From a virus, in the IMG/VR virus record IMGVR_UViG_3300045988_179268, positions 255,427-319,426 of that record: 64,000 bases of DNA. The stretch is one strand, 5' to 3'. Numbering within the stretch: the first letter of the stretch is position 1; each line of letters opens with the position of its first letter. The translations under genes were made by a program, and so were the position numbers. Positions 1 to 64,000 of the stretch are shown piece after piece. The notes below the pieces were generated by a model that was not told where the DNA came from, ran no database searches, and worked only from the letters and a program-made list of their open reading frames with translations.

Positions 1-699
1 GCTGAGTTTGCGTGGCGTTCCCCACGAAGCTGGAACAGGCTTATTTCTCAGCTGAGCGCTATTCGCACTAAGGGTCGTTCAGCGGCTGTCTGGTCGCAAC
101 GTGCAACTACTGTTACTACTGGAACTGTTGGACTTTTGGGTTTTCGGGAGATTGAAGGCATCCTTAAGTCGCTTTCTGCTTCTGTGTGCGATATTCAGAA
201 GCAGGTTGCTTCGGCTCAGGGACAGCGTGACTTAGCTAAGACGTTCGGTCAGAGAATCTATAATGAAGGTCGCTGTACCGCAACTTTAAGGAGCATGTTC
301 CGTGAGTACAAGGGACTTCTTGGCTCATGGACGGCATTGCAGGACTTAACTGGTGCTGTTTCATCAGGTTTCCTGGAGCGTGTTAATGAGCGCTTGACTG
401 ACATGAATCTAAGCGATAATGACCATGCTAAGAAGCAGGTGGCTGATGAAATTTGGCGGGCTGTTTCTATCCTTAAGAATTTCCATGAAGACCTTGCATC
501 TGAAAGTGAAAATAACTTTGATATTGACTTGATGGTTACTTCCGACATTACCACTAAGCTTGTTGAAGATTGGAATGCGTTCTGGCACGCAAGCTTGGGG
601 CTGGAGTTCTCTGGGTCGGGAACAGATTTTTCTCCCAATAATTTGAAGGATTCCGCAATGAATATGTTGAAGAATGTGCGTAAAACTTTAGCTTCCTAG
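1..699 (+). CDS. Partial CDS (5' end outside window): C-terminal part of a second AAA+ (MoxR/CobS-like) ATPase paralogue
   Basis: Frame 1 is open from nt 1 (AEFAWRSPRSWNRLISQL...) to TAG 697-699. AWRSPRSWNRLI mirrors AWRSPRSWDNLI in the C-terminal half of the AAA+ ATPase at 12514-14064. Confidence 0.6.
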   Translation, partial: AEFAWRSPRSWNRLISQLSAIRTKGRSAAVWSQRATTVTTGTVGLLGFREIEGILKSLSASVCDIQKQVASAQGQRDLAKTFGQRIYNEGRCTATLRSMFREYKGLLGSWTALQDLTGAVSSGFLERVNERLTDMNLSDNDHAKKQVADEIWRAVSILKNFHEDLASESENNFDIDLMVTSDITTKLVEDWNAFWHASLGLEFSGSGTDFSPNNLKDSAMNMLKNVRKTLAS

Positions 700-747
700 A
701 TTAAGTGCCTGGCATCCCATGCAAATGTGTCGGGGCACCAAACCCAT

Positions 748-793
748 GTTTACCTGTGGGGTTTAATTCATTCATTAACCCCCACAGGTAAAC
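748..793 (+). terminator. Hairpin after the partial ATPase gene
   Basis: 14-bp perfect stem gtttacctgtgggg/ccccacaggtaaac with an 18-nt loop. No clear T-tract. Confidence 0.5.
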
Positions 794-865
794 GGTTGCA
801 TATGCCATACAATATGTGATATACTATCTTTGTAATATATTTTTTTGAAATGTTATAGAAGGAAC

Positions 866-1501
866 ATGCAGACTATCCCTATCGCCACCCGTGAACAGGT
901 GGACATTCCCGCAGGTAGCTACCTAGCCATCCATTCGGAGAATACCAACCCAAAGGTGCCGCCGCATATCGCAGACTTGTTCGCGCACTTCATTACCCAC
1001 CCTGGACAGGAACACTACCCCGCACTCCTACACACCCCTGACGGTCAGACCATTAAGAACATCGACACTGGTGAAGCAGTAGGAATCATTAAGCCCCGGA
1101 AAGAGAAGAATGGTAACTACCTTCTAGTTTTTCATACGGATGCCCCAAAGACAGAAACCGTGCTTCTCACCGTGCTCATCTTCGATGTTGAGTCAAAACA
1201 TGATGCCCAGAAGCTATTGGAGGAGCATTTTTCCAATCTGGTAGCCGAAAATCGCGTCAAGGTTTGGGAAAGCTACGCGCGCACTCTCGTTGAGAAGGGC
1301 GTGAGTACTGAACGTGTCCAGCAGATTAGCGACCTTATCCGTAAGTCTATTCGGGAGGGCAACACTGCTGAGGGCCTTGCCGCCGCTGAAACTGCACTGC
1401 AAGAGGCAGTGATTGAGGCTTCAAAGGTCTTGCAAGCGCAGGCTGATGCGGCAATGGAAGCACACCATAAGATTCAGGAGGAAGAGAACTATGGCAACTA
1501 A
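866..1501 (+). CDS. Hypothetical protein
   Basis: ORF-track frame 845-1501. I moved the start to ATG 866 behind GAAGG. TTG 845 is an alternative, lying only about 3 nt after the predicted TSS of the tgtgatatact element at 825-835. Confidence 0.6.
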   Translation: MQTIPIATREQVDIPAGSYLAIHSENTNPKVPPHIADLFAHFITHPGQEHYPALLHTPDGQTIKNIDTGEAVGIIKPRKEKNGNYLLVFHTDAPKTETVLLTVLIFDVESKHDAQKLLEEHFSNLVAENRVKVWESYARTLVEKGVSTERVQQISDLIRKSIREGNTAEGLAAAETALQEAVIEASKVLQAQADAAMEAHHKIQEEENYGN

Positions 1502-1868
1502 CGACATTAATTTCATTAACTATGTTGTCGCTGAATGTGTGATTGCTGATTATGGGCACATTATGAGCGCCCGCTTCGAGGAATGCACGCCAACCCCCGG
1601 CGTGACAAAGAAACTTCCTCGTGAAGTTTACGCCGCCGCTTACGGCGCGTTTAAGGGAACGTGGTCTGTTGGTAGTGAAATTCATACCTGGCAGTTTGAG
1701 TACGACATGTTAAATCCTCTCATTGAGGCTTTCAGTATTAAGACTAACGGTAAGTATAAGATGACTGCCGTTATTCACGACAGGATTACGCTCAAAAAGG
1801 GCGCATCACACCACCGTATCCTTTTTGAAGTTGCCGCTGTTCCTGAGATGGGAGACACTGATGAGTAG
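1491..1868 (+). CDS. Hypothetical protein
   Basis: ATG 1491 (MATNDINF) sits 9 nt after AGGAGG and overlaps the upstream stop by 11 nt. Confidence 0.7.
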   Translation: MATNDINFINYVVAECVIADYGHIMSARFEECTPTPGVTKKLPREVYAAAYGAFKGTWSVGSEIHTWQFEYDMLNPLIEAFSIKTNGKYKMTAVIHDRITLKKGASHHRILFEVAAVPEMGDTDE

Positions 1869-2118
1869 CACAGATAATGTAACTCTCGCTTTGAACGCCA
1901 TTAAGCGGCGCTACCGCTACAGCCTTAAACTTACTGAGGCGGCACCACTATTGGCAAGAGAGCTTAAGGGCATTACCCTCAATAAGCCTGTCGAGTACGA
2001 AATTTGGGCGGCTCATAAGAAAATGGAAGAACTGCTTATTGAACGTGCAGGTGACGGGCACGAAACCCTTACTGAGTGGTGCTTCGCCCCTGTTAATAAA
2101 ACCCACACCAAGAACTAG
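1861..2118 (+). CDS. Hypothetical protein
   Basis: ATG 1861 (MSSTDNV) follows GGGAGA and overlaps the upstream stop. Confidence 0.65.
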   Translation: MSSTDNVTLALNAIKRRYRYSLKLTEAAPLLARELKGITLNKPVEYEIWAAHKKMEELLIERAGDGHETLTEWCFAPVNKTHTKN

Positions 2119-2134
2119 CCAGAGGAGAGAAATT

Positions 2135-2794
2135 ATGGGTTTCCTTGATGAAAATGTAACTACCCCCGCAAACCGCAAACGCCCAGCAGACCGCGATAAA
2201 ATTGCCGCCCTGCCGAAGATGTATAATGCGAAGGCTGTGATGGCGCGCATTCAGGATAGTCGCGAAGACCTTAATGGCGATGGTACACTTACCCCTGATG
2301 CTATCACGAGCCTGTACCGACCTGACGCGGTAACCCTACGCATGAGCAAAGGCGCTAAACGAACTATGCCGCCTATGCTATGGTCGGAAGACACTGTAAA
2401 CGCCATCATTGACGCATACCCCAACCCTCTGCCGAAGTCTGAGAAAGAGTTAGAGGTTTTAGTTGTTCCCACTGCGTTAAGTAATAATTATGTGTCTTAT
2501 CCACCAAACGATTCCACTAATAATTATCGCTCTAGAATGTGGGAAGCGCTGAATCTGCATCCTGTGTACAGTAAGATTGGTTCGCAGGGCATCGCAGGCT
2601 CCCTATACCGTGTTGCTGATGTCATTGAGGGCGTCTCTGACAGTGGCAAGGCGAGGGCAGAAATGGGTCTTGAACCTATCTATAAGTTCCATAAGGATTG
2701 GGAAAAGGCTCTGTCTATCACTAATGGGCTAGTAGAGTCCATGAATACCCATTTTGATACTTTGGATAAGGAGCGAATCAATGACGGCAAATAA
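2135..2794 (+). CDS. Hypothetical protein
   Basis: ATG 2135 (MGFLDEN) sits 7 nt after GAGGAG. Confidence 0.75.
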   Translation: MGFLDENVTTPANRKRPADRDKIAALPKMYNAKAVMARIQDSREDLNGDGTLTPDAITSLYRPDAVTLRMSKGAKRTMPPMLWSEDTVNAIIDAYPNPLPKSEKELEVLVVPTALSNNYVSYPPNDSTNNYRSRMWEALNLHPVYSKIGSQGIAGSLYRVADVIEGVSDSGKARAEMGLEPIYKFHKDWEKALSITNGLVESMNTHFDTLDKERINDGK

Positions 2795-3575
2795 GTACGC
2801 AGAAGTGTCGAATATCTCTGCTGAGGTGGCGGCGGTACTAACCGTTCTCACACCTGTCGGTGGAGGCGAGTACGCTGTTAAGAGGCATCTACTTGCCCTC
2901 CCTGATGTCTCAGATAGCCAGGCTTCACTTCTTGCCAACATTCCCCAGAACGGTAGCAAGAAGGGTTTCGGTGAGGTGACGGGTGCTAATCTGAATGATA
3001 AGGTGTATCACCTGGTGAAGGGCATCATGTTTTCAAACCCTGGAATCATTCATTCAGGCACCTCGACTATCGCCCGCATTGTAGGTCTGCATGGCTCACG
3101 CCAGGTAGACACAGATGGAACGGTTACTCTCAATGAGAAGTTCTACAGCGAAGGCGACCTGGTGTTCGTCACTCCTGTCAAGGTGGCGACTGTGCCATAC
3201 GTGCGTAAAGATGCACTATCTATCTCCGGCTGGGTCGTGTGTGACACAAAGCAGAAGGACACTCACAACACTTTTGTGGTATTAGGTAAGCCTCCGCTGA
3301 CTATTGACGATATGCCTCGCGGTCACGCCCCTATCATGCGTCTCACCAAGAGCCTACCCCATAACGCTCTTTTCGAAGCAGATGGCTCTCTGCGCATTGC
3401 ATCACATGCGAAGGGGATTGCTGACGCTAAGGGTAGCTACCCGTTTACTAGGGTTGATAGCAAGTTCAGCACCATTTCTGCGATTACTGACCCCGAGTTT
3501 GAGGTATTGCAGGATGATGACGGCATGATTGCTTACCCGGTATGGGTGACTCTTACTGACCGTGTTAATAATTAA
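2781..3575 (+). CDS. Hypothetical protein
   Basis: ATG 2781 (MTANKYAE) sits 7 nt after AAGGAG and overlaps the upstream stop. Confidence 0.75.
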   Translation: MTANKYAEVSNISAEVAAVLTVLTPVGGGEYAVKRHLLALPDVSDSQASLLANIPQNGSKKGFGEVTGANLNDKVYHLVKGIMFSNPGIIHSGTSTIARIVGLHGSRQVDTDGTVTLNEKFYSEGDLVFVTPVKVATVPYVRKDALSISGWVVCDTKQKDTHNTFVVLGKPPLTIDDMPRGHAPIMRLTKSLPHNALFEADGSLRIASHAKGIADAKGSYPFTRVDSKFSTISAITDPEFEVLQDDDGMIAYPVWVTLTDRVNN

Positions 3576-3589
3576 ATTCTTTTACTTGT

Positions 3590-3643
3590 AGAGAAGTAGT
3601 GCGTTGCTGGCTCCAAATTATGCCCGTAGCGCGCTACTTCTCT
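3590..3643 (+). terminator. Hairpin terminator
   Basis: Stem agagaagtagtgcg/cgcgctacttctct (14 bp, one G-U pair) right after the stop at 3575. Confidence 0.5.
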
Positions 3644-3658
3644 AATGCTGTCCTATAG

Positions 3659-3664
3659 TATAAT
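3659..3664 (+). promoter_or_regulatory. TATAAT -10 hexamer placed for a leaderless transcript
   Basis: TATAAT at 3659-3664 ends 7 nt before the A of ATG 3672. There is no SD sequence in between. Confidence 0.35.
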
Positions 3665-3671
3665 TTCTGGC

Positions 3672-4661
3672 ATGACTGACAATATTTCCGAAGAACTTGC
3701 CAGGACTGGCACACGATACGCACCGCTGTTTGTCAGCTTCGCAAGCCTGCTACAGCATTGGGAGTGGCTTGACATGGCGTGGCAAGCCCAAGTGAACGAC
3801 TGGGAGGGTAACCCTACTGATGAGTCTGCTAAAGCATTTTGGGACTCTAGATACAAGTTACCTAACCAGTATCTTGACCTGGATTCGCTAAATAAAATTG
3901 ATTCTTCTAGTGCGACAGTTGAGCTTCGCCTCGCGCGACATAATTGTTCTAAAGATGACTGTGACTCGTGCCTCCTACTGCATAAAGGATATGCTCATCT
4001 TATTGTAGAATCACCACAGCTGGACGTGCCCGCTTACTTAATGGAGCGTGCCCCATCACATAAAAGCATTGAGGTTGATGGTGATTTTTGGGAATTTAAG
4101 CCACGCGAATATCCACCTTTGAAGCTTACACCTGCGACAGGCGACGGATTTGATGTCCCTAAATCTATTTCTCGCGCCAATTACTCAAAGATGGATAAGG
4201 TTAGCGAAGCCCTGCAAATAACAGGATACTTTGTCATTCAAGATTCCGTATCGAAAGCTACTCCAACGATTTTAACGGGTGATGATGACCCTCACCTTGT
4301 CATTACTGTCCCTTATCGCTCATACGTGCCTCGCGAAAGGGAAATTATGGTCGCATACATGGACAATTTGCCTATACCTTATGCAAGACTTGATGGTGGC
4401 GAAGAGAAGCCGGTGGAAGTGTATTCCCCGGAGTCGCAGGTTGCACCTTACGGCACATACCCTCATTGGGAGCGGTGGTTCTGGGATTTGGAAGAGCGTC
4501 AGATTGCGCAGATACGTGCCGAGGCGGAGAAATCAAAAAGGCAGACTAAAGAAGAGTTGCCCACTAATGAAGAGGTAGCAGTTAATAATACCCAAGAAGT
4601 TGCCGAAGGGGAGAAGCTGTCATTTGGGCAGAAGTTCTTTAAGTTCATGTTCAATATTTAA
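3672..4661 (+). CDS. Hypothetical protein
   Basis: ORF-track frame 3645-4661. ATG 3645 lies upstream of the -10 hexamer and just after the hairpin, so ATG 3672 (MTDNISEE) is preferred. Confidence 0.65.
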   Translation: MTDNISEELARTGTRYAPLFVSFASLLQHWEWLDMAWQAQVNDWEGNPTDESAKAFWDSRYKLPNQYLDLDSLNKIDSSSATVELRLARHNCSKDDCDSCLLLHKGYAHLIVESPQLDVPAYLMERAPSHKSIEVDGDFWEFKPREYPPLKLTPATGDGFDVPKSISRANYSKMDKVSEALQITGYFVIQDSVSKATPTILTGDDDPHLVITVPYRSYVPREREIMVAYMDNLPIPYARLDGGEEKPVEVYSPESQVAPYGTYPHWERWFWDLEERQIAQIRAEAEKSKRQTKEELPTNEEVAVNNTQEVAEGEKLSFGQKFFKFMFNI

Positions 4662-4666
4662 TAGAT

Positions 4667-4720
4667 AAATATTTCAGGCGAGACGCTAACTTTCTATTTA
4701 GCGTCTCGCCTGAAATATTT
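4667..4720. terminator. Bidirectional hairpin terminator between convergent genes
   Basis: 23-bp perfect stem aaatatttcaggcgagacgctaa/ttagcgtctcgcctgaaatattt with an 8-nt loop and A/T runs on both sides. Confidence 0.85.
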
Positions 4721-4722
4721 GT

Positions 4723-5109
4723 TTAGAAGCCGCCTACGCCTCTGTGAGAGGTTTTTAGGTGCGTAACGGGTTCTCCGTGCGCCTCGACACCCAGTAGTTC
4801 TATAATAGCCGCTTTCACTGTCTTTAACGTGCTGGCGGCTTTACGCCAGATAATGAGTGTGGAGTCCCTTACGACAAGCGCGGCAACAAGCATCACGGCG
4901 GCGATACCTTCGCCAATAAACCATGCTGTCGCTAACATGATAAGGTGAACCTCTTGACCATTAGGGGCTGTGAATAGGTATAAGTCCTCTGGAACGACTC
5001 TAAGGGCATGACTATAGATAAGCCAGGCAACAAATAGCAGTCCCGGCATATTTAACCCCACGAAGGTGGCGACTTTCTGAATGAGTGATAGTTCTTGGAG
5101 TTTCTGCAT
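4723..5109 (-). CDS. Small membrane protein (two predicted TM segments)
   Basis: The start at MQKLQEL follows GAAAGGAA. Hydrophobic stretches are VATFVGLNMPGLLFVAWLIY and LIMLATAWFIGEGIAAVMLVAALVV. The longer ORF-track extension has no start context. Confidence 0.6.
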   Translation of the reverse strand: MQKLQELSLIQKVATFVGLNMPGLLFVAWLIYSHALRVVPEDLYLFTAPNGQEVHLIMLATAWFIGEGIAAVMLVAALVVRDSTLIIWRKAASTLKTVKAAIIELLGVEAHGEPVTHLKTSHRGVGGF

Positions 5110-5262
5110 AGTTCCTTTCAGTATTTTTAGATGATTTGCAGTATTGAGTGTATCACATATGTTGGCTGGTGGTCGAGGAGCCGTTTTCAGATGTGGTACA
5201 CTCGACTTACTAGGCGTGCAGGTGGCGCACCAATAAATGAAATCTCTCAAGAAGGACAATTT

Positions 5263-5790
5263 GTGACCTACAAATTCAATAAGCACCGCAAGTATGTGAT
5301 GACTGACATCACTAAAGAGTTTATGCACCCCCGCTGGCATAACAAGCTGGTTACCGTACACCGGATTAGGGCAACGCGAGACATTCCCGAGCGACATGTT
5401 GTAGCAGGACAGCTGGGAGGGTGGATTGAGTCGGAGCATAACCTCACGCAGGGTAATAACTCGTGGGTTGCCGAAGACGGCATGGTTTTCGATAACGCTG
5501 TGTGCATGGTAAATGCTCTAGTGTCGGGTAATGCGATGCTGTATGAGGATGCCGTACATCGCGGGATGTCGCTACTTACTGACAATGCTCAGCAGTACGG
5601 ATATAGTCAGACAGGTGGGGCTAGTGCGCTAGGTGGCAATATGACCGTTTCAGGTGGAGCCACGGTCACTGGAACCTATAAGGATGTGCGTGACGCGACA
5701 ATTTCAATGGGAACATACCATCACAATCCTTTATATGAACCTCACCTCATGCTTGAAGAGGAAAACATCTCCCCTGTATTCAGCTGGTAG
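5263..5790 (+). CDS. Left-handed beta-helix repeat protein (YdcK-like, no Cys/His module)
   Basis: GTG 5263 sits 6 nt after GAAGGA. VHRIRATRDIP...GQLGGWIESEHNLTQGNNSWVAEDGMVFDNAVCMVNALVSGNAMLYEDA parallels the protein at 33597-34001 (VYRIRAVRTF...GGYVESEKNLSHDGGAWVYGVARAYENAVVEGNAAL). Confidence 0.6.
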   Translation: MTYKFNKHRKYVMTDITKEFMHPRWHNKLVTVHRIRATRDIPERHVVAGQLGGWIESEHNLTQGNNSWVAEDGMVFDNAVCMVNALVSGNAMLYEDAVHRGMSLLTDNAQQYGYSQTGGASALGGNMTVSGGATVTGTYKDVRDATISMGTYHHNPLYEPHLMLEEENISPVFSW

Positions 5791-5798
5791 TCGTTATC

Positions 5799-5828
5799 TT
5801 GCATGTAGCAGTATTTTTGTGCTACACT
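5799..5828 (+). promoter_or_regulatory. Promoter, TTGCAT-N18-TGTGcTACACT (extended -10)
   Basis: -35 TTGCAT at 5799-5804 and TGTGCTACACT at 5818-5828, about 35 nt upstream of tRNA-Met. Confidence 0.6.
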
Positions 5829-5862
5829 TTAGGTTGTGGCGCTCTTTGAGAGTGACCACTTT

Positions 5863-5936
5863 GCGCCGTTAGCTCAGCAGGTTAGAGCAAGGGACTCATA
5901 ATCCCTGGGTCGCGGGTTCAAGCCCCGCACGGCGTA
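5863..5936 (+). tRNA. tRNA-Met (anticodon CAT; an Ile2 identity cannot be excluded)
   Basis: Manual cloverleaf. Acceptor gcgccgt/acggcgt (G1-U72), D arm gctc..gagc, anticodon stem aggga/tccct with loop ctCATaa, T arm gcggg-ttcaagc-cccgc. Confidence 0.85.
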
Positions 5937-5984
5937 CTCCATGCAAGCAATACATAAACAAACTATCAGAAATCTGGAGGGGAC

Positions 5985-6119
5985 ATGCTTAATAACAGAT
6001 ACACGCGCGAAGAACCGCACACAGACAGCGGCAGTCACAAGCATCACCACTATATTGCACTCATCATTATTGCCGCACTAGCACTACTAGGCGTGGCAGA
6101 GTACCACGACTGGAATTAA
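5985..6119 (+). CDS. Small (44 aa) membrane protein, not in the ORF track
   Basis: ATG 5985 follows GGAGG. The product is MLNNRYTREEPHTDSGSHKHHHYIALIIIAALALLGVAEYHDWN with one hydrophobic helix. Confidence 0.45.
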   Translation: MLNNRYTREEPHTDSGSHKHHHYIALIIIAALALLGVAEYHDWN

Positions 6120-6137
6120 CTAATTCAAGGACAAGAT

Positions 6138-7322
6138 ATGAGCTTCATTGTTAAAGGTAACAACTATAAGTACACGGTAGCTACCCCGCGCTACATCACC
6201 AGTACTTACGCTATCCCCGAAGGTATCCAGCCAGCCCTATATAAGCTGACTGAGCAGGACGTTCCGCTTACTTACGTTACGCGCAAGACGCATAACGCCG
6301 CAACCCGTAAGCCTGAGGAACGTATGCACCCTGTACTGTACAGCAACCCTGAGTCTCAGGCACCCTGGATGGTATTGGGTGAAGAAGACCCTTACCTCAT
6401 TAAGAAGGAGGGGCAGATTCGTCGTGGACCCGTTACGGTAGATATTGCCCCTGATGCTTTCACCAACCAGCCTGCACCTCTAGCCGTAGTTCTTGACGAT
6501 ACTGTTATCGAAAGCCCCTCGTCGTTAGGCTTTTCTCTCCCCAATGAACTTGGCTTCCTCTCAAGCTTTACATACGCGACAGAGCCGTATGTGCTTCGTG
6601 GAGACACCTATGTTGGAGAAGAAGCGTTCCTCAATGGTGGCGTGTCTACTAAGGGGAAGGTTACTATCGGCAATGCTTACATTGAAGCATCCTCACTCAA
6701 GGGCGGGAACATTAAAGTTGGCGGCGGCGCATACGTTGCCAAAAGCCGCATCAAGGGGAATGTGACCATCAACGGTATTGTCTTGGAAAACTCAACGCTA
6801 GACGGAAATATCAACTTCACCGTTCCAGGCAAGACATTCGACTACCAGAATGGAAACCGCCCAGACATGGATAAGGAACCCGTCATCGAAGGTTCCCGAT
6901 ACGTGTCTGACTTCATCAACCATAAGAAGGCACAGACGTTCTTCCAGCCGGAAACAGTCGAAGCACTATTCACAGTAAGCCGTGAAATTGTAGACAGCAA
7001 CCAGCGACAAGCTACTTTCTGCCTCGATTCTGCAAACCACCGCAGTTTTTGTCGTTGTGCCATCTACTTGCCGCTGTACATTATGGCGCGTCCGGCGGCT
7101 ATCCAGTACAACGCAATCATGAGTGGTGAGAGCAGTGTGAGTAAGCTCCCCGCCTGTCACCCCTACGAGTTTATGACCGTAAACAGCCTCGAACCTCTAC
7201 TGGACGCTGAAATTATGGCTAACTATAGTTCTAGTGCTATTGCTAAAGCTACCCCTGCTGATGCGACTGCATGGCGTAAGGCAGTTAAGAAGGTTACTGG
7301 CATCAAGCCGGTATGTGCGTAA
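6138..7322 (+). CDS. Beta-helix / Cys-His-module family protein (dispersed eighth member)
   Basis: GN-type repeats (TIGNAYIEASSLKGGNIKVGGGAYVAKSRIKGNVTINGIV) followed by FCLDSANHRSFCRCAIYLPLYIMARPAAIQY. Confidence 0.85.
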   Translation: MSFIVKGNNYKYTVATPRYITSTYAIPEGIQPALYKLTEQDVPLTYVTRKTHNAATRKPEERMHPVLYSNPESQAPWMVLGEEDPYLIKKEGQIRRGPVTVDIAPDAFTNQPAPLAVVLDDTVIESPSSLGFSLPNELGFLSSFTYATEPYVLRGDTYVGEEAFLNGGVSTKGKVTIGNAYIEASSLKGGNIKVGGGAYVAKSRIKGNVTINGIVLENSTLDGNINFTVPGKTFDYQNGNRPDMDKEPVIEGSRYVSDFINHKKAQTFFQPETVEALFTVSREIVDSNQRQATFCLDSANHRSFCRCAIYLPLYIMARPAAIQYNAIMSGESSVSKLPACHPYEFMTVNSLEPLLDAEIMANYSSSAIAKATPADATAWRKAVKKVTGIKPVCA

Positions 7323-7329
7323 GGCGAAA

Positions 7330-7794
7330 ATGCGAGTAAACAGCATGGATAACCTCAATTGGACACCTGTTAAAACGCATCGCCTAACACGTCACCGACT
7401 GCCTGTGAGCATTCAAACATCTCAACACGACATGCACCACACAGAGCCGATGCTGGAGCCATTCATCGGGGCAACCACTATGGAGGCACTGTGTGTAGCA
7501 TTGGGGGATGGTAAACCTTCAAGGTTTACTATCCTTCCCGTGACAGGCGATAACGAGTTCGGCACGATTACATTGCTTCCATCTGAGAATGTTTTAGCTG
7601 AACTAAACGATAACAATTTGTCGCTTCTAGTTCGGGTTGGCTCTACAGCTACCAAGTTTGTACACGAAGCTCAAACTCGTGACGGCATGTCTCTAGTTAT
7701 GTTTGCATCCCTTATTGCCCCTAAACAGGGTGGGGAGACATATGTGTTAGAGGCGTACAATATTATCGCAACTGGAGGCAACGGTCGCCGCTAA
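7330..7794 (+). CDS. Hypothetical protein
   Basis: First ATG after the upstream stop (MRVNSMDNLNW). The SD sequence is weak. Confidence 0.55.
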   Translation: MRVNSMDNLNWTPVKTHRLTRHRLPVSIQTSQHDMHHTEPMLEPFIGATTMEALCVALGDGKPSRFTILPVTGDNEFGTITLLPSENVLAELNDNNLSLLVRVGSTATKFVHEAQTRDGMSLVMFASLIAPKQGGETYVLEAYNIIATGGNGRR

Positions 7795-7830
7795 AGATAC
7801 TTACAATGGACATGTAGAGAGGAGGAGTAT

Positions 7831-8190
7831 GTGGGCACGATGAAAGCGTCAGATGTAGACCATCTACGCCATGCAGGTACACCGTGGCAACCAATCGCAA
7901 CGAACTACAGCAGTAAAACAGTGCTTGTCCCCACTAATAACCCAAAAATCTACACAGTTTTCGATACAACAGAAGAACCCCATAAGCCCCTCGCTCACAT
8001 TACTCGAAGATATACCAAAACAAAGGAAACTTGGATAGTTTATCCTGCCCCGGAAGTGGTAAAATATGAGAGTATGCGGCATCGAATATCCCAAGGTATC
8101 CCTAACACCGAAAGTGTTAGTCTTGGAGTGGCGTATGCTAAATACTGTGGGTACCTAGAGTACATCCGTAACTCACCCACCTTAAAGTAA
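7831..8190 (+). CDS. Hypothetical protein
   Basis: GTG 7831 sits 5 nt after GAGGAGGAG. Confidence 0.7.
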   Translation: MGTMKASDVDHLRHAGTPWQPIATNYSSKTVLVPTNNPKIYTVFDTTEEPHKPLAHITRRYTKTKETWIVYPAPEVVKYESMRHRISQGIPNTESVSLGVAYAKYCGYLEYIRNSPTLK

Positions 8191-8201
8191 GGAGTGATGT
8201 C

Positions 8202-8498
8202 ATGTCACGTTTCGGTTATTCTGCCCTTAAGAAGAACTCTCGCGTCTCTGGCGCATCGGCGGCAACCCGCCGTAATTCCATCCGCCGCACATCTTCATCT
8301 GGTAGCTCTTCTAGTAGCTACTACTCAGGTGGCAATGACTGGTACGACGATAGCTACTCTAGTTATGATGATTCTTCTTCCAGCTACAGCTCTTCGAGTA
8401 GTTCATCTAGTGATTACTGCTCTTCCTCTGACTCATCTTGGAGTTCCAGCTCATCTTACGATTCTGGCTCCTCTGACTGTGGCTCTTGGAGTGACTAG
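8202..8498 (+). CDS. Ser/Tyr/Asp-rich low-complexity protein with a basic N-terminus
   Basis: ATG 8202 sits 7 nt after AAGGAG. The product is MSRFGYSALKKNSRVSGASAATRRNSIRRTSSSGSSSSSYYSGGNDWYDDSYSSYDDSSSSYSSSSSSSSDYCSSSDSSWSSSSSYDSGSSDCGSWSD. Confidence 0.65.
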   Translation: MSRFGYSALKKNSRVSGASAATRRNSIRRTSSSGSSSSSYYSGGNDWYDDSYSSYDDSSSSYSSSSSSSSDYCSSSDSSWSSSSSYDSGSSDCGSWSD

Positions 8499-8517
8499 CT
8501 AGACAACATATAATAGT

Positions 8518-8565
8518 TCGCCTGCAAACATGCTCTCTTTAGTTATACGGCATGTTTGCAGGCGA
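8518..8565 (+). terminator. Hairpin terminator
   Basis: 16-bp perfect stem tcgcctgcaaacatgc/gcatgtttgcaggcga followed by gtttc. Confidence 0.75.
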
Positions 8566-8683
8566 GTTTCATCTCTAGAAAGGTTAGCTGACTGTCGCCA
8601 ACTTTATTGATATTGCACCCATGCTTTAATATTGGTAATATTAGATACATTAGCAGTATTTTACGGATACCAGATAGGAGGGC

Positions 8684-10285
8684 GTGTTGGCAAAAAATCA
8701 GACGTATAAAGCTTTCACTGTGCGCCCATCCTACATCCTAGACTTGAATGGCGAACTACTGGATAGCGCGCCTACCATGTCTCGGCTTGTCTCTGAGGTT
8801 CGGGGCATCTCGACGTATGCAACCTATACGGTTCGTAATGATACTCAGCTTGCGGCTGACCTGGCTCAGGTTACTGTTTCTCAGCCTGCGGTTGCTGGTC
8901 GTCGGGCTGGCGTTACTATTCCCCCTGAACTGGTAGTGAAGGGCAAGGTGTACAAAAACAAGGCGGGTAAGCTTGTAGAGGAAAAGGTTTTTGGTAGGTC
9001 GCGTAAGGAGTTGCTGTTTAGGCATCGCGTGGTCACTGAGCATCGTTCCTGGAAGGAGCGCGTTAAAGCCGCTAAGGGCACTTCTTCTAAGTATGTTTCG
9101 CAGGGCTGGAAGCGCACGGTGGATGCATCTGCCCCGTCGTATGGTGACGGTGATTTCATCAACTTAGGGGCTGTTGATAAGCAGTACGCGGTCATCGAGA
9201 ACAACCCGGTTGTGGATGGTGAGATTGTTCTCAGGATGGTCATTCAGGGTCAGTGGTATCGACTAATTTTCACCTTCGACAACAAGCGGTTCCCTGAGGG
9301 AAAAGTCACTCTGCCTGTGGTAAAAGTAGAAAACAATCAGCCTGTTTTCATTTTCACCGTCGTGACCGATAATCCTATTGTCCAGTTTTCCGGCGACTAC
9401 ACTATCGGCGTAGACGTGGGTATCAACGATTACGCTACTGTCGTGGTTCGCAACACCAAGACTGGATGTATAGTCAAGGAAACCACCCTCTCACAGCGAG
9501 TCCACTCGCTCTGGAATAGTGTTCGTGCGTCTGAGAAGCAGGTAAAACAGCTCAACAAGAAAGCGGATAAGCTTCTTTATGACCGTCAGGCTCATATGTG
9601 TGCGTTTGATGAGGCGCAGTTGCACCGTGAAGCCGCATCTCGCAAGAAAAGGGAGCTGGCGATTCTTGCCGCACAGGAAATCGCCTACTTGTCGCATCAG
9701 TACGACAACGCTGTTGTGGCTGTGGAAGACCTTGGTTGGGTTAGCAATACCATGCAGAACGGACGCTGGAATCGCGGCGCGTTCACCCAGTGGCTCAACC
9801 ACTACGTCACTCAGAATGGCGGCTGGGTCGTTGCCGTAAACTCTGCAAACACGTCACAGTTGTGTCATATTTGCAATGAAAAAGTGACGCACCCTACTCA
9901 TAGGGTTTCCCTCTGTCCTAAACATGGCGAGATGGATAGGGATGTTAATGCCGCCGCGAATATTGCCGCCCACGCCGCACCCAAGGTGGGGAAGGCGCGC
10001 AAGACTCGCGCGAAAAACCGCAAACTACAGGGCAAGGCACCGCTTAAAACCCCTGTCATCAGGGAAACCCTAAAGTATCCTGGGCGGGACAGGACTAAGA
10101 ACTGCCCTACCCCAAAGAGAAAGAAACGCACTTCTAAGGGGGTGAATCTTCCCATTAGCCCCGCTAGAGTCGTTGTGACTACCGTACTAGCGGACTGGGA
10201 TGCGTTCGGCATCTTGGAGACCGATATGGCGGCTATCAATCGCGGTAACGTAACTTACAAATGTAGGCTATGTAACCTAAATTGA
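8684..10285 (+). CDS. tnpB: TnpB-family (IS605 OrfB / Cas12-ancestor type) RuvC nuclease-like protein, 533 aa, with a long N-terminus and a basic C-terminal tail
   Basis: RuvC-I GVDVGINDYATV. RuvC-II VVAVEDLGWV. Zn-finger plus RuvC-III NTSQLCHICNEK...RVSLCPKHGEMDRDVNAAANIA. The tail is KVGKARKTRAKNRKLQGK...PTPKRKKRTSKG. AGGAGG at 8676-8681 favours TTG 8687 over GTG 8684 as the start. Confidence 0.85.
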   Translation: MLAKNQTYKAFTVRPSYILDLNGELLDSAPTMSRLVSEVRGISTYATYTVRNDTQLAADLAQVTVSQPAVAGRRAGVTIPPELVVKGKVYKNKAGKLVEEKVFGRSRKELLFRHRVVTEHRSWKERVKAAKGTSSKYVSQGWKRTVDASAPSYGDGDFINLGAVDKQYAVIENNPVVDGEIVLRMVIQGQWYRLIFTFDNKRFPEGKVTLPVVKVENNQPVFIFTVVTDNPIVQFSGDYTIGVDVGINDYATVVVRNTKTGCIVKETTLSQRVHSLWNSVRASEKQVKQLNKKADKLLYDRQAHMCAFDEAQLHREAASRKKRELAILAAQEIAYLSHQYDNAVVAVEDLGWVSNTMQNGRWNRGAFTQWLNHYVTQNGGWVVAVNSANTSQLCHICNEKVTHPTHRVSLCPKHGEMDRDVNAAANIAAHAAPKVGKARKTRAKNRKLQGKAPLKTPVIRETLKYPGRDRTKNCPTPKRKKRTSKGVNLPISPARVVVTTVLADWDAFGILETDMAAINRGNVTYKCRLCNLN

Positions 10286-10303
10286 TACGGTGCAGATTTC
10301 TGT

Positions 10304-10534
10304 ATGGATAACAACAATAATTTCCCGGTGTACGAGTCGGATAAGTACCCACGCCCAGCAGTAACCCCGGAAGAAGCTCTCGCCGTTGTGGAAGCTGGTA
10401 TGGGTCTTGCGGGATACACATGCACCGACCCATACCTCAAGGAGCTACTGAGGCAGAGCGCGTATGGCGAAATTACATTTGAGGAATACAGTGAGGCGTG
10501 TACTAAGTACATCCTTGGTGATGACCGCGCCTAA
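10304..10534 (+). CDS. Small protein, weak VbhA-antitoxin-like pattern
   Basis: ...AVVEAGMGLAGYTCTDPYLKELLRQSAYGEITFEEYSEAC resembles the VbhA layout (xLEGLxPS...YxxGEIsxeE). The inhibitory S-x3-E-G glutamate is not present. No SD sequence; the ATG sits 18 nt after the tnpB-like stop. Confidence 0.3.
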   Translation: MDNNNNFPVYESDKYPRPAVTPEEALAVVEAGMGLAGYTCTDPYLKELLRQSAYGEITFEEYSEACTKYILGDDRA

Positions 10535-10588
10535 ATAATTCCGCATATAGACGCTATTAGCGAGAGGGCATTTACATATCTACCGCCA

Positions 10589-10628
10589 AAAAGCCTGGTG
10601 TGAGTGATAGAACTCACGCCAGGCTTTT
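10589..10628 (+). terminator. Rho-independent terminator
   Basis: Stem aaaagcctggtgtgagt/actcacgccaggctttt (one G-U pair) ending in a T-run. Confidence 0.8.
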
Positions 10629-10638
10629 AACATGGAAT

Positions 10639-10667
10639 TTCACAACCATCTAAAAATGTGGTACAGT
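10639..10667 (+). promoter_or_regulatory. Promoter, TTCACA-N17-TGTGGTACAGT
   Basis: Member of the recurrent TGTGnTAnAnT motif. It lies inside the ORF-track N-terminal extension of the VWA gene. Confidence 0.55.
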
Positions 10668-10694
10668 ATAAGTATTGGAAAGGAGGGTAACGGA

Positions 10695-12461
10695 TTGCCC
10701 ACTCAGATTATTATGGCACCCCCGCCGGGTGCTCCCGCAGTAAACAGCATTACAGGTCAGCCCATCAATGGCGAAAAGCCTGAAAAGCCGCCTATTAAGG
10801 TGCGCAAGCTAACCCCTAAAGAGCTTGAGAGGTATATTCACTATATCCAGGAGCTTGTTAAGATTACCCCATACTTCGCACCTATCCTTCGACAGTTGCG
10901 CCCCGCAATTATCAACACGGACAAGGCGTATATTGATAAGCATTGGCGAATCGCGCTCCCTGAGGGCTCCCTAGATGACTATCTGGATTTTGAGACGTTT
11001 ACGAAGATAATGCGTGAAGCGTTGCGTATCGTTATTATTCAGCGAGAACGCGCCGCCCGCGCAGGATACCGTGACGACGAAACCGCCCGCGCATCGTTTG
11101 ACCTGGAAATTAACCAGCGCCTTAGTGGTCTTGGTGGACGAATCAAGCTCGACCCTGAGAATGACTTTGTTCCTGCCGACTACGACCTCCCCCCGTTCGG
11201 TGTCGCGGAGGAGTTCTACGACACCATTCTCCAGTATTTCGAAGAGGAGGAACCCCCTTCGGGTGGCAACTCTTCTAATTCTAATAATGGTCAGCAGGGC
11301 GGGAAGTCTACCAACGGTAGCGGCAACGGAACCCCTACCTCTTCTAACGGGAATAAGGGCTCTGGTACCGCTTCTAAGGGCGGTTCAAGCTCCAACCAAG
11401 AAGAAGGTGGCGACAACCAGGAAGACCCCAACCAGGAAAACACTGGCGATAACGATACTAGCGATTCTGGTAATGGCAACGGTGACGTTGAAGATAGCCA
11501 GGGTGATGAGAGTCAGGATTCTGGCAACGGGGCACCGCCTGACACTTCCGACGAGGAAGGTGGTGACGGCGGCGGCGGTAGTGACACAGGAGAAGATGGT
11601 GAAGAAGACGGAAGCGGTGGGATTACCGACGAGTTCGTGACCAACCACAACCTCCAGGCACTAATGGACGGCGCAGGCATCCAGGCGGCAAGCGAAATGG
11701 TCAAGCGTGAATCTCGTAAGGACATGCTCGCCAAGGTTCGCCAGGAACAGGCTAAAAAGAGCCGAGGCAAGGGTCACAACGAAAGCATCCTTGATTGGGT
11801 TACGAAGACCGAAGCAGGAAACACTGTTCACTGGACTGCATTGCTCAAGCGAACCCTGGCGACGGCTTCTAGCCAGCGAACCGCCGGTGAGACTTACCGA
11901 ACATTCCGCAAGTACAACCGTCTAAACGTCATCATGCCGGATAACCGAGTCATGTTCCCTACCTACTATGACACGAAGCCTCATGTTTACGTGGGTGTGG
12001 ACACGTCAGGCTCCATGCTGAACGAAGTAGACTCCGGTCGCGCATTGGGTAATATCGACCGCATCTTGAATGATTTTAGGAATCGCGCTGAAATGCGAAT
12101 CTGCGCCATTGACACAAAAATGGGCGAGTTCCAGAATGTGAGGGACATCTCCGAAATTAATTTCGTTGGTGGTGGTGGCACTGAAATGGCTCCCTTCGTC
12201 AAGGCTCTCAATGAGTATGACAAGGGTACTGACAGCAAGCACCCGCCCGCCGCGCTAGGAATCCTTATTACGGACGGATACATCGACTGGAAGGCTGTAG
12301 CTAGGGAACTTGGTCAGCGCCACAATTACAAGCTGGCTATCGTCCTCACCTCAGACCACAACAGAAACTCTGTGGTGGAGATGAACAACTACTTTTCCCA
12401 CCTGCCGCTTAACGCACGACCTACCATCATTAAGATTGAGCGCCCGCGAAGCAACTTCTAA
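10695..12461 (+). CDS. VWA-domain protein with a long acidic G/S/N/D-rich linker (CobT / DUF2201-like partner of the adjacent ATPase)
   Basis: TTG 10695 sits 8 nt after AGGAGG; ATG 10713 is an alternative. MIDAS motif VYVGVDTSGSM, then GGGGTEMAP and ILITDGYIDW. About 130 aa of low complexity (GGNSSNSNNGQQGG...GEDGEEDGSGG). Confidence 0.75.
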   Translation: MPTQIIMAPPPGAPAVNSITGQPINGEKPEKPPIKVRKLTPKELERYIHYIQELVKITPYFAPILRQLRPAIINTDKAYIDKHWRIALPEGSLDDYLDFETFTKIMREALRIVIIQRERAARAGYRDDETARASFDLEINQRLSGLGGRIKLDPENDFVPADYDLPPFGVAEEFYDTILQYFEEEEPPSGGNSSNSNNGQQGGKSTNGSGNGTPTSSNGNKGSGTASKGGSSSNQEEGGDNQEDPNQENTGDNDTSDSGNGNGDVEDSQGDESQDSGNGAPPDTSDEEGGDGGGGSDTGEDGEEDGSGGITDEFVTNHNLQALMDGAGIQAASEMVKRESRKDMLAKVRQEQAKKSRGKGHNESILDWVTKTEAGNTVHWTALLKRTLATASSQRTAGETYRTFRKYNRLNVIMPDNRVMFPTYYDTKPHVYVGVDTSGSMLNEVDSGRALGNIDRILNDFRNRAEMRICAIDTKMGEFQNVRDISEINFVGGGGTEMAPFVKALNEYDKGTDSKHPPAALGILITDGYIDWKAVARELGQRHNYKLAIVLTSDHNRNSVVEMNNYFSHLPLNARPTIIKIERPRSNF

Positions 12462-12513
12462 CGCATCAATCCCCAATACCACTTAACCCACCTACAGATA
12501 GGAAATAATCACT

Positions 12514-14064
12514 ATGTCTGCAACCTCTAACAAGGCGACTGGAAACATCTCTGTCGCACCCCTGCCCCTCAAGAAGGCAATGAATTTCGTGAAGACCCTT
12601 GCCTTCCCGAAGAGCAACACTGACGGCTCCCTGCGCCCCGGCTTGTCCGTAGCGCTGATTGGCGAACCCGGTATCGGTAAGACTGCCGCTATTCACGCTC
12701 TCAAGGATGAAATGAACTATGAAGGCGTTGAGGTACTTATCGGTTCTCAGCTGTCCCCTGAAATGATTGGTGGCATCCCATCGGTGGGTGAAACCACTGT
12801 CACTAATGCTGACGGTGTTGTAGAACACATCCCTTCTACCGCATACCTAAACGAGCCGTTCCAGGTTCGTATCCGCGAGAAGAAGAAGGTTATTCTACTG
12901 CTGGATGAGTACAGCAACTCTGGTCCTAACGTCCAGGCGGCTATGCTGTACATCTTTAATGAGCGCCGCTTCCCGGATGGCACTGAAATTCCCGCAGAAA
13001 CCGTTATCCTTTTGGCGACGAACTCTGCTAACTCTTCGGTGAACCCGAACCCCATTGCTCCGCCTACTCAGAACCGTGTCGCATGGCTTCCTGTGACGCA
13101 GGATAAGGACGGCTGGGTTGAAGGCGCTATTGATAACTGGGGTAAGCCTATGCTTGAGCATGAGCCTGCTATCCGTAAGATGGTAGTCAAGTACATGTCT
13201 GACCGTGACGGCGCACTGCATGAGGACGACCGCGATTCCCGCCTTGACCGCTTTGCGTCGGATATGGATAACAACTGCCGCGATGCCGCTACTTACGCAT
13301 GGCGTTCACCTCGAAGCTGGGATAACCTCATTCACGCACTGGCTTTGGCACCTCATGACGACAAGGACACGTTTATTGATTATGCGGAGACTGTTGCGAC
13401 TGCCATTATTGGTTTTGACGGTTACAATGCGTTCAGGGGCGCACTTAGCCGCTACGCAGAGTCGCTGAATAGTGATAATTCTGTCGCCATGATGACCATT
13501 GAAGAGATGTTCGCAGACCCCGGCAAGCTGTCTAAGGGCGTTAAGGAGAACGACCAGAACCTTGCATCTGATGTTGCTGAGCGTCTGGCTGATTACATTC
13601 AGGATAAGATTGACGGCGTGCCTAAGTCTGGCGCTTCCAAGAAGCAGAAGGATGCCCTGGGTGAGGATATTGCGAAGGCATGTAGCTTCATCTACACCCT
13701 TGTGGATGCTTCGTCTCCGTTGAACAATGTTGCATTCCGCGCACCTCTGCATGTGACGCTTACCAAGATTATTGATGCACTCGGTAAGCGAATGGACATC
13801 TTGGGTATTGACCCGGCTAAGCCTGGTCTTCACGTCCCGCACTCCGCACTCTCTGACATGTACTCTAAGTACCTGCTGAATAACCTGCCGCTGGCTTCTA
13901 TGGGCCTTCCTGCTGACACGAATGTGAATCCTCAGAGTGCCAAGGAGGAGAAGGAGCTTAAGAAGAAGCTAGAAAAGGTGATGTGGCACCCGCTGTCTAT
14001 CCCTACCACTTTGATGGCTCAGGCATACTCTAGCCTGCATGATGTAGATAACAATAAGCGTTAA
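12514..14064 (+). CDS. AAA+ ATPase, MoxR / AAA_5 (CobS-like) type
   Basis: Walker A LIGEPGIGKTAA. Walker B VILLLDEYSN. NVQAAMLYIFNERRFPDG...ETVILLATNS matches the MoxR/AAA_5 core. Confidence 0.8.
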   Translation: MSATSNKATGNISVAPLPLKKAMNFVKTLAFPKSNTDGSLRPGLSVALIGEPGIGKTAAIHALKDEMNYEGVEVLIGSQLSPEMIGGIPSVGETTVTNADGVVEHIPSTAYLNEPFQVRIREKKKVILLLDEYSNSGPNVQAAMLYIFNERRFPDGTEIPAETVILLATNSANSSVNPNPIAPPTQNRVAWLPVTQDKDGWVEGAIDNWGKPMLEHEPAIRKMVVKYMSDRDGALHEDDRDSRLDRFASDMDNNCRDAATYAWRSPRSWDNLIHALALAPHDDKDTFIDYAETVATAIIGFDGYNAFRGALSRYAESLNSDNSVAMMTIEEMFADPGKLSKGVKENDQNLASDVAERLADYIQDKIDGVPKSGASKKQKDALGEDIAKACSFIYTLVDASSPLNNVAFRAPLHVTLTKIIDALGKRMDILGIDPAKPGLHVPHSALSDMYSKYLLNNLPLASMGLPADTNVNPQSAKEEKELKKKLEKVMWHPLSIPTTLMAQAYSSLHDVDNNKR

Positions 14065-14079
14065 GGTGTAGTTTGACAC

Positions 14080-14139
14080 GAAAAGCCGTACCAATTTAAG
14101 TAAATCCACGGGGTTAATACTTAAATTGGTACGGCTTTC
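14080..14139 (+). terminator. Hairpin terminator
   Basis: 22-bp stem gaaaagccgtaccaatttaagta/tacttaaattggtacggctttc followed by gtctttt. Confidence 0.8.
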
Positions 14140-14185
14140 GTCTTTTCCCTTAATAATTAGTGCATTGATAGCGGCTTGCAAAATA

Positions 14186-14196
14186 TGTGGTACAAT
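14186..14196 (+). promoter_or_regulatory. Extended -10 element TGTGGTACAAT
   Basis: Recurrent motif, 57 nt upstream of ATG 14253. No good -35. Confidence 0.55.
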
Positions 14197-14252
14197 ATCT
14201 ATATACAGTTTTTCGTTTACTCACTAGAGAATCCACAGAGAGGTAACTGGCA

Positions 14253-15170
14253 ATGAGCCTCACAGACCCGCGCAATCAAGAAACCACTGGCAAGCTTTGC
14301 GCCGCCTCCCCAAGCATTTCTGACAACGCAAAAGTCACGGGTGAATCCACCTTCACCGGAAACCCTAGCTCCCTATCGGGAAACGCACATGCCCACAACG
14401 TAAACCTTACGGCGTGTACCCTGTCTGGCAATGCAGAGGTTGCCAACGGTATCCACATGGGGCTTACCGCAACCGGTAATGCATCTCTTCACGGGTGTAC
14501 AACAATGCTTAAAAGCGCCATTTCGGGGAATGTGAAGGTTCGCGGGAACATTCTTGTATGTGGCGGAAAGCTTAGCGGCAACGTTGAAATTAACGACTTT
14601 GGAGCCGCCGGTGACCCGTGCCCCGTCTTCCCCTGCAACAACGGAGACAGACTATATGACATCGCCCACCTTGCAAGCACTACGGCGGCTTCCGGCAAAG
14701 CCGTCATTAAAGAGCTAGCCTATAGTTCTTTGGCAATAATCAACGCTAATGGCGACTACAGTAGCCTGCGTATCTGCCTCAACGGTGAAGCTCACACGGA
14801 AAACAATCCTCGATGCCACTGCCTCCTCTGGCTCCCCCTCCTACTTGTATGCGACCCTATCGCTACGCACTATTTCCTCCGCGTAGGTGGTAAGCTACAG
14901 CCTATGGGTGAAGGTCATAAGAGCGTGTATGCCGAAGATAGTATCCGCAACCCCTATAATGCATTTAGCTACACCAGCCTTGAAACGCTCATGCGGAAGT
15001 CTCTGGAAGAGCTACCGGATAAATCCTCTGATGATATTTGTAGCCTACTGCTAACGAACATTGAGGCACACAATATGGGCGACAGCATCCCCGATGAATA
15101 CCCTGAGAGCCTATTAAGTCAGTGGGCAGACATCATCAAGGTAGCAACCGGAACCAATATCTTCGATTAA
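14253..15170 (+). CDS. Beta-helix / Cys-His-module family protein
   Basis: Repeats SGNAHAHNV, SGNAEVANG, TGNASLHG, SGNVKVRGN, SGNVEIND, then ICLNGEAHTENNPRCHCLLWLPLLLVCDPIATHYF and DSIRNPYNAF. Confidence 0.85.
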   Translation: MSLTDPRNQETTGKLCAASPSISDNAKVTGESTFTGNPSSLSGNAHAHNVNLTACTLSGNAEVANGIHMGLTATGNASLHGCTTMLKSAISGNVKVRGNILVCGGKLSGNVEINDFGAAGDPCPVFPCNNGDRLYDIAHLASTTAASGKAVIKELAYSSLAIINANGDYSSLRICLNGEAHTENNPRCHCLLWLPLLLVCDPIATHYFLRVGGKLQPMGEGHKSVYAEDSIRNPYNAFSYTSLETLMRKSLEELPDKSSDDICSLLLTNIEAHNMGDSIPDEYPESLLSQWADIIKVATGTNIFD

Positions 15171-15191
15171 GAGCTAAGGAAAGAACCACCT

Positions 15192-16439
15192 ATGCCTGAA
15201 CAGACCGTCGTTGAGCCTTATGCTCACGTTTACACTGTCCTTGATTACTCCAAGGCAGATACCGAGAAAATCACCACACCCACAGGTAAAGCACCAGCAG
15301 TTATTACCAAGGTTCAGAAAGCTGGCGGTAAGCTTATTGCCATCAATGAACGCCGGTGTGAAAATGTTGCTAAGGGTGCGCAATTTGTCGTGGAATCTCC
15401 CGCCAATATGCCGGATGTGAATTTTGGCAATACTGATGAAATTGCCCCTACTGAGTTTTGGGCACCCACCAACGGAGAGGTTCGCCACCCGGCACGCATG
15501 GGCTGGCTTTACGCCACCAGCCCTAAAACTATTGTGGCTGTGGTTGATGAGGCTGTACTGGAGGGGCGCTCTAGCTTTGATGGCGTGAACGTCGTTAAGG
15601 GGCGTGCTGTCGTGAAGGATGCCCGCCTGGAAGGAAAATGCTCCGTAGAAGATGACGCAACCATTAATGGCGGCTGTCATACATTCCTCAAGATGTTCAA
15701 TAAATCAGCAATTACTGGTAATGTAGTCACTGACTGCGTAAAGCTTACAGGCAATGCCCGGATTATGGGTAATGTCAGTGTCCACAATCTACATTTATCT
15801 GGCAATACCCTGATTGACGCACGTGGCTGTGTCCCCGAAGGAGAGCATGTTAATGTTGGTCCTTGGTTTGGCAGGCTCATTAATGACCTTACCGAGTTTG
15901 ACACGTTGCAACTTTTTGGATACTCAGACGAGATGAGCCTTAAGAACTTGTGTCGCATTGCAGAAGCGGTGGGTGGCAATCTTATGCCACCTGATTCACG
16001 TGGAGAGAACCCTTGGCTGAGGGAGGTGACGTTCTGCCTCGACCCGGAGGTTCATGCCCAACATATTGACCGTTGCCGTTGTGCCCTATGGAACCCCTTG
16101 GCGCTCCTTGGCAACGCCGCCGCGATTCATTATATTGTTCGAGCTGAGGGTCTTCTTAAGCCCCCTGGTGAAGCCGTAACACCGTATCTGGACAGTTCAA
16201 TGAGTAACCCTTTTAGCTCATTTTCAATTCTCCAGCTGGAAGACTTAATGAGTGAAGTGTATTCTGGCATGTATGTTGCAGACCGTTATTACGGCAGTAG
16301 CTTCGAGAAAGATAGGGTTACGGAGATGTACATTGAGAACTACGATGCATTCGGAGTGGATATTCCTAGTGAGGATGTTATTACTTCTGAATGTCTCCAA
16401 CAGTTACGGAGCATCATCTTAGGCAAGCCCTGGCTGTAG
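15192..16439 (+). CDS. Beta-helix / Cys-His-module family protein
   Basis: ITGNVVTDCVKLTGNARIMGNVSVHNLHLSGNTLID, then FCLDPEVHAQHIDRCRCALWNPLALLGNAAAIHYI. Confidence 0.85.
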   Translation: MPEQTVVEPYAHVYTVLDYSKADTEKITTPTGKAPAVITKVQKAGGKLIAINERRCENVAKGAQFVVESPANMPDVNFGNTDEIAPTEFWAPTNGEVRHPARMGWLYATSPKTIVAVVDEAVLEGRSSFDGVNVVKGRAVVKDARLEGKCSVEDDATINGGCHTFLKMFNKSAITGNVVTDCVKLTGNARIMGNVSVHNLHLSGNTLIDARGCVPEGEHVNVGPWFGRLINDLTEFDTLQLFGYSDEMSLKNLCRIAEAVGGNLMPPDSRGENPWLREVTFCLDPEVHAQHIDRCRCALWNPLALLGNAAAIHYIVRAEGLLKPPGEAVTPYLDSSMSNPFSSFSILQLEDLMSEVYSGMYVADRYYGSSFEKDRVTEMYIENYDAFGVDIPSEDVITSECLQQLRSIILGKPWL

Positions 16440-16448
16440 GTGCTGGGT

Positions 16449-16482
16449 GTAGTGGCATATATCTCCCGATATGTGCCACTAC
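16449..16482 (+). terminator. Hairpin terminator
   Basis: Stem gtagtggca/tgccactac followed by ttttat. Confidence 0.6.
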
Positions 16483-16513
16483 TTTTATGAGTTCCATACA
16501 TATCCAAGCAATA

Positions 16514-16524
16514 TGTGGTACACT
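16514..16524 (+). promoter_or_regulatory. Extended -10 element TGTGGTACACT
   Basis: Recurrent motif, 32 nt upstream of ATG 16556. Confidence 0.55.
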
Positions 16525-16555
16525 ATTTGTAGTTAATTATTTTTTAGGAGGAAGA

Positions 16556-17767
16556 ATGAGTGACACTCAGATTACTATCACCTGCGAAACTGTAGCTCCG
16601 AGTGAGGGGCGTAACCCAAAGGAGGATACGCTCGTCATTGGTGCTACTAAGGTAAAGGCGCTAAATCAGCTCATCGAATCGGATAAGAGCCTGATTTACG
16701 CATATGCGCCCGGCAATACGCCTGAAAACAACTATCCCGTAATCGTAGCCACCAGTGAAGGTAATCTCCCTGACGTGGACTTCGATAACCCCACAGGGGT
16801 AGACGGCAATGAGTATCCTGCCACCAGTAAGTTCATGCGTGCCAACAGCTACTCTGACTACACTTCGCTAGTCATTGACAACGCGCGCGTATTTGGCGAT
16901 GTAACTTTCAATGAAACATCTCTCATTGAAAACAATGCCACCGTTCGCGACACTACCCTAAACAATGTGACCGCATCCGGCAACTCCAGTATTACTGGCG
17001 GCTCCCACGATAGGCTGACCATCAAGAATAAGGCGACCATTAATGGCGTGACGACCGAGAAGTGCACCATCAAGAACAACGCCTATATTAGTGGAAACAT
17101 CAGGTTTAGCAATGTGACGCTTGAGGGAGATATTAAGATTGACATCCCCCATTCAGACACCGCACTTAATCTCGCAGAGAACACCGAGAAGCTTCTTTAT
17201 AACATTAAGGAAACTAAACCTAACCGTAAGACTAGGCAATTCTACAACGCGGGAAAGTCTTTCGATAGGAAGAGTCTGCTAAACATGCTGTACATCACGA
17301 AGACGGTACTTGAAGACTCGAACGCCCTAAGTGGCGTATGGTGTATCGACCACGCCACACACAAGGAAAACATGGGACTCTGCCACTGCATGTTGTGGTA
17401 CCCGCTGTACCTTATGGGTAACGGAATCGCAATGCAGTACTTCTTCCGCGCAGACGGCATCCTACAGCCTGCCGGTCATGCCCTAAGTGTAAATGTGGAA
17501 GACTCTATCCGCAACCCTTACAGCGCGTTCACAAACGTAATGATGGAAGACCGTATGCGCCTCGTCATTGATGAAATCCTTCAAAGCGACGCTCACCCTA
17601 CCGCATCTTACGGAACTGAGACTGAAACATCTAAGCGATGGAAGGAAGCGGTTACCACATATATTCCTGAAACGAAGAACTTTCCTGTAGTGCTAAGCCG
17701 CACAAAGTGGTGGAACTACAGGTGTGACATCATTGGCGCATCTGAGCTTCGGTTTGGAACACTCTAA
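16556..17767 (+). CDS. Beta-helix / Cys-His-module family protein
   Basis: ATG 16556 (MSDTQITI) follows AGGAGG. The ORF-track start at 16391 runs through a terminator and a promoter. WCIDHATHKENMGLCHCMLWYPLYLMGNGIAMQYF and DSIRNPYSAF. Confidence 0.85.
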   Translation: MSDTQITITCETVAPSEGRNPKEDTLVIGATKVKALNQLIESDKSLIYAYAPGNTPENNYPVIVATSEGNLPDVDFDNPTGVDGNEYPATSKFMRANSYSDYTSLVIDNARVFGDVTFNETSLIENNATVRDTTLNNVTASGNSSITGGSHDRLTIKNKATINGVTTEKCTIKNNAYISGNIRFSNVTLEGDIKIDIPHSDTALNLAENTEKLLYNIKETKPNRKTRQFYNAGKSFDRKSLLNMLYITKTVLEDSNALSGVWCIDHATHKENMGLCHCMLWYPLYLMGNGIAMQYFFRADGILQPAGHALSVNVEDSIRNPYSAFTNVMMEDRMRLVIDEILQSDAHPTASYGTETETSKRWKEAVTTYIPETKNFPVVLSRTKWWNYRCDIIGASELRFGTL

Positions 17768-17788
17768 AGACGAGTCATAACCAGGTTG

Positions 17789-17824
17789 GGGGTGCTAAAG
17801 TTTTTTATTAAATTTTGGCACCCC
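17789..17824 (+). terminator. Hairpin
   Basis: Stem ggggtgctaaagtt/aattttggcacccc (two G-U pairs). No downstream T-tract. Confidence 0.45.
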
Positions 17825-17861
17825 TAACATAACTACCTTATAGAAGTAAGGAGCCTCAGCT

Positions 17862-18866
17862 GTGAATCACGGAACCGTAAGCACTGTTTCTGTAAGCGGC
17901 GTGACAACGAACGGCACCTGTTCCTTTAGAGGTAACGCTCAAGTGTCGGGCGGAACACACACGAATCTAGTTGCTAATGATGACACAAAAATTCTTGGCA
18001 ATGTCAGTACTTATAGAGTGACTGCAACAGGTAAAACCACCATCTCAGGGAACATTCACGTGTACAAAGCGCAGATTGGTGGGGATACCGTTATTGAGGT
18101 TCCTGACGATTTGCCTGAGCCTGCTATTCTTGCGGCTAAAAACAGCGCTAATGGAGTATCTGAGTATAACCAACTGCGTTATGACTTCAAAGACATTACA
18201 CCACACCCTACACGCCAGGGTACGGTGTGGGATAGCTCGTATCTAGCTCCAGCCGCCGGTATCTTACGCGGATTAACCGCAACATACGGACTATTGAAAA
18301 GCGCCTCATGGAGAGAGTTCACTATGTGCCTCAAAGCATCTAAGCATAAGGCACATAATTTACACTGTCGTTGCCTCATGTGGTATCCGCTCATCATGGC
18401 TGGCGACCCACTGGCGTTACAGTATTTGTTCCGGGTAGAAGGTTTGTGTGTTCCGTCAGTCGAGAATGTGGGTTATCCATCCCTTGATGGCACTATCAGG
18501 AACCCGCTTAGCGCACTTAGCTTCTCAGCTTTAGAAAACCTCTTGTCAGAAACAATATCCAGCATCATGGAAGATTGCCTACAAGATGACGTGGACACTA
18601 CCGATGCAGACCTATACCCGTGGGGCGTATATGTTGCAGAGGACGAACTAGAGAGTGCAGATGCGCAAAGAGTGATGAATAACATCTATTTGAATTTATG
18701 TCGAAACATTCAACCTATCTATCACCCTGTTACAGTGAGCCAGCATCAAATAAAGTCAAATTTTAATACCGAGTACCACACCACCTGGTATAAATATGTT
18801 AGACAGTTGCCAGAAAGCTGGCTAACACACTACAGGAATATTGCTGGTACATCCCCCACCATTTAA
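17862..18866 (+). CDS. Beta-helix / Cys-His-module family protein
   Basis: GTG 17862 sits 8 nt after AAGGAG. RGNAQVSGG, LGNVSTY, SGNIHVYKAQIGGDTVI, then MCLKASKHKAHNLHCRCLMWYPLIMAGDPLALQYL. Confidence 0.85.
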   Translation: MNHGTVSTVSVSGVTTNGTCSFRGNAQVSGGTHTNLVANDDTKILGNVSTYRVTATGKTTISGNIHVYKAQIGGDTVIEVPDDLPEPAILAAKNSANGVSEYNQLRYDFKDITPHPTRQGTVWDSSYLAPAAGILRGLTATYGLLKSASWREFTMCLKASKHKAHNLHCRCLMWYPLIMAGDPLALQYLFRVEGLCVPSVENVGYPSLDGTIRNPLSALSFSALENLLSETISSIMEDCLQDDVDTTDADLYPWGVYVAEDELESADAQRVMNNIYLNLCRNIQPIYHPVTVSQHQIKSNFNTEYHTTWYKYVRQLPESWLTHYRNIAGTSPTI

Positions 18867-18868
18867 AG

Positions 18869-19966
18869 ATGAAGAAGGAGACAATGGAAGAGTTTATTGC
18901 GCCTTTCACAGTGAGCTACACTGACCGCCGCCGCAACCCCAAGAAGCACACCTTATATATTTCGACAACAGAGGAGAATGCTCCTACCGGCGAAGGATTC
19001 AATATTTCGCCAGATGCCCAATTGGGCACTATTAAGCATCTAACTCTTAATCACTGCTCCGTTGATAGTGGTGCTGTGGTGCTTAGTGGCAAGCATAGGG
19101 ATTCATCTTTTGATAGCGGTACTTATATTGATGGCAACGTTGATAGTGTTGGAGTAAGCTTTCAGCCGTCACATGAGGGACGTATCTATATCGAGGGTGA
19201 CATTACTATTGTGGGGCGTAATATTTGCGGGGATTTCACTCTCAAGGCAACCACTAGTGGCGAAACAAAAATTTCGTTCGGTCAGCCGCGACTGCTTTAT
19301 TTTCAAAATAAAGGAGACGGCGACTTACTTTACCATCTGCCATCCCTCCTTGCTGTTGAAGGTGAAGATTATGAAGTTGGTATCATTCGCCCGCACACCA
19401 CTGATTTAAGCAGGGGAGACGCACAGAAAAAGCTAAGCGCACTTGAGAAGAACACTGAAAACCTCTCTCAAAGTGGTGTGACAGTGAAAACTTTCTGTGT
19501 CGCTTCTAAAATTCACAACTCTGATAGTTGCCGCTGTGGAATGTACTACCCGCTATTGCTGTTGCGCCACCCACTTGCAATTACATATTTCATCAAAGCT
19601 GTTGATGGGCTGGAGCAGTATATCCCCGAGGCGTACAGTAACCTCACCTGGGCACAGCTCACTCAGATGCTTAATGATGTTAATGAACGTAATGATTATC
19701 TGATTGATAAAATTGCGGATGAGTTGGGAACTAATATTGGCGAGGACAGTTTGAGTGTCAAGCTTTACGAAACTCTCAAGCGTGACTATGGGCTACACGA
19801 CCTGACATTATTGTTTGGTGAGTTAAAGCCTGCGATGAAGGCAGATATTACGCGGGCGCTTACTATTGATAGCGACCGTGGCGTGTATTTCATGCATAGT
19901 GTCGCGGGTAGTGACAAGTTACATAAACGTTCCTATCGGAAGATTCTAGAAGGAGAGGTCTTCTAG
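18869..19966 (+). CDS. Beta-helix / Cys-His-module family protein (subfamily B)
   Basis: The start is coupled to the upstream stop; ATG 18884 is an alternative. FCVASKIHNSDSCRCGMYYPLLLLRHPLAITYF and YSNLTWAQL. Confidence 0.8.
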   Translation: MKKETMEEFIAPFTVSYTDRRRNPKKHTLYISTTEENAPTGEGFNISPDAQLGTIKHLTLNHCSVDSGAVVLSGKHRDSSFDSGTYIDGNVDSVGVSFQPSHEGRIYIEGDITIVGRNICGDFTLKATTSGETKISFGQPRLLYFQNKGDGDLLYHLPSLLAVEGEDYEVGIIRPHTTDLSRGDAQKKLSALEKNTENLSQSGVTVKTFCVASKIHNSDSCRCGMYYPLLLLRHPLAITYFIKAVDGLEQYIPEAYSNLTWAQLTQMLNDVNERNDYLIDKIADELGTNIGEDSLSVKLYETLKRDYGLHDLTLLFGELKPAMKADITRALTIDSDRGVYFMHSVAGSDKLHKRSYRKILEGEVF

Positions 19967-19985
19967 CGGTAGGATAGGTATTGAA

Positions 19986-20020
19986 GTGTCCCCTTGCGAT
20001 TTATTATCTCAAGGGGACAC
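19986..20020 (+). terminator. Hairpin terminator
   Basis: Stem gtgtcccctt/aaggggacac followed by tttg. Confidence 0.7.
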
Positions 20021-20038
20021 TTTGCGTCACGCCGCTAC

Positions 20039-20067
20039 TGGACAACAATTTAAATATGTGGTACACT
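20039..20067 (+). promoter_or_regulatory. Promoter, TGGACA-N17-TGTGGTACACT
   Basis: Recurrent motif, 40 nt upstream of GTG 20107. Confidence 0.6.
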
Positions 20068-20106
20068 TTTAGTGAAATTACTTATCTACTACCATAAGGA
20101 AGCATT

Positions 20107-21708
20107 GTGACCACCCAGCACACCACTAAGGCACTGCTGAAATACAGCCCCGGTTGGACACCCATCACGAACACAACCAGCCTCCCCATCTGGCAACATG
20201 GTGGTTCTAACGTCATCCCTAAGAAGAAGCAACGAACCATCCAGGAACCTGATGGTGTTTGGCGTATCCCTCTTAGTGAAACCTTAAAAGACGGACGCGG
20301 AACCCTGCACACCCCTTTCACGAACGTTTGGAGCGAAGTAGACAGAAAGGTTCGCCCTGAGAATTGGCAGTACCTATCCGTTCTCTACAGTACTGCCGGA
20401 AAATACAATAAGGATAGTGGCGCAATGGAGCCAAATCCTGACGCACCCCTACCGACCGTAATTCGTGACCCTAACGTCAATATTCCCGCCGTTTTTAGTG
20501 ATGCAGAACAGGTTCTCTACAAGTATGATAATGTGTATTCACTGCCCGGATGTGTTGAAAACCTTCTAGGTGGCAACTATATCTACGGTCGAGCTACCGT
20601 AAACCCATATGAGGTTGATATGCGCAATGCAGGTTGTCGAATCTCGGGGGATGCCACTATTGAAAGCGGTGTAATTACTAAAAACTCTATGCCACATGGA
20701 GTGTTTGACGGTCTGCCGCTAACGTCATATTCCAGCAACTCGAAGCTGTTCATTAAAGGTAAAACTGTCGTTCGCAACAGTGCCATCTACCGTGACTGCG
20801 CATTGACAGGAAATACTCTTATTGAAGACAGTTTGCTAGAGAGCGTCCACGTGACCAGTGATAATATCGACCTACATCTCAGCGATGTAAAAATTCTGGG
20901 TGCTGATTTTGCAAGTGAAGGCAATATCGGCATCTCTGGAGCTAAGGTTAAGGGTCTTCATGCCAGGCGAGACGCAAACCTCAGCCTGTCTGGTCAGGCA
21001 AACATTGAACATGTCTGGCTTGAAGGCGGAAATGCTCACATTGAAGGAAATATTGGCTTCATGCTTAGCGCTTTTGGTGGTTCCTTCAAGCTTCGAGCAA
21101 CAGCCCCCAAGGATGGTCGTGGTAGTGACTACCTTTTTGACCGCGTGAACGGATACTACATCCTGCCTCTCATGTTGTCTCAGCGCGACTTTGAATCCTG
21201 TATCCACTGGGATGATGGCTGGACTTCGCCAGAGACAGTTTTCTCTATTAATGTGCTGGGGACGCTTAACCTGAGCACTCAATTGCTACGGAAGCCGCAT
21301 AATATTGAGCAGTTCTGTTGTCTGCCGGACACTCACTTGAACGACCAGTGCCGTTGCGCATTGTACTACCCGCTGTTTCTGATGTGTCACCCGATGGCTG
21401 TTACATACTTCCTTAAGACGGGCGGCTTGGATAATTCGGTTCCTGTACAGTATCAGAGCTTGTCTATTGCCCAGCTTGAAAGCAGTATGGATAACCTTAT
21501 TGTTGAGGTGGGAGAGAATCTGGATATGCGCCAGTCTGTCATTCATTTTATTGGACTCATGAACGGATATGTGCCCGATATTGGAAGTGTGCAAGAGATG
21601 AAAGATACTATTTGTAAAATTTACGGTGTAGACGTTGCTGATATTGTGCGGGACAAGTGTGATTATCGACTGCCATTGGGTCGTAACACGCGGTTTTTCC
21701 GCCGTTAG
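20107..21708 (+). CDS. Beta-helix / Cys-His-module family protein (subfamily B)
   Basis: GTG follows AAGGAAG. SGDATIESG...TGNTLIEDS...EGNIGISGAKVKG...SGQANIEHVWLEGGNAHIEGNIGF, then CCLPDTHLNDQCRCALYYPLFLMCHPMAVTYF and YQSLSIAQL. Confidence 0.85.
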   Translation: MTTQHTTKALLKYSPGWTPITNTTSLPIWQHGGSNVIPKKKQRTIQEPDGVWRIPLSETLKDGRGTLHTPFTNVWSEVDRKVRPENWQYLSVLYSTAGKYNKDSGAMEPNPDAPLPTVIRDPNVNIPAVFSDAEQVLYKYDNVYSLPGCVENLLGGNYIYGRATVNPYEVDMRNAGCRISGDATIESGVITKNSMPHGVFDGLPLTSYSSNSKLFIKGKTVVRNSAIYRDCALTGNTLIEDSLLESVHVTSDNIDLHLSDVKILGADFASEGNIGISGAKVKGLHARRDANLSLSGQANIEHVWLEGGNAHIEGNIGFMLSAFGGSFKLRATAPKDGRGSDYLFDRVNGYYILPLMLSQRDFESCIHWDDGWTSPETVFSINVLGTLNLSTQLLRKPHNIEQFCCLPDTHLNDQCRCALYYPLFLMCHPMAVTYFLKTGGLDNSVPVQYQSLSIAQLESSMDNLIVEVGENLDMRQSVIHFIGLMNGYVPDIGSVQEMKDTICKIYGVDVADIVRDKCDYRLPLGRNTRFFRR

Positions 21709-21732
21709 TAATCATGCCTGACAGTGGCATTG

Positions 21733-21778
21733 AATGGGGGTGTACTTGGCGACATAAATCGCCAAGTACACCCCCATT
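21733..21778 (+). terminator. Hairpin terminator
   Basis: 20-bp perfect stem aatgggggtgtacttggcga/tcgccaagtacacccccatt with a 6-nt loop. Confidence 0.8.
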
Positions 21779-21797
21779 CTTAAGTATCTACCCAATC

Positions 21798-21825
21798 TTG
21801 CAACACTTCTAATTTGTGGTACAAT
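21798..21825 (+). promoter_or_regulatory. Promoter, TTGCAA-N16-TGTGGTACAAT
   Basis: -35 at 21798-21803 and the motif at 21815-21825. Confidence 0.65.
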
Positions 21826-21869
21826 AAACTTGATAAGCTATTTTTGCATTAACAAAAAGGAGAATACTA

Positions 21870-23576
21870 ATGACTTCCACTTCAATGGACTGCCGCCACC
21901 TTATCAAGTATGCGCGAAACCTTAGCAAGAATACTCGATTCCCTGTTTTTCAGCACGCTTACCCTCAAGTAACTAAAGACATTCAGCCCTTTACCTTCGA
22001 GTCAGTCCCTAAGGAGCTTGTCTTGTCCGTTAAGGGTGATGACCTGGCTCCTAGAACTGGCCCCTACTATTATACGGGGGAATGGTATGAGTCTAATCAG
22101 GCGCACCCATACTTTCACTACGTACTCTACGACACCCTGTTTTGGGGTAGTAGAGTTTATAATGAAGACTACTCTTACCCCTCAGTCTTTGAAGATATTG
22201 AGAAGAACCTTCCAAGCCTTCATAAGCACCTCACCATTGCTGGACGAAAGGGACGCAACACCTACTCCCTTCCGCCGGAAGTCTCTAGGAATATCATTGG
22301 CGGCAATAAGATTTACGAAGATGCGAAGGTAGACCCTTTCACCGTAAACATGCGCAATGCTAGGGCGACAATTAGGGGAAAAGCATCTATTGTAAATACT
22401 ACTATTAGCAATGAATCCTCTGAGGACGACTTCGAGATTCCTCGCGGCAGAACCTCTTCCGACTATAGAATCAATATCGGTGGAGACGTTGAAATTAAGG
22501 ACTCCGCTATTTATCATGGTACACAGATTGAAGCCTCTGGAATTATTGCCGGTAGCACCATTGATTCCTTTTGGCACTATGACAAATACGAGGAATACCC
22601 TAAGCTTACATTAGATGTAGCCAATAGCACCTTAAAGGGTATTGTTGCTAATAATTATGATGAAGATAATTTCCCAAACCAATCCATTAAAGTCATTGCA
22701 AAGGATGCAACTATTGATGGGGGCTCTATTAAGGGTTCTTCTTTCCTCAGCATTGAGGGCGCTAGTTGCACTGGCATAGAGGTGTGGAACAGTTCTGTAT
22801 CAATCCTTACCCCTGGTGTAGCACTAAGCTCAACTTCCTTCTATGATGGGAGTAGCTTCACTCTGAGTGGCAATTTTTCATCATTCTGTACGTCATTCTA
22901 TGGTGCTGGAGTTATTGATATTGAGAGCGACGACCACTGGCTACCTGGAGATAATGCATGGGGGGAGGGTCGCAAGATGGCAACCTTCAACCTGTTATAC
23001 TCCGTCCCCTATCTCGCTTCCGCTATTTTTAACCAACCCATTGAAGAGATTGAGAGGCGGTTTCATGTAAATGGCGAGCTGGATACATATAACTACTCTA
23101 AGGTTTTGGAGAAGTCTATCTCGGGAACATTGCGTGCCGCACGTTCAGTTATTCAAACCGGCGCTACTATCAATAGGTTCTGTGTTGCCCCCGATGCACA
23201 CGTCTACGATGACTGCAAATGTGCGCTGTACTACCCACTTCTCCTTGAAGGTGATACAGCCGGGATTCTCTACTTCCTTAAGGTGTCAAACTTAGAGGAA
23301 CATATTCCGCTCCCGTACAAGTATTTGTCGTTTGCACAGCTACGAGACATGATGACCAGCATTGTGAATGAGCGAACAGATGCGTCTTGGGATGGAAACT
23401 GGTGGGAATTGTCCTCAGAGTATTCTAAGAAAATTTCAATGCAGACTCTTAATGACACTATCCGTACACCACAGGATGTTCGCGATGCCGTGACTGGATT
23501 TTGTGGACTAACTGATTTCAGTAAACTTGTTGGACATGCAACGGATGGTTTCAACTTCTCCAATCTTACTGAGTGA
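21870..23576 (+). CDS. Beta-helix / Cys-His-module family protein (subfamily B, largest)
   Basis: ATG sits 7 nt after AAGGAG. FCVAPDAHVYDDCKCALYYPLLLEGDTAGILYF and YKYLSFAQL. Confidence 0.85.
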   Translation: MTSTSMDCRHLIKYARNLSKNTRFPVFQHAYPQVTKDIQPFTFESVPKELVLSVKGDDLAPRTGPYYYTGEWYESNQAHPYFHYVLYDTLFWGSRVYNEDYSYPSVFEDIEKNLPSLHKHLTIAGRKGRNTYSLPPEVSRNIIGGNKIYEDAKVDPFTVNMRNARATIRGKASIVNTTISNESSEDDFEIPRGRTSSDYRINIGGDVEIKDSAIYHGTQIEASGIIAGSTIDSFWHYDKYEEYPKLTLDVANSTLKGIVANNYDEDNFPNQSIKVIAKDATIDGGSIKGSSFLSIEGASCTGIEVWNSSVSILTPGVALSSTSFYDGSSFTLSGNFSSFCTSFYGAGVIDIESDDHWLPGDNAWGEGRKMATFNLLYSVPYLASAIFNQPIEEIERRFHVNGELDTYNYSKVLEKSISGTLRAARSVIQTGATINRFCVAPDAHVYDDCKCALYYPLLLEGDTAGILYFLKVSNLEEHIPLPYKYLSFAQLRDMMTSIVNERTDASWDGNWWELSSEYSKKISMQTLNDTIRTPQDVRDAVTGFCGLTDFSKLVGHATDGFNFSNLTE

Positions 23577-23590
23577 TATGTGAGACAATA

Positions 23591-23627
23591 ACGTAAACCC
23601 GCCCATATTTTTTGGGTGGGTTTACGT
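23591..23627 (+). terminator. Hairpin terminator
   Basis: 15-bp stem acgtaaacccgccca/tgggtgggtttacgt followed by ttgttt. Confidence 0.75.
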
Positions 23628-23651
23628 TTGTTTACCCAAAAAAATATGGGG

Positions 23652-23681
23652 TTGCGCAAGTTTCCTAATCTGTGGTACACT
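23652..23681 (+). promoter_or_regulatory. Promoter, TTGCGC-N18-TGTGGTACACT
   Basis: The motif is at 23671-23681. Confidence 0.6.
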
Positions 23682-23724
23682 ATCCATATAGCAAGCGTTG
23701 AAGTACCACAGAGAGGAAGAACCG

Positions 23725-24045
23725 ATGACCGCAAAGGACTTCACCCCCGCAATTGAAGCAGACCTCAACAACGAGGTAGCCAAAGAGGAAAGCCTGCTCC
23801 AAATCGCTACTTCCTGGGCAAACTACTGGGCTGAGAAGCTTGAAGATGCCAAGACTGCCTACGACCGCGCCCTAGAAGCAATCCAGACCGTCGGCGTACA
23901 GGCACTTGCCATTGCCCGCAAAACCTACGAGAAAGCAACCAAAAAGTTTAAGGAAGCCAAGAGCCGTGTTGAAGAGCATGTAGAAGCACTCAAAGCTCTC
24001 TACGTCCTCTATTACGAGTTCGTAACCCCTTACACCGCAAAGTAG
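23725..24045 (+). CDS. Hypothetical helical/charged protein
   Basis: ATG 23725 (MTAKDFTP) follows GAGAGGAAG. Confidence 0.7.
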   Translation: MTAKDFTPAIEADLNNEVAKEESLLQIATSWANYWAEKLEDAKTAYDRALEAIQTVGVQALAIARKTYEKATKKFKEAKSRVEEHVEALKALYVLYYEFVTPYTAK

Positions 24046-24051
24046 CCCACA

Positions 24052-24240
24052 ATGAACTACTTCACCGCATTGTCAAACAAGCTTGACGAGGCGTACACCC
24101 TAAAGCCCGGCGAAACCTACCACGTCGAATCCGCCACTAACGCGGTCATCGCACACCTCGCCAAGGCTCAAAAGACCTACAACCAGCTCACCCACACAGA
24201 ACTAACCACCATCATTCAACGCCACATCAGCAACAGCTAA
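24052..24240 (+). CDS. Hypothetical protein
   Basis: ORF-track frame. The start is 6 nt after the upstream stop, with no SD sequence. Confidence 0.5.
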   Translation: MNYFTALSNKLDEAYTLKPGETYHVESATNAVIAHLAKAQKTYNQLTHTELTTIIQRHISNS

Positions 24241-24261
24241 GACACCTACAGGAGGCACAAA

Positions 24262-24516
24262 ATGAAGATTAGTGGATACGCCATTGAACGCATTCACAAG
24301 AACATGTACCGCATTATCAACGCAGATGGTCAGCAGGTAGGCATTATCGAACGAAACAAGCAGGCATCTATCCGCCCTGGCACTGGGCGCTGGCACGCAC
24401 GCGGAACCTCAAAGATTACCAGCTACAAGGGACTCACCGCACAGGGCAACAACCTTCGTGAAACACTCACCATCTTCATTGAGTGCCCTTGCCGAACCTA
24501 CATCATTAGCGCCTAA
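24262..24516 (+). CDS. Hypothetical protein
   Basis: ATG sits 7 nt after AGGAGG. Confidence 0.7.
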   Translation: MKISGYAIERIHKNMYRIINADGQQVGIIERNKQASIRPGTGRWHARGTSKITSYKGLTAQGNNLRETLTIFIECPCRTYIISA

Positions 24517-24526
24517 TCGAGCCAAT

Positions 24527-24573
24527 GTTGCGCCTAGTGGGAGGAACCTCACAGCCTCCCCACTAGGCGCAAC
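24527..24573 (+). terminator. Hairpin terminator
   Basis: Stem gttgcgcctagtgggagg/cctccccactaggcgcaac (one bulged nucleotide). Confidence 0.7.
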
Positions 24574-24682
24574 TCATTAAAGATTGATATACTGGGTGAT
24601 GCCTCAAGAGTAAGGCAAAACCTTTGAAGTTAAAAACGGTGACTTCGCTAGGTTCATTCACTCTAACACGAAAGGAAACAGT

Positions 24683-25291
24683 ATGTCTCATGGCTCACGT
24701 TTCATCTACACCGTAACCCAGACCAGCCCAGCTAACGAAGACAATGCGGTCGCGTCTGTTACTGTCCTCGTGACCGACAAGCCGCATATCGGCAAGGATG
24801 GTAATGTTTCAGAGAATCAGAACCACACCGCATTACATGGAACTGCGTTCACTTTCAAGCCGCGTTCGTTCGCCGTCACGAACACATACTCTTACACCCC
24901 TAATGGTCGTAAGTACACCTTCACTCTCTTTAAGAGTGAGCCTGGCAATCGCATCGGTGGCGCAGACGGTCTGCTAGACGGCGGTATGCACAGTGGTACC
25001 GCCGCGAGTCGCTGGATTACTAACAGCACTGCCGTGCTCGAATTTGTTCGTGACTTTGTTGAAGTAAATCAGTTTGAGCTGAATACACTTATCTTGAGTA
25101 GCCGCGCTTGGGGTAAGGACAATGAGGAGTTGCTTAATGAGGCGCACACCGTGACGGGCATTTCAGTGCTTTCTGAAAATGTTCAGACGGCGTTCCTTGC
25201 AAGCCTGGAGGTTCAGTCGAATCTTGCGAACAGTCTTGTAACGAAGTATGTTGCCACGGCGCGACCTGAACTTAATAACTCCAACGACTAA
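24683..25291 (+). CDS. Hypothetical protein
   Basis: ATG follows GAAAGGAAA. Confidence 0.7.
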   Translation: MSHGSRFIYTVTQTSPANEDNAVASVTVLVTDKPHIGKDGNVSENQNHTALHGTAFTFKPRSFAVTNTYSYTPNGRKYTFTLFKSEPGNRIGGADGLLDGGMHSGTAASRWITNSTAVLEFVRDFVEVNQFELNTLILSSRAWGKDNEELLNEAHTVTGISVLSENVQTAFLASLEVQSNLANSLVTKYVATARPELNNSND

Positions 25292-25304
25292 AAATAGGTG
25301 CAAA

Positions 25305-25348
25305 GAAAAGGTGGAATCCCCAAATGATTTAAGGGGTTCCACCTTTTC
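25305..25348. terminator. Bidirectional hairpin between convergent genes
   Basis: Stem gaaaaggtggaa(t)cccc/ggggttccaccttttc with A and T runs flanking it. Confidence 0.75.
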
Positions 25349-25358
25349 TTTTCCCTAC

Positions 25359-25982
25359 CTAAACATGTCCTTTATTGACCCAGGTGCACATCTCCATCAT
25401 ATCTGGAACATGGTTGTGTGTTGCTTTGACACAGGGCTTCCCATCTAGACCTGGGCACTCCACGGAATTTGTTGCCGCCGGGCTAACTAAGCCGTGAATC
25501 TCTTTCACTAAATCTACCCACAGTGAAGGGTTGATAGTTTCCCTGTTTGCCGCATTGTTTAGGATGGCGCAGGCGGCATCATGCGGGGTAATCCCCGCTG
25601 GGAACGTGTAGGCACCCTTTACAGCATACGCATTCGCGGGGTTAGCGTCATGGTAGAGAGATAGCAGGCGCTTGTCGTCATTAGGTACACGGTCAAATAC
25701 GGCTTCCAGATAACCTTGCAGATGTTCGTCATGAACAACTCTGGTGATGACTCGCGCCGTAATATTTACATCTTCACCAGCCGCCGTATGCGTGCTCAAA
25801 TGGATACTTTGAGACGAAGTGACTGGCAAGTCTGTAGGTTTCAAATCTTTTGGCGCTTCACTGAGTGTCATGACTCGGTAAAACCTTACAGGTTTACCTT
25901 CCACTTCCCGATTTTGCGGGTATGGTATAATGGTAGCCTCAATGAAAGTTGTGATGGTCATGTTGCCTGACAGTTCTTCCAT
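25359..25982 (-). CDS. Hypothetical protein
   Basis: ATG follows GAAGGAG on the minus strand. Confidence 0.7.
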   Translation of the reverse strand: MEELSGNMTITTFIEATIIPYPQNREVEGKPVRFYRVMTLSEAPKDLKPTDLPVTSSQSIHLSTHTAAGEDVNITARVITRVVHDEHLQGYLEAVFDRVPNDDKRLLSLYHDANPANAYAVKGAYTFPAGITPHDAACAILNNAANRETINPSLWVDLVKEIHGLVSPAATNSVECPGLDGKPCVKATHNHVPDMMEMCTWVNKGHV

Positions 25983-26062
25983 ACCAAACTCCTTCTCTGT
26001 AGGTATTTAGGGGCTTCCCCCTTATTGTACCGCATGTAGGGAGTGCGCAACAGCAACCCTTC

Positions 26063-26091
26063 TTGCATTAATCAGCAATCTGTGTTACACT
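26063..26091 (+). promoter_or_regulatory. Promoter, TTGCAT-N17-TGTGtTACACT, firing into miniature IS copy 1
   Basis: -35 at 26063-26068 and the motif at 26081-26091. The element's left end starts about 5 nt later. Confidence 0.6.
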
Positions 26092-26095
26092 TTAG

Positions 26096-26557
26096 GTATG
26101 ATTAACCTTTAATTCAACTCGTGCAAATTTGTATGTTTCTGTCATCTATTGTTGCAAAATTTGACGGCTTGTGTCATACTATAAGTACGGGCTCAGAATA
26201 ACCCGACGTAGTTATACGCTGTGTTATTCTGAGCCATAATCGAATCAGTGTTAAGTGTAGTTGTTGCTACCTGAGTTCTGTGGGACAGTTAAATCCATCC
26301 ACCGTCCAGGTTACGGTATATCCGTGACCGCCCCATATTTTTGACGAGATGCAGATTTAGCCCATCTTCACAAGGGCACAAAAATTGGAAGTAAGGATTA
26401 TTACCTTGGCTACTTGGTTCGTTTACACGTAACCCTAAGCGTTATGCGAGGGGCTAGAGGTATCGTAGGGTGCCTATAACAGATGTAAATCTGTTATAAA
26501 TTAAATGCAACGGATAGTTGTTTTTGCAACAATTCGATACACCATTTAAACCTATGC
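26096..26557 (+). mobile_element. Miniature tnpB-less derivative (copy 1) of the IS605/IS1341-type element at 62496-64000
   Basis: The left end (gtatgattaacctttaattcaactcgtgcaaatttgtatg...) and the last ~140 nt align with the full copy. Short islands of the tnpB 3' half are retained (tccatccaccgtc, tttttgacgagatgcagatt). It ends in ttcgatacaccatttaaacctatgc. An internal 13-bp hairpin ggctcagaataac/gttattctgagcc sits at 26190-26235. Confidence 0.8.
26414..26557 (+). ncRNA. Putative omega-RNA scaffold / right end (copy 1)
   Basis: Near-identical to 63857-64000. The hairpin ataacag-N8-ctgttat keeps its stem while the loop differs among the three copies. The 5' boundary is not determinable. Confidence 0.45.
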
Positions 26558-26663
26558 GTCCTTGTAAGGTGAAACTGAGGCACATGACCCACCCCTTACA
26601 TTGAGGCACACTTAATAACTAACTTATCACAAATATACTTTTGGAAAGGATTTTTTCTTTCTC

Positions 26664-27431
26664 ATGACTGACAACGCCAACGTCCCCCGCATTGCCCTGC
26701 ACACGGAAATTCCTGCTGACGCACCACAGTCGTTCATCGACTCCATGAAGCAGATGCGTGAACTTGACGGCGCATCCAAGGAAGCCGCCCTCAAGACCCT
26801 CGAACGCAACGGTATCACAGCACAGGAAATTGCCGCACACCTGGGCATGAGCGAAGAAGAGCTTCTGAGTGATAATTTTGACTTCCCGCTAGATGTTTAC
26901 CCTGAGCATATTGAGTCTGCTATCCGCAAGGTTCACACTCAGTATATTGGTGCAGGTACTTATAGTACCCGCATTGGTGGTCATACTTACACTGTTGGCG
27001 GCAAGGTAACTCTCAAGGTGTTCCCGCGCAATGACCCGCATTGGCATGAAATTGACGACTGGGAAACTACTCTGGAAGCTGTCGTGTATCAGATTCGTGG
27101 TGGCGAGGTTCAGCTGATGCCCGTCATCACCTATGAGCCGGGCACTCTGGAGCTTATGGATTTTGAAGAGTGGCAGGCGCGTCAGGCTGGTTTCAGTGGC
27201 TCGCCGGTAGTCATTAAATCCGAAGCCGCGTTCAACCGTTTCGGTACCCGTAACATCGCTGTTGTTCGCTCTGAACAGCCTCGTGAGCAGGATAAGCCGA
27301 CCGTTGATGAGTTCCGCAATGCCGATTTCACGTGCCTTTTCAATATGGAAGATACTGTTTCTCCTATGGATTGGCGACGTATGCACGCTCTCAATGGGTG
27401 GATTTCCACTCAGGGTACTTATACTGAGTAG
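26664..27431 (+). CDS. Hypothetical protein with a possible N-terminal HTH
   Basis: NGITAQEIAAHLGMSEEEL looks HTH-like. The SD sequence GGAAAGGA is 13 nt upstream. Confidence 0.6.
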   Translation: MTDNANVPRIALHTEIPADAPQSFIDSMKQMRELDGASKEAALKTLERNGITAQEIAAHLGMSEEELLSDNFDFPLDVYPEHIESAIRKVHTQYIGAGTYSTRIGGHTYTVGGKVTLKVFPRNDPHWHEIDDWETTLEAVVYQIRGGEVQLMPVITYEPGTLELMDFEEWQARQAGFSGSPVVIKSEAAFNRFGTRNIAVVRSEQPREQDKPTVDEFRNADFTCLFNMEDTVSPMDWRRMHALNGWISTQGTYTE

Positions 27432-27458
27432 CGGCAGAAGTTGCGCCTTTGCGCTATA

Positions 27459-27515
27459 AGTTTAGGGAGGCTATCGGGCTGGATGTAATGTTTAGCTTGG
27501 TAGCCTCCCTAAACT
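27459..27515 (+). terminator. Hairpin terminator
   Basis: 15-bp stem agtttagggaggcta/tagcctccctaaact followed by tttttat. Confidence 0.7.
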
Positions 27516-27547
27516 TTTTATATGCCTCGAAAGGGTCTTTACTAACC

Positions 27548-28069
27548 ATGTCTGTAAATCCTGCTGAATATGACGCTGAATACGCGATTGATGATGCTTA
27601 TGAGACGTTGCCGTTCTCTGAGCTTGAGCTTCGCGTTGCGATGATGAGTGCCCCGTCCTACCTGTATGGAACGATTGATTTACCTGAGCCTTTACCGTTC
27701 CCGCTGGAAGCTAACACGCTTGTACGCCCGCTACTGAATATCTCCAGCGTCAACGAAGAAATTTCGGCAGACGGTTCATACTCCATGAAATGCGACGTTA
27801 CAGACATTAACACTGGTGAGGGTTTAGAAGACCTCAACGGGCATCTGCATACCCGCAATGTCGCTGACATTATTCCTCGCGCTGTAGCCCACAGTATTAA
27901 CGCGCACACTAGCGAAATCCCAGGTCATTCATGGATTTACGAAAATCCCTACTGGGCACTCTACCAGCCGGAACTTAATCGCATCCAGTTCGCTTACCCC
28001 CTTGCAGGTACTCAGACTGACCTGGACATCCCCACTTTGGAAGACTTAAACGCCGGATACGAAAGCTAA
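27548..28069 (+). CDS. Hypothetical protein
   Basis: ATG 27548 (MSVNPAEY). The ORF-track start at 27449 runs through the terminator hairpin. Confidence 0.6.
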   Translation: MSVNPAEYDAEYAIDDAYETLPFSELELRVAMMSAPSYLYGTIDLPEPLPFPLEANTLVRPLLNISSVNEEISADGSYSMKCDVTDINTGEGLEDLNGHLHTRNVADIIPRAVAHSINAHTSEIPGHSWIYENPYWALYQPELNRIQFAYPLAGTQTDLDIPTLEDLNAGYES

Positions 28070-28086
28070 AGCGTCCTTCACACATG

Positions 28087-28132
28087 GAAAAGCCCCTAGA
28101 AACACCTCTCATTGAGGCTCTAGGGGCTTTTC
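28087..28132. terminator. Bidirectional hairpin
   Basis: 14-bp stem gaaaagcccctaga/tctaggggcttttc. Confidence 0.75.
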
Positions 28133-28154
28133 TGTGCCCTTATACAGCTTCTAC

Positions 28155-28955
28155 CTAAAACAGTGCCATGTCGGTAAAATGCTTCGTTTCAGAAGCTTCC
28201 ACTGCCACATAGCCTGGGAGGGCTTCACGGACAGCAATAGGGGCATCTAGGGTATCCCACTCTTCGGCAGGATGAGTGAGGAACCAGCCAATGCGGGCAA
28301 TTGACTCAGGCATCGCCATCATATCCGCCAAAGTTGAGTCCATCACATCGAACGCCTCAGTGAGAATGCGACCAAGCGGCGAGTCCGCCACCTGAGAAGG
28401 CTTGAGAGGCACAAGCGACTCAACACCCTCAGAGTCAATAAGGCGCGACAAGTCAGCATAGCCGTAACCATCAATAAACTCAATTGCAGGCAAGAAACCT
28501 AGCATCGCATCAATACCGACAGCTGAAATTAGTTTCTTCATATGCGGGCTGACTAACAGATTCAACGTTGCCTGCTGTTCGGCTGTGAACTTACGGACAC
28601 CATGCGTGAACAGTGGCGCTAGTGGGTGCGCATGGGCAGATGCGGAGATGCGCTTCAAGTCTTCAAGTCCAGTATTCGCATTGAAAGCTTCTGCAACACC
28701 TAACGCCTCCAAAGCAAGACTGTAAGAACCGGCAGATAGTGCCGCCTTATGCCACATCCCAGGCGACATGCCGTAGTTGTCAAAGCGGCTAGTGGGCGCA
28801 GGCGGAATTTCTAGCCCATCAGGAAGCCCTAGCGTGCGGTAGACACGTCGCATATAAGAATCCCAGGGGGTAGAAGCGCAGTCCTTCAAGATGTATCGAG
28901 CGAACTGCTGGAAGTTAGGTGCTGACAACTGCATGACTTCGGGTTTTTCAGACAT
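28155..28955 (-). CDS. Hypothetical protein
   Basis: ATG follows AAGGAAGGA on the minus strand. Confidence 0.7.
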   Translation of the reverse strand: MSEKPEVMQLSAPNFQQFARYILKDCASTPWDSYMRRVYRTLGLPDGLEIPPAPTSRFDNYGMSPGMWHKAALSAGSYSLALEALGVAEAFNANTGLEDLKRISASAHAHPLAPLFTHGVRKFTAEQQATLNLLVSPHMKKLISAVGIDAMLGFLPAIEFIDGYGYADLSRLIDSEGVESLVPLKPSQVADSPLGRILTEAFDVMDSTLADMMAMPESIARIGWFLTHPAEEWDTLDAPIAVREALPGYVAVEASETKHFTDMALF

Positions 28956-29019
28956 TTCTGTAACATCCTTCCTTAATTCTTAGTGGATTATGTTGAAGTG
29001 TTAAGTGAGATAGGCTGGT

Positions 29020-29766
29020 TTACCGGAAGAACGAAGAGCTAGTCTTGGCTTTGCCGCCAATTTCGGTTGGTAAATTAAGGCTGGACAGGTTGTAGCGTGA
29101 GCCAGCTGTATTAGCGACTTTCTTCGCACGTTCTTGGCGACGCTTTTCTTTACGGTTCGGGACACTGACCGGGCGTGACATGTTAGCGCGGATAGCCATC
29201 TCACGCATTTCTTCCGGGGTATAATTCACAGAGCGACAACACGAGGTGAACAGCGCCACCAACATATCCGGCGGGATGGTAAGCGTAATGTCTTCCCCAT
29301 CTGTAGTAAATGTGAAGTCTACCAGCCCAGGGACACCCTTCCGAGGCTTAGATGTTAGCATGTCACCATAGGTGTCCCCGATGCGGCATGTCCTATCCTT
29401 GGGTGGTGATGGTGGGTCAATCTTAATATGAGCCGTCCCGCCGCTAGACTTTAACCTCGCCTGAGTACCTTCCACGTCTGCCACAAGCCCGCTATCAAAA
29501 GCTAAATCTCGCAACTGCCGTTCATTATACCCAGTCATGGGGATAGTTGCGGTGAAGAACGCAATAATCTGCTTCGGGTCAAGAATTACCTGCGCCGTCC
29601 TATATCTTTCTTCACCGCTATCTGTAGATGGCAGTACTTCTACGACCTCTAGAAACGCGCCGTGAATATCCCCACCAGCCGGGGACACTAAAATCATATT
29701 TCCATTAGTGAAGGTGAACTCGATAGGTTCTCCTGCCTTGAATGGTTTACGGGCATGAATAGCCAT
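29020..29766 (-). CDS. Hypothetical protein with a basic C-terminus
   Basis: ATG 29766 (MAIHARKPF) sits 5 nt after GGAAAGG. ATG 29784 is an alternative. Confidence 0.65.
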   Translation of the reverse strand: MAIHARKPFKAGEPIEFTFTNGNMILVSPAGGDIHGAFLEVVEVLPSTDSGEERYRTAQVILDPKQIIAFFTATIPMTGYNERQLRDLAFDSGLVADVEGTQARLKSSGGTAHIKIDPPSPPKDRTCRIGDTYGDMLTSKPRKGVPGLVDFTFTTDGEDITLTIPPDMLVALFTSCCRSVNYTPEEMREMAIRANMSRPVSVPNRKEKRRQERAKKVANTAGSRYNLSSLNLPTEIGGKAKTSSSFFR

Positions 29767-29877
29767 GTGAGCCTTTCCAAACATAACAACTGTTACATAA
29801 AATTATAACAGGCCCAGGGGACAAAAACGGCGGTACGCCTGCTTTATACAGGGCGTACCGCCGTAAATATTGAGGGC

Positions 29878-30210
29878 TTACTTGGAGCCGTTAGCCTCAG
29901 CAATCTCATCCTTAGTCAGCTTAATAGCGCCGACCACCTTATTAACACTCTTCGACACCTTAGCAGTGACAGTCTTATGAGCGGGCTTAGTGATGACCTC
30001 GCCGTTTCGCGGGTTCTTGTGGTCACGCTCACCACGCAGAGCAATATCAAAGTTCACAAAGCCAAGAATCTGGAGGGGCTTACCCTCTGCCAGATGCGAC
30101 TTAATGCCCTCAATCAGCTCCTTAGCGAACTTACGACCAGCGGTTAGCGAAATGCCAGCCTTCTCTGCCGCGTCATCAACAATGGTCTGCCAAGCGTTCT
30201 TCTCAGCCAT
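29878..30210 (-). CDS. hup: HU/IHF-family DNA-binding protein
   Basis: ...AAEKAGISLTAGRKFAKELIEGIKSHLAEGKPLQILGFVNFDIALRGERDHKNPRNGEVITKPAHKTVTAKVSKSV matches the HU core (GFGxF...R.GRNP.TGE.I.I.A). Confidence 0.85.
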   Translation of the reverse strand: MAEKNAWQTIVDDAAEKAGISLTAGRKFAKELIEGIKSHLAEGKPLQILGFVNFDIALRGERDHKNPRNGEVITKPAHKTVTAKVSKSVNKVVGAIKLTKDEIAEANGSK

Positions 30211-30547
30211 AAGAGTTACCTCAATCATATAGAGTTATTATTTACAGGTGCATTGCAGTGCCAGGGCAACATCTAGGACGCTACCTTTATATGGCATGTT
30301 CATGCACCGCGACAGTGGAAAATCCGCCTGTCATGGCAAGATATAGCGCGTTACGCATCTTGACCAGTAGAACCTAGATGCTTAGGAGTATCCTTGAGGC
30401 ACCCAAGACGCGAAAGATAAATCTCAGCGCCGAAACAGGTTCGATACCTCAAGTTTAGCATAACCACTCGCCAAAACTTGGTTTTTCAAAAGATTTAACA
30501 GTGAAACACCTCACACAAAAAAATAATATAAATCCGGTATAATGGGC

Positions 30548-30575
30548 TTGCAACCCACCTGGACTGTGCTATACT
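30548..30575 (+). promoter_or_regulatory. Promoter, TTGCAA-N16-TGTGcTATACT, inside a 650-bp ORF-free region
   Basis: -35 at 30548-30553 and the motif at 30565-30575. A second TATAAT lies at 30538-30543. Confidence 0.55.
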
Positions 30576-30581
30576 TGTGTT

Positions 30582-30813
30582 ACGGGGCGACTTAACCCGC
30601 CGCTCCCTAACATAACCCTTGCAGGTCTAACCCGCCTGCATCCCATTGCTTAGAAACTCTCCTGCACTACCTGAATCCATCACCAACAGGTAAGAGAGTA
30701 TCATCTAAGTAAGTAGGGGCACGCCTAACACCACCATAACCACCCGGCGTGCCCCTACATCACCCCAAGTGGAGTCGCATAAACAAACCCCGTTTATGTG
30801 ACTCCACTTTTTT
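30582..30813 (+). ncRNA. Candidate ~230-nt non-coding RNA
   Basis: Bounded by the promoter at 30548-30575 and an intrinsic terminator at 30767-30813 (17-bp stem plus T6). Internal hairpins are tgcagg/cctgca (30619-30639) and a 13-bp stem gtaggggcacgcc/ggcgtgcccctac (30713-30758). No ATG with an SD sequence inside. Confidence 0.4.
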
Positions 30814-30883
30814 GCTATGTACGCAATATGCCTACCATTAAACTGTAGGACACACATAAATAGAAGAAGAAAGACCTAAAAAC

Positions 30884-32119
30884 ATGACAACACAAACAAC
30901 AGGGACAGATTCTCCTCCGAAATACCATCTCAACAACGATAACGACTTCGGTAAATGTGACGCGAAAGAAGCAGAGAGGTGCCCTTACCGAGATAATCCG
31001 CATGGGTCACTGAACCACGTCTGCACCATTGCTGAACAGATGTCCAATGATAAGTTTGCCCCAAAGTATGCTCGCGAAAAAGCAAGACGTGAAGCATATG
31101 AAGCGAAACGTGCGCAAAAGATGGCATCGGAAAAGGCAGACGCGAAAAAAGTTGGTTCAGACACCACTCCAGCCACTCAACCAAATGCTGACGCTAAGCC
31201 CAAACCATCAGCCACCAAGCCGCCATCTCCTAAGCCTGGCATCCCTAAACCAGGTAGTATGCCGCACCCAACGCCACCCAACGCCAGTAAGCCACGCACA
31301 TTACCTAACGCTAAGTCGATAGCTGATACGCCTCTCCAGCCTGGCGACATAAAAGTTTCAGGTCTTAATGGGCGCACTTATATTCTTCCTTCACCGAAAG
31401 AGCGAACACCTCAGACGGAAGAAGAGTACTTAGTTGAACTGGAAAAGCAACGCATCTACCTAGATAGGGCAAGGTACATCACTGACCGTGATGCAAAGAT
31501 GCGTGACCCTAAGACTCCGGCGCGGGAGGTTCGTAGATTACAGCGTGAACTTGACCGGGAGAAGTCTAAGGCTGAGGAAAATGGTGTGCCGTGGGATGTT
31601 CCTCAGATTCTTTCATTGTGGGCTTTTAAACAGAGAACTGCCCGTAAAAAGGGTACTCGCGCGCATTGGCCCCGTCTCACGAAGGGTCAAAGGCAAATCA
31701 CTTATCAGCAGATGGATGAGGCAAGCATCGAAAGGTTCCATCAGCATGTGAAAGCCATCAACCCGGTCACACTTGATTTCAGTCAGCATGTGTATGAGAA
31801 ACTAGCCACGGGGAAACTGGCAGGGCTGACGGCGGAAGATGTATACTTCACGCTTCAATCGTATAACCCTGGCACATATTCCATCACAGAATACGACGAT
31901 AAACGTAAATCTGGGCGGTCTATCAGTATTCGTTCAAAGGAGTATAGTCGTGTTATCGCCCCTGAGAAGGGTGCACCGCCGGAAGAGTGCAACCTCATCC
32001 TAGTTATCAGTATCGACCCGCCACATCAGCAGGTAGTTACCGCGTATTGGAAGCCTGTGAATCAGTTCCCGAAAGAGTCCGGTATTCGATTTAAAGACCG
32101 TTGGCTCAAGGTCACATAA
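30884..32119 (+). CDS. Hypothetical protein with an N-terminal H..C..CPY..H knuckle and a Pro/Lys-rich linker
   Basis: KYHLNNDNDFGKCDAKEAERCPYRDNPHG, then KPKPSATKPPSPKPGIPKPGSMPHPTPP. Confidence 0.7.
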   Translation: MTTQTTGTDSPPKYHLNNDNDFGKCDAKEAERCPYRDNPHGSLNHVCTIAEQMSNDKFAPKYAREKARREAYEAKRAQKMASEKADAKKVGSDTTPATQPNADAKPKPSATKPPSPKPGIPKPGSMPHPTPPNASKPRTLPNAKSIADTPLQPGDIKVSGLNGRTYILPSPKERTPQTEEEYLVELEKQRIYLDRARYITDRDAKMRDPKTPAREVRRLQRELDREKSKAEENGVPWDVPQILSLWAFKQRTARKKGTRAHWPRLTKGQRQITYQQMDEASIERFHQHVKAINPVTLDFSQHVYEKLATGKLAGLTAEDVYFTLQSYNPGTYSITEYDDKRKSGRSISIRSKEYSRVIAPEKGAPPEECNLILVISIDPPHQQVVTAYWKPVNQFPKESGIRFKDRWLKVT

Positions 32120-32176
32120 CAATGATAGCTATATGTTATGCAACACGAACTTAATGTGAAGGAATAATTACGAAAA

Positions 32177-32587
32177 ATGGCACGCCCCCAATACCCAGTC
32201 ATCACGCTTACTTACGAGAATAGGCGAACAGGCACATATCGAGTTATCATCGCTCCCGGTGTAACTGTTCAATCGGAAACGGGCGACATTCCCTTAGAGG
32301 ATGTAGCGGCGAAAGCACGCATCACATTCAAAATGAGGGAAAGACTCACCAGTGACAGGGATAGCCTCTACAAAACGTTAGAAGACGTTTGTACAAACCC
32401 GAACATTCGCAGTAAGCCCGAGTTGTGGCGCATTATCGTACTTAGCGACGATGACCTAGAAACTGTATCCGACTTGTGTACAAGTGAGAACGTCGAAGTT
32501 GCGGAGATGACGCTTCGTGAAATTGGTCAGCGGGCTAAACAGGTGTATGATGGTTCCTTGGAACCTGTTAGAAATATTATCAAATAG
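32177..32587 (+). CDS. Hypothetical protein
   Basis: ORF-track frame. The SD sequence is weak. Confidence 0.6.
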   Translation: MARPQYPVITLTYENRRTGTYRVIIAPGVTVQSETGDIPLEDVAAKARITFKMRERLTSDRDSLYKTLEDVCTNPNIRSKPELWRIIVLSDDDLETVSDLCTSENVEVAEMTLREIGQRAKQVYDGSLEPVRNIIK

Positions 32588-32588
32588 T

Positions 32589-32617
32589 TTGCATACCTGA
32601 TTTTTATATGCTATAGT
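32589..32617 (+). promoter_or_regulatory. Promoter, TTGCAT-N17-TGcTATAGT, upstream of a four-tRNA cluster
   Basis: -35 at 32589-32594 and the extended -10 at 32609-32617. Confidence 0.55.
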
Positions 32618-32721
32618 AGGTTAAGGACGGGCGGCTACAGCTTGTCCAACAAAACACAGGGGTTCGCGAATCTTGTGTCCCATGTGGGAATCTTGACAGT
32701 AGTTGAGGTTCCCACATATAA

Positions 32722-32794
32722 TGGGGTATGGTGTAATGGCAGTCACGCCGGTCTTTGGAACCGTGTAGTGTAGGTTCGAATCCTGCTACCCCAG
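32722..32794 (+). tRNA. tRNA-Gln (anticodon TTG)
   Basis: Acceptor tggggta/tacccca, anticodon loop ctTTGga, T arm gtagg-ttcgaat-cctgc. Confidence 0.8.
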
Positions 32795-32816
32795 CTTAAA
32801 ACTAAATATTGTTTAT

Positions 32817-32888
32817 TGAGATGTGGTGTAATTGGCAACACGCCGGGCTCTGACCCCGGTACTTTAGGTTCGAATCCTACCATCTCAG
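32817..32888 (+). tRNA. tRNA-Gln (anticodon CTG)
   Basis: Acceptor tgagatg/catctca, anticodon stem ccggg/cccgg with loop ctCTGac, T loop ggttcgaatcc. Confidence 0.8.
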
Positions 32889-32921
32889 CGTCAGTCGAGA
32901 GTTCCACCTCTGGGCTGTTTT

Positions 32922-33010
32922 GGATAGGTGGCAGAGCGGCTTAATGCACTGGTCTTGAAAACCAGAGAGCCCTTAGCGGGGTTCCGCGGGTTCGAATCCC
33001 GCCCTATCCG
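32922..33010 (+). tRNA. tRNA-Ser (anticodon TGA), long variable arm
   Basis: Acceptor ggatagg/cctatcc, anticodon stem ctggt/accag with loop ctTGAaa, variable arm gagcccttagcggggttc. Confidence 0.85.
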
Positions 33011-33015
33011 CATTT

Positions 33016-33088
33016 TCCTCCTTAGCTCAATTGGTAGAGCGACGGTTTCATACGCCGTTGGTTATCGGTTCAAGTCCGGTAGGAGGGT
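33016..33088 (+). tRNA. tRNA-Met or Ile2 (anticodon CAT)
   Basis: Acceptor tcctcct/aggaggg (U1-G72), anticodon stem acggt/gccgt with loop ttCATac, T arm atcgg-ttcaagt-ccggt. Confidence 0.75.
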
Positions 33089-33124
33089 CGTCAAAAATAT
33101 ATTCACTGTCAGCAGTGGAAAATG

Positions 33125-33170
33125 AGGTGACCAGCAAGCTATAACTGTAGCACACTGGTCACCTTTTTTT
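33125..33170 (+). terminator. Rho-independent terminator of the tRNA cluster
   Basis: Stem aggtgaccag/ctggtcacct followed by T7. Confidence 0.8.
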
Positions 33171-33204
33171 ATATTCCTTTTCGCAACTAGCGGGTAAAAG
33201 AAAT

Positions 33205-33243
33205 TTACCCCTGATGGAGTGTTCTCTACTTCATCAGGGGTAA
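33205..33243 (-). terminator. Hairpin after the minus-strand gene pair
   Basis: 12-bp stem ttacccctgatg/catcaggggtaa just past the stop at 33252. Confidence 0.6.
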
Positions 33244-33251
33244 TCCAATGT

Positions 33252-33584
33252 TTATGCCTCAACCTCGCCAATAACGAAAGTTACCTCATCGACTTCCGTA
33301 TCCACCTCAATATCAAGAATAGGGGTGATTGAGGTGACGTTATGTTTAAACCCAGCGAGTGCTTCCGGCGCATATTCCTCATGGTTAATCACCTTATGAA
33401 GAGTACGTGCTATCCCGCCGGTTGGGGAAACAATGGTGCCGCTAACATGGGTCTTAGTGGGGCTATGCGGGACGTTCAAAGTTGAGATTTTAAGCTTGTA
33501 CCCGGACATATCTTTATCTGCAAGCTTAGCTAGTTCTGAGATGAAGAAGTTTGACCGGGCAGGGAAGGTGATAGTCGTAGTCAA
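33252..33584 (-). CDS. Hypothetical protein
   Basis: TTG start sits 8 nt after AAGAGG on the minus strand. Confidence 0.6.
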   Translation of the reverse strand: MTTTITFPARSNFFISELAKLADKDMSGYKLKISTLNVPHSPTKTHVSGTIVSPTGGIARTLHKVINHEEYAPEALAGFKHNVTSITPILDIEVDTEVDEVTFVIGEVEA

Positions 33585-33596
33585 AGTGTGTGCCTC

Positions 33597-34001
33597 TTAG
33601 TAGTGCTTCTTGTTGAGAGTGAGGGTGCCTTCGCCTGCGAGGATTTCGCCGTTGAGGTGAATGGGGCGGTTACCCGTAATAGAGATGTTGCCGTCAATGT
33701 CGCCGGTACCAGATACAATAATGTCCCCGCCGATGACTGCGTTACCCTTTGCGGCTACAAGACCACGCAACGCGGCGTTACCTTCGACTACGGCATTCTC
33801 GTATGCACGGGCGACACCGTACACCCATGCGCCACCGTCATGCGAGAGGTTCTTTTCACTCTCTACGTATCCGCCGTAGGTTCCTGCTTCAATGGTATTC
33901 TTGCCATTGGTGAAGGTGCGTACTGCGCGGATGCGGTAGACCTTGGAGCCGGATGCGGTGGTGAGAACGTCCTTAGTGAGTTCGTACTTCTTTTCAGACA
34001 T
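33597..34001 (-). CDS. Left-handed beta-helix repeat protein (YdcK-like, no Cys/His module)
   Basis: ATG 34001 (MSEKKYEL) follows AAAGGAAA. VYRIRAVRTF...GGYVESEKNLSHDGGAWVYGVARAYENAVVEGNAALRGLVAAKGNAVIGGDIIVSGTGDIDGNISITGN. Confidence 0.7.
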   Translation of the reverse strand: MSEKKYELTKDVLTTASGSKVYRIRAVRTFTNGKNTIEAGTYGGYVESEKNLSHDGGAWVYGVARAYENAVVEGNAALRGLVAAKGNAVIGGDIIVSGTGDIDGNISITGNRPIHLNGEILAGEGTLTLNKKHY

Positions 34002-34248
34002 GGTGTTTCCTTTGTGTTGAGCGTTATCCCCGTCTGATTTGGGGTTATACACATTATTTTACCACCAATTTATGTGTTCCACATATTTTTCTACCTGTGG
34101 TGTTGTACACATCTTCGATGCTTGGGCGTATATGCTAGAATGTTTTATATGCTGTTCGCACCGCTTGCGATACCCCTAAGCGGGGTCTTATCTGTGGTGT
34201 GGGTGAGCCTATTTTCTGATACTACATGGTTAGGTTGGTATTTTATAC

Positions 34249-36660
34249 ATGTCTCCTGTTTATGAGCCTCCACAGAGGTACGGTGAACGTATCGCGAACC
34301 TATGGGGTTCGAACGCGCTAAAGTCCCATGTCTTCGACGCATTAGCGCAGACTTCCGTCTCACAGTCATCTATCCTTAATGCACCTAAGAGTGACTTGAC
34401 GCTACTTGAAAAGCGATGGATTGACTTCTTCACATATATTGGTGTTTCGCCCGAGGTCATTGCCAAGTCGCTGAACAATGTGCGCGATGTTGAGGCGATT
34501 GAGGCTCGCCAAAGCTCAAAGGCTTCTAAGAACGCTGTACTTGAGATGCGTATTGAGCGTAAGAACAGCGTCCAGTCTCCGCCGCCTTACCCTTACAAAG
34601 ATGACGTTAGGGAAACGGATGACCCCACGCTTGCAACTAATCGTGAGCGTGCCGCCCTCTACGACATTGGCGTAGATACGGGCATGAAGTGGGATGAGTG
34701 GCGCACCGAAGATGTGATGTACCTTGAGTATGTCATGTCCCGTTACGGTGGCGAGGGGTTAAACTCAGACCTTTTCGTGTACTACACGCTGTTCACCCCT
34801 ATGAATGTCCGCACGCTACCCAGGCTACTGAATGAGCGTAAAGACAAAGTGGGTACGTACAGTTCTCCGGTACCTTGCCCCTATGTGTTCTCTTACAGCG
34901 ACTATGTATCTTCGGGTCTTAGCCGCCGATTCACCGCGTTCAACGGTGAGTACCTTTACAGCCCAACGCTTAGGGGTGAAAATGAAGAAGTCTTTGACGC
35001 TTTGAGGCGTACAGAAAATGTAGAGCATATTTGCGTTAATGTGGATAAGCTGTCTACCGTTTCTGGGCACACGGTCACCCATCAGAGTTTAGCGTTGTCC
35101 CTGTTGTGGAATGGTGCTTCTAAGAGCACTATTGAGAACACGCTTGCCTCTTCCTTTGAAATTACTGAACATAGCGCCTATTCAACCCTCATTGATGCAC
35201 TGAAAACAAGGAAAAATGGTGAGCCTACCGCGCCGAAGCACGCACTTCATTATGTGCCAACCTCAAAGGTGCCAGCACTCAGCTACTACCCGAACATTTA
35301 CTATAAGCCTGAGATGACATTCACAGGCTTTGACGATAAGGAATACACCCTTAACCCGTGGTCTACCGTGACCGCCAAGTTCATTGGTGTCCCCCTACAG
35401 GAGAGGCTGTACCTGGCATGGCTTGCAGAGAACTACCCTGAACGTGCTGTAGCCCGATATGTCGCCCTCTACACTCCAAGTAAGGACTTTAACGGATTCG
35501 CCAGAGGTGTAGCTATTGGCGACTACCTTGACAAGGCGAAGCGGGCGAAGGGTACTGTAGTCAAAGAAGTCCCTTGCCCGTTTGAAGTACCTATGGAAGC
35601 TGTCTACGACGCAGGTACAGAAAGCGTCCTGTACTACGAGCATCTTAACGTGAAGAACGGTGCTGTGGTAGACATTGGGTGGGATGCCTCTCAGGTATTC
35701 ATTTCCGAGGCTGATTTCAGTGCTTCTCTTGAACAGTCTGCTAAGCCTGAGAAGGCGGTTCAAGAGGAACTTAGCTTTGAGGGGGAGCCGGAACCTGCTG
35801 TTGCGGATGAACAGCCCGCCGTTGAGGAAGCTTCTGTTGAGGATACCTCTGACGAGTTCATGGACTCTATGGCGAAATTGGTTGGGAGTGGCAATACCAC
35901 TAAGGTAGGCGACACCGAGGGGCGCGCCACCGACACGGCTGAGGAAGCTCAGGTAAGCGCCACTAAGGAAAGTGAGGCATATCAGGCACCCTCCACTACC
36001 GAGAAGAAAACTGTCCCTGTAGCACATGCACTTCCTGAATGTGCGCCGCAGTATAAGCCGCTACCTGGTGACAGTAAGCTCGCTATTGATTTTGCGTTGC
36101 CAGGGGTTGATGAGGCAATTGACCACGGCGCATTGAACCGCGCCCAGCAGGAAGCATTGAACATTGCTCGACGTACACCATTCGCCCCTCTAGCGCCTGC
36201 ACCTAAGCATTCTGGGCACACGCTAGGAGATGTGGCTGTGAAGACTTCACAGGCTGTCTCAGGGGTTATGCGTCGCATTATTGCCGCCAATGAGGAAGCT
36301 GTCACTAATGCCCCCCTCAGCGTCATTGCGGCATTACTGAACATTCCGCCTCTGGCTGTGGTGACCATCCTTACCCGTGAACATGGGTGGGGTTCCTCTA
36401 TTGAAGGTCTAGCGGCATTGGTGAATGTTCACCCTGACACAATGTTCAGTGTTTTTGCTAAGCAGTTTGACTCTAACGCACCTTTCAGCTCTGTGCCAGT
36501 AATTTTCGGCATCAGTGTTGATGAGGCACTACGAACACTTATTGGTAACAATGCTGGATTGGATTTGAAGGACATCCCTCTGTCCCTTATTGCGGAAGCG
36601 TTGGGTAAAACGCAGGATGCCATCATTGCCGACAGTATCGGTCTGGGTTCACTACTGTAA
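34249..36660 (+). CDS. Large hypothetical protein (803 aa) with several HTH-like segments and an acidic central region
   Basis: Repeated motifs of the form LS.IA..L(G/N).....(I/V), for example LSVIAALLNIPPLAVVTIL and LSLIAEALGKTQDAIIADSIG. No SD sequence at ATG 34249. Confidence 0.7.
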   Translation: MSPVYEPPQRYGERIANLWGSNALKSHVFDALAQTSVSQSSILNAPKSDLTLLEKRWIDFFTYIGVSPEVIAKSLNNVRDVEAIEARQSSKASKNAVLEMRIERKNSVQSPPPYPYKDDVRETDDPTLATNRERAALYDIGVDTGMKWDEWRTEDVMYLEYVMSRYGGEGLNSDLFVYYTLFTPMNVRTLPRLLNERKDKVGTYSSPVPCPYVFSYSDYVSSGLSRRFTAFNGEYLYSPTLRGENEEVFDALRRTENVEHICVNVDKLSTVSGHTVTHQSLALSLLWNGASKSTIENTLASSFEITEHSAYSTLIDALKTRKNGEPTAPKHALHYVPTSKVPALSYYPNIYYKPEMTFTGFDDKEYTLNPWSTVTAKFIGVPLQERLYLAWLAENYPERAVARYVALYTPSKDFNGFARGVAIGDYLDKAKRAKGTVVKEVPCPFEVPMEAVYDAGTESVLYYEHLNVKNGAVVDIGWDASQVFISEADFSASLEQSAKPEKAVQEELSFEGEPEPAVADEQPAVEEASVEDTSDEFMDSMAKLVGSGNTTKVGDTEGRATDTAEEAQVSATKESEAYQAPSTTEKKTVPVAHALPECAPQYKPLPGDSKLAIDFALPGVDEAIDHGALNRAQQEALNIARRTPFAPLAPAPKHSGHTLGDVAVKTSQAVSGVMRRIIAANEEAVTNAPLSVIAALLNIPPLAVVTILTREHGWGSSIEGLAALVNVHPDTMFSVFAKQFDSNAPFSSVPVIFGISVDEALRTLIGNNAGLDLKDIPLSLIAEALGKTQDAIIADSIGLGSLL

Positions 36661-36679
36661 ACTCAGCCGCTATTAAAAA

Positions 36680-36719
36680 TATTGGGAGGTAGCTCTACTG
36701 TCAGAGTTGCCTCCCAATA
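36680..36719 (+). terminator. Hairpin
   Basis: Stem tattgggagg/cctcccaata. It overlaps the ORF-track start of the next gene. Confidence 0.5.
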
Positions 36720-36772
36720 CCGTAATTATCTCGACAGTTAAGGGAGAGTTTGTTTTGGAAGAGAACGCCACT

Positions 36773-37630
36773 ATGCATCGCACACCACGCATCTACGCAT
36801 ACGTTCGTAGGAGCCCTAACGGTGAGGCAAAGGTTCGCAAGTATATTGAAGAAACATGGGGTAAGGCGACGCTTGATGAGTTTGACTCATATGGCGGCAT
36901 GTACACCGCCCCCAAGTCGGACAACCCTGATTCGACATGCGAAGGCACCGTTTACAAGCATCTTGTCGAAGAGGTAATGGAACCGCTGGATACGCTTATT
37001 GTCCCGAATGTTCTATCCCTAGAAGGTAAAAATGAATGCATGGCTCACCGGCTTTGGGAGTTGCGTTCTGACGATAAAAGCTTCGTATGCATCAATTCAC
37101 CAGACTACAACTTCACGCCTGAGGATGATGCCGATTTCATTTTCCACCTCATTATAGGTTATGAGTTTAAGCAACTCATGAAAGGGAAGGTTGATAACGT
37201 TGCTCTACTGCCTATTCCCAAAAGCTTGCAACACAAGGTGAAACACGAATCTACCCCAGCAGGCGAATATGTCGCTGACACTCTACCCATTCCTCTAACC
37301 CCCGAGGGTGAGGTTATTGCTGAGAAGCCAGAGTCGCTTGGCGACTGGTCTGTGAGTAAGCTGTCGGAGCATACTCAGCGCCAAGCCACCGACCTTGCCG
37401 ATAACATTATCTCAGCGAATAGAAAACAGCTATCCATGTTACCTGCCGGTCAGTTCGAAGATTTTACTGGAATCAACCCCGTACAGGCGTTGCTTACCCC
37501 TGGGTTTGATGTACAGTCACAGTTGTTCGCCGCACGGGATGCTGTTGCTAAGAAAACATTTAGTAGCTTGAGTAAGACCTTGAACGTCCCTGTGGATAAG
37601 TTAGTTTCGCAGGCATTGGGTCTGAGTTAA
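36773..37630 (+). CDS. Serine-recombinase (resolvase)-like protein, possibly degenerate
   Basis: RIYAYVRRSPNGE compares with the resolvase motif YxRVSTxxQ. DTLIVPNVLSLEG compares with GDxLVVxxLDRLxR, with the Arg residues missing. There is a C-terminal HTH-like SLSKTLNVPVDKLVSQALG. Confidence 0.3.
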   Translation: MHRTPRIYAYVRRSPNGEAKVRKYIEETWGKATLDEFDSYGGMYTAPKSDNPDSTCEGTVYKHLVEEVMEPLDTLIVPNVLSLEGKNECMAHRLWELRSDDKSFVCINSPDYNFTPEDDADFIFHLIIGYEFKQLMKGKVDNVALLPIPKSLQHKVKHESTPAGEYVADTLPIPLTPEGEVIAEKPESLGDWSVSKLSEHTQRQATDLADNIISANRKQLSMLPAGQFEDFTGINPVQALLTPGFDVQSQLFAARDAVAKKTFSSLSKTLNVPVDKLVSQALGLS

Positions 37631-37652
37631 AAGTAGCACCCAGAATTTAAAG

Positions 37653-37717
37653 ATGAGAAGTCCCTAAGATTTTTATTGCCATTACTTGTGGCACCGAAAA
37701 TCTTAGGGACTTCTCAT
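37653..37717 (+). terminator. Hairpin terminator
   Basis: 21-bp perfect stem atgagaagtccctaagatttt/aaaatcttagggacttctcat. Confidence 0.75.
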
Positions 37718-37741
37718 TATTGGGGCGGTAACACTGAAACT

Positions 37742-37754
37742 CTTTGATATATAT
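37742..37754 (+). promoter_or_regulatory. CTTTGATATATAT motif (second promoter-like class)
   Basis: About 155 nt upstream of ATG 37910. One of five related copies in the window. Confidence 0.35.
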
Positions 37755-37909
37755 TACGTGACAGTTCAAACACCATAAACTGAGCCCCGATTTGTGAAGC
37801 AGAACGTGTTGTATGAAGTTGCTATCACAAGGAACTGTAAGAACCTAAGAGCGTGGCGTATGCCGCCGGGGTTCAGCACCTAGTATATAAAGATGGAGAA
37901 AAATTAATT

Positions 37910-39580
37910 ATGGCTGGTCTACATTTTAGTCCTTTCCTTCCGCCTTTCCCTGGTGTGGGCGTTTGTAAAGCAATGAGTGCCGACACCTGCCCCTATGGTG
38001 GTGCAGATACTCACATTATCACCGAGTACCTGCCGCCTGAGATGCAGGAAATGCTTCTTGGTGACCCGCCTATCTACCCGCCAAAGAGTGCTATCAATAA
38101 GGCTCTTGAAGCTTCCATGAGTACCGCCGGTACCCGCATGTTCATGAAGTTCATTAATGATAGGGCTAAGCCTCAAATCATGAACAACTACATTGCTAAG
38201 TCTGTGTCTGGTAGCCGCCGCCGCGCGAAGACAGCGGAGGGTAAGATGATGATTCAGGCTATGCGCGGTAAGGCTGGCGCAAACCTGATGATGAACTCCT
38301 TCAAGAAGTTTAAGGGCAAGTATGGTGACGCTGAGGGTATGGCGAACTACGAGGAGTTCACCAAGTGGCGTACCGAGAACATTGAACAGGAAGATGCCCG
38401 TAAGCTTGCACTTGATGAGTTCCTGGCCCGTAAGGATGCGCCTAGTAACAGTGGTCCTCGTAACGCCGCCGAGAGGAAGCGTAAAGAGGAAGTCCGTGAC
38501 GCTAAGCAGGCGAAGTACGATAAGAAACTTCGTGAGTACCAGGCGCTTCTCGACAGAGGTGTACCCGCTGAGAAGCTTGAGGGTAAGCGTAATGAGCTGA
38601 GGAAACTCGCGCCGAAGAAGACCGGCAACGAGTACATGAAGGACAAGGTTCACAAAGCCTCCCTCGTGAAGGAAACTTCGGTTACTGTCACGAAGAAGGA
38701 CGGCTCCCAGGAAAACATCGACTTCCTTGAACTGTCTGAGAAGAAGTCCTTGGTGAAGGCGTACAACGATAGTGTGGAAGCCGCTAATGACCGCCTAGCA
38801 TACATCATGAGTATTTCTGAGAACCCCGCTATCAAGGATGGCACTGGTATCGGTAACGAAATCTCTCTTGTTCATGAGGGTAGGCGTGTCAATGTTAAGT
38901 TTAACTACAACAAGATTGATACTGACAAGCTGGATGCTTTGCCGAAGAAGGTTCGTGATAGCATCACGAAGGGCAGTAGCACCCGAATCAATATTGAGGG
39001 CTGGGATGCGGCTCTAGCTAACGGTGACATCACTCAGGAAGAGTACGACCTGGTGACGCAGGACGTTAGTGAGATTAACTACCTGTCGCCAAGGCTTGAC
39101 GCTCAGGCTCAGGAAGAGGTTGGTGTTAAGTTTACGCCTCCAGTTAAGAGCCGTTCCGTGAACAGGGTTAAGGACGTTCGTTCCACTCTGAATGATGTTT
39201 GTAGGGACTTTGCTGTAGCTGATAAGGCGTTTAAAGAGAAGTCTGGTGGTAAGACCGCTAAGGAACTTAATAAGGAAGTTCTTGCTGGCTCTAAAGCTAT
39301 TAAAGACCACATGGCTGATGAGTATGCGCCGGGCATGAGCCTTATCATGGGTACTAGTAGCTCTGATGTTGGCACGAACATCGTTCAGTCTTCTAGAAGG
39401 CAGTCTGCGGCTAAATCTGTTCAGACTAAGGTGTTTGGTCCGAGGCTTGATACGCTGATGCGTACCTACGGCACGAGTTCTGCTTCTTACGACTATGAGT
39501 TGATGAAGGAGAAGTTCTCACCCGAGGAATTGAAGGAATACACCTACACGTCGGCTGAGATTACCACTGAGGAAATTTAG
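37910..39580 (+). CDS. Highly charged hypothetical protein with an N-terminal H..C..CPY..H knuckle
   Basis: MAGLHFSPFLPPFPGVGVCKAMSADTCPYGGADTHI. Lys/Glu/Arg-rich body. Confidence 0.7.
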   Translation: MAGLHFSPFLPPFPGVGVCKAMSADTCPYGGADTHIITEYLPPEMQEMLLGDPPIYPPKSAINKALEASMSTAGTRMFMKFINDRAKPQIMNNYIAKSVSGSRRRAKTAEGKMMIQAMRGKAGANLMMNSFKKFKGKYGDAEGMANYEEFTKWRTENIEQEDARKLALDEFLARKDAPSNSGPRNAAERKRKEEVRDAKQAKYDKKLREYQALLDRGVPAEKLEGKRNELRKLAPKKTGNEYMKDKVHKASLVKETSVTVTKKDGSQENIDFLELSEKKSLVKAYNDSVEAANDRLAYIMSISENPAIKDGTGIGNEISLVHEGRRVNVKFNYNKIDTDKLDALPKKVRDSITKGSSTRINIEGWDAALANGDITQEEYDLVTQDVSEINYLSPRLDAQAQEEVGVKFTPPVKSRSVNRVKDVRSTLNDVCRDFAVADKAFKEKSGGKTAKELNKEVLAGSKAIKDHMADEYAPGMSLIMGTSSSDVGTNIVQSSRRQSAAKSVQTKVFGPRLDTLMRTYGTSSASYDYELMKEKFSPEELKEYTYTSAEITTEEI

Positions 39581-39634
39581 TGATTGCTTGACGTGGTAAT
39601 GCGTTAGGTTTGAACAAATAGTATGGTGAAACTG

Positions 39635-39684
39635 AGGTGTGTAGAGTCAGTTGGTCTTTTATGGCTGGCAGGCTCTACACACCT
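39635..39684 (+). terminator. Rho-independent terminator
   Basis: Stem aggtgtgtagag/ctctacacacct followed by ttttcc. Confidence 0.7.
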
Positions 39685-39764
39685 TTTCCATACCTCCGCC
39701 TGCTATACATTTTATGTCGCAACACAACACGTTTTTAGTTTCACTTTACTGTTAGGAGCCTATC

Positions 39765-40736
39765 TTGGCTGAGTCTACGAACAACATTACCCCTGCTAAC
39801 TCTGGTTCCGCTTGGCGTAACAGCGATGAGAAGAGCGTCGTTCCTGCTGAGAGTCTGCGTAATGCGCCTCAGAATCACGCGGAGGATGTTTCCATTGAGG
39901 AGCTGTTGCCGGAGGGTGTGCCTTTCTACGATGAGGAGGAAGGTGTTACGTCTATCCGTGTAGGTAACACTATTCTGTCTTACTCTCAGGATGAGGATTT
40001 TGAGATTCGTTCCTTGGCGGAAGCTTATGAGTTCTTGGGCGCTTTGAAAGCACCTATGGACATTGAACTGCCTGACATTAGTGCTCTCACACCGTTTGAT
40101 GGCTTCCCTGAGAATGTTACGGACATTGAGGAGCCTGTATATGGCCCGGAGCTGGCTTTACATCTCCAGGGTCGCGGCATGGATGTCGAGATGAATAACG
40201 TTGAAGCTCAGTGGCTTGTCACTGGTCTTGCGGCTGATGGTTATGGTGCGTCACCGATTGCTGACCACGGTGGCGACAACAGCATCATTTATTCTCACGT
40301 CCTCACCCCGGATGGTACTGATAGCGAGATTCGTGCTCTTATTTTCAGGTCTGTGCCTGTTGATGGGGTTAGTGACCGTGGCGCTATGGCGTGCTGGGCT
40401 ACTTCCACGCTACTGAGCACCACTGAGCGTCTTGTGCGTCTTTATGAGCGTGATTCGGACGACATGGTTGAAGAGTATGAGCCTCAGGAAGATTATGTTG
40501 ATGCGGCTTCTGCCGTGAAGGTGTTCTCTGTCATTATCCCGGATAGTGAGAAGTCCTCTGCTATTGAGCGTCAGCAGTATGCTGAGTTGCTTGGCTATGT
40601 TGTTGCGCAGTGGTTGGAGCCTGATTTTGAGTTGTTGGATGCCGCCAACGAAGTAGAAGAAGCACGCAAGGAAGAACAGCGCAAGATGTTGGCTGATGCT
40701 AAAGCCGCTAAAGAAGAGGCGAAGAAAGCAAAGTAA
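39765..40736 (+). CDS. Acidic hypothetical protein
   Basis: TTG 39765 follows AGGAG. Confidence 0.65.
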   Translation: MAESTNNITPANSGSAWRNSDEKSVVPAESLRNAPQNHAEDVSIEELLPEGVPFYDEEEGVTSIRVGNTILSYSQDEDFEIRSLAEAYEFLGALKAPMDIELPDISALTPFDGFPENVTDIEEPVYGPELALHLQGRGMDVEMNNVEAQWLVTGLAADGYGASPIADHGGDNSIIYSHVLTPDGTDSEIRALIFRSVPVDGVSDRGAMACWATSTLLSTTERLVRLYERDSDDMVEEYEPQEDYVDAASAVKVFSVIIPDSEKSSAIERQQYAELLGYVVAQWLEPDFELLDAANEVEEARKEEQRKMLADAKAAKEEAKKAK

Positions 40737-40744
40737 ACACTCTT

Positions 40745-40799
40745 AAATATGATGAAGGAGTCCCTGGTCAATGTCGCTGGGGACTCCTTCATCATATTT
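40745..40799. terminator. Bidirectional hairpin
   Basis: 20-bp stem aaatatgatgaaggagtccc/gggactccttcatcatattt. Confidence 0.8.
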
Positions 40800-40808
40800 G
40801 CTATATGG

Positions 40809-41072
40809 TTACTGGTTGGGGAAGGTTAATTCCACTTCTACACCTTCGTTTGCGTAGTGCTTAATGATTGCGGTTGTGGTCTTCTTGAGCACGTCATCAA
40901 TAATTTCCGGGTCTGCGTCAATAACGTAGTCGTGAGCGATGTCTAGACCTTCATTGATGACTGGGTAATGGTCAATAACGGCGTAGTCTTCGCTGTCGAG
41001 GGTGAGGTATGTGACGACATGCTGTTTGTCGCCTGCCTGGATGACTGAGTAGATTGTGGGTGAGATGTTCAA
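40809..41072 (-). CDS. Small acidic hypothetical protein
   Basis: TTG start follows AAGGAAAAA on the minus strand. Confidence 0.55.
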   Translation of the reverse strand: MNISPTIYSVIQAGDKQHVVTYLTLDSEDYAVIDHYPVINEGLDIAHDYVIDADPEIIDDVLKKTTTAIIKHYANEGVEVELTFPNQ

Positions 41073-41158
41073 GACTTTTTCCTTACCTGTTTGATATGTT
41101 CCTAATGATGCGATTCTTCATTAGGGGTTCTGTTGCTCGACCATTATACAGGAGTCCT

Positions 41159-41172
41159 CTTTGGATATATAG
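41159..41172 (+). promoter_or_regulatory. CTTTGGATATATAG motif
   Basis: About 120 nt upstream of ATG 41291. Confidence 0.35.
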
Positions 41173-41290
41173 CTCACCGTTTTGTTTCCGTTAGGGTTAG
41201 ATGCCTGTTGCCGTGTCCTGGTTGGGTGTGTAGCTCTTCTTTGTGTGCCCGCTGTGTTGGAGCCTGGTTTTTACTAGTTTGTTCTTCAAC

Positions 41291-42727
41291 ATGGCGGGTA
41301 TTTTTATGGCTTTTATGCATTTTTCTCCAAGTGACGGCGGAGGGGAATTACGTATGCTTCCGTGTACATCCCCTGACGGCTGTCCTTATAAGAATTTAAA
41401 TAGTGCTACAGTTGGTGTCCCGAAGGTTCACGGAGATATTGCGTTTATGACTTCCGTTCAGGAGTACGTTGGTGCTGTCAATGCTGAGATTGCGGCGGCG
41501 AGTGTTGAGCGTGCTTCGCAGGGGTTGCCTTTGGATACGCCTGAGTTTCGTGAGTGGTTGATGGGTAAGCTGAGGGCTAAGACGCATCCACCGATTCGTG
41601 AGATGGAAGGCGCTGGGTATGCGAATGATGACCCTTGGGCACCGTGGCTCCCTAATGGTGAGTTCACGCCGCTGTATCAGAGTGAGCAGGATAAGGAGGC
41701 GTTGCGCGCCAAGCACCCTGATGCGTCTGAGAAGTGGATTCGAAAAAAGATTGAGTTGGAAACTAGGCAACAGCCAACTATTACTCAGTATGCTGGGCGT
41801 GAGGCATACACGCTTGATTATGAGTATCAGGATGAGTCTTATGCGGTGACTGGTGCACCTTCAACGGATACGACAATCCACGACGTGTTCATCTATACTC
41901 GCGACCCTTTTATTCAGGCGAACCACGGTGGGATACTGAACCTTGACCAGAACGAACAGCACCTTTTCATTGCCGATTATGAGTCCAACCCTGCCCGAAT
42001 TGATAGGGTGGAATGCGACTATAATAACCCGCTACTATCAGGGTTGCCGGTAGAACATATTCAGGCGTATAGGGGTGCCCGACCGTATTTCACTCCTACG
42101 CTTGCTGATAACCCGAAGGTTGAAGGTCTTCCTGACCGCCCAGATTATGATTTTCCCGATGTTGTGTTGAGTGCGCCGCTTATCCGTAAGGATGCTGATG
42201 ATAAGGAACGGGCTTGGGTTTCGCGGCGCAAAGCAGGTGAGAGCATCACGGGTAACGCTTACCGTTCAGGTGCTTTTGAGATGACTGGTGGTTTCTATAA
42301 CTATAACTCTGCTACAGTTACGACAGACCATTTGCGAATCAATGACCAGAATGGTGATTACATTCAGACTCCACATATTTACGCGCCCATATTTAACCGA
42401 AATAGTACTGTCCTAAATATTAAAAGTCCTACGGATGCCAGGTTCTTCGAGGATAGGTTTGTCACCTATGATGAGGGTGCTGACACGTATAGTATTGATT
42501 GGAAGAAGCTTCATGATTTAGGTATTGATATGCTGGTTTTTGATGAGTGTAAAGAGATGTGGGATAACGCCCTCAATCCTCGTGAACAGCGCGGCTTCGC
42601 ATGGGAAGGATTAGACCATTCCATGCAGGCGTATATCGTAAACGGGTCAGCTGTTTGCGGTTGGGTTCGTTATGATACTGGCATGAGGTATGCACCTTAT
42701 GGCGGCGCACGCGGCGGTGGACATTAG
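41291..42727 (+). CDS. Hypothetical protein with an N-terminal H..C..CPY..H knuckle
   Basis: MAGIFMAFMHFSPSDGGGELRMLPCTSPDGCPYKNLNSATVGVPKVHG. The start was chosen by analogy with MAGLHFSP at 37910. No SD sequence. Confidence 0.6.
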   Translation: MAGIFMAFMHFSPSDGGGELRMLPCTSPDGCPYKNLNSATVGVPKVHGDIAFMTSVQEYVGAVNAEIAAASVERASQGLPLDTPEFREWLMGKLRAKTHPPIREMEGAGYANDDPWAPWLPNGEFTPLYQSEQDKEALRAKHPDASEKWIRKKIELETRQQPTITQYAGREAYTLDYEYQDESYAVTGAPSTDTTIHDVFIYTRDPFIQANHGGILNLDQNEQHLFIADYESNPARIDRVECDYNNPLLSGLPVEHIQAYRGARPYFTPTLADNPKVEGLPDRPDYDFPDVVLSAPLIRKDADDKERAWVSRRKAGESITGNAYRSGAFEMTGGFYNYNSATVTTDHLRINDQNGDYIQTPHIYAPIFNRNSTVLNIKSPTDARFFEDRFVTYDEGADTYSIDWKKLHDLGIDMLVFDECKEMWDNALNPREQRGFAWEGLDHSMQAYIVNGSAVCGWVRYDTGMRYAPYGGARGGGH

Positions 42728-42764
42728 CCGCATCTTTGGTGCGGTATCCAGTGCGGCAATGCTT

Positions 42765-42776
42765 TTTGATATATAG
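42765..42776 (+). promoter_or_regulatory. TTTGATATATAG motif
   Basis: About 70 nt upstream of ATG 42845. Confidence 0.35.
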
Positions 42777-42844
42777 GGAGTGGGGGCGGTCTGCTACCAC
42801 ACCCCATTTTTCACTAAAATTTATAAAGAAAAGAGAAAAATTTA

Positions 42845-45319
42845 ATGGCTACTAAAATTCACGTTGGATTCAAGGACGGGAAGCTAACCAGCGGCAAATG
42901 CGAAGCCGATAAGGGTAAATGCCCATATGGTAACCACTTCCCATCACAGAGTGAAGCAGATAAGTACCAAGAGCATGTCGCTGAAATTCTTCACAGCCCT
43001 CAGTACCGTGACCTGGCGGCAGGGCATGAAGCTTATGCCGCTGAGGGTGGCGGAAAGATGACCACTCAAGACGCTTTAGGTATGGGCTTCCCTGAGGAAG
43101 TAGCTAAGCTGATTGGCGGTGAGCCGACCGACCCTAAGTATGCCCGCGAAAACGTTGGCGTAGAGACTGTTGAGGAGCCTGTAGCTGAACCTGCGCAGGC
43201 GGAAGAGGTTTCTGCCGCTACAAGTCAAGATAAAGAAGTATCTGCCGAGGAACCAACGCCGAAGCCGAAGACTAAGCCTCGCAAGAAGACCGTTAAGGAA
43301 GAGGAGCCCATTGAGGAAGTTGGGCATGATGCGCCACCTGAGAAGTTTGACCTTAATAGCGCGGAAGGTAAAGAGCAACTATACACTATCTTAAACTCAT
43401 ACAAGAAGTCTGCACCCGAAGACTTCTCCGTGATGCCTTCGTCCATGCATAAGTATGCTAATCTCAGCTTCCTCACCATGAAGAATGACCCTGAATATCA
43501 GAAGCTAAAGGATGAGTATGCTGGGTTTGCTAAAGGGTTGGCGGCACTACGCGCTAATATGGACGACCAGCTTCCCGATGAGGATAAAGCACGTATGCAA
43601 TACCTCGTGGATTCCATGAAGCCCCTGGATGATTCTATGGGGAGCATTCGGCGCGGCATTGCGGAAGAGATGGGGTGGGAACCATCGGAAGACGACGGCT
43701 TGAACACCTGGCGTTCTGTTGCGAATTACGGTGAAGAAGACAATGACGTGAATGACAGAATCGTTGAAGACCTTCTTGCCCGCCGTGTCCGTGGTGAATC
43801 AGAAGAAGACCGCCAAGAAGCATACGACACCATTAACGGCGACCTTCTCCAGCGTACACGATACAAAGCGACAGCGGATGCGCCGCCAGCCCACACATGG
43901 GAAAAGGTTATGGGTAAGCAAACCCCTTGGAATAATCATATTTCCACGGTTGAGTTGAATAAGCTTGCTCACCATCAGACTGTAAACGCTTATAGTGACA
44001 TGTTGGCTGCTGGTCGTGAAGCGAAGAAAGCCGCCAACGCGCGTAAAGCTGACTCTGTTGATGAACTGAAAGCTAAGTCTGCGAAGCTCAGCATCTCAGG
44101 CGATAAAGCTAAACCTATCTACGACTACACGCAATATGGAGATACTGACGCTGAACGAGAGTATTATCAGCGTGCCAGTGAGCGAACCAAGGCAAGGCTT
44201 AAGCCTGGTGCTTATGTGATGCTTGCCGGTTTGGATGCGGAAACATACCAGATTGCACCCGATGGTGGCTTAAAAACCACTGATGGTAAGCTGTGGGGCT
44301 ATGTGGACTTTAAGACTGGTGCAATGTATGACGTGGATGGTCAGCATCTAGGTAATAAAGGTGGTGCCCGTGTTTACGCTAACACAGATGAGCTGTTGCG
44401 TTATGCCGCGCTAGACAACGGTTCACACGATACACCAGGTAGCACGTCAGCAGACCCAGGGTACAAGAGCAGGTATGAGACTGACCCGAAGCACTCTAAG
44501 GAGTTTCAAAAGGTTTACGACCATCTTCGCCGCAATGAACAGGGTTGGGCTGAGGTAGCTAAGCGCAACCAAGAGATTGACTTGGCTGTACATGGCAAAG
44601 ACGGCTTCGACCTATACGATGAGGCTGTAGCTAAGTATGGAATGAAGGAGCTTGACCTCCGAAGGTTTGATGTGAACCCGAACGGCGAGAAGGTTCTTAA
44701 GAACCGTGTCAAGGAACATATCGCTAAAGAAATTAACGCCGGTAGGCTTGCTTACGATTTTAAGTCAGACTCCTTGGAAAAGGTTCAGCGTGATTCGATT
44801 GAGTCGTATGCGCCGAAGGAAGCGCTTGATGATTTCTTTGCAAGCGATACCCCTCCCGCTACTCGTGCGTCCATCATGAGTGCGGCTAGGCGTAAACGTG
44901 AACTCATCACGGCTCAGGCAGACCAGTTCGCTGGCGCTATTGAGAGCAAACCGACTGAGTATAGTGCGATTGGGCATAGGCGTAGAAGGTGGGCTGGCAG
45001 TTCAAAAATTCCATTGGGGAACGCTAAGACTGGCAACCTGATTTATTCACCAGCAACTCATGGGTACGAGAACAACCTTCATGAGACTTATGTGGTAGTA
45101 GACCAGGAAAAGAAGCTCATGGTTCCAGTTACCGAGGGCTTGACCCCTGAGAGTATGTTTAACCAGCAGAACAAGGGTTGGATGTCGTCTCCAGTGACTA
45201 CATCAGAGTACACTGTTCAGAACTTGTTGCGTCGCTACAAGTCGGGTGACCCAACTCTGGATGTACGTGAGATTCCGAATGATGATGACAGCTCCGCCGC
45301 TAATCTTCGAGTCTGGTAA
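42845..45319 (+). CDS. Large paralogue family protein 1 of 4 (824 aa), N-terminal knuckle
   Basis: MATKIHVGFKDGKLTSGKCEADKGKCPYGNHF. LIGGEPTDPKYARENVG. ADPGYKSRYETDPKHSKEF. SAARRKRELITAQADQFAGAIE. Ends ...NLRVW. Confidence 0.85.
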   Translation: MATKIHVGFKDGKLTSGKCEADKGKCPYGNHFPSQSEADKYQEHVAEILHSPQYRDLAAGHEAYAAEGGGKMTTQDALGMGFPEEVAKLIGGEPTDPKYARENVGVETVEEPVAEPAQAEEVSAATSQDKEVSAEEPTPKPKTKPRKKTVKEEEPIEEVGHDAPPEKFDLNSAEGKEQLYTILNSYKKSAPEDFSVMPSSMHKYANLSFLTMKNDPEYQKLKDEYAGFAKGLAALRANMDDQLPDEDKARMQYLVDSMKPLDDSMGSIRRGIAEEMGWEPSEDDGLNTWRSVANYGEEDNDVNDRIVEDLLARRVRGESEEDRQEAYDTINGDLLQRTRYKATADAPPAHTWEKVMGKQTPWNNHISTVELNKLAHHQTVNAYSDMLAAGREAKKAANARKADSVDELKAKSAKLSISGDKAKPIYDYTQYGDTDAEREYYQRASERTKARLKPGAYVMLAGLDAETYQIAPDGGLKTTDGKLWGYVDFKTGAMYDVDGQHLGNKGGARVYANTDELLRYAALDNGSHDTPGSTSADPGYKSRYETDPKHSKEFQKVYDHLRRNEQGWAEVAKRNQEIDLAVHGKDGFDLYDEAVAKYGMKELDLRRFDVNPNGEKVLKNRVKEHIAKEINAGRLAYDFKSDSLEKVQRDSIESYAPKEALDDFFASDTPPATRASIMSAARRKRELITAQADQFAGAIESKPTEYSAIGHRRRRWAGSSKIPLGNAKTGNLIYSPATHGYENNLHETYVVVDQEKKLMVPVTEGLTPESMFNQQNKGWMSSPVTTSEYTVQNLLRRYKSGDPTLDVREIPNDDDSSAANLRVW

Positions 45320-45331
45320 TATACCATAATT

Positions 45332-45344
45332 CTTTGATATAAAG
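45332..45344 (+). promoter_or_regulatory. CTTTGATATAAAG motif
   Basis: Directly after the stop of paralogue 1 and upstream of terminator 45369-45402. Confidence 0.3.
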
Positions 45345-45368
45345 TTAGGGGACATCCTCAATATAGGG

Positions 45369-45402
45369 AGGCACCGAACCATCGTTGGGTGGTTCGGTGC
45401 CT
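45369..45402 (+). terminator. Rho-independent terminator
   Basis: 12-bp stem aggcaccgaacc/ggttcggtgcct followed by ttttt. Confidence 0.8.
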
Positions 45403-45417
45403 TTTTGGTGCGCAACC

Positions 45418-45428
45418 TGATATATAGG
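45418..45428 (+). promoter_or_regulatory. TGATATATAGG motif
   Basis: About 75 nt upstream of ATG 45501. Confidence 0.35.
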
Positions 45429-45500
45429 AGATATAAGCTTTGTCGAGAAGTATTCTTCTTTTCAGCGCTTAGCATTTTTGTATGTAAGGAGAAAAATAGT

Positions 45501-48015
45501 ATGGCTACTAAAATTCACGTTGGTTTTAGAGATGGGAAGCTGACGGCGGGTAAGTGTGAGGCTGATAAGGGTAAATGCCCTTACGGTAACCACTTCGCGT
45601 CGCAGAGTGAAGCCGACAAATACCAAGAGCATGTTGCTGAGATTCTACACAGCCCTAAATATCGCGACTTAGCGGCTGGATTTGAGGCGATGGGCGCGGG
45701 TGGCAACGCCATGACTACCCAAGACGCTTTAGCCAATGGTTTCCCGCCGGAAATTGCTAAGCTTATTGGTGGTGAGCCTACTGACCCGAAATATGCGCGT
45801 GAAAACGTTGGCGTAGAGACTGTTGAGGAGCCTGTAGCTGAACCTGTGCAGGTGGATGTGGAGGATTCCCCACCTGTCGTCAGTGGCGAAAGCGCGAAAG
45901 TAGAAGAGGCAGAACAGCTATCTGAAAAGGAGCCGGAAACCGTCGAATCTCCCGTTTCTGAGTCAGAGGTGGCTACACCCCGACCAGCCAACGATGGCGC
46001 GGTTAGCCATGATGTGCCACCAGAACCAGGTAGTATTGACATCAACACCCCCGAAGGTGTTGAACGATTCATTGAGGTTCTTGACAGTTACAGGGTGTCA
46101 GATAGTGACAGCTTTAAGAAGTTCGCGCCATATTTAAAGCGAGCTGTTTACGCTACCGATGACCCAAATGGTAACTGGAGCAAGGTTGAAAAGGAGCTAG
46201 AAAGGTATGCTAGGGCTGTAAACCATGTGCGCACCGGGAGTCTTGAGAGGATGCAGGAGAAAGACAGGGAAAATAGTAGGCGACTTACCGATGTTGGCGT
46301 TGAGGTAACTATGGCGGATGCGGCGGCTAACAAATACTACGAGCGTCAGGGGTTAGAAGTTCCTGGCTACGGAGCATTCCGTGCAATTGCGAACTATGGC
46401 GAGTTCGGCAATGAAATTAACGATGTTATTGTGCAAGATACCCTCTTGAGGCGCACTCAGGACAAGAATACTGGTGACCGCATTGCCGCGTATAAAGCCA
46501 TTTCACCATCTATCGTATATGAAGACAATGTTTCAGGTGAAGCCGACTGGCATCGTGAGATAGGTATGACTGGAATCCCCTACAGCGCTCCTACTGAGAT
46601 GGGGTATGACCCAGACATTGAGATGAATAAGCTTAGGCGACATCTGTTTGTCAATAAGTATAGTGACATGCTTACCAAAGACCGTAATCTCAAAAAGCGT
46701 GCGAACTCTACTATGAACGGCTTAACTGTTCAGGAAATTGAGGAGAAATCCAAGTCTCCCTATAATAGCACTGATAGCGGTAAAGCGATTTACAGCGGAG
46801 ACTACGCAAGGTCACACGATAAAGACCTGGGTGGATGCGTATTATAGTCAGGCGGCAAAACGCACAGCAGAAAAATTGAAGCCTGGCTCTTACGTCATGC
46901 TAAACAATTACGACGCTGAGGTGTACCAGATTGGGGAGGATGGTGCGTTACTCACTCCAGAAGGCAACGTTTGGGGGCGTGTAGACTTTGAAAAGGGCAC
47001 CATTCATGACTCACAGGGAGTCAATATCTATGATACTCAGGGCGGTGCCCGACTCTATGCTGATGCCGACGAGTTGATGCGTTATGCCGCATTAGATGAC
47101 CAACCTAACGGTCTTGTCACCTCTGCTGACCCTGGCTACAGGTCTAAGTATGAGGATGACCCGAAGCTGAGCAAGAAGTTTGAGCGCGCCGTCAAATATC
47201 TTGAGTCGATGGAGGCTTTAGAGAACGAGGCGGCTATTAGGCAACAGGAGTTCGCTACAGCGTCCAGGTCATATAGCCCGAGTGAGCTGTACGACATTGC
47301 GACTGCAAAGTTTGGTATGCCTCACTTTGATAGGGAGTTGGCGAAGGATAAGTCGAAAGAAGCCATGATGAAGAAGGAAATCATGGTGCAGGATTATTTG
47401 CGTGAACAGTTCATGGAGCATGGCGCTAGGAACAATTTCAGGAACGGCACTATCGTAAAGTCGAACCGTCGAGGGTTGAGTGCTTTAGCACCTAAAAAGT
47501 CACTTGATGAGGTTCTTGGCAAGAATGTACCTGTGGCTGTGAAAGCTTCCATCATTAACGCGGCTAAGCGCAAACGCGCTAGGGAAACTGCTCAGGGCGA
47601 CGCATTTGCGGGCGCTTTTGAAAGGAAAATTACTGAGATAAACCCGACCAGTAAGAGGCGTAGAAGCTGGGGTGACAAGCCTCTACCGCCCGCTTATGCC
47701 CGAACCGGAGACTTACTGTACAACCCCGTTGGTGAGCCTGACGGTAAACACACAACATTTGTTGTGGTAGACCGCGAAAAGGGGTTAATGGTCGAGCTTA
47801 ACACTCGCACCCCACAGCACAGGACGAGGCGACACAACGCTAAGCAGATGGAAATTGACCCTAATTACGGGCTAGTCCCTGAGAAGCATCTAGCTTTAAC
47901 ATCTGAGTACGCCATCCAGGATGCTCTGAAACGTTACGAGATGGGCGACCCAAGCCTCAAAGTGAATTTCATGCCTCTAGAAGATGACAACGATATGCTC
48001 TTGAAGCTTTGGTAG
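45501..48015 (+). pseudogene. Large paralogue family member 2 of 4, interrupted by a single-nucleotide frame change near 46824
   Basis: The first frame reads ...AIYSGDYARSHDK and then DLGGCVL-stop at 46845-46847. The next frame continues TWVDAYYSQAAKRTAEKLKPGSYVMLN. Joined, this aligns residue-for-residue with PIYAGHSDAWDDKYLQDSYYKEASAETKEKLKPGSFMMLN of paralogue 3. Confidence 0.7.
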
Positions 48016-48050
48016 AACCAAGCTGGCTTCAACATCAATAGATGGCACAG

Positions 48051-48094
48051 GTGCCTGGCTTAGCGGTGTAGGAAACCGCGGCTAAGCCAGGCAC
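48051..48094 (+). terminator. Hairpin
   Basis: 14-bp stem gtgcctggcttagc/gctaagccaggcac, followed by a C-run instead of a T-run. Confidence 0.5.
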
Positions 48095-48104
48095 CCCCCC
48101 CCCC
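48094..48104. repeat. Homopolymeric C11 tract
   Basis: cccccccccc c read directly at 48094-48104, 43 nt upstream of ATG 48148. Confidence 0.9.
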
Positions 48105-48147
48105 TTAGTTAAGGGGTAGCATATTTTTATAAAAGGAGAAAAATAGT

Positions 48148-50583
48148 ATGGCTACTAAAGTTCACGTTGGGTTTAAGAATGGCAAGCTAACCAGTGGCAA
48201 GTGTGAGGCGGATGTTCGCGCTTGCCCTTATGGTAACCATTTTGCGTCGCAGAGTGAAGCAGACAAATATCGAGAAGATGTTGCCGCAATTCTTTACAGC
48301 CCTGAGTATCGCCACCTAGCGGAAAGCTATGAGGTCTTTGGTGCAGAGGGCGGCAAGATGACCACTGAGCAGGCTTTAGGTCAAGGTTTCCCGCCGGAAA
48401 TTGCGAAGCTTATCGGTGGTGAGCCGACTGACCCGAAGTATGCGCGTGAGAATGTGGGCAAAGACGTTGTGCCAGAGGTTGCGGCTGACGACTCGCCAGT
48501 TGATGCCCTTTCGTCAAGTGGCGCTGAGGTGAAGCAGGAAAGTGCCCCTGTAGACCACTCAAGGAAACCCAAAGGTATTGACCTTGAGACGGAAGAAGGT
48601 GTCGCAAGGTTTAAAGAGATTCTGAATAGCTACACGGTTTCTTCCCGTGAGGAATTTGAACAGCCACCGAGTAGGCTACGCAGGATTATCCGCCTTATCG
48701 ACCCGAGGCGCAAAGCTAAGCTGGTAAAGGAATATAAGACTTTCGGGTCTGTGCTTACCGCATTGCGCACTGGTCAAATTATGAGCCTCAAGAAGGAGGA
48801 GAGTAATCAGCTTACAGATATTCTGATGTATCAGTCTCGATACCGCTTATCAGCAATGAAGAAATATCGAGAACTAGGGAAAAGTAACCCTGACGACACT
48901 TTATTCAGAAGCATTGCGAGTTATGGTGAGGCGGGTAATGATGCGAATGATTTAATCACTTTAACCACGCTGGCTAGGCGTGCGGCAGGCGTGAATGAAG
49001 ATGACGACTTTGCGGGGTATGAGGCTGTTGATGCTGACCTTATTCATAATGACGGTGTTGCTGGTGAAGAGGAGTGGAACCGTGTAGTCGGCAGGGATGG
49101 CATTCCTTATGGCGCGCCAACTGAGATGGGGTATGACCCTGACATTGAGCTGAATAAGATTAGGCATATGAAGCTTGCTAATAGGTATAGTGACATGCTT
49201 GCGGATAGCCGCGCCAAAAAGAAGCTTGCGAACGCCACGATGGATGGTCTGACGGTGGGTGAAATCTTAGCGAAGGTGGATGCCCCTAACCAGAGGCACA
49301 GTTCGTCACAGCCTATCTATGCGGGTCATAGCGACGCTTGGGATGACAAGTATCTACAGGACAGCTATTACAAGGAAGCGTCAGCTGAAACTAAGGAGAA
49401 GTTGAAGCCAGGCTCGTTTATGATGCTTAACGGGCGAGACGCGGAAGTTTATCGGATTCGTGAAGATGGTGCTCTCGTTACGCCGGAAGGCAAGACGTGG
49501 GGTCACGTCGATTTTAAGACTGGTCGTGTCCATAACGCACATGGTGAAAACATTGTTGTGAGTCACAAAGGTGCCCGCGTGTACGCTAATGAGGGTGAGT
49601 TGATGCGTTACGCCGCGCTTGATGACGTTGAAGAGATGCCCGCTGGCGGTATCGTTGGGGCAACCAGTTCCTCTGACCCTGGATATAGGTCTAAGTATGA
49701 GGATGACCCAAAGTTAAGTAAGAAGTTTGAACGCGCCGTCAGGCACCTTAAGCGTGAGGAGAAGGCGCTCACCTTTAGGGCTAAGATGCAAGAAGAGTAT
49801 GGTCGAGCTGTTGCTCAGCATGACGCGGCAGACCTGTACACTATCGCTACCAGCAAGCTTGGGATGCCTCCATTCAGTAAGGAAGTTGCCGAAGACAACT
49901 CCCCCAACGGTATCTTGTACAGGGAAATTGAGACGAAGAGGTATCTTGAGAGCCAGTTCCGCGCCGGTAAAGCAAGGTATGATTTCGGAAAGAAAGCTAT
50001 TGTAAAGAGTAACCGTAAGCCCATTGAAGACCTTATGCCTAAGAAGTCTCTGAGTGATGTTCTTGGTGATGATTTGCCTGTGGCTACGAAGGTTTCTATT
50101 ATGAACGCGGCTAGACGTAATCGCAACAGAGTCACTACCCAGGGCGACCAGTTCGCTGGCGCTTTTGAAGGTAAGATTGGGGCGCATAACCCGTCAGCGC
50201 ATAGGCGTAAAAACTGGTCTACTGAGAGGGTCGCGCCTGAACAAGCTGAAACGGGTAGCCTGTTATACAACCCTGACGCTAAGTACGATGACAAGTATGA
50301 AGTGTTTGTGGTGGTAGACCGCGAAAAGGGTCTGATGGCTCCCATTAAAGAAGCTACTTGGCAACATAGGACTCAAGCCCAGGAGGAGTCAGCTAAGGAG
50401 CGTAAGGCAAGAATGTATAGGGAAATTGATAAGGCGAAGGAATTGTCCCGTAAGGACATGGCGCTTGCGTCTGAATATTCTATTCAGGATGCTTTGAACC
50501 GCCACAAGATGAAAGACCCAAGCCTTAAGGTGGAGGTTATGCCTCTACAGTTGAAGAACCAGCGAGGTCTGGCTCTCTGGTAA
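48148..50583 (+). CDS. Large paralogue family protein 3 of 4 (811 aa)
   Basis: MATKVHVGFKNGKLTSGKCEADVRACPYGNHF. LIGGEPTDPKYARENVG. SDPGYRSKYEDDPKLSKKFERAV. Ends ...GLALW. Confidence 0.85.
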   Translation: MATKVHVGFKNGKLTSGKCEADVRACPYGNHFASQSEADKYREDVAAILYSPEYRHLAESYEVFGAEGGKMTTEQALGQGFPPEIAKLIGGEPTDPKYARENVGKDVVPEVAADDSPVDALSSSGAEVKQESAPVDHSRKPKGIDLETEEGVARFKEILNSYTVSSREEFEQPPSRLRRIIRLIDPRRKAKLVKEYKTFGSVLTALRTGQIMSLKKEESNQLTDILMYQSRYRLSAMKKYRELGKSNPDDTLFRSIASYGEAGNDANDLITLTTLARRAAGVNEDDDFAGYEAVDADLIHNDGVAGEEEWNRVVGRDGIPYGAPTEMGYDPDIELNKIRHMKLANRYSDMLADSRAKKKLANATMDGLTVGEILAKVDAPNQRHSSSQPIYAGHSDAWDDKYLQDSYYKEASAETKEKLKPGSFMMLNGRDAEVYRIREDGALVTPEGKTWGHVDFKTGRVHNAHGENIVVSHKGARVYANEGELMRYAALDDVEEMPAGGIVGATSSSDPGYRSKYEDDPKLSKKFERAVRHLKREEKALTFRAKMQEEYGRAVAQHDAADLYTIATSKLGMPPFSKEVAEDNSPNGILYREIETKRYLESQFRAGKARYDFGKKAIVKSNRKPIEDLMPKKSLSDVLGDDLPVATKVSIMNAARRNRNRVTTQGDQFAGAFEGKIGAHNPSAHRRKNWSTERVAPEQAETGSLLYNPDAKYDDKYEVFVVVDREKGLMAPIKEATWQHRTQAQEESAKERKARMYREIDKAKELSRKDMALASEYSIQDALNRHKMKDPSLKVEVMPLQLKNQRGLALW

Positions 50584-50615
50584 CGCCCCATTTGCAGATA
50601 ATTACATTGTGTTTT

Positions 50616-50663
50616 GGTGCCCAGCTTAACACCAACCTATCTAAGCTAGTTAAGCTGGGCACC
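50616..50663 (+). terminator. Hairpin terminator
   Basis: 15-bp stem ggtgcccagcttaac/gttaagctgggcacc. Confidence 0.7.
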
Positions 50664-50716
50664 TTGCCCTGTCAGGGGTTTACATATTTTTATTTCAAAG
50701 AAAAGAGAAGAATACT

Positions 50717-53191
50717 ATGACTACGAAAATGCACGTTGGATTCAGGGACGGTCAGCTAGTTAGCGGCAAGTGCGAAGCTGACAAAGGGAAATGTCCTTAT
50801 GGTAATCATTTCGCGTCGCAGAGTGAGTCAGATGCGTATAGGGAGCATGTCGCTGAAATTCTTTATAGCCCTGAATGTGCAGGTTTGGCGGCTGGTCTTG
50901 AAGCAATGGGCACCGCAAGTAACGGCATGACCACTGAGCAGGCTTTGGCGAACGGCTTCCCAGAGGAGATTGCGAAGCTGATTGGTGGTGAGCCTACCGA
51001 CCCGAAGTATGCCCGTGAAAACGTTGGTAAAGAACTGGAAGATGACTCACTTGAAGAGCTTCGTGAGGCGCTGAGTGGCAACCTGGGCGACGGGACAGAT
51101 GACGATGATGATTATGAGCCTCCAGCCTCTATGAGCGAAGCTATTGATGAGTTCATCGCAAAGCATGAAGTTTCTTCCCTGCGAGAAGCTTTAGGTGGCG
51201 AAACTCACGCCCTGGTTCATAGGTCTGTACCGGAAGGTATTGACCTTGAAACAGAAGAGGGTGCCGCTAAGTTCATGGAAGTGCTCAGTAGCTACAAGAT
51301 GTCAGCCAGAAGCGACTTTGAAGAGCTTCCCCCTTCGCTAGATAGGCACGGCTACACCTACTCCTATGGGGATAGAAGCAGTGATTACTACAAGTCCCTA
51401 AAGAACGAATACCAGAACTTTGGCGTAGCTTTAACCGCTTTGCGCACAGGGCAGACTGACCAGTTGAGCGTAGATGAGCTTGACATTGCTTCGGAGCATG
51501 AGGCTGAGTTCAACATCCTAAACGCGGCGGCAGATGCGGCATACGAGGGTGTTGATGGTGAGCGTGATACACGTGGCTGGCGTTCTGTCACAGACTACGG
51601 CGAAGAGGGTAACCAGGTTAATGACTCAATTATGCGTAGCATGATAATCCAGTCCGCGAATGGCGCTAATCGCCACTACCGCACTGAGGCATACAACCAC
51701 CTTAATGCGGACGTTATCTACAACGATGGTATCGGCGGGAATGACACATGGGAATATTACATGGGTGATTTGTCGCAGGATGAACTGTCTAAGTTGGGTT
51801 TAAGCCCTGACATTGAGATGAATAAATTGCGCCATCACCTGTATGCAGAGAGGTACGGTGAGGAGCTTGAAAATGCGGATAAGGCAAAGCATGAAGCGGC
51901 GCGTAAAAGTGCTGGGACAAGCCTGGAAGACCTTAAAGCGAACATTAAGTCCAACACCTCCAGCCTTGACCAGCTAAAAAATTCCCCCATTAGCAAGAAC
52001 TTCTATCTGCATAATTCTTCACCAGCTGTGAAGGCTTACCACAAGGAAGCTGGCGCGAAGTTGAAGGAGAAGATTAAGCCCGGCTCTTTCGTTATGCTGA
52101 ACAGGCAGGATGCGCTTGTATACAGGATTGAGGAAGACGGCTCCCTCCGCACTCCAGACGGGGCGCTATGGGGGCACGTGAACCTTAAAACGGGTGCGAT
52201 GCATGACATTGACGGCACAAACATGCTTCATTCTGGTGGTGCTCGTGTCTACAGCAATGAGGATGAGCTGTATAAATATGCGGCGCTTGACGACGGGTTC
52301 CACCACCAGTCAGGGTGGTTCTCTGCTGACCCTGGTATCGTAAGCACCTATGAGGGTAGTGGCACCTACGGGAAACTGTTCGATAACGTAACTGATTACC
52401 TTAAGGAACGTGAGGACGCGCTAACGGAGCAGTCTCGCCGTAGCAGGGAGCTTGCAGATGGCGTGGACTCTATGGACGCAGGGAAGCTTTACGACGTTGC
52501 TCGAAAGAAGTTCGGGATGCCTGCCATCAGCAAGTCCAGCAATGCACTCAAAGCAGGTAACGAAGGCGAGCTCAAGCGTGAGGTGAGGAAGTACCTCAAG
52601 GGGCAGATTGACTCTGGCAAAGTGGAGTTTGATGCTAACACGAAGGAGTTCAAAGCTTCTAATCGTGAACCAGTGAAGCAGTATAACGAGGCTGAGGATA
52701 TGAAGCGTATCCTTGGTGAGAGTAATGACATCCCAGTGGCGACTCGTGTATCTATCATGAACAGCGCCCGCCGCAAGCGCGACATGATTACGGCTCAGGC
52801 TGACCAGTTCGCAGGTGCGTTTGAGCCGAGGCTTACGGAACATAACCCTGTGGCATCTAGGCGCGTGAACTGGAATCACGAATCGGTAAAAGTCAAGGAC
52901 GCTGAGAAGGGTAATCTTATCATTAGCAACACTATGGATAAGGATGGTACACGCGACACTTACGTTGTTGTGGATGCAGAGAAGGGGCTTATGGTTCAGA
53001 TTGACACTAACCTTACACCTACAGCTAGGTTGAGTGACCCTGATGGCAGTAGGGCAAGCGCTTTCCAGGCTACTACTTCCGAGTATGCTGTTCAGAATAT
53101 TTTGCGCCGCTACGAATTGGAAGACCAGTCTCTTAACGTTCAGCCTATCTCTGATAAAAATAGGTACGGTGATAGACTTCAAGTCTGGTAG
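50717..53191 (+). CDS. Large paralogue family protein 4 of 4 (824 aa)
   Basis: MTTKMHVGFRDGQLVSGKCEADKGKCPYGNHF. LIGGEPTDPKYARENVG. NSARRKRDMITAQADQFAGAFE. Ends ...RLQVW. Confidence 0.85.
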   Translation: MTTKMHVGFRDGQLVSGKCEADKGKCPYGNHFASQSESDAYREHVAEILYSPECAGLAAGLEAMGTASNGMTTEQALANGFPEEIAKLIGGEPTDPKYARENVGKELEDDSLEELREALSGNLGDGTDDDDDYEPPASMSEAIDEFIAKHEVSSLREALGGETHALVHRSVPEGIDLETEEGAAKFMEVLSSYKMSARSDFEELPPSLDRHGYTYSYGDRSSDYYKSLKNEYQNFGVALTALRTGQTDQLSVDELDIASEHEAEFNILNAAADAAYEGVDGERDTRGWRSVTDYGEEGNQVNDSIMRSMIIQSANGANRHYRTEAYNHLNADVIYNDGIGGNDTWEYYMGDLSQDELSKLGLSPDIEMNKLRHHLYAERYGEELENADKAKHEAARKSAGTSLEDLKANIKSNTSSLDQLKNSPISKNFYLHNSSPAVKAYHKEAGAKLKEKIKPGSFVMLNRQDALVYRIEEDGSLRTPDGALWGHVNLKTGAMHDIDGTNMLHSGGARVYSNEDELYKYAALDDGFHHQSGWFSADPGIVSTYEGSGTYGKLFDNVTDYLKEREDALTEQSRRSRELADGVDSMDAGKLYDVARKKFGMPAISKSSNALKAGNEGELKREVRKYLKGQIDSGKVEFDANTKEFKASNREPVKQYNEAEDMKRILGESNDIPVATRVSIMNSARRKRDMITAQADQFAGAFEPRLTEHNPVASRRVNWNHESVKVKDAEKGNLIISNTMDKDGTRDTYVVVDAEKGLMVQIDTNLTPTARLSDPDGSRASAFQATTSEYAVQNILRRYELEDQSLNVQPISDKNRYGDRLQVW

Positions 53192-53206
53192 TTAATGCTC
53201 ACCTTT

Positions 53207-53240
53207 AAAGGTGGGGCGGAGATGTTTCCGCTCCACCTTT
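53207..53240 (+). terminator. Rho-independent terminator
   Basis: Stem aaaggtggggcgg/ccgctccaccttt (one mismatch) followed by a T-rich run. Confidence 0.7.
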
Positions 53241-53330
53241 TTCTTTGCCTAATATTGGATGCGCCCATCTCTGCGAGGTGCTACTATATTAAAGCACCTA
53301 TTAGTCAAGATTTACTGTAGGAGGTTAGGT

Positions 53331-53621
53331 GTGGCAAACTCGAAGTTTACACGCAATGCGTTGCACAGTGTAAAACGCCCGACTCTAAATACGTTGTCGC
53401 TGGGTTTTTGGGTGGCGCGTCTTAATTCTGACACGAATGGCGCATTGACCGATACAGCCGCAAAACTTCACTCTACCCGCAACTACCAAGGCTCTCCAGC
53501 TGAGGCGCTTACGGAAGCCGCTGGAGCCCTTTCAGTGCAAATCGGCAGGGCTCCCTCGCCCATTGAGGTACTTAGCTATGTTGCAGGCGTTATTGACGCA
53601 CGTATGGAGGCACCATTTTAA
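53331..53621 (+). CDS. Hypothetical protein
   Basis: GTG 53331 sits 6 nt after GGAGG. Confidence 0.6.
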   Translation: MANSKFTRNALHSVKRPTLNTLSLGFWVARLNSDTNGALTDTAAKLHSTRNYQGSPAEALTEAAGALSVQIGRAPSPIEVLSYVAGVIDARMEAPF

Positions 53622-54460
53622 TGAACGCACCAACACCCCTAGCACCAACTGTCCCTGTCGAAGAAGGGTGCGTTTACCAGTACTTGACGGGAATCCCCCT
53701 CGTTCACATGAAGCAGGTTTCAGCACTACCAGGCGAGAGTGGTGCGATGTTTGAAGTTACTGGAATATTCCTGTGGCGTGCTCGACCCGAAGGTTTCGTT
53801 CCGTCTGATAAAGATTTTACGATTGAGACACTGCTTAGGGAATCAGGTATTGTGCCAACGCCCACGAGTGAAGAAGCTGGCGAAGCCGCCGCACAGCAGG
53901 GTCAGCTCCCCTTGGGAGATAAGGGAAGCCGTAACATCTCTGGCAGGGCAACGGCAACGATGGATGCTACAGATTGGCAGATTCCAGTCGATGCGCGCGC
54001 TATGTTGTTGTCTGATTCTATTTCAGCACCAATTTATGATTTTCTTCAAGGGTATGTGACACCTAAAGCGGATGGCTACCCTTTCCCAAATTTCGACCTT
54101 ATAGATGATAAGGATATTGAAGAGGGAATTTTAGCGGCTAAGACGTTGAAACCTGTTGAAGGGGAGCCTCCGGTAGTTACAGCCTATAGGTCTGTTCAAC
54201 TTCTCATTTCCCAATCGGGAGACTGGATGTTGCCGCTCATGGAAGAGGATGAGCTAGTCACTTTCTACAGGAAATGTCTCAATGCCACGTTTGAGACAGT
54301 GGCAGACCTCATGAGATACTGCATCACCTACTTTTACCCGATGCCGTATGAAGAGTTGGCATACACGGTAGAGACATTCCGCATGAACTGGGCTGGCGTG
54401 ATTAACGTCATAGAGGAAAATAATGCCCGTGACTTGCAATTAGCGGAAAGTTTGTTGTAG
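53621..54460 (+). CDS. Hypothetical protein
   Basis: TAATG stop/start overlap with the upstream gene. Confidence 0.7.
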   Translation: MNAPTPLAPTVPVEEGCVYQYLTGIPLVHMKQVSALPGESGAMFEVTGIFLWRARPEGFVPSDKDFTIETLLRESGIVPTPTSEEAGEAAAQQGQLPLGDKGSRNISGRATATMDATDWQIPVDARAMLLSDSISAPIYDFLQGYVTPKADGYPFPNFDLIDDKDIEEGILAAKTLKPVEGEPPVVTAYRSVQLLISQSGDWMLPLMEEDELVTFYRKCLNATFETVADLMRYCITYFYPMPYEELAYTVETFRMNWAGVINVIEENNARDLQLAESLL

Positions 54461-54488
54461 AGTAGTTATTACCAAGGTTGATGTTGCG

Positions 54489-54532
54489 CCTCTGGGGGTG
54501 AGGAGCCCCACAGGGAAATCTACCCCCAGAGG
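54489..54532 (+). terminator. Hairpin terminator
   Basis: Stem cctctggggg/cccccagagg followed by tttcatcttt. Confidence 0.65.
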
Positions 54533-54552
54533 TTTCATCTTTCTCAACTTTG

Positions 54553-54563
54553 TGTGATATAAT
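54553..54563 (+). promoter_or_regulatory. Extended -10 element TGTGATATAAT upstream of a tRNA pair
   Basis: TATAAT at 54558-54563 preceded by TGTG. Confidence 0.5.
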
Positions 54564-54646
54564 ATTTCTGTAGCTGAGCCATATACGCCTATGCAGGAGT
54601 CCCACAGGGAAATCCGAACTAGGCTGACTCATTTACAGTGTCTTTA

Positions 54647-54720
54647 CGGGGTGTAGCGCAGTTTGGTAGCGCATCTGCTTTGGGAGCAGAGGGTCGCAGG
54701 TTCAAATCCTGTCACCCCGA
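54647..54720 (+). tRNA. tRNA-Pro (anticodon TGG)
   Basis: Acceptor cggggtg/caccccg, anticodon stem tctgc/gcaga with loop ttTGGga, T arm gcagg-ttcaaat-cctgt. Confidence 0.85.
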
Positions 54721-54722
54721 CG

Positions 54723-54838
54723 AACAACGAAGAGATTCATGCATTGAATATAGATTCTATTCATGATGATTCTATTTTATGCACTTAATAACCGTACTCT
54801 AGACAATGGTGTGTTTTCGCAACTCTCTCTTCGTTGTT
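54723..54838. repeat. 13-bp perfect inverted repeat enclosing a 90-nt AT-rich spacer between two tRNAs
   Basis: aacaacgaagaga (54723-54735) pairs with tctcttcgttgtt (54826-54838). Inside are direct repeats gattctatt x2 and attcatg x2. Confidence 0.7.
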
Positions 54839-54840
54839 TT

Positions 54841-54912
54841 GCCGGTTTAGCTCAGTGGTAGAGCGGTGATTTCGTAAGTCATAAGTCGTCAGTTCGATTC
54901 TGACAATCGGCT
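54841..54912 (+). tRNA. tRNA-Thr (anticodon CGT)
   Basis: Acceptor gccggtt/aatcggc, loop ttCGTaa, T arm gtcag-ttcgatt-ctgac. The anticodon stem closes with two G-U pairs. Confidence 0.75.
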
Positions 54913-54915
54913 CTT

Positions 54916-54957
54916 AGGTGGGTAGCTTCGTTCCGGGGTCCAAGAAGCTACCCACCT
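54916..54957 (+). terminator. Hairpin terminator after tRNA-Thr
   Basis: 14-bp stem aggtgggtagcttc/gaagctacccacct followed by tatcttttt. Confidence 0.75.
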
Positions 54958-55039
54958 TATCTTTTTACCTCTGCACATTTCATGTGTGGAGGTTTTTCTA
55001 TGTTTTCCCTATGGTTTTTCGGTATGCAAACTGGGTTTG

Positions 55040-55064
55040 TGTGATATAGAATTGTGAGTATAAT
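55040..55064 (+). promoter_or_regulatory. Tandem -10-like elements (TGTGATATAGA, TGTGAGTATAAT) at the left boundary of miniature IS copy 2
   Basis: The TATAAT hexamer at 55059-55064 is formed by the first bases of the element. The same gtataattaacc start is seen in the full copy at 62496. Confidence 0.4.
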
Positions 55065-55516
55065 TAACCTTTAATTCAACTCGTACAAAATTGTATGTTT
55101 CTGCCATCTATTGTTACAAAATTTGACGGCGTGTGTCATACCATAAGTACAGGCTCAGAATAACCCGATGTAGTTACACGCTGTGTTATTCTGAGTCATA
55201 ATCGAATCAGTGTTAAGGCTAGTTGTTGCTACCTAAGTCCTGTGGGATAGTTAAATCCATCCACCGTCCAGGTTGCGGTATATCCGTGACCGCCCCATAT
55301 TTTTGACGAGATGCAGATTTAACCCATCCTTCACAAGGGCACAAAAACTGGAAGTAAGGATTGTCTTAGCTACTTGGTTTGGTTACATGTAACCCTAAGC
55401 GCTTAGCGAGGGGCTAGAGGTATCGTAGGGTGCCTATAACAGTTTTTCTGTCATGAATTAAATGCAACATTTGAGTGTTTTTTTGTAGCACTTCGATACA
55501 CCATTTAAACCTATGC
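55058..55516 (+). mobile_element. Miniature tnpB-less derivative (copy 2) of the IS605/IS1341-type element
   Basis: Collinear with copy 1 over its whole length with scattered substitutions. Same ends (gtataattaacctttaattcaactcg ... cttcgatacaccatttaaacctatgc). Confidence 0.8.
55374..55516 (+). ncRNA. Putative omega-RNA scaffold / right end (copy 2)
   Basis: Aligns with 26414-26557 and 63857-64000. Differences cluster in hairpin loops. Confidence 0.45.
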
Positions 55517-55644
55517 ACCAGTCAGTGCTGTGTTTTTCTTCTTTTATGGAGTTGGCACTGGTGGCTCTTCCGCATCAGCGGGAGTGTCAGCTGGTTTTGC
55601 ATTTCTTGTTCATTCAGACTTCCTATGAGGAGAGAGAGATTATA

Positions 55645-58359
55645 TTGGCTAAGAACCCTAAGCGTTCCATGAAGAAGACTTTGACTGCCAGTGTCGGCTT
55701 GGCACTGGTGGGTACCGGCTCAATCGCTGGCGCGGCTAATGCCATCACCGCCAATGATGCGAAGCCGCATAACTTCGAGGGCGCTGTATCGGCTGAGGCT
55801 TACAGCAAGACCACTCAGGACATCCCCGTTGATTACAGCGCGCTTGACGAGGCTGTGAAGGTGGCTAAGGAGAAGGGTGTTAAGGTTACTCAGGGTGAGA
55901 CTGAGGAGGTGAAGGTCGCCACTTCTGCCGAGGCAGACGCTAAGGTTGCTGAGGCGAAGAAGGAAAGTACCGCAAACATTGAGAAGTTGCGTGCGGCTGT
56001 GAAGACCATTGCCGACAATAAGGCTGACGCTGAGAAGGTTGCTAAGGCTAATGCTGACCGTTCCGCTTTGGAGAAGCAGATTGCTTCTATCAAGGCAGAG
56101 AACGAGAAGATTACCAAGGAGAACGAGGAAGCTACTAAGCGTTACAACGAGGCGAAGGCGGCTTACGACAAGCTGTACGCTGAGCAGGTAACTAACGCTG
56201 ACCCGTACAAGGCTATCCATAACGCTGACAAGCTTGCTCTGGATAAGCCTTTCGAAATTGTGGACAGCCCGAACAACCTTGTTTCTATTAATGGCAAGGC
56301 TCCTTCCAGTTCTAACGCTGACCGTAGTGATTTCCCTGATAGCTGGTCTTCCGAGTACGCTTACCGCTTCACTAACCTTGACCCGAACAACCCCAACCTG
56401 ACTATGAAGTATAAGGGTGTTGCGGTTGATAAGGAAACTAAGCGCCCGTTGGATGCTGAGGTGAAGATTCTCCGCTTTGTCGATAACCCGGCAGGTTCCC
56501 CGGTGAACGCCGATGGTTCCGCTAAGTGGCAGAACATGTATGATGTCTATTCTTCTTTTAATGACATTGTTGCAAAGCAGAAGGTATATGCTTCTGAGGT
56601 TCAGCTGACCTATACCTACAGTGATACTGGCGAGAAGTACGAGAAGAAGATTTATGATACCGTTGGCTCTCTGAACGCTCAGGAGAATAACGGCACTGAG
56701 TCCGCTGTTCGTTACGAGTTCACCGCACCGGGTAAGGGTGTTATCGCCACCTATGTCAGTTCTGAGTCGCGTATCGCGCCTGATGCCCAGAAGATTAACG
56801 GTACCGCTTCCCAGATGGTAGACCGTGGCTTCTACATTAAGGCTGGTTCGAACCAGGGTGGCGTGGTGTTCGATGAGAACGACGATGCGTTGAAGTACCT
56901 GGGTGTTACTTACCTGATGGAGAATGGTGGTACGTTCTTCTTCGGTACCACTGGTAATGCTGGTGTCCCTGGCACTGACGGTGTTATTGGTGACCCGCAG
57001 AAAACTGGTGCTTCCCGTTACAGTGATTACTCTATTGACGCTTCTTACAACCACCTGATGCTGAGTGCTAATACTGTTGCGCCTACCGCTGTTGCTCCGG
57101 TTAAGCCTCAGTTGAAGCCTTTGAAGCCTGTCCCTGAGCTTCCTCCGGTGGCTAAGCCTACCCCGAAGCCGGTTCCCGAGGTTAAGGTGAACAAGAAGGT
57201 CATTAAGTTGGCTAATGTCGCGCCTGAGAAGACTGTCGCAAACGAGGATGTCGTTATCCCTGCTGGTAACGATTTGCCGACACAGACTGTTACTGGTAAC
57301 ACCGGCATGAAGGCTCCTGAGCAGTTCTCCATTACTGACCTTGTGGAGTATGCGAAGGACGGCGACGGTAATTGGCGTGCGTTGGTTTCCATTACCGAGG
57401 ATAAGCTTAAGGTTGTGGATGCGTCCGGTAAGGATGTGACTAACCTCTTCGACATTAAGGTTGAGAAGGGTAAGCTTGTCTCTGGTACTGGCACTGACTT
57501 TGATGGTCATGTGGCAGATGTGGTCACCGCTACCGCTAAGGAACCGGGTAAGCTGGCTGTTAACAGCTCTTACTCCCTCAAGGTGGAGTCCAAGTCTCTG
57601 AATGATTTCAAGGCTGATGAGATGCGTGACCTTGGTGTTGTGACCATCAACAACAAGCCCATCGTCACCTCTATTCACCGTGTGAAGGAGATTACAGGTC
57701 AGGTCAATAAGGAGCTGACTACTCCTGCATCTGAGGTGAAGCCGGGCGCTACCCTGCGCTGGAAGGCTCAGGCTAAAAACGCCTCCGGTGCAGACATGGA
57801 GAAGGCGGTCATCTCTGAGTTCCCCGACAATGCGCAGTTCGATGTTGCGTCCGTGAAGTTCCTGAATACTAACGGTCGAGGCGTTGTAAACGGCAATGTT
57901 TGGGAGATTGGTGAGTTGAAGGCGGGTGAGACTGTCGAGTTTGAGGTTGAGGTAACCCTCAAGAATGACCTTGACATGGCGCGTATCGCTTCCGAGGGTA
58001 TTCTGAACACGATTGTGCTGACGAATAACCCCACCCCGACTGACCCGACCCCGACCACTCCTCCTGAGAAGTGCCAGGTGAACGCTACTGTCGATGAGGA
58101 TACTGATGGTTGCGATATGACGGTTACTAAGGTCACCCCTCCGCCGGTAACCCCGGAGTCCCCGAAGCCTTCTGAACCTGCTAAGCCGGAACAGCCGAAG
58201 GAAATTGAGAAGGCTAAGGCTGAGACTGGTGATACTGGTTACGGCATTGCTGGGCTGGATGCGACTACTGCCGCTGGTGGTATCGGCATCCTGGCTCTTG
58301 CGGGTGGCGCTGTGTACTTCGCCAAGCGCCGCAAGAAGAACGAAGGTGACGCTTCCTAA
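55645..58359 (+). CDS. Cell-wall-anchored surface protein: signal peptide, Ala/Lys/Glu coiled coil, globular region, Pro-rich linker, DUF11-like domain, LPXTG-like sorting signal
   Basis: TTG 55645 sits 6 nt after GAGGAGAGAGAG; ATG 55669 is an alternative. Signal peptide KKTLTASVGLALVGTGSIAGAANA. Pro-rich linker APVKPQLKPLKPVPELPPVAKPTPKPVPE. DUF11-like KPGATLRWKAQAKNASG...WEIGELKAGETVEFEVEVTL. C-terminus KAETGDTG plus the hydrophobic stretch GIGILALAGGAVYFA plus KRRKKNEG. Confidence 0.8.
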   Translation: MAKNPKRSMKKTLTASVGLALVGTGSIAGAANAITANDAKPHNFEGAVSAEAYSKTTQDIPVDYSALDEAVKVAKEKGVKVTQGETEEVKVATSAEADAKVAEAKKESTANIEKLRAAVKTIADNKADAEKVAKANADRSALEKQIASIKAENEKITKENEEATKRYNEAKAAYDKLYAEQVTNADPYKAIHNADKLALDKPFEIVDSPNNLVSINGKAPSSSNADRSDFPDSWSSEYAYRFTNLDPNNPNLTMKYKGVAVDKETKRPLDAEVKILRFVDNPAGSPVNADGSAKWQNMYDVYSSFNDIVAKQKVYASEVQLTYTYSDTGEKYEKKIYDTVGSLNAQENNGTESAVRYEFTAPGKGVIATYVSSESRIAPDAQKINGTASQMVDRGFYIKAGSNQGGVVFDENDDALKYLGVTYLMENGGTFFFGTTGNAGVPGTDGVIGDPQKTGASRYSDYSIDASYNHLMLSANTVAPTAVAPVKPQLKPLKPVPELPPVAKPTPKPVPEVKVNKKVIKLANVAPEKTVANEDVVIPAGNDLPTQTVTGNTGMKAPEQFSITDLVEYAKDGDGNWRALVSITEDKLKVVDASGKDVTNLFDIKVEKGKLVSGTGTDFDGHVADVVTATAKEPGKLAVNSSYSLKVESKSLNDFKADEMRDLGVVTINNKPIVTSIHRVKEITGQVNKELTTPASEVKPGATLRWKAQAKNASGADMEKAVISEFPDNAQFDVASVKFLNTNGRGVVNGNVWEIGELKAGETVEFEVEVTLKNDLDMARIASEGILNTIVLTNNPTPTDPTPTTPPEKCQVNATVDEDTDGCDMTVTKVTPPPVTPESPKPSEPAKPEQPKEIEKAKAETGDTGYGIAGLDATTAAGGIGILALAGGAVYFAKRRKKNEGDAS

Positions 58360-58439
58360 TAGAGGTGTTGCTGACATCACTCAGTTACGATTATGTTTCT
58401 GCCGGAAGGTGTGCTAAACTAGTTACAGAGTGATAGACG

Positions 58440-58477
58440 GAAACCCCCTACGCATAAGGATGTACGTAGGGGGTTTC
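58440..58477 (+). terminator. Rho-independent terminator
   Basis: 13-bp stem gaaaccccctacg/cgtagggggtttc followed by tttat. Confidence 0.8.
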
Positions 58478-58481
58478 TTTA

Positions 58482-58490
58482 TGCTATAAT
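58482..58490 (+). promoter_or_regulatory. Extended -10 promoter TGCTATAAT
   Basis: A perfect TGnTATAAT, 4 nt after the terminator. Confidence 0.45.
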
Positions 58491-58735
58491 TGTTTATGGT
58501 TGATGTTTTAAGTGCTGACCATGTTAAGTGCCTCCATTGTTGAGGCATTGGTTACGGTACGGTCTTCAACCCTTGCTTGAGTTTTCTGCTGGTGTGCATT
58601 CGGCGTGTGCGCCATATCTTGAAACGCCTCTGGTGGATGGGGTATCCCAAGGAGTGTTTGAGTTCAGGGTCATGGTTTCGTCGTCTGTGATTGGTAATGC
58701 TTTCGCTATCCGGCGGTGCTTGCTCGTAGCTGGCT

Positions 58736-58774
58736 GAAAAGCCCCTCACTGGAAGAATCAGTGAGGGGCTTTTC
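58736..58774. terminator. Bidirectional hairpin
   Basis: 16-bp stem gaaaagcccctcactg/cagtgaggggcttttc. Confidence 0.8.
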
Positions 58775-58796
58775 TAGTTATATCGCTTTTATGAGG

Positions 58797-59606
58797 TTAC
58801 TGTGGTGTGTTTGTTGCGGCAGGCTGAGCTACTGTCTGCGCGCCGCCTTTAACGTATGCGCTGTGGTTTGCCTGCTTTACGTGAAGCACTAGGATTGTCT
58901 TGCCAGTGTAGGTGGCGTTCGGTTCATAGTGTAGGAAGCCCTGGATGCGCGTGTTGTAGTTGTTCTTAATTGCTTGACGGGCGTTGTTTAGGGTGATGGG
59001 GCGTAGACCGTTTGCGCGAATATCAGCTTCATTGCCCTTAATCTGAGGTGCCACTACAGCGTATTCTTCCCCGCCTTCTGCAACGTCGTCAAGGATGACA
59101 ATTTCTGCATACTTGTCAGCGGAGAGGATGCCGTTCTGCTCCTTGCTGTCAGCTGGTTTAATCTTGTACTCGTTGATTGGTTGGGCAACAACGCTTGAAC
59201 CTGAGATGACAGGGGCACCTTCAAGGGCGTTAATAATATCGGTTAGTTTCTGTTTATCTGCATCAGTTGCCTCACCAGTGTGGTTGGGGTTAGGGACGAC
59301 AGGGTTTTCTGCCGTATTTGTAGAGTTATTGGGTTCAGTGGTTACGTCGCCCTGTACGGTCGTAATAGTACCCGGTTTCTGTTCCTCAGTCCCGTTCATG
59401 CCGGTGGCGTAGTCGTTACCCTGGGCGTATTCGGGATGCTGAGCGTCACGGCTGGCTTCAAGTGTTACAGGTGAAGTGGGGGTTGCCGAGGCTGAGGCTG
59501 TTGCTGAGGGGGTATTAGTGTCAGTGGTGTTGCTTGCGGTCTGTGGGGCGCACGCCGAGAGTGCTACTGTGAGGGTGAGGAGGGTTAGCGCCAGAGGCTT
59601 CTTCAT
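58797..59606 (-). CDS. Lipoprotein
   Basis: MKKPLALTLLTLTVALSAC carries the lipobox LSAC, followed by a Thr/Ser/Ala/Pro-rich linker. ATG sits 6 nt after AAGGA. Confidence 0.8.
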   Translation of the reverse strand: MKKPLALTLLTLTVALSACAPQTASNTTDTNTPSATASASATPTSPVTLEASRDAQHPEYAQGNDYATGMNGTEEQKPGTITTVQGDVTTEPNNSTNTAENPVVPNPNHTGEATDADKQKLTDIINALEGAPVISGSSVVAQPINEYKIKPADSKEQNGILSADKYAEIVILDDVAEGGEEYAVVAPQIKGNEADIRANGLRPITLNNARQAIKNNYNTRIQGFLHYEPNATYTGKTILVLHVKQANHSAYVKGGAQTVAQPAATNTPQ

Positions 59607-59699
59607 ATGTTATCCTTGTAATGTATTAGGTGAGGTGCCCCGACTTTGGGGCACCTGATTAGCACCTGTTCTTTTAAGAATATCAGATATGGTGGCTAT

Positions 59700-60554
59700 A
59701 TGCGCAATAATCACGAAAATATTAAGAGTTCAGAGGGTACTGGCGAGGGGCATAAAATTTCTCGCCGTGTACTACTATTTGGTGGGGCGGCGGCAGTTGT
59801 TGGCGGCGGCTGGTGGGGATTATCGACTTATCGACCATATGTAGGGAAAGATAACACTATTCGGGTGCCTTATACAGCAATTCACCAAGACGCTGTGCCG
59901 GTAGCTACAACTGATGCTGGGCAGGCGGTGTACCAGCCACCGGCTGACCTTGAGGGCGATAAAATGCCCGTACTTGACGACTACACTCTATATGCACCTG
60001 AGCCAGCCCATGAGGTACACGCCCCGGCTTGCGAGGCTGATGCCAATAAGATAACCAGCGAAATACCCGTAAACCTTCCAGCCTTCGGGTGGCACATACC
60101 GTCTCTAGGGGTTTCTTCTAGCATGATTTCTAGTGGTGTTCAGAATGGGCGAATGGTGCTCCCCATCACAACTGACGGTTCAGGCATCTGGTATTCACCC
60201 TCTAACCCTATCTCCGCTACTGAGGGCTCCACAATCCTTGCGGGTCACGTTAATAAGCAGAACTATTATTTGTCGCCGTGGGGATACCTTCACCGACTCA
60301 AGGGGTGCGAGAGGGTGTTTGTTACTGATGGGGCGGGAAAAGTTACCCAGTGGCATGTTGCCGAGATGTACACAGTCCCACAAAGCGACCTGACGAAAGT
60401 TGATGAGATGTGGCAGAAAACTGGTTCACGCTCACTATGGCTTGTAACGTGCGCAGGCTTTCAGGTGGGGAATGACGGCGCGTCAGCTTATGGCAACACT
60501 TTTGGATTTGGGTATCAGTATAATCTTGTCGTTAAATGTGAGCCATGTGTTTAA
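59700..60554 (+). CDS. Sortase-like transpeptidase (class F-like)
   Basis: N-terminal TM anchor VLLFGGAAAVVGGGWWGL. His motif STILAGHVN. Cys motif SLWLVTCAG. Tail YQYNLVVKCE resembles class F Y-x-D-N-V-V-V, but the usual Arg after the Cys is not evident. Confidence 0.6.
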   Translation: MRNNHENIKSSEGTGEGHKISRRVLLFGGAAAVVGGGWWGLSTYRPYVGKDNTIRVPYTAIHQDAVPVATTDAGQAVYQPPADLEGDKMPVLDDYTLYAPEPAHEVHAPACEADANKITSEIPVNLPAFGWHIPSLGVSSSMISSGVQNGRMVLPITTDGSGIWYSPSNPISATEGSTILAGHVNKQNYYLSPWGYLHRLKGCERVFVTDGAGKVTQWHVAEMYTVPQSDLTKVDEMWQKTGSRSLWLVTCAGFQVGNDGASAYGNTFGFGYQYNLVVKCEPCV

Positions 60555-60560
60555 AAGAGC

Positions 60561-60601
60561 AAAGTCGCCCTAGTCATAAAATGAATGGCTAGGGCGACTT
60601 T
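60561..60601. terminator. Bidirectional hairpin
   Basis: 13-bp stem aaagtcgccctag/ctagggcgacttt. Confidence 0.8.
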
Positions 60602-60620
60602 TATTGCCTTTTACTGACGG

Positions 60621-61439
60621 TTAGTTGGCGGCGAACCAGTACGCTACGGGAATCCAGACGACACCATCATTACCTGTAGTAATTGCACGACCAGACACAC
60701 CCTCCATATAGACGGGTCCCATGCCAAAATTCGTTCCCTCAATCTTACTCATAAAAGCCCACGCTACCGTTGCCGCGTCAGCACCCATTAGCTTCTCACC
60801 AATAATTTCCGTTTCAAGGTCAGTGACAACAATACCGACGGACGGCGCAGGGTCGCCTGCGTAGAAAAGGGCATCAATACTATGTCCCTGAGCAACCTTG
60901 CGGCTACCAACCTTTACACCAACCCAGCCAGGAAGAAATTCTACCGGCGGCTCATCCGACTTATAGGAGGGGGCTTCAATCATGCGGTACGTTGCGAACG
61001 TTACGCGACAATCCACCGTGTGCGCGTTTAGGGGCATGTTGATTACGTTCATATTGCCGTTTTCGTCAAACTTAAACGGTTTAAGTTCACTGTTCTTAAC
61101 CTTCAAGCCACCAACGGGGAAGGAAACATGCTTAGCCAGATACAGAACCTTCTCCTCATCACCTTCTGTGAAGTAAATAAAAGATGGGTTCAGGGAGAAG
61201 ATGGCGGTGGCAATTGCCTTAGGCGAAGAGTTGATGGTCAGCGGGCGGCGAGACATCACCGATAACTGGAAAATGGAGGTGGGACCCTGTGGGATGTGAA
61301 GCAGGTTAGCGCCATCTACGACAAGGAAAATTGCGAGATGACCGCCTTTGTCGTAGTTAAAAAGAAGCTGAGCGTTTGCGGATTCATTGACAGTACGGGT
61401 AGGGGTTACCAAACTAGGGTTGGTGAAGTTAGTGGACAC
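60621..61439 (-). CDS. Hypothetical protein
   Basis: GTG 61439 sits 5 nt after AAGGAGG on the minus strand. The ORF-track extension to 61520 overlaps the divergent promoter. Confidence 0.7.
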   Translation of the reverse strand: MSTNFTNPSLVTPTRTVNESANAQLLFNYDKGGHLAIFLVVDGANLLHIPQGPTSIFQLSVMSRRPLTINSSPKAIATAIFSLNPSFIYFTEGDEEKVLYLAKHVSFPVGGLKVKNSELKPFKFDENGNMNVINMPLNAHTVDCRVTFATYRMIEAPSYKSDEPPVEFLPGWVGVKVGSRKVAQGHSIDALFYAGDPAPSVGIVVTDLETEIIGEKLMGADAATVAWAFMSKIEGTNFGMGPVYMEGVSGRAITTGNDGVVWIPVAYWFAAN

Positions 61440-61493
61440 ATTTTCCTCCTTAGAAATTTTGAATGTCTCTACATTGTAGCACAACAGTACAGG

Positions 61494-61521
61494 TTGTAAG
61501 CATAGAAATATGTGGTACAAT
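61494..61521 (+). promoter_or_regulatory. Promoter, TTGTAA-N16-TGTGGTACAAT
   Basis: The motif is at 61511-61521. Confidence 0.6.
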
Positions 61522-61558
61522 ATTTTTAGTTGAAAATTTTCCTACCAGGAGGCAAACC

Positions 61559-62119
61559 TTGAAGACCATCGACACTGAAAAGCTTACCCAGGCTCCCGCT
61601 ACTGACGGCATTTGGGAAATCCTTGATGACACCAAGGAGCATACTTTTAATACCGACATTCAGGAAGCAACCACTATTGAGCAGTATATTGAGGAACACC
61701 CTAAGATGCCTCTCGACATTGCTTACGATAAGGTAGATGAGCTAAACGAAGAAATTATTGCCAGCAACGCGCATGTGCTTCGCGAAATGTCCAAGAAGCA
61801 TGGCGAGGCATACGCTCAGAACATCGCAACGCTTTATGAATCTATCGCATCCGACATCTACCGCAACACTGGCGATTTCGGCATCGCAGGCGACCCGACT
61901 TTCATGTTTGCTGAAATTGGTCTGCTTCGTACCGTCTCTCCGGGCGGTATCCCGCTGGACACCTTCGAAGAGATGATTTCTTGCGGCTCACTCACTTACA
62001 ACATTGCATACAGCAACCTTGGTGGCAATATCGCGTTCAAGGACAACCCCGGCAATGATGAAGCGGCACGTAAGCTGTACAACATCTTCTACAATGCCGC
62101 CAAGGAACGGTTGCTTTAA
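61559..62119 (+). CDS. Hypothetical protein
   Basis: TTG 61559 sits 6 nt after AGGAGG. Confidence 0.65.
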   Translation: MKTIDTEKLTQAPATDGIWEILDDTKEHTFNTDIQEATTIEQYIEEHPKMPLDIAYDKVDELNEEIIASNAHVLREMSKKHGEAYAQNIATLYESIASDIYRNTGDFGIAGDPTFMFAEIGLLRTVSPGGIPLDTFEEMISCGSLTYNIAYSNLGGNIAFKDNPGNDEAARKLYNIFYNAAKERLL

Positions 62120-62179
62120 TGCCACTCGATGCTATAAACTCATTACCTTAAAAGAATCACCAAAAAGGAAGGGCTAGGA

Positions 62180-62410
62180 ATGTTTTCTGGCTTGATTAAG
62201 ATTTTCAAGAAGCCAGCTGAGCCGGAGAATGGGTACTCCACAGAATCCAGCAAAGACCCTAAGCCTGTCTCTGATGTACCCTTAGTAGAGGGCGGGGCAG
62301 GCCAAGTCGATACTCGCATCATTCGCCTAAACACAGCTGATGTTGCACGTGCGCAGACCCGCGCAACGGGCGTTGGGGGAGCAACCCTCATTGACCCTAT
62401 CAGGTTTTAA
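62180..62410 (+). CDS. Hypothetical small protein
   Basis: ATG follows AAGGAAGGG. Confidence 0.6.
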   Translation: MFSGLIKIFKKPAEPENGYSTESSKDPKPVSDVPLVEGGAGQVDTRIIRLNTADVARAQTRATGVGGATLIDPIRF

Positions 62411-62418
62411 CTAAAGAT

Positions 62419-62461
62419 AAGTGAAGCACCCCTGTCATTAGAAGGCGGGGGTGCTTCACTT
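62419..62461 (+). terminator. Hairpin terminator
   Basis: 14-bp stem aagtgaagcacccc/ggggtgcttcactt. Confidence 0.75.
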
Positions 62462-62605
62462 ATGATACTATAGAGTCGTTCACACCCATCCAGTAGTATA
62501 ATTAACCTTGAGTCCAACTTGCACAAAATTGTATATTACTGTAGTCAGCTGTTGATAAAATTAGCGCCTTATGAGATACTGAGTGTACACGAAAGGAGGA
62601 ACCTA

Positions 62606-63877
62606 ATGCAACTGGCGGAGCGGCACCTTATCAAGCCGAATCACGAGCTCTATCCTATACTGGATGACTTAACGTTCAAGGCTAAGAATCTTTACAATCA
62701 TGGGCTGTATCTTTATCGTCAGTCGTATTTTGAGCACAAAAAGAACTCTGAAACCCCTGTTTTGTCATGGGCTGATATTGATAAGAGCCTGCGGAAGCAA
62801 GGTCACGTAGACATGCGCGCCCTGCCGTCTAAGGTTGCTAACGCCGTGCTGAAAAACTTAGGCGAAAACATCACTTCGTTTTGGAAGCTGGTGCACCTAA
62901 AAAATAGCGGCAAACTGGCGCAGAACCCTAAGCTTCCTGGTTATCTGCATAAGACTGATGGGCGTTATGCTTTGTCTTTTAATTATCAGACTTTTGGTGC
63001 TAAGCGCGGTTCCAATAATGAGCTGTTTTTGTGCCCAAAAGGTATTAACCTACCCATTTCCACTAAGGTTGATAATCCCAAGCAGGTTCGTATTGTACCT
63101 AGCCACAATAATTTTATTATTGAGGTTGTTTATGATGCAGAAGAGAGTGTGCCTAAAAGCACGTCTAGATATGCTGGTATTGATTTAGGAGTAGATAATT
63201 TTGCTACCGTCACATTCTCCACCCAAAATAACCCGTTAATTATTAAGGGTCTTGAGCTAAAGTCTATCAATCAGGGCTACAACCGCCTTATTACCAAAGC
63301 GCAAACCCTGCTCCCCAAAACCCAGAAGACAAGTCGGTCCATCCACCGTCTTTGGTCACGCCGCTCATGGGTTCTTCGAACGAAAATCCATCAGATGACG
63401 GCTTTCCTCACCACTCTTTTTGACGAGATGCAGATTGAAAAAGTCTTTATCGGGAAAAACAATAACTGGAAGCAGAAATTGCCTTTTGGTAAGAAGGTTA
63501 AACAGCGCTTCGTTTATCTCCCTTATGAAACTTTCATCGAGCAATTGCAGTATAAATGTCAATTGCGAGGAATTACTGTTGTCATACAGGAAGAGTCATA
63601 CACATCTAAGGCTAGTTTCTTGGATAGCGACGATATTCCTGTTTACGGTGAAACAGATAACCCGAAGTTTTCTGGACGCAGGATTAACCGAGGACTCTAC
63701 CGCACTGGTGATGGTCAGTTAATAAATGCTGACGTTAATGGGTCGTATAACATTCTGCGAAAAGGACTAGCAAATAGTCGCCTGTCTTTCAAGGTGCATA
63801 ACCCATTAATTCATCCTCTTGTTGTCAAGGGTATTGGAGAAGAATCTAACGAAAAGTTGGTTCGTCTATACATGTAA
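62606..63877 (+). CDS. tnpB: TnpB (IS605 OrfB family) RNA-guided nuclease, 423 aa
   Basis: ATG 62606 follows AAAGGAGG. GIDLGVDNFATV (RuvC-I Asp). IGKNNNWKQKLPFGKKVKQRFVYLPY. VVIQEESYTSKASFLD (Glu). RGLYRTGDGQLINADVNGSYNILRKG (Asp). No Cys zinc finger between the last two motifs. Confidence 0.9.
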   Translation: MQLAERHLIKPNHELYPILDDLTFKAKNLYNHGLYLYRQSYFEHKKNSETPVLSWADIDKSLRKQGHVDMRALPSKVANAVLKNLGENITSFWKLVHLKNSGKLAQNPKLPGYLHKTDGRYALSFNYQTFGAKRGSNNELFLCPKGINLPISTKVDNPKQVRIVPSHNNFIIEVVYDAEESVPKSTSRYAGIDLGVDNFATVTFSTQNNPLIIKGLELKSINQGYNRLITKAQTLLPKTQKTSRSIHRLWSRRSWVLRTKIHQMTAFLTTLFDEMQIEKVFIGKNNNWKQKLPFGKKVKQRFVYLPYETFIEQLQYKCQLRGITVVIQEESYTSKASFLDSDDIPVYGETDNPKFSGRRINRGLYRTGDGQLINADVNGSYNILRKGLANSRLSFKVHNPLIHPLVVKGIGEESNEKLVRLYM

Positions 63878-64000
63878 CCCTAAGCTTATGGCGAGGGGGT
63901 AGAGGTACTGTAGGGTGCCTATAACAGGTTCTACCTGTTATGAATTAAATGCAACGGATAGTTGTTTTTGCAACAATTCGATACACCATTTAAACCTATG
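63857..64000 (+). ncRNA. Putative omega-RNA scaffold / right end of the full-length element
   Basis: It overlaps the tnpB 3' end and runs to the element terminus, as omega-RNAs do in characterised TnpB systems. The hairpin is ataacag-gttctac-ctgttat. The 5' boundary is unknown. Confidence 0.5.

What the first reader, a model, noticed from the sequence alone, without database searches (positions are those of the whole stretch)
62496..64000. tnpB-only IS605/IS1341-type element with two miniature, omega-RNA-retaining derivatives in the same replicon
The full copy carries an apparently intact TnpB and no tnpA. The RuvC residues are readable: Asp in GIDLG, Glu in QEESYTS and Asp in NADVNG.

Two elements of about 460 bp (26096-26557 and 55058-55516) share its left end (gtatRattaacct...) and its last ~140 nt. 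All three finish with ttcgatacaccatttaaacctatg.

Between the ends, the miniatures keep only short islands of the tnpB 3' half. These are tccatccaccgtc, the 20-mer tttttgacgagatgcagatt, and ttggttcg..ac(a/g)tgtaaccctaagc. That pattern is what one would expect if RNA or cis elements, rather than the protein, are under selection.

In the right end, the hairpin ataacag/ctgttat keeps its stem while all three loops differ (atgtaaat, ttttt, gttctac).

Three copies with near-identical termini imply recent mobility inside this element. They also imply that one TnpB could be loaded with omega-RNAs from three loci, each carrying a different downstream guide.
Basis: partly seen in the sequence, partly recalled or inferred. 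Interest (0 to 1): 0.75.

Follow-up and report, generated by a model that had tools for sequence, protein, structure and literature searches.

The report
TnpB transposon with guide-RNA-only miniatures
A large, unidentified replicon from the human mouth carries one transposon that encodes only an RNA-guided nuclease (TnpB) and two 455-base miniature copies that keep just the promoter and guide-RNA parts; this is a known kind of selfish element, but here it belongs to the IS607 family and keeps an extra, unexplained RNA helix.

Summary
The window holds exactly three copies of one right end: a 1,500-nt tnpB-only element (62500-63999) and two miniatures (26100-26555, 55062-55514).

The classification needs correcting. 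Relatives with identical ends carry an IS607-type serine recombinase, so this is a tnpA-deleted IS607-family element, not IS605/IS1341.

Empty sites in closely related contigs show all copies are discrete insertions placed 3' of GTAT, with no duplication. Every empty site therefore reads GTAT plus the exact sequence downstream of the right end, which is a ready-made TnpB target. Occupied sites read CTAT.

TnpB is intact (D193/E330/D376, shifted-glutamate clade, no zinc finger, dN/dS about 0.1). The roughly 150-nt right end folds into five helices with compensatory changes.

They are the two most conserved stretches of tnpB, including at synonymous sites, and are kept in most of the 49 distinct miniatures.

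Guide-RNA-bearing miniatures used in trans were already described for IS605. The IS607 setting and the embedded helix are new variants. No expression or activity data exist.

The parts
62496..62499 (+). GTAT target/TAM abutting the left end of the full copy. It is preceded by an extra GTA (62493-62495) that the empty allele lacks.
   Evidence: Empty alleles L128, L129 and L131 read ...catccaGTATgttcag. Information content falls to zero 5' of GTAT in 75 distinct copies.
62500..63999 (+). tnpA-deleted IS607-family element (1,500 nt): left end, tnpB, right end.
   Evidence: The autonomous relative L102 has the same ends plus tnpA.
62552..62580 (+). Promoter-like site in the left end (TTGATA-17-GATACT with an upstream TG). 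It drives tnpA-tnpB in autonomous copies and is fused directly to the tnpB ribosome-binding site here.
   Evidence: This is a consensus match only, but the site is conserved in all three size classes.
62606..63877 (+). tnpB, 423 aa. Catalytic residues are D193, E330 and D376. Gly283 sits at the canonical RuvC-II position. There are no zinc-finger cysteines.
   Evidence: Pfam OrfB_IS605 and Cas12f1-like_TNB. NCBIfam guided_TnpB at 149 bits. Alignment A7. Profile hits to solved TnpB and Cas12f structures. dN/dS of 0.07-0.17.
63335..63350 (+). Island 1, the 5' strand of an internal helix within tnpB.
   Evidence: It is the most conserved 15-nt window of tnpB (entropy 0.016 bit; third-position entropy 0.0 against a gene mean of 0.81). 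It pairs with island 2.
63422..63436 (+). Island 2, the 3' strand of the internal helix (GACG-A-GATG-CA-GATT).
   Evidence: It is the second most conserved window (0.035 bit). Pairing is shown.
63459..63472 (+). Island 3 (ACAATAACTGGAAG), a colinear 13/14 match to the miniatures. Its core CTGGAAGC is conserved.
   Evidence: Its role is unknown.
63848..63999 (+). Right-end scaffold (guide-RNA-like, five helices S1-S5) ending in ...AAACCTAT. The presumed guide begins at 64000 and continues beyond the window as gttcagataggattatttta.
   Evidence: Covariance model score of 168 bits. Structure counts. Downstream sequence read from L001.
26096..26099 (+). GTAT target/TAM of miniature 1.
   Evidence: The empty allele L122 reads ...cactttagGTATgcgtccttgtaagg.
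26100..26555 (+). Miniature 1 (456 nt). It contains a promoter-like site TTGCAA (26152-26157) / CATACT (26175-26180), a 13-bp hairpin (26190-26235), island 1 (26291-26306), an apical hairpin (26309-26329), island 2 (26343-26357), island 3 (26378-26391) and the right-end scaffold (26405-26555).
26556..26575 (+). Presumed guide of miniature 1 (gcgtccttgtaaggtgaaac).
   Evidence: It is identical to the sequence that follows GTAT in the empty allele L122. Its use as a guide is inferred.
55058..55061 (+). GTAT target/TAM of miniature 2.
55062..55514 (+). Miniature 2 (453 nt) with the same layout: island 1 at 55253-55268, island 2 at 55305-55319, island 3 at 55341-55354, scaffold at 55366-55514. Its promoter hexamers are weaker (TTACAA / CATACC).
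   Evidence: An orthologous site in L068 holds a 374-nt miniature (read together).
55515..55534 (+). Presumed guide of miniature 2 (gcaccagtcagtgctgtgtt).
   Evidence: Its position immediately 3' of the right end. Use as a guide is inferred.

Best explanation
The three repeats are one family of IS607-type transposons at three stages of reduction. The autonomous form, seen only in related contigs, is left end, serine-recombinase tnpA, tnpB, right end.

The window's 1.5-kb copy has lost tnpA precisely, so the left-end promoter now drives tnpB directly. The two 455-nt miniatures have also lost tnpB. They keep the left end with its promoter, a 5' hairpin, a helix formed by islands 1 and 2, and the roughly 150-nt structured right end.

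**Shown**
- All copies are discrete insertions 3' of GTAT, without duplication. TAT is present at both junctions, as expected for serine-recombinase crossover at a shared dinucleotide.
- Related genomes carry the corresponding empty sites.

**Inferred**
- Each copy is transcribed from the left-end promoter through the right end into the flank. This yields a guide RNA whose last 16-20 nt match the flank.
- The single TnpB binds these RNAs, including those from the miniatures in trans, and cuts any empty allele (GTAT plus flank). Recombination with an occupied copy then restores or spreads the element.
- Occupied sites escape cutting because they read CTAT instead of GTAT.
- Movement to new sites needs a TnpA supplied from elsewhere.
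- The island 1:2 helix is probably a 5' domain of the RNA precursor. Its role is not known.
For: **Copy number and limits**
- There are three copies and no more.
- Boundaries are sharp in 75 left and 89 right distinct flanks.

**Discrete insertions**
- Miniature 1 has an empty site in L122.
- The full copy has empty sites in L128, L129 and L131.
- Further occupied/empty pairs among the fetched loci: six more insertion sites keep exactly GTAT in the empty allele, and a few diverged orthologues read GTAC or ATAT.

**Family**
- L102, L007 and L011 have the same ends plus an IS607 transposase (NF033518 at 185 bits, above the cut-off of 110; Pfam Resolvase).
- Other copies carry tnpA remnants.

**TnpB**
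- The catalytic triad is invariant and the glutamate is shifted.
- It is under purifying selection.

**Right-end structure**
- 94% of cells are paired, against 32-44% when partners are slid.
- Compensatory changes occur at four or more pairs.

**Island 1:2 helix**
- The islands are complementary. 94% of cells pair, against 26-44% when slid, with compensatory changes.
- They are the two most conserved windows of tnpB despite dS of 0.5-1.6.
- The helix is kept around three different apical inserts.

**Precedent**
- ISXfa1 (IS607 family) uses TAM GGG while its right-end junction reads CGG. It has a 144-nt scaffold and a 17-nt guide (Yoon et al., bioRxiv 10.1101/2023.08.09.552727).
Against: - There is no RNA evidence of any kind. 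The promoters are consensus matches, and the one in miniature 2 is degenerate.
- No tnpA is present in the window, and whether this genome has one is unknown.
- This TnpB clade lacks the zinc finger and has never been assayed.
- The loci were fetched with an 18-nt right-end motif. One arm of helices S2 and S3 is therefore invariant by selection, and the copies are related, which inflates the shuffle statistics.
- The lower part of helix S5 is poorly supported.
- The core of the island 1:2 helix never varies, so only its outer pairs give covariation.
- The full copy's left junction has three extra bases that the simple model does not predict.
- No curated Rfam guide-RNA family matches.
Confidence: 0.75

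Rival explanations
1. One reading: an IS200/IS605 (IS1341-group) element moved as single-stranded DNA by a Y1 HUH TnpA. On this view the right-end hairpins are the transposase's DNA recognition structures.
For: - The element has tnpB only, inserts 3' of a tetranucleotide and makes no duplication. That geometry also fits IS605.
- A weak match to a Y1 transposase (33 aa, E = 0.006; query sequence recalled from memory) lies beside a different TnpB gene in L024.
Against: - All three intact autonomous relatives with identical ends encode an IS607 serine recombinase between the left end and tnpB. Several other copies keep fragments of it.
- No Y1 gene lies within any copy.
- The TAT shared by both junctions fits dinucleotide crossover.
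Confidence: 0.05
2. The conserved right end and the islands are DNA-level sites rather than RNA. They would be recombinase binding sites or a recombination enhancer needed in cis for transposition, so the miniatures would be ordinary non-autonomous transposons with no guide-RNA role.
For: - IS607 transposases bind several subterminal motifs.
- The right end contains direct repeats (TGCAAC twice), and A(A/T)TTAA(A)CC occurs at both termini.
- Enhancers inside recombinase genes are known for invertases. This last point rests on my own knowledge.
Against: - Compensatory base changes and frequent G-U pairs are strand-specific. They fit a folded single strand, not duplex protein sites.
- The two island strands stay paired across spacers of 3, about 40 and about 70 nt.
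- A solo right end with no left end persists at one locus in six contigs.
- The two roles are not mutually exclusive for the last 40 nt or so.
Confidence: 0.12
3. The miniatures are inert deletion remnants. Their shared islands would reflect recent common descent, not function.
For: - A few very short or internally deleted copies (203-226 nt) exist and look dead.
- The promoter of miniature 2 is degraded.
Against: - 49 distinct miniatures at different sites differ widely outside the islands, yet keep islands 1 and 2 almost invariant.
- The same bases are frozen at synonymous sites in 25 full genes that have dS of 0.5-1.6.
- Insertion polymorphism shows recent mobility.
Confidence: 0.08

Closest known systems
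ISXfa1 / IS607 (IS607-family tnpA-Ser + tnpB elements; Yoon et al. 2023, bioRxiv 10.1101/2023.08.09.552727)
   Same: - A serine-recombinase TnpA in the autonomous copies.
- TnpB with the guide-RNA scaffold (about 145-150 nt) at the right end.
- Insertion at a short motif that shares bases with the element junction.
- The target motif and the right-end junction differ at one base (GGG/CGG there, GTAT/CTAT here). That difference would spare occupied sites.
   Different: - The target is GTAT rather than GGG.
- This TnpB has the shifted glutamate, DLG rather than DPG, and no zinc finger.
- The window copy lacks tnpA.
- There is an abundant miniature progeny and an extra helix embedded in tnpB.
- The RNA and the nuclease activity are untested here.
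PATE-like miniatures of IS605 elements in Geobacillus stearothermophilus (Meers et al. 2023, PMC10055086)
   Same: Short protein-less elements that share both ends with tnpB elements. They are stated to 'often encode omega-RNAs' that must be used in trans by TnpB encoded elsewhere.
   Different: - Those are IS200/IS605 elements moved by a Y1 TnpA as single-stranded DNA. These belong to IS607.
- These miniatures are larger (about 400-470 nt) and keep a promoter and a 5' RNA domain as well as the right end.
ISDra2 TnpB-omega-RNA (solved structures 8EXA, 8BF8, 8H1J)
   Same: The same protein fold family (profile match), with a 3' guide taken from the flank and a 5' TAM.
   Different: ISDra2 has the canonical RuvC-II glutamate, a C4 zinc finger, the DRDxN motif, a Y1 TnpA partner and TAM TTGAT. 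Sequence similarity is only distant.
TnpB clades with a rearranged RuvC-II site (RIIr-5 and relatives; Altae-Tran et al. 2023, PMC10691335)
   Same: Glycine at the canonical glutamate position, an alternative glutamate just before the zinc-ribbon position, and NADxN in RuvC-III (one search compared).
   Different: Assignment to a named branch was not tested. This clade has also lost all four zinc-finger cysteines.
RAGATH-18-derived guide RNAs of IS607 TnpBs (Cell Res 2024, PMC11061315) and Rfam IS605-orfB motifs
   Same: Structured RNAs downstream of tnpB that serve as guides.
   Different: No match to any Rfam family, even at E up to 10. The scaffold here is a different RNA.

Membership tests
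IS607 family | Autonomous members encode a serine-recombinase TnpA (HTH plus resolvase catalytic domain) between the left end and tnpB. | tested here: met
   L102 911-1531 matches NCBIfam transpos_IS607 at 185 bits (cut-off 110) and Pfam Resolvase. It has the same left end (GTATAATTAACC) and right end. L007 and L011 are alike. The window copy itself has none, so it is a non-autonomous member.
IS607 family | Insertion without target duplication or terminal inverted repeats, at a short site that shares a crossover dinucleotide with the element junction. | tested here: met
   Empty sites keep a single GTAT. Occupied sites read GTAT[...]CTAT, so TAT is present at both junctions.
IS607 family | Transposition through a double-stranded circular intermediate. 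| not testable with these tools
   Needs excision and junction assays.
IS200/IS605 family, IS1341 group | Ends recognised by a Y1 HUH TnpA, with autonomous relatives carrying that gene. | tested here: not met
   Relatives carry a serine recombinase instead. The only Y1-like trace is a weak fragment beside an unrelated TnpB in L024.
IS200/IS605 family, IS1341 group | tnpB as the only gene. | tested here: met
   This is an operational bin, not evidence of relationship.
TnpB (RNA-guided nuclease) | Split RuvC domain with an Asp-Glu-Asp triad. | tested here: met
   D193, E330 and D376 are invariant in 36 homologues. NCBIfam guided_TnpB matches at 149 bits, above the cut-off of 100.
TnpB (RNA-guided nuclease) | C4 zinc ribbon between RuvC-II and RuvC-III. 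| tested here: not met
   The window protein has no Cys or His there, and the whole clade has at most one Cys. Loss is reported for some large branches (PMC10691335).
Omega/reRNA guide | Encoded on the tnpB strand at the right end, with the guide supplied by the adjoining flank and the target equal to TAM plus flank. | tested here: met
   The geometry is shown by the empty sites: GTAT followed by the exact downstream flank.
Omega/reRNA guide | Conserved secondary structure supported by covariation. | tested here: met
   Support is moderate, and part of the alignment is fixed by the search motif.
Omega/reRNA guide | Expressed, bound by TnpB and directing cleavage. | not testable with these tools
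   No RNA or biochemical data are available.
Omega/reRNA guide | Match to a curated guide-RNA family. | tested here: not met
   No Rfam match.
MITE / PATE-type non-autonomous element | Short, non-coding, shares both ends with a larger element, present in many copies at different sites, and polymorphic for insertion. | tested here: met
   49 distinct miniatures of 203-472 nt. Empty site shown.
MITE / PATE-type non-autonomous element | Terminal inverted repeats and target duplication (the classical MITE definition). | tested here: not met
   No inverted repeats were found and there is no duplication. The elements are 'MITE-like' in behaviour only.

The most novel reading that the evidence does not exclude
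The guide RNA of this IS607 lineage has two parts. One is the usual right-end scaffold. The other is a 5' domain closed by the island 1:2 helix.

In full elements the 5' domain lies about 400 nt upstream, inside the tnpB reading frame. In the miniatures it lies next to the scaffold.

The 5' domain would be required for TnpB loading, RNA processing or RNA stability. Alternatively it could switch the transcript between use as mRNA and use as guide.

The miniatures would then be streamlined guide-RNA genes. In this sample they outnumber nuclease genes by about two to one, and together they would let one TnpB drive many loci through a population of co-resident or co-infecting replicons.
Probability: 0.3. 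Interest if true: 0.7.

Novelty: new variant of a known kind. Interest (0 to 1): 0.55.

Why it matters
TnpB-only elements, and miniatures that lend guide RNAs to a nuclease encoded elsewhere, are already part of the accepted picture. The core of the finding is therefore ordinary.

This case adds four things:
- A clean natural data set for the less-studied IS607 branch. It contains all three reduction stages, dozens of insertion sites and exact empty alleles in sister genomes. From these, the target motif (GTAT) and the self-sparing junction (CTAT) can be read directly.
- A TnpB clade with a shifted glutamate and no zinc finger that is evidently still under selection.
- A short helix whose two strands are the most conserved parts of tnpB at the nucleotide level, and which most of the miniatures keep. 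This points to an unrecognised RNA requirement that can be tested with a few constructs.
- The setting: a roughly 320-380-kb, largely unannotatable replicon from human oral samples. Occupied and empty alleles coexist across samples, which makes guide-RNA-driven homing between genomes directly testable.

Tried and rejected
- **Bacterial genome scan for TnpB relatives.** It returned only two cyanobacterial loci at 38-39% identity. They were of no use for covariation. The result does suggest that the replicon is absent from binned species genomes.
- **Phage collection.** No match.
- **Inocle hypothesis for the host replicon.** Rejected, because Inocles are 24-32% GC and this window is 46-51% GC in 4-kb bins.
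- **NCBIfam and PHROGs on 20 large ORFs.** Almost nothing was recognised, so the replicon stays unidentified.
- **Rfam at permissive thresholds.** Only noise.
- **RNAalifold pairing between island 2 and the right-end segment CA(A/C)TTCG.** Rejected as the main fold. That segment covaries with its partner inside helix S5, and all the proposed pairs are invariant.
- **Internal promoter at island 2.** The -10 element is poor in both the full and the miniature copies, so I did not pursue it.
- **Group I intron (IStron-like) reading of the miniatures.** There is no Rfam intron match and all three window copies are intergenic.
- **Covariance-model search for right ends lacking the 18-nt motif.** It recovered only motif-bearing copies, so it gave no independent test.
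- **First MAFFT alignment of full copy against miniatures.** It misplaced the left ends. Local alignment was used instead.
- **Coordinate error.** An early note put the miniature ends one base too far. This was corrected.
Full report
**What is in the window**

The sequence at 62496-64000 holds an uninterrupted 423-codon gene (62606-63877). It matches Pfam OrfB_IS605 and Cas12f1-like_TNB and NCBIfam guided_TnpB (149 bits, cut-off 100).

Two stretches of about 455 nt at 26.1 kb and 55.1 kb are 92-93% identical to each other. They share with the full copy:
- the first 40-95 nt;
- the last 133 nt, at 91% and 84% identity;
- three short exact or near-exact colinear islands in between.

A covariance model built from the right end finds exactly these three places (168, 152 and 145 bits). 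The next hit scores 13 bits.

**Where the window comes from**

The TnpB protein occurs, residue for residue, on a 319-kb contig of a human oral metagenome. That contig continues past the window end.

Several observations bear on the identity of the replicon:
- Close homologues (84-89% identity) sit on contigs of up to about 300-384 kb, often several per contig.
- The same right-end motif is present on six IMG/VR viral contigs of up to 263 kb.
- No close relative exists among representative genomes of 185,579 bacterial and archaeal species.
- Nineteen of the 20 large ORFs tested have no NCBIfam match or only weak, uninformative PHROG matches.
- The G+C content (46-51% in 4-kb bins) excludes the 'Inocle' elements, which are 24-32% GC (PMC12340149).

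The replicon is a large, uncharacterised and probably extrachromosomal or viral element. I could not identify it further.

**Exact ends, target and empty sites**

An exact 18-nt right-end motif retrieved 109 metagenome stretches. These contain 28 full-length copies and 50 miniatures (49 distinct sequences) at different sites.

Across 75 distinct left flanks and 89 distinct right flanks, information content drops to zero immediately 5' of GTAT and immediately 3' of ...AAACCTAT.

Contigs that encode identical neighbouring proteins provide empty alleles:
- **Miniature 1.** L122 reads ...cactttagGTATgcgtccttgtaagg. The window reads ...tttagGTAT[456 nt]gcgtcc....
- **Full copy.** L128, L129 and L131 read ...catccaGTATgttcagatagg.
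- **Other loci.** At six more insertion sites among the fetched loci, the empty allele retains exactly GTAT. A few diverged orthologues read GTAC or ATAT.

The elements are thus discrete insertions 3' of GTAT without duplication. They are polymorphic among near-identical genomes, which means recent gain or loss.

The full copy has one oddity. Its left junction reads GTA-GTAT where the empty allele has only GTAT. Five of the 75 copies share this extra GTA, against about one expected by chance. This looks like a left-end variant with a 3-nt duplication.

**Family**

Three related loci (L102, L007, L011) have the same left end (GTATAATTAACC...) and right end. They carry a 206-aa gene between the left end and tnpB. 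That gene matches NCBIfam transpos_IS607 (185 bits, cut-off 110) and Pfam Resolvase. Several other 'full' copies keep N- and C-terminal fragments of it.

The lineage is therefore IS607-family. The window copy is a clean tnpA deletion in which the left-end promoter-like site (TTGATA-17-GATACT) abuts the tnpB ribosome-binding site (compare).

The window has no tnpA. The TAT shared by both junctions is what a serine recombinase crossing over at a common dinucleotide leaves behind. Yoon et al. (bioRxiv 10.1101/2023.08.09.552727) describe the same logic for ISXfa1: TAM GGG, right-end junction CGG, a 144-nt scaffold and a 17-nt guide. Here the pair is GTAT (target) against CTAT (right end). If TnpB reads the G, occupied sites are spared.

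**The nuclease**

In an alignment with 35 representatives at 32-53% identity:
- D193 (GIDLG), E330 (EESYTS) and D376 (NADVN) are invariant;
- the canonical RuvC-II position is an invariant glycine (IGKN);
- the glutamate lies six residues before the position where the first zinc-finger cysteine would be;
- the whole clade lacks the C4 zinc finger.

This matches the 'C-terminally shifted glutamate' and RuvC-II-rearranged NADxN TnpBs described by Yoon et al. and Altae-Tran et al. (PMC10691335).

A profile of the alignment matches solved TnpB and Cas12f structures. Among 25 full-length genes there are no internal stops, and dN/dS is 0.07-0.17 at dS of 0.5-1.6. The protein is under purifying selection. 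Activity has not been tested for this zinc-finger-less clade.

**Right-end structure**

An alignment of 89 distinct right ends folds into the following helices:

| Helix | Description |
|---|---|
| S1 | Hairpin CCC..GC / GC..GGG |
| S2 | Hairpin AGGTRYC / GGGTGCCT |
| S4 | Closing helix TTAAAYG / CRTTTAA |
| S5 | Inner hairpin enclosed by S4 |

The fold ends six bases before the flank.

On the MAFFT alignment, 93.9% of cells pair, against 32-44% when partners are slid. No shuffle out of 500 reaches the observed covariation score. The model-fitted alignment gives similar figures.

Clear compensatory pairs on the MAFFT alignment (the model-fitted alignment, gives similar counts):

| Pair | Pair types and counts |
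|---|---|
| S1 | GC 60, AU 26 |
| S3 extension | GC 53, AU 23 |
| S4 | UA 62, CG 10, UG 15 |
| S5 | UA 23, GC 17, AU 15 |

Caveats:
- The 18-nt search motif fixes one arm each of S2 and S3.
- The copies are related.
- The lower part of S5 is not supported.
- No Rfam family matches.

**The islands**

Among the 25 full-length genes the mean nucleotide identity is 81% and the mean third-position entropy is 0.81 bit. The two most conserved 15-nt windows of the entire gene are island 1 (ATCCACCGTCTTTGG, 0.016 bit) and island 2 (TTTGACGAGATGCAG, 0.035 bit). Both rank ahead of the catalytic GIDLG region. Third-position entropy is 0.0 in island 1 and 0.23 in island 2. That is nucleotide-level constraint.

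The two islands are complementary: AAATC-CATC-CAC-CGTC pairs with GACG-A-GATG-CA-GATTT. In 46 miniatures, 93.9% of cells pair, against 26-44% when slid. Compensatory changes occur at four outer pairs.

The helix encloses three different inserts:
- about 70 coding nucleotides in full copies;
- a covarying hairpin of about 30 nt in most miniatures, including both window copies;
- a bare TTT loop in eight short miniatures.

Frequent G-U pairs place the structure on the + strand. More specifically, they are the two strands of one helix.

What the helix does is not known. I favour a 5' domain of the guide-RNA precursor, serving loading, processing or stability. In that case the miniatures bring it next to the scaffold, while full copies have about 400 nt of coding sequence between the two.

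**How it most likely works**

Shown:
- the anatomy, the family and the target motif;
- discrete and recent insertions;
- structural conservation;
- an intact nuclease gene under selection.

Inferred:
- Transcription starts at the left-end promoter and runs through the right end into the flank.
- TnpB binds the resulting RNAs, including the miniature RNAs in trans.
- TnpB cleaves GTAT-flanked empty alleles, and repair from an occupied copy follows.
- New insertions require an IS607 TnpA supplied in trans.

The empty alleles found in sister genomes are perfect predicted targets. Each reads GTAT followed by 20 or more nt identical to the flank downstream of the corresponding right end.

**Comparison with what is known, and verdict**

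Non-autonomous tnpB-only elements are the majority case. Meers et al. (PMC10055086) already note protein-less PATE elements that 'often encode omega-RNAs' needing TnpB in trans. The concept is therefore not new.

What is new here:
- the IS607 context;
- the GTAT/CTAT pair;
- the zinc-finger-less shifted-glutamate nuclease;
- the abundance and size of the miniatures;
- the helix embedded in tnpB.

I rate this a new variant of a known kind, of moderate interest.

Noticed in passing
window 8684-10285 (+): A second, unrelated TnpB-like gene (533 aa). It has the canonical layout: GVDVG, VEDL, a CxxC...C..H zinc ribbon and DRDVN. A 74%-identical 535-aa paralogue sits between two other genes in L128, L129 and L131 but not at that site in the window genome. 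A second RNA-guided-nuclease family is therefore also mobile in this replicon.
   Followed up: partly
window 42845-53191 (+): Four tandem paralogous genes of about 811-824 aa, with a repeat period of about 2.6 kb and 65-85% nucleotide identity. They have no family match.
   Followed up: no
window 62493-62499; also L016, L009, L050, L092: The left junction of the full copy reads GTA-GTAT although the empty allele has only GTAT. Five of the 75 copies share this extra GTA, against about 1.2 expected by chance. It may be a left-end variant or the result of an offset crossover.
   Followed up: partly
L013, L039, L051, L070, L081, L103 (for example L103, minus strand, about 5066-5220): A solo right-end scaffold with no left end and no islands. 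It lies about 25 nt after the stop codon of the same conserved gene in six contigs. This is an orphan guide-RNA-like unit kept at one locus, and it might be read through from the upstream gene.
   Followed up: no
window 64000; L002 end: The window ends one base after the right end. An independent JGI contig of the same genome stops inside the right end, 68 nt after the tnpB stop codon. This repeat family evidently breaks short-read assemblies.
   Followed up: no
window 55513-58359 and 59646-60554: An Adhesin_P1_N-domain protein (about 930-950 aa) and a sortase lie between miniature 2 and the full copy. The longest ORF call for the adhesin borrows the last two bases of the miniature for its ATG, so that start is probably an artefact.
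   Followed up: no
window 5863-5937, 32722-33089, 54647-54913: Seven tRNA genes (Met x2, Gln x2, Ser, Pro, Thr) lie in a replicon whose large ORFs are nearly all unrecognisable. GC skew is strongly positive from 36 to 60 kb, and almost all genes there are on the + strand.
   Followed up: no
L024 5596-6828 (-) and 6888-6977 (+): A third TnpB type (410 aa, canonical with a zinc finger) in a related contig. Beside it lies a weak 33-aa match to the C-terminus of a Y1 transposase. The query sequence for that match was recalled from memory.
   Followed up: partly
L025, L059, L113, L107, L029: 'Full' copies of 1.57-1.65 kb keep only the first about 26 and the last about 31 codons of tnpA. Loss of tnpA therefore happened by internal deletion more than once.
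   Followed up: partly
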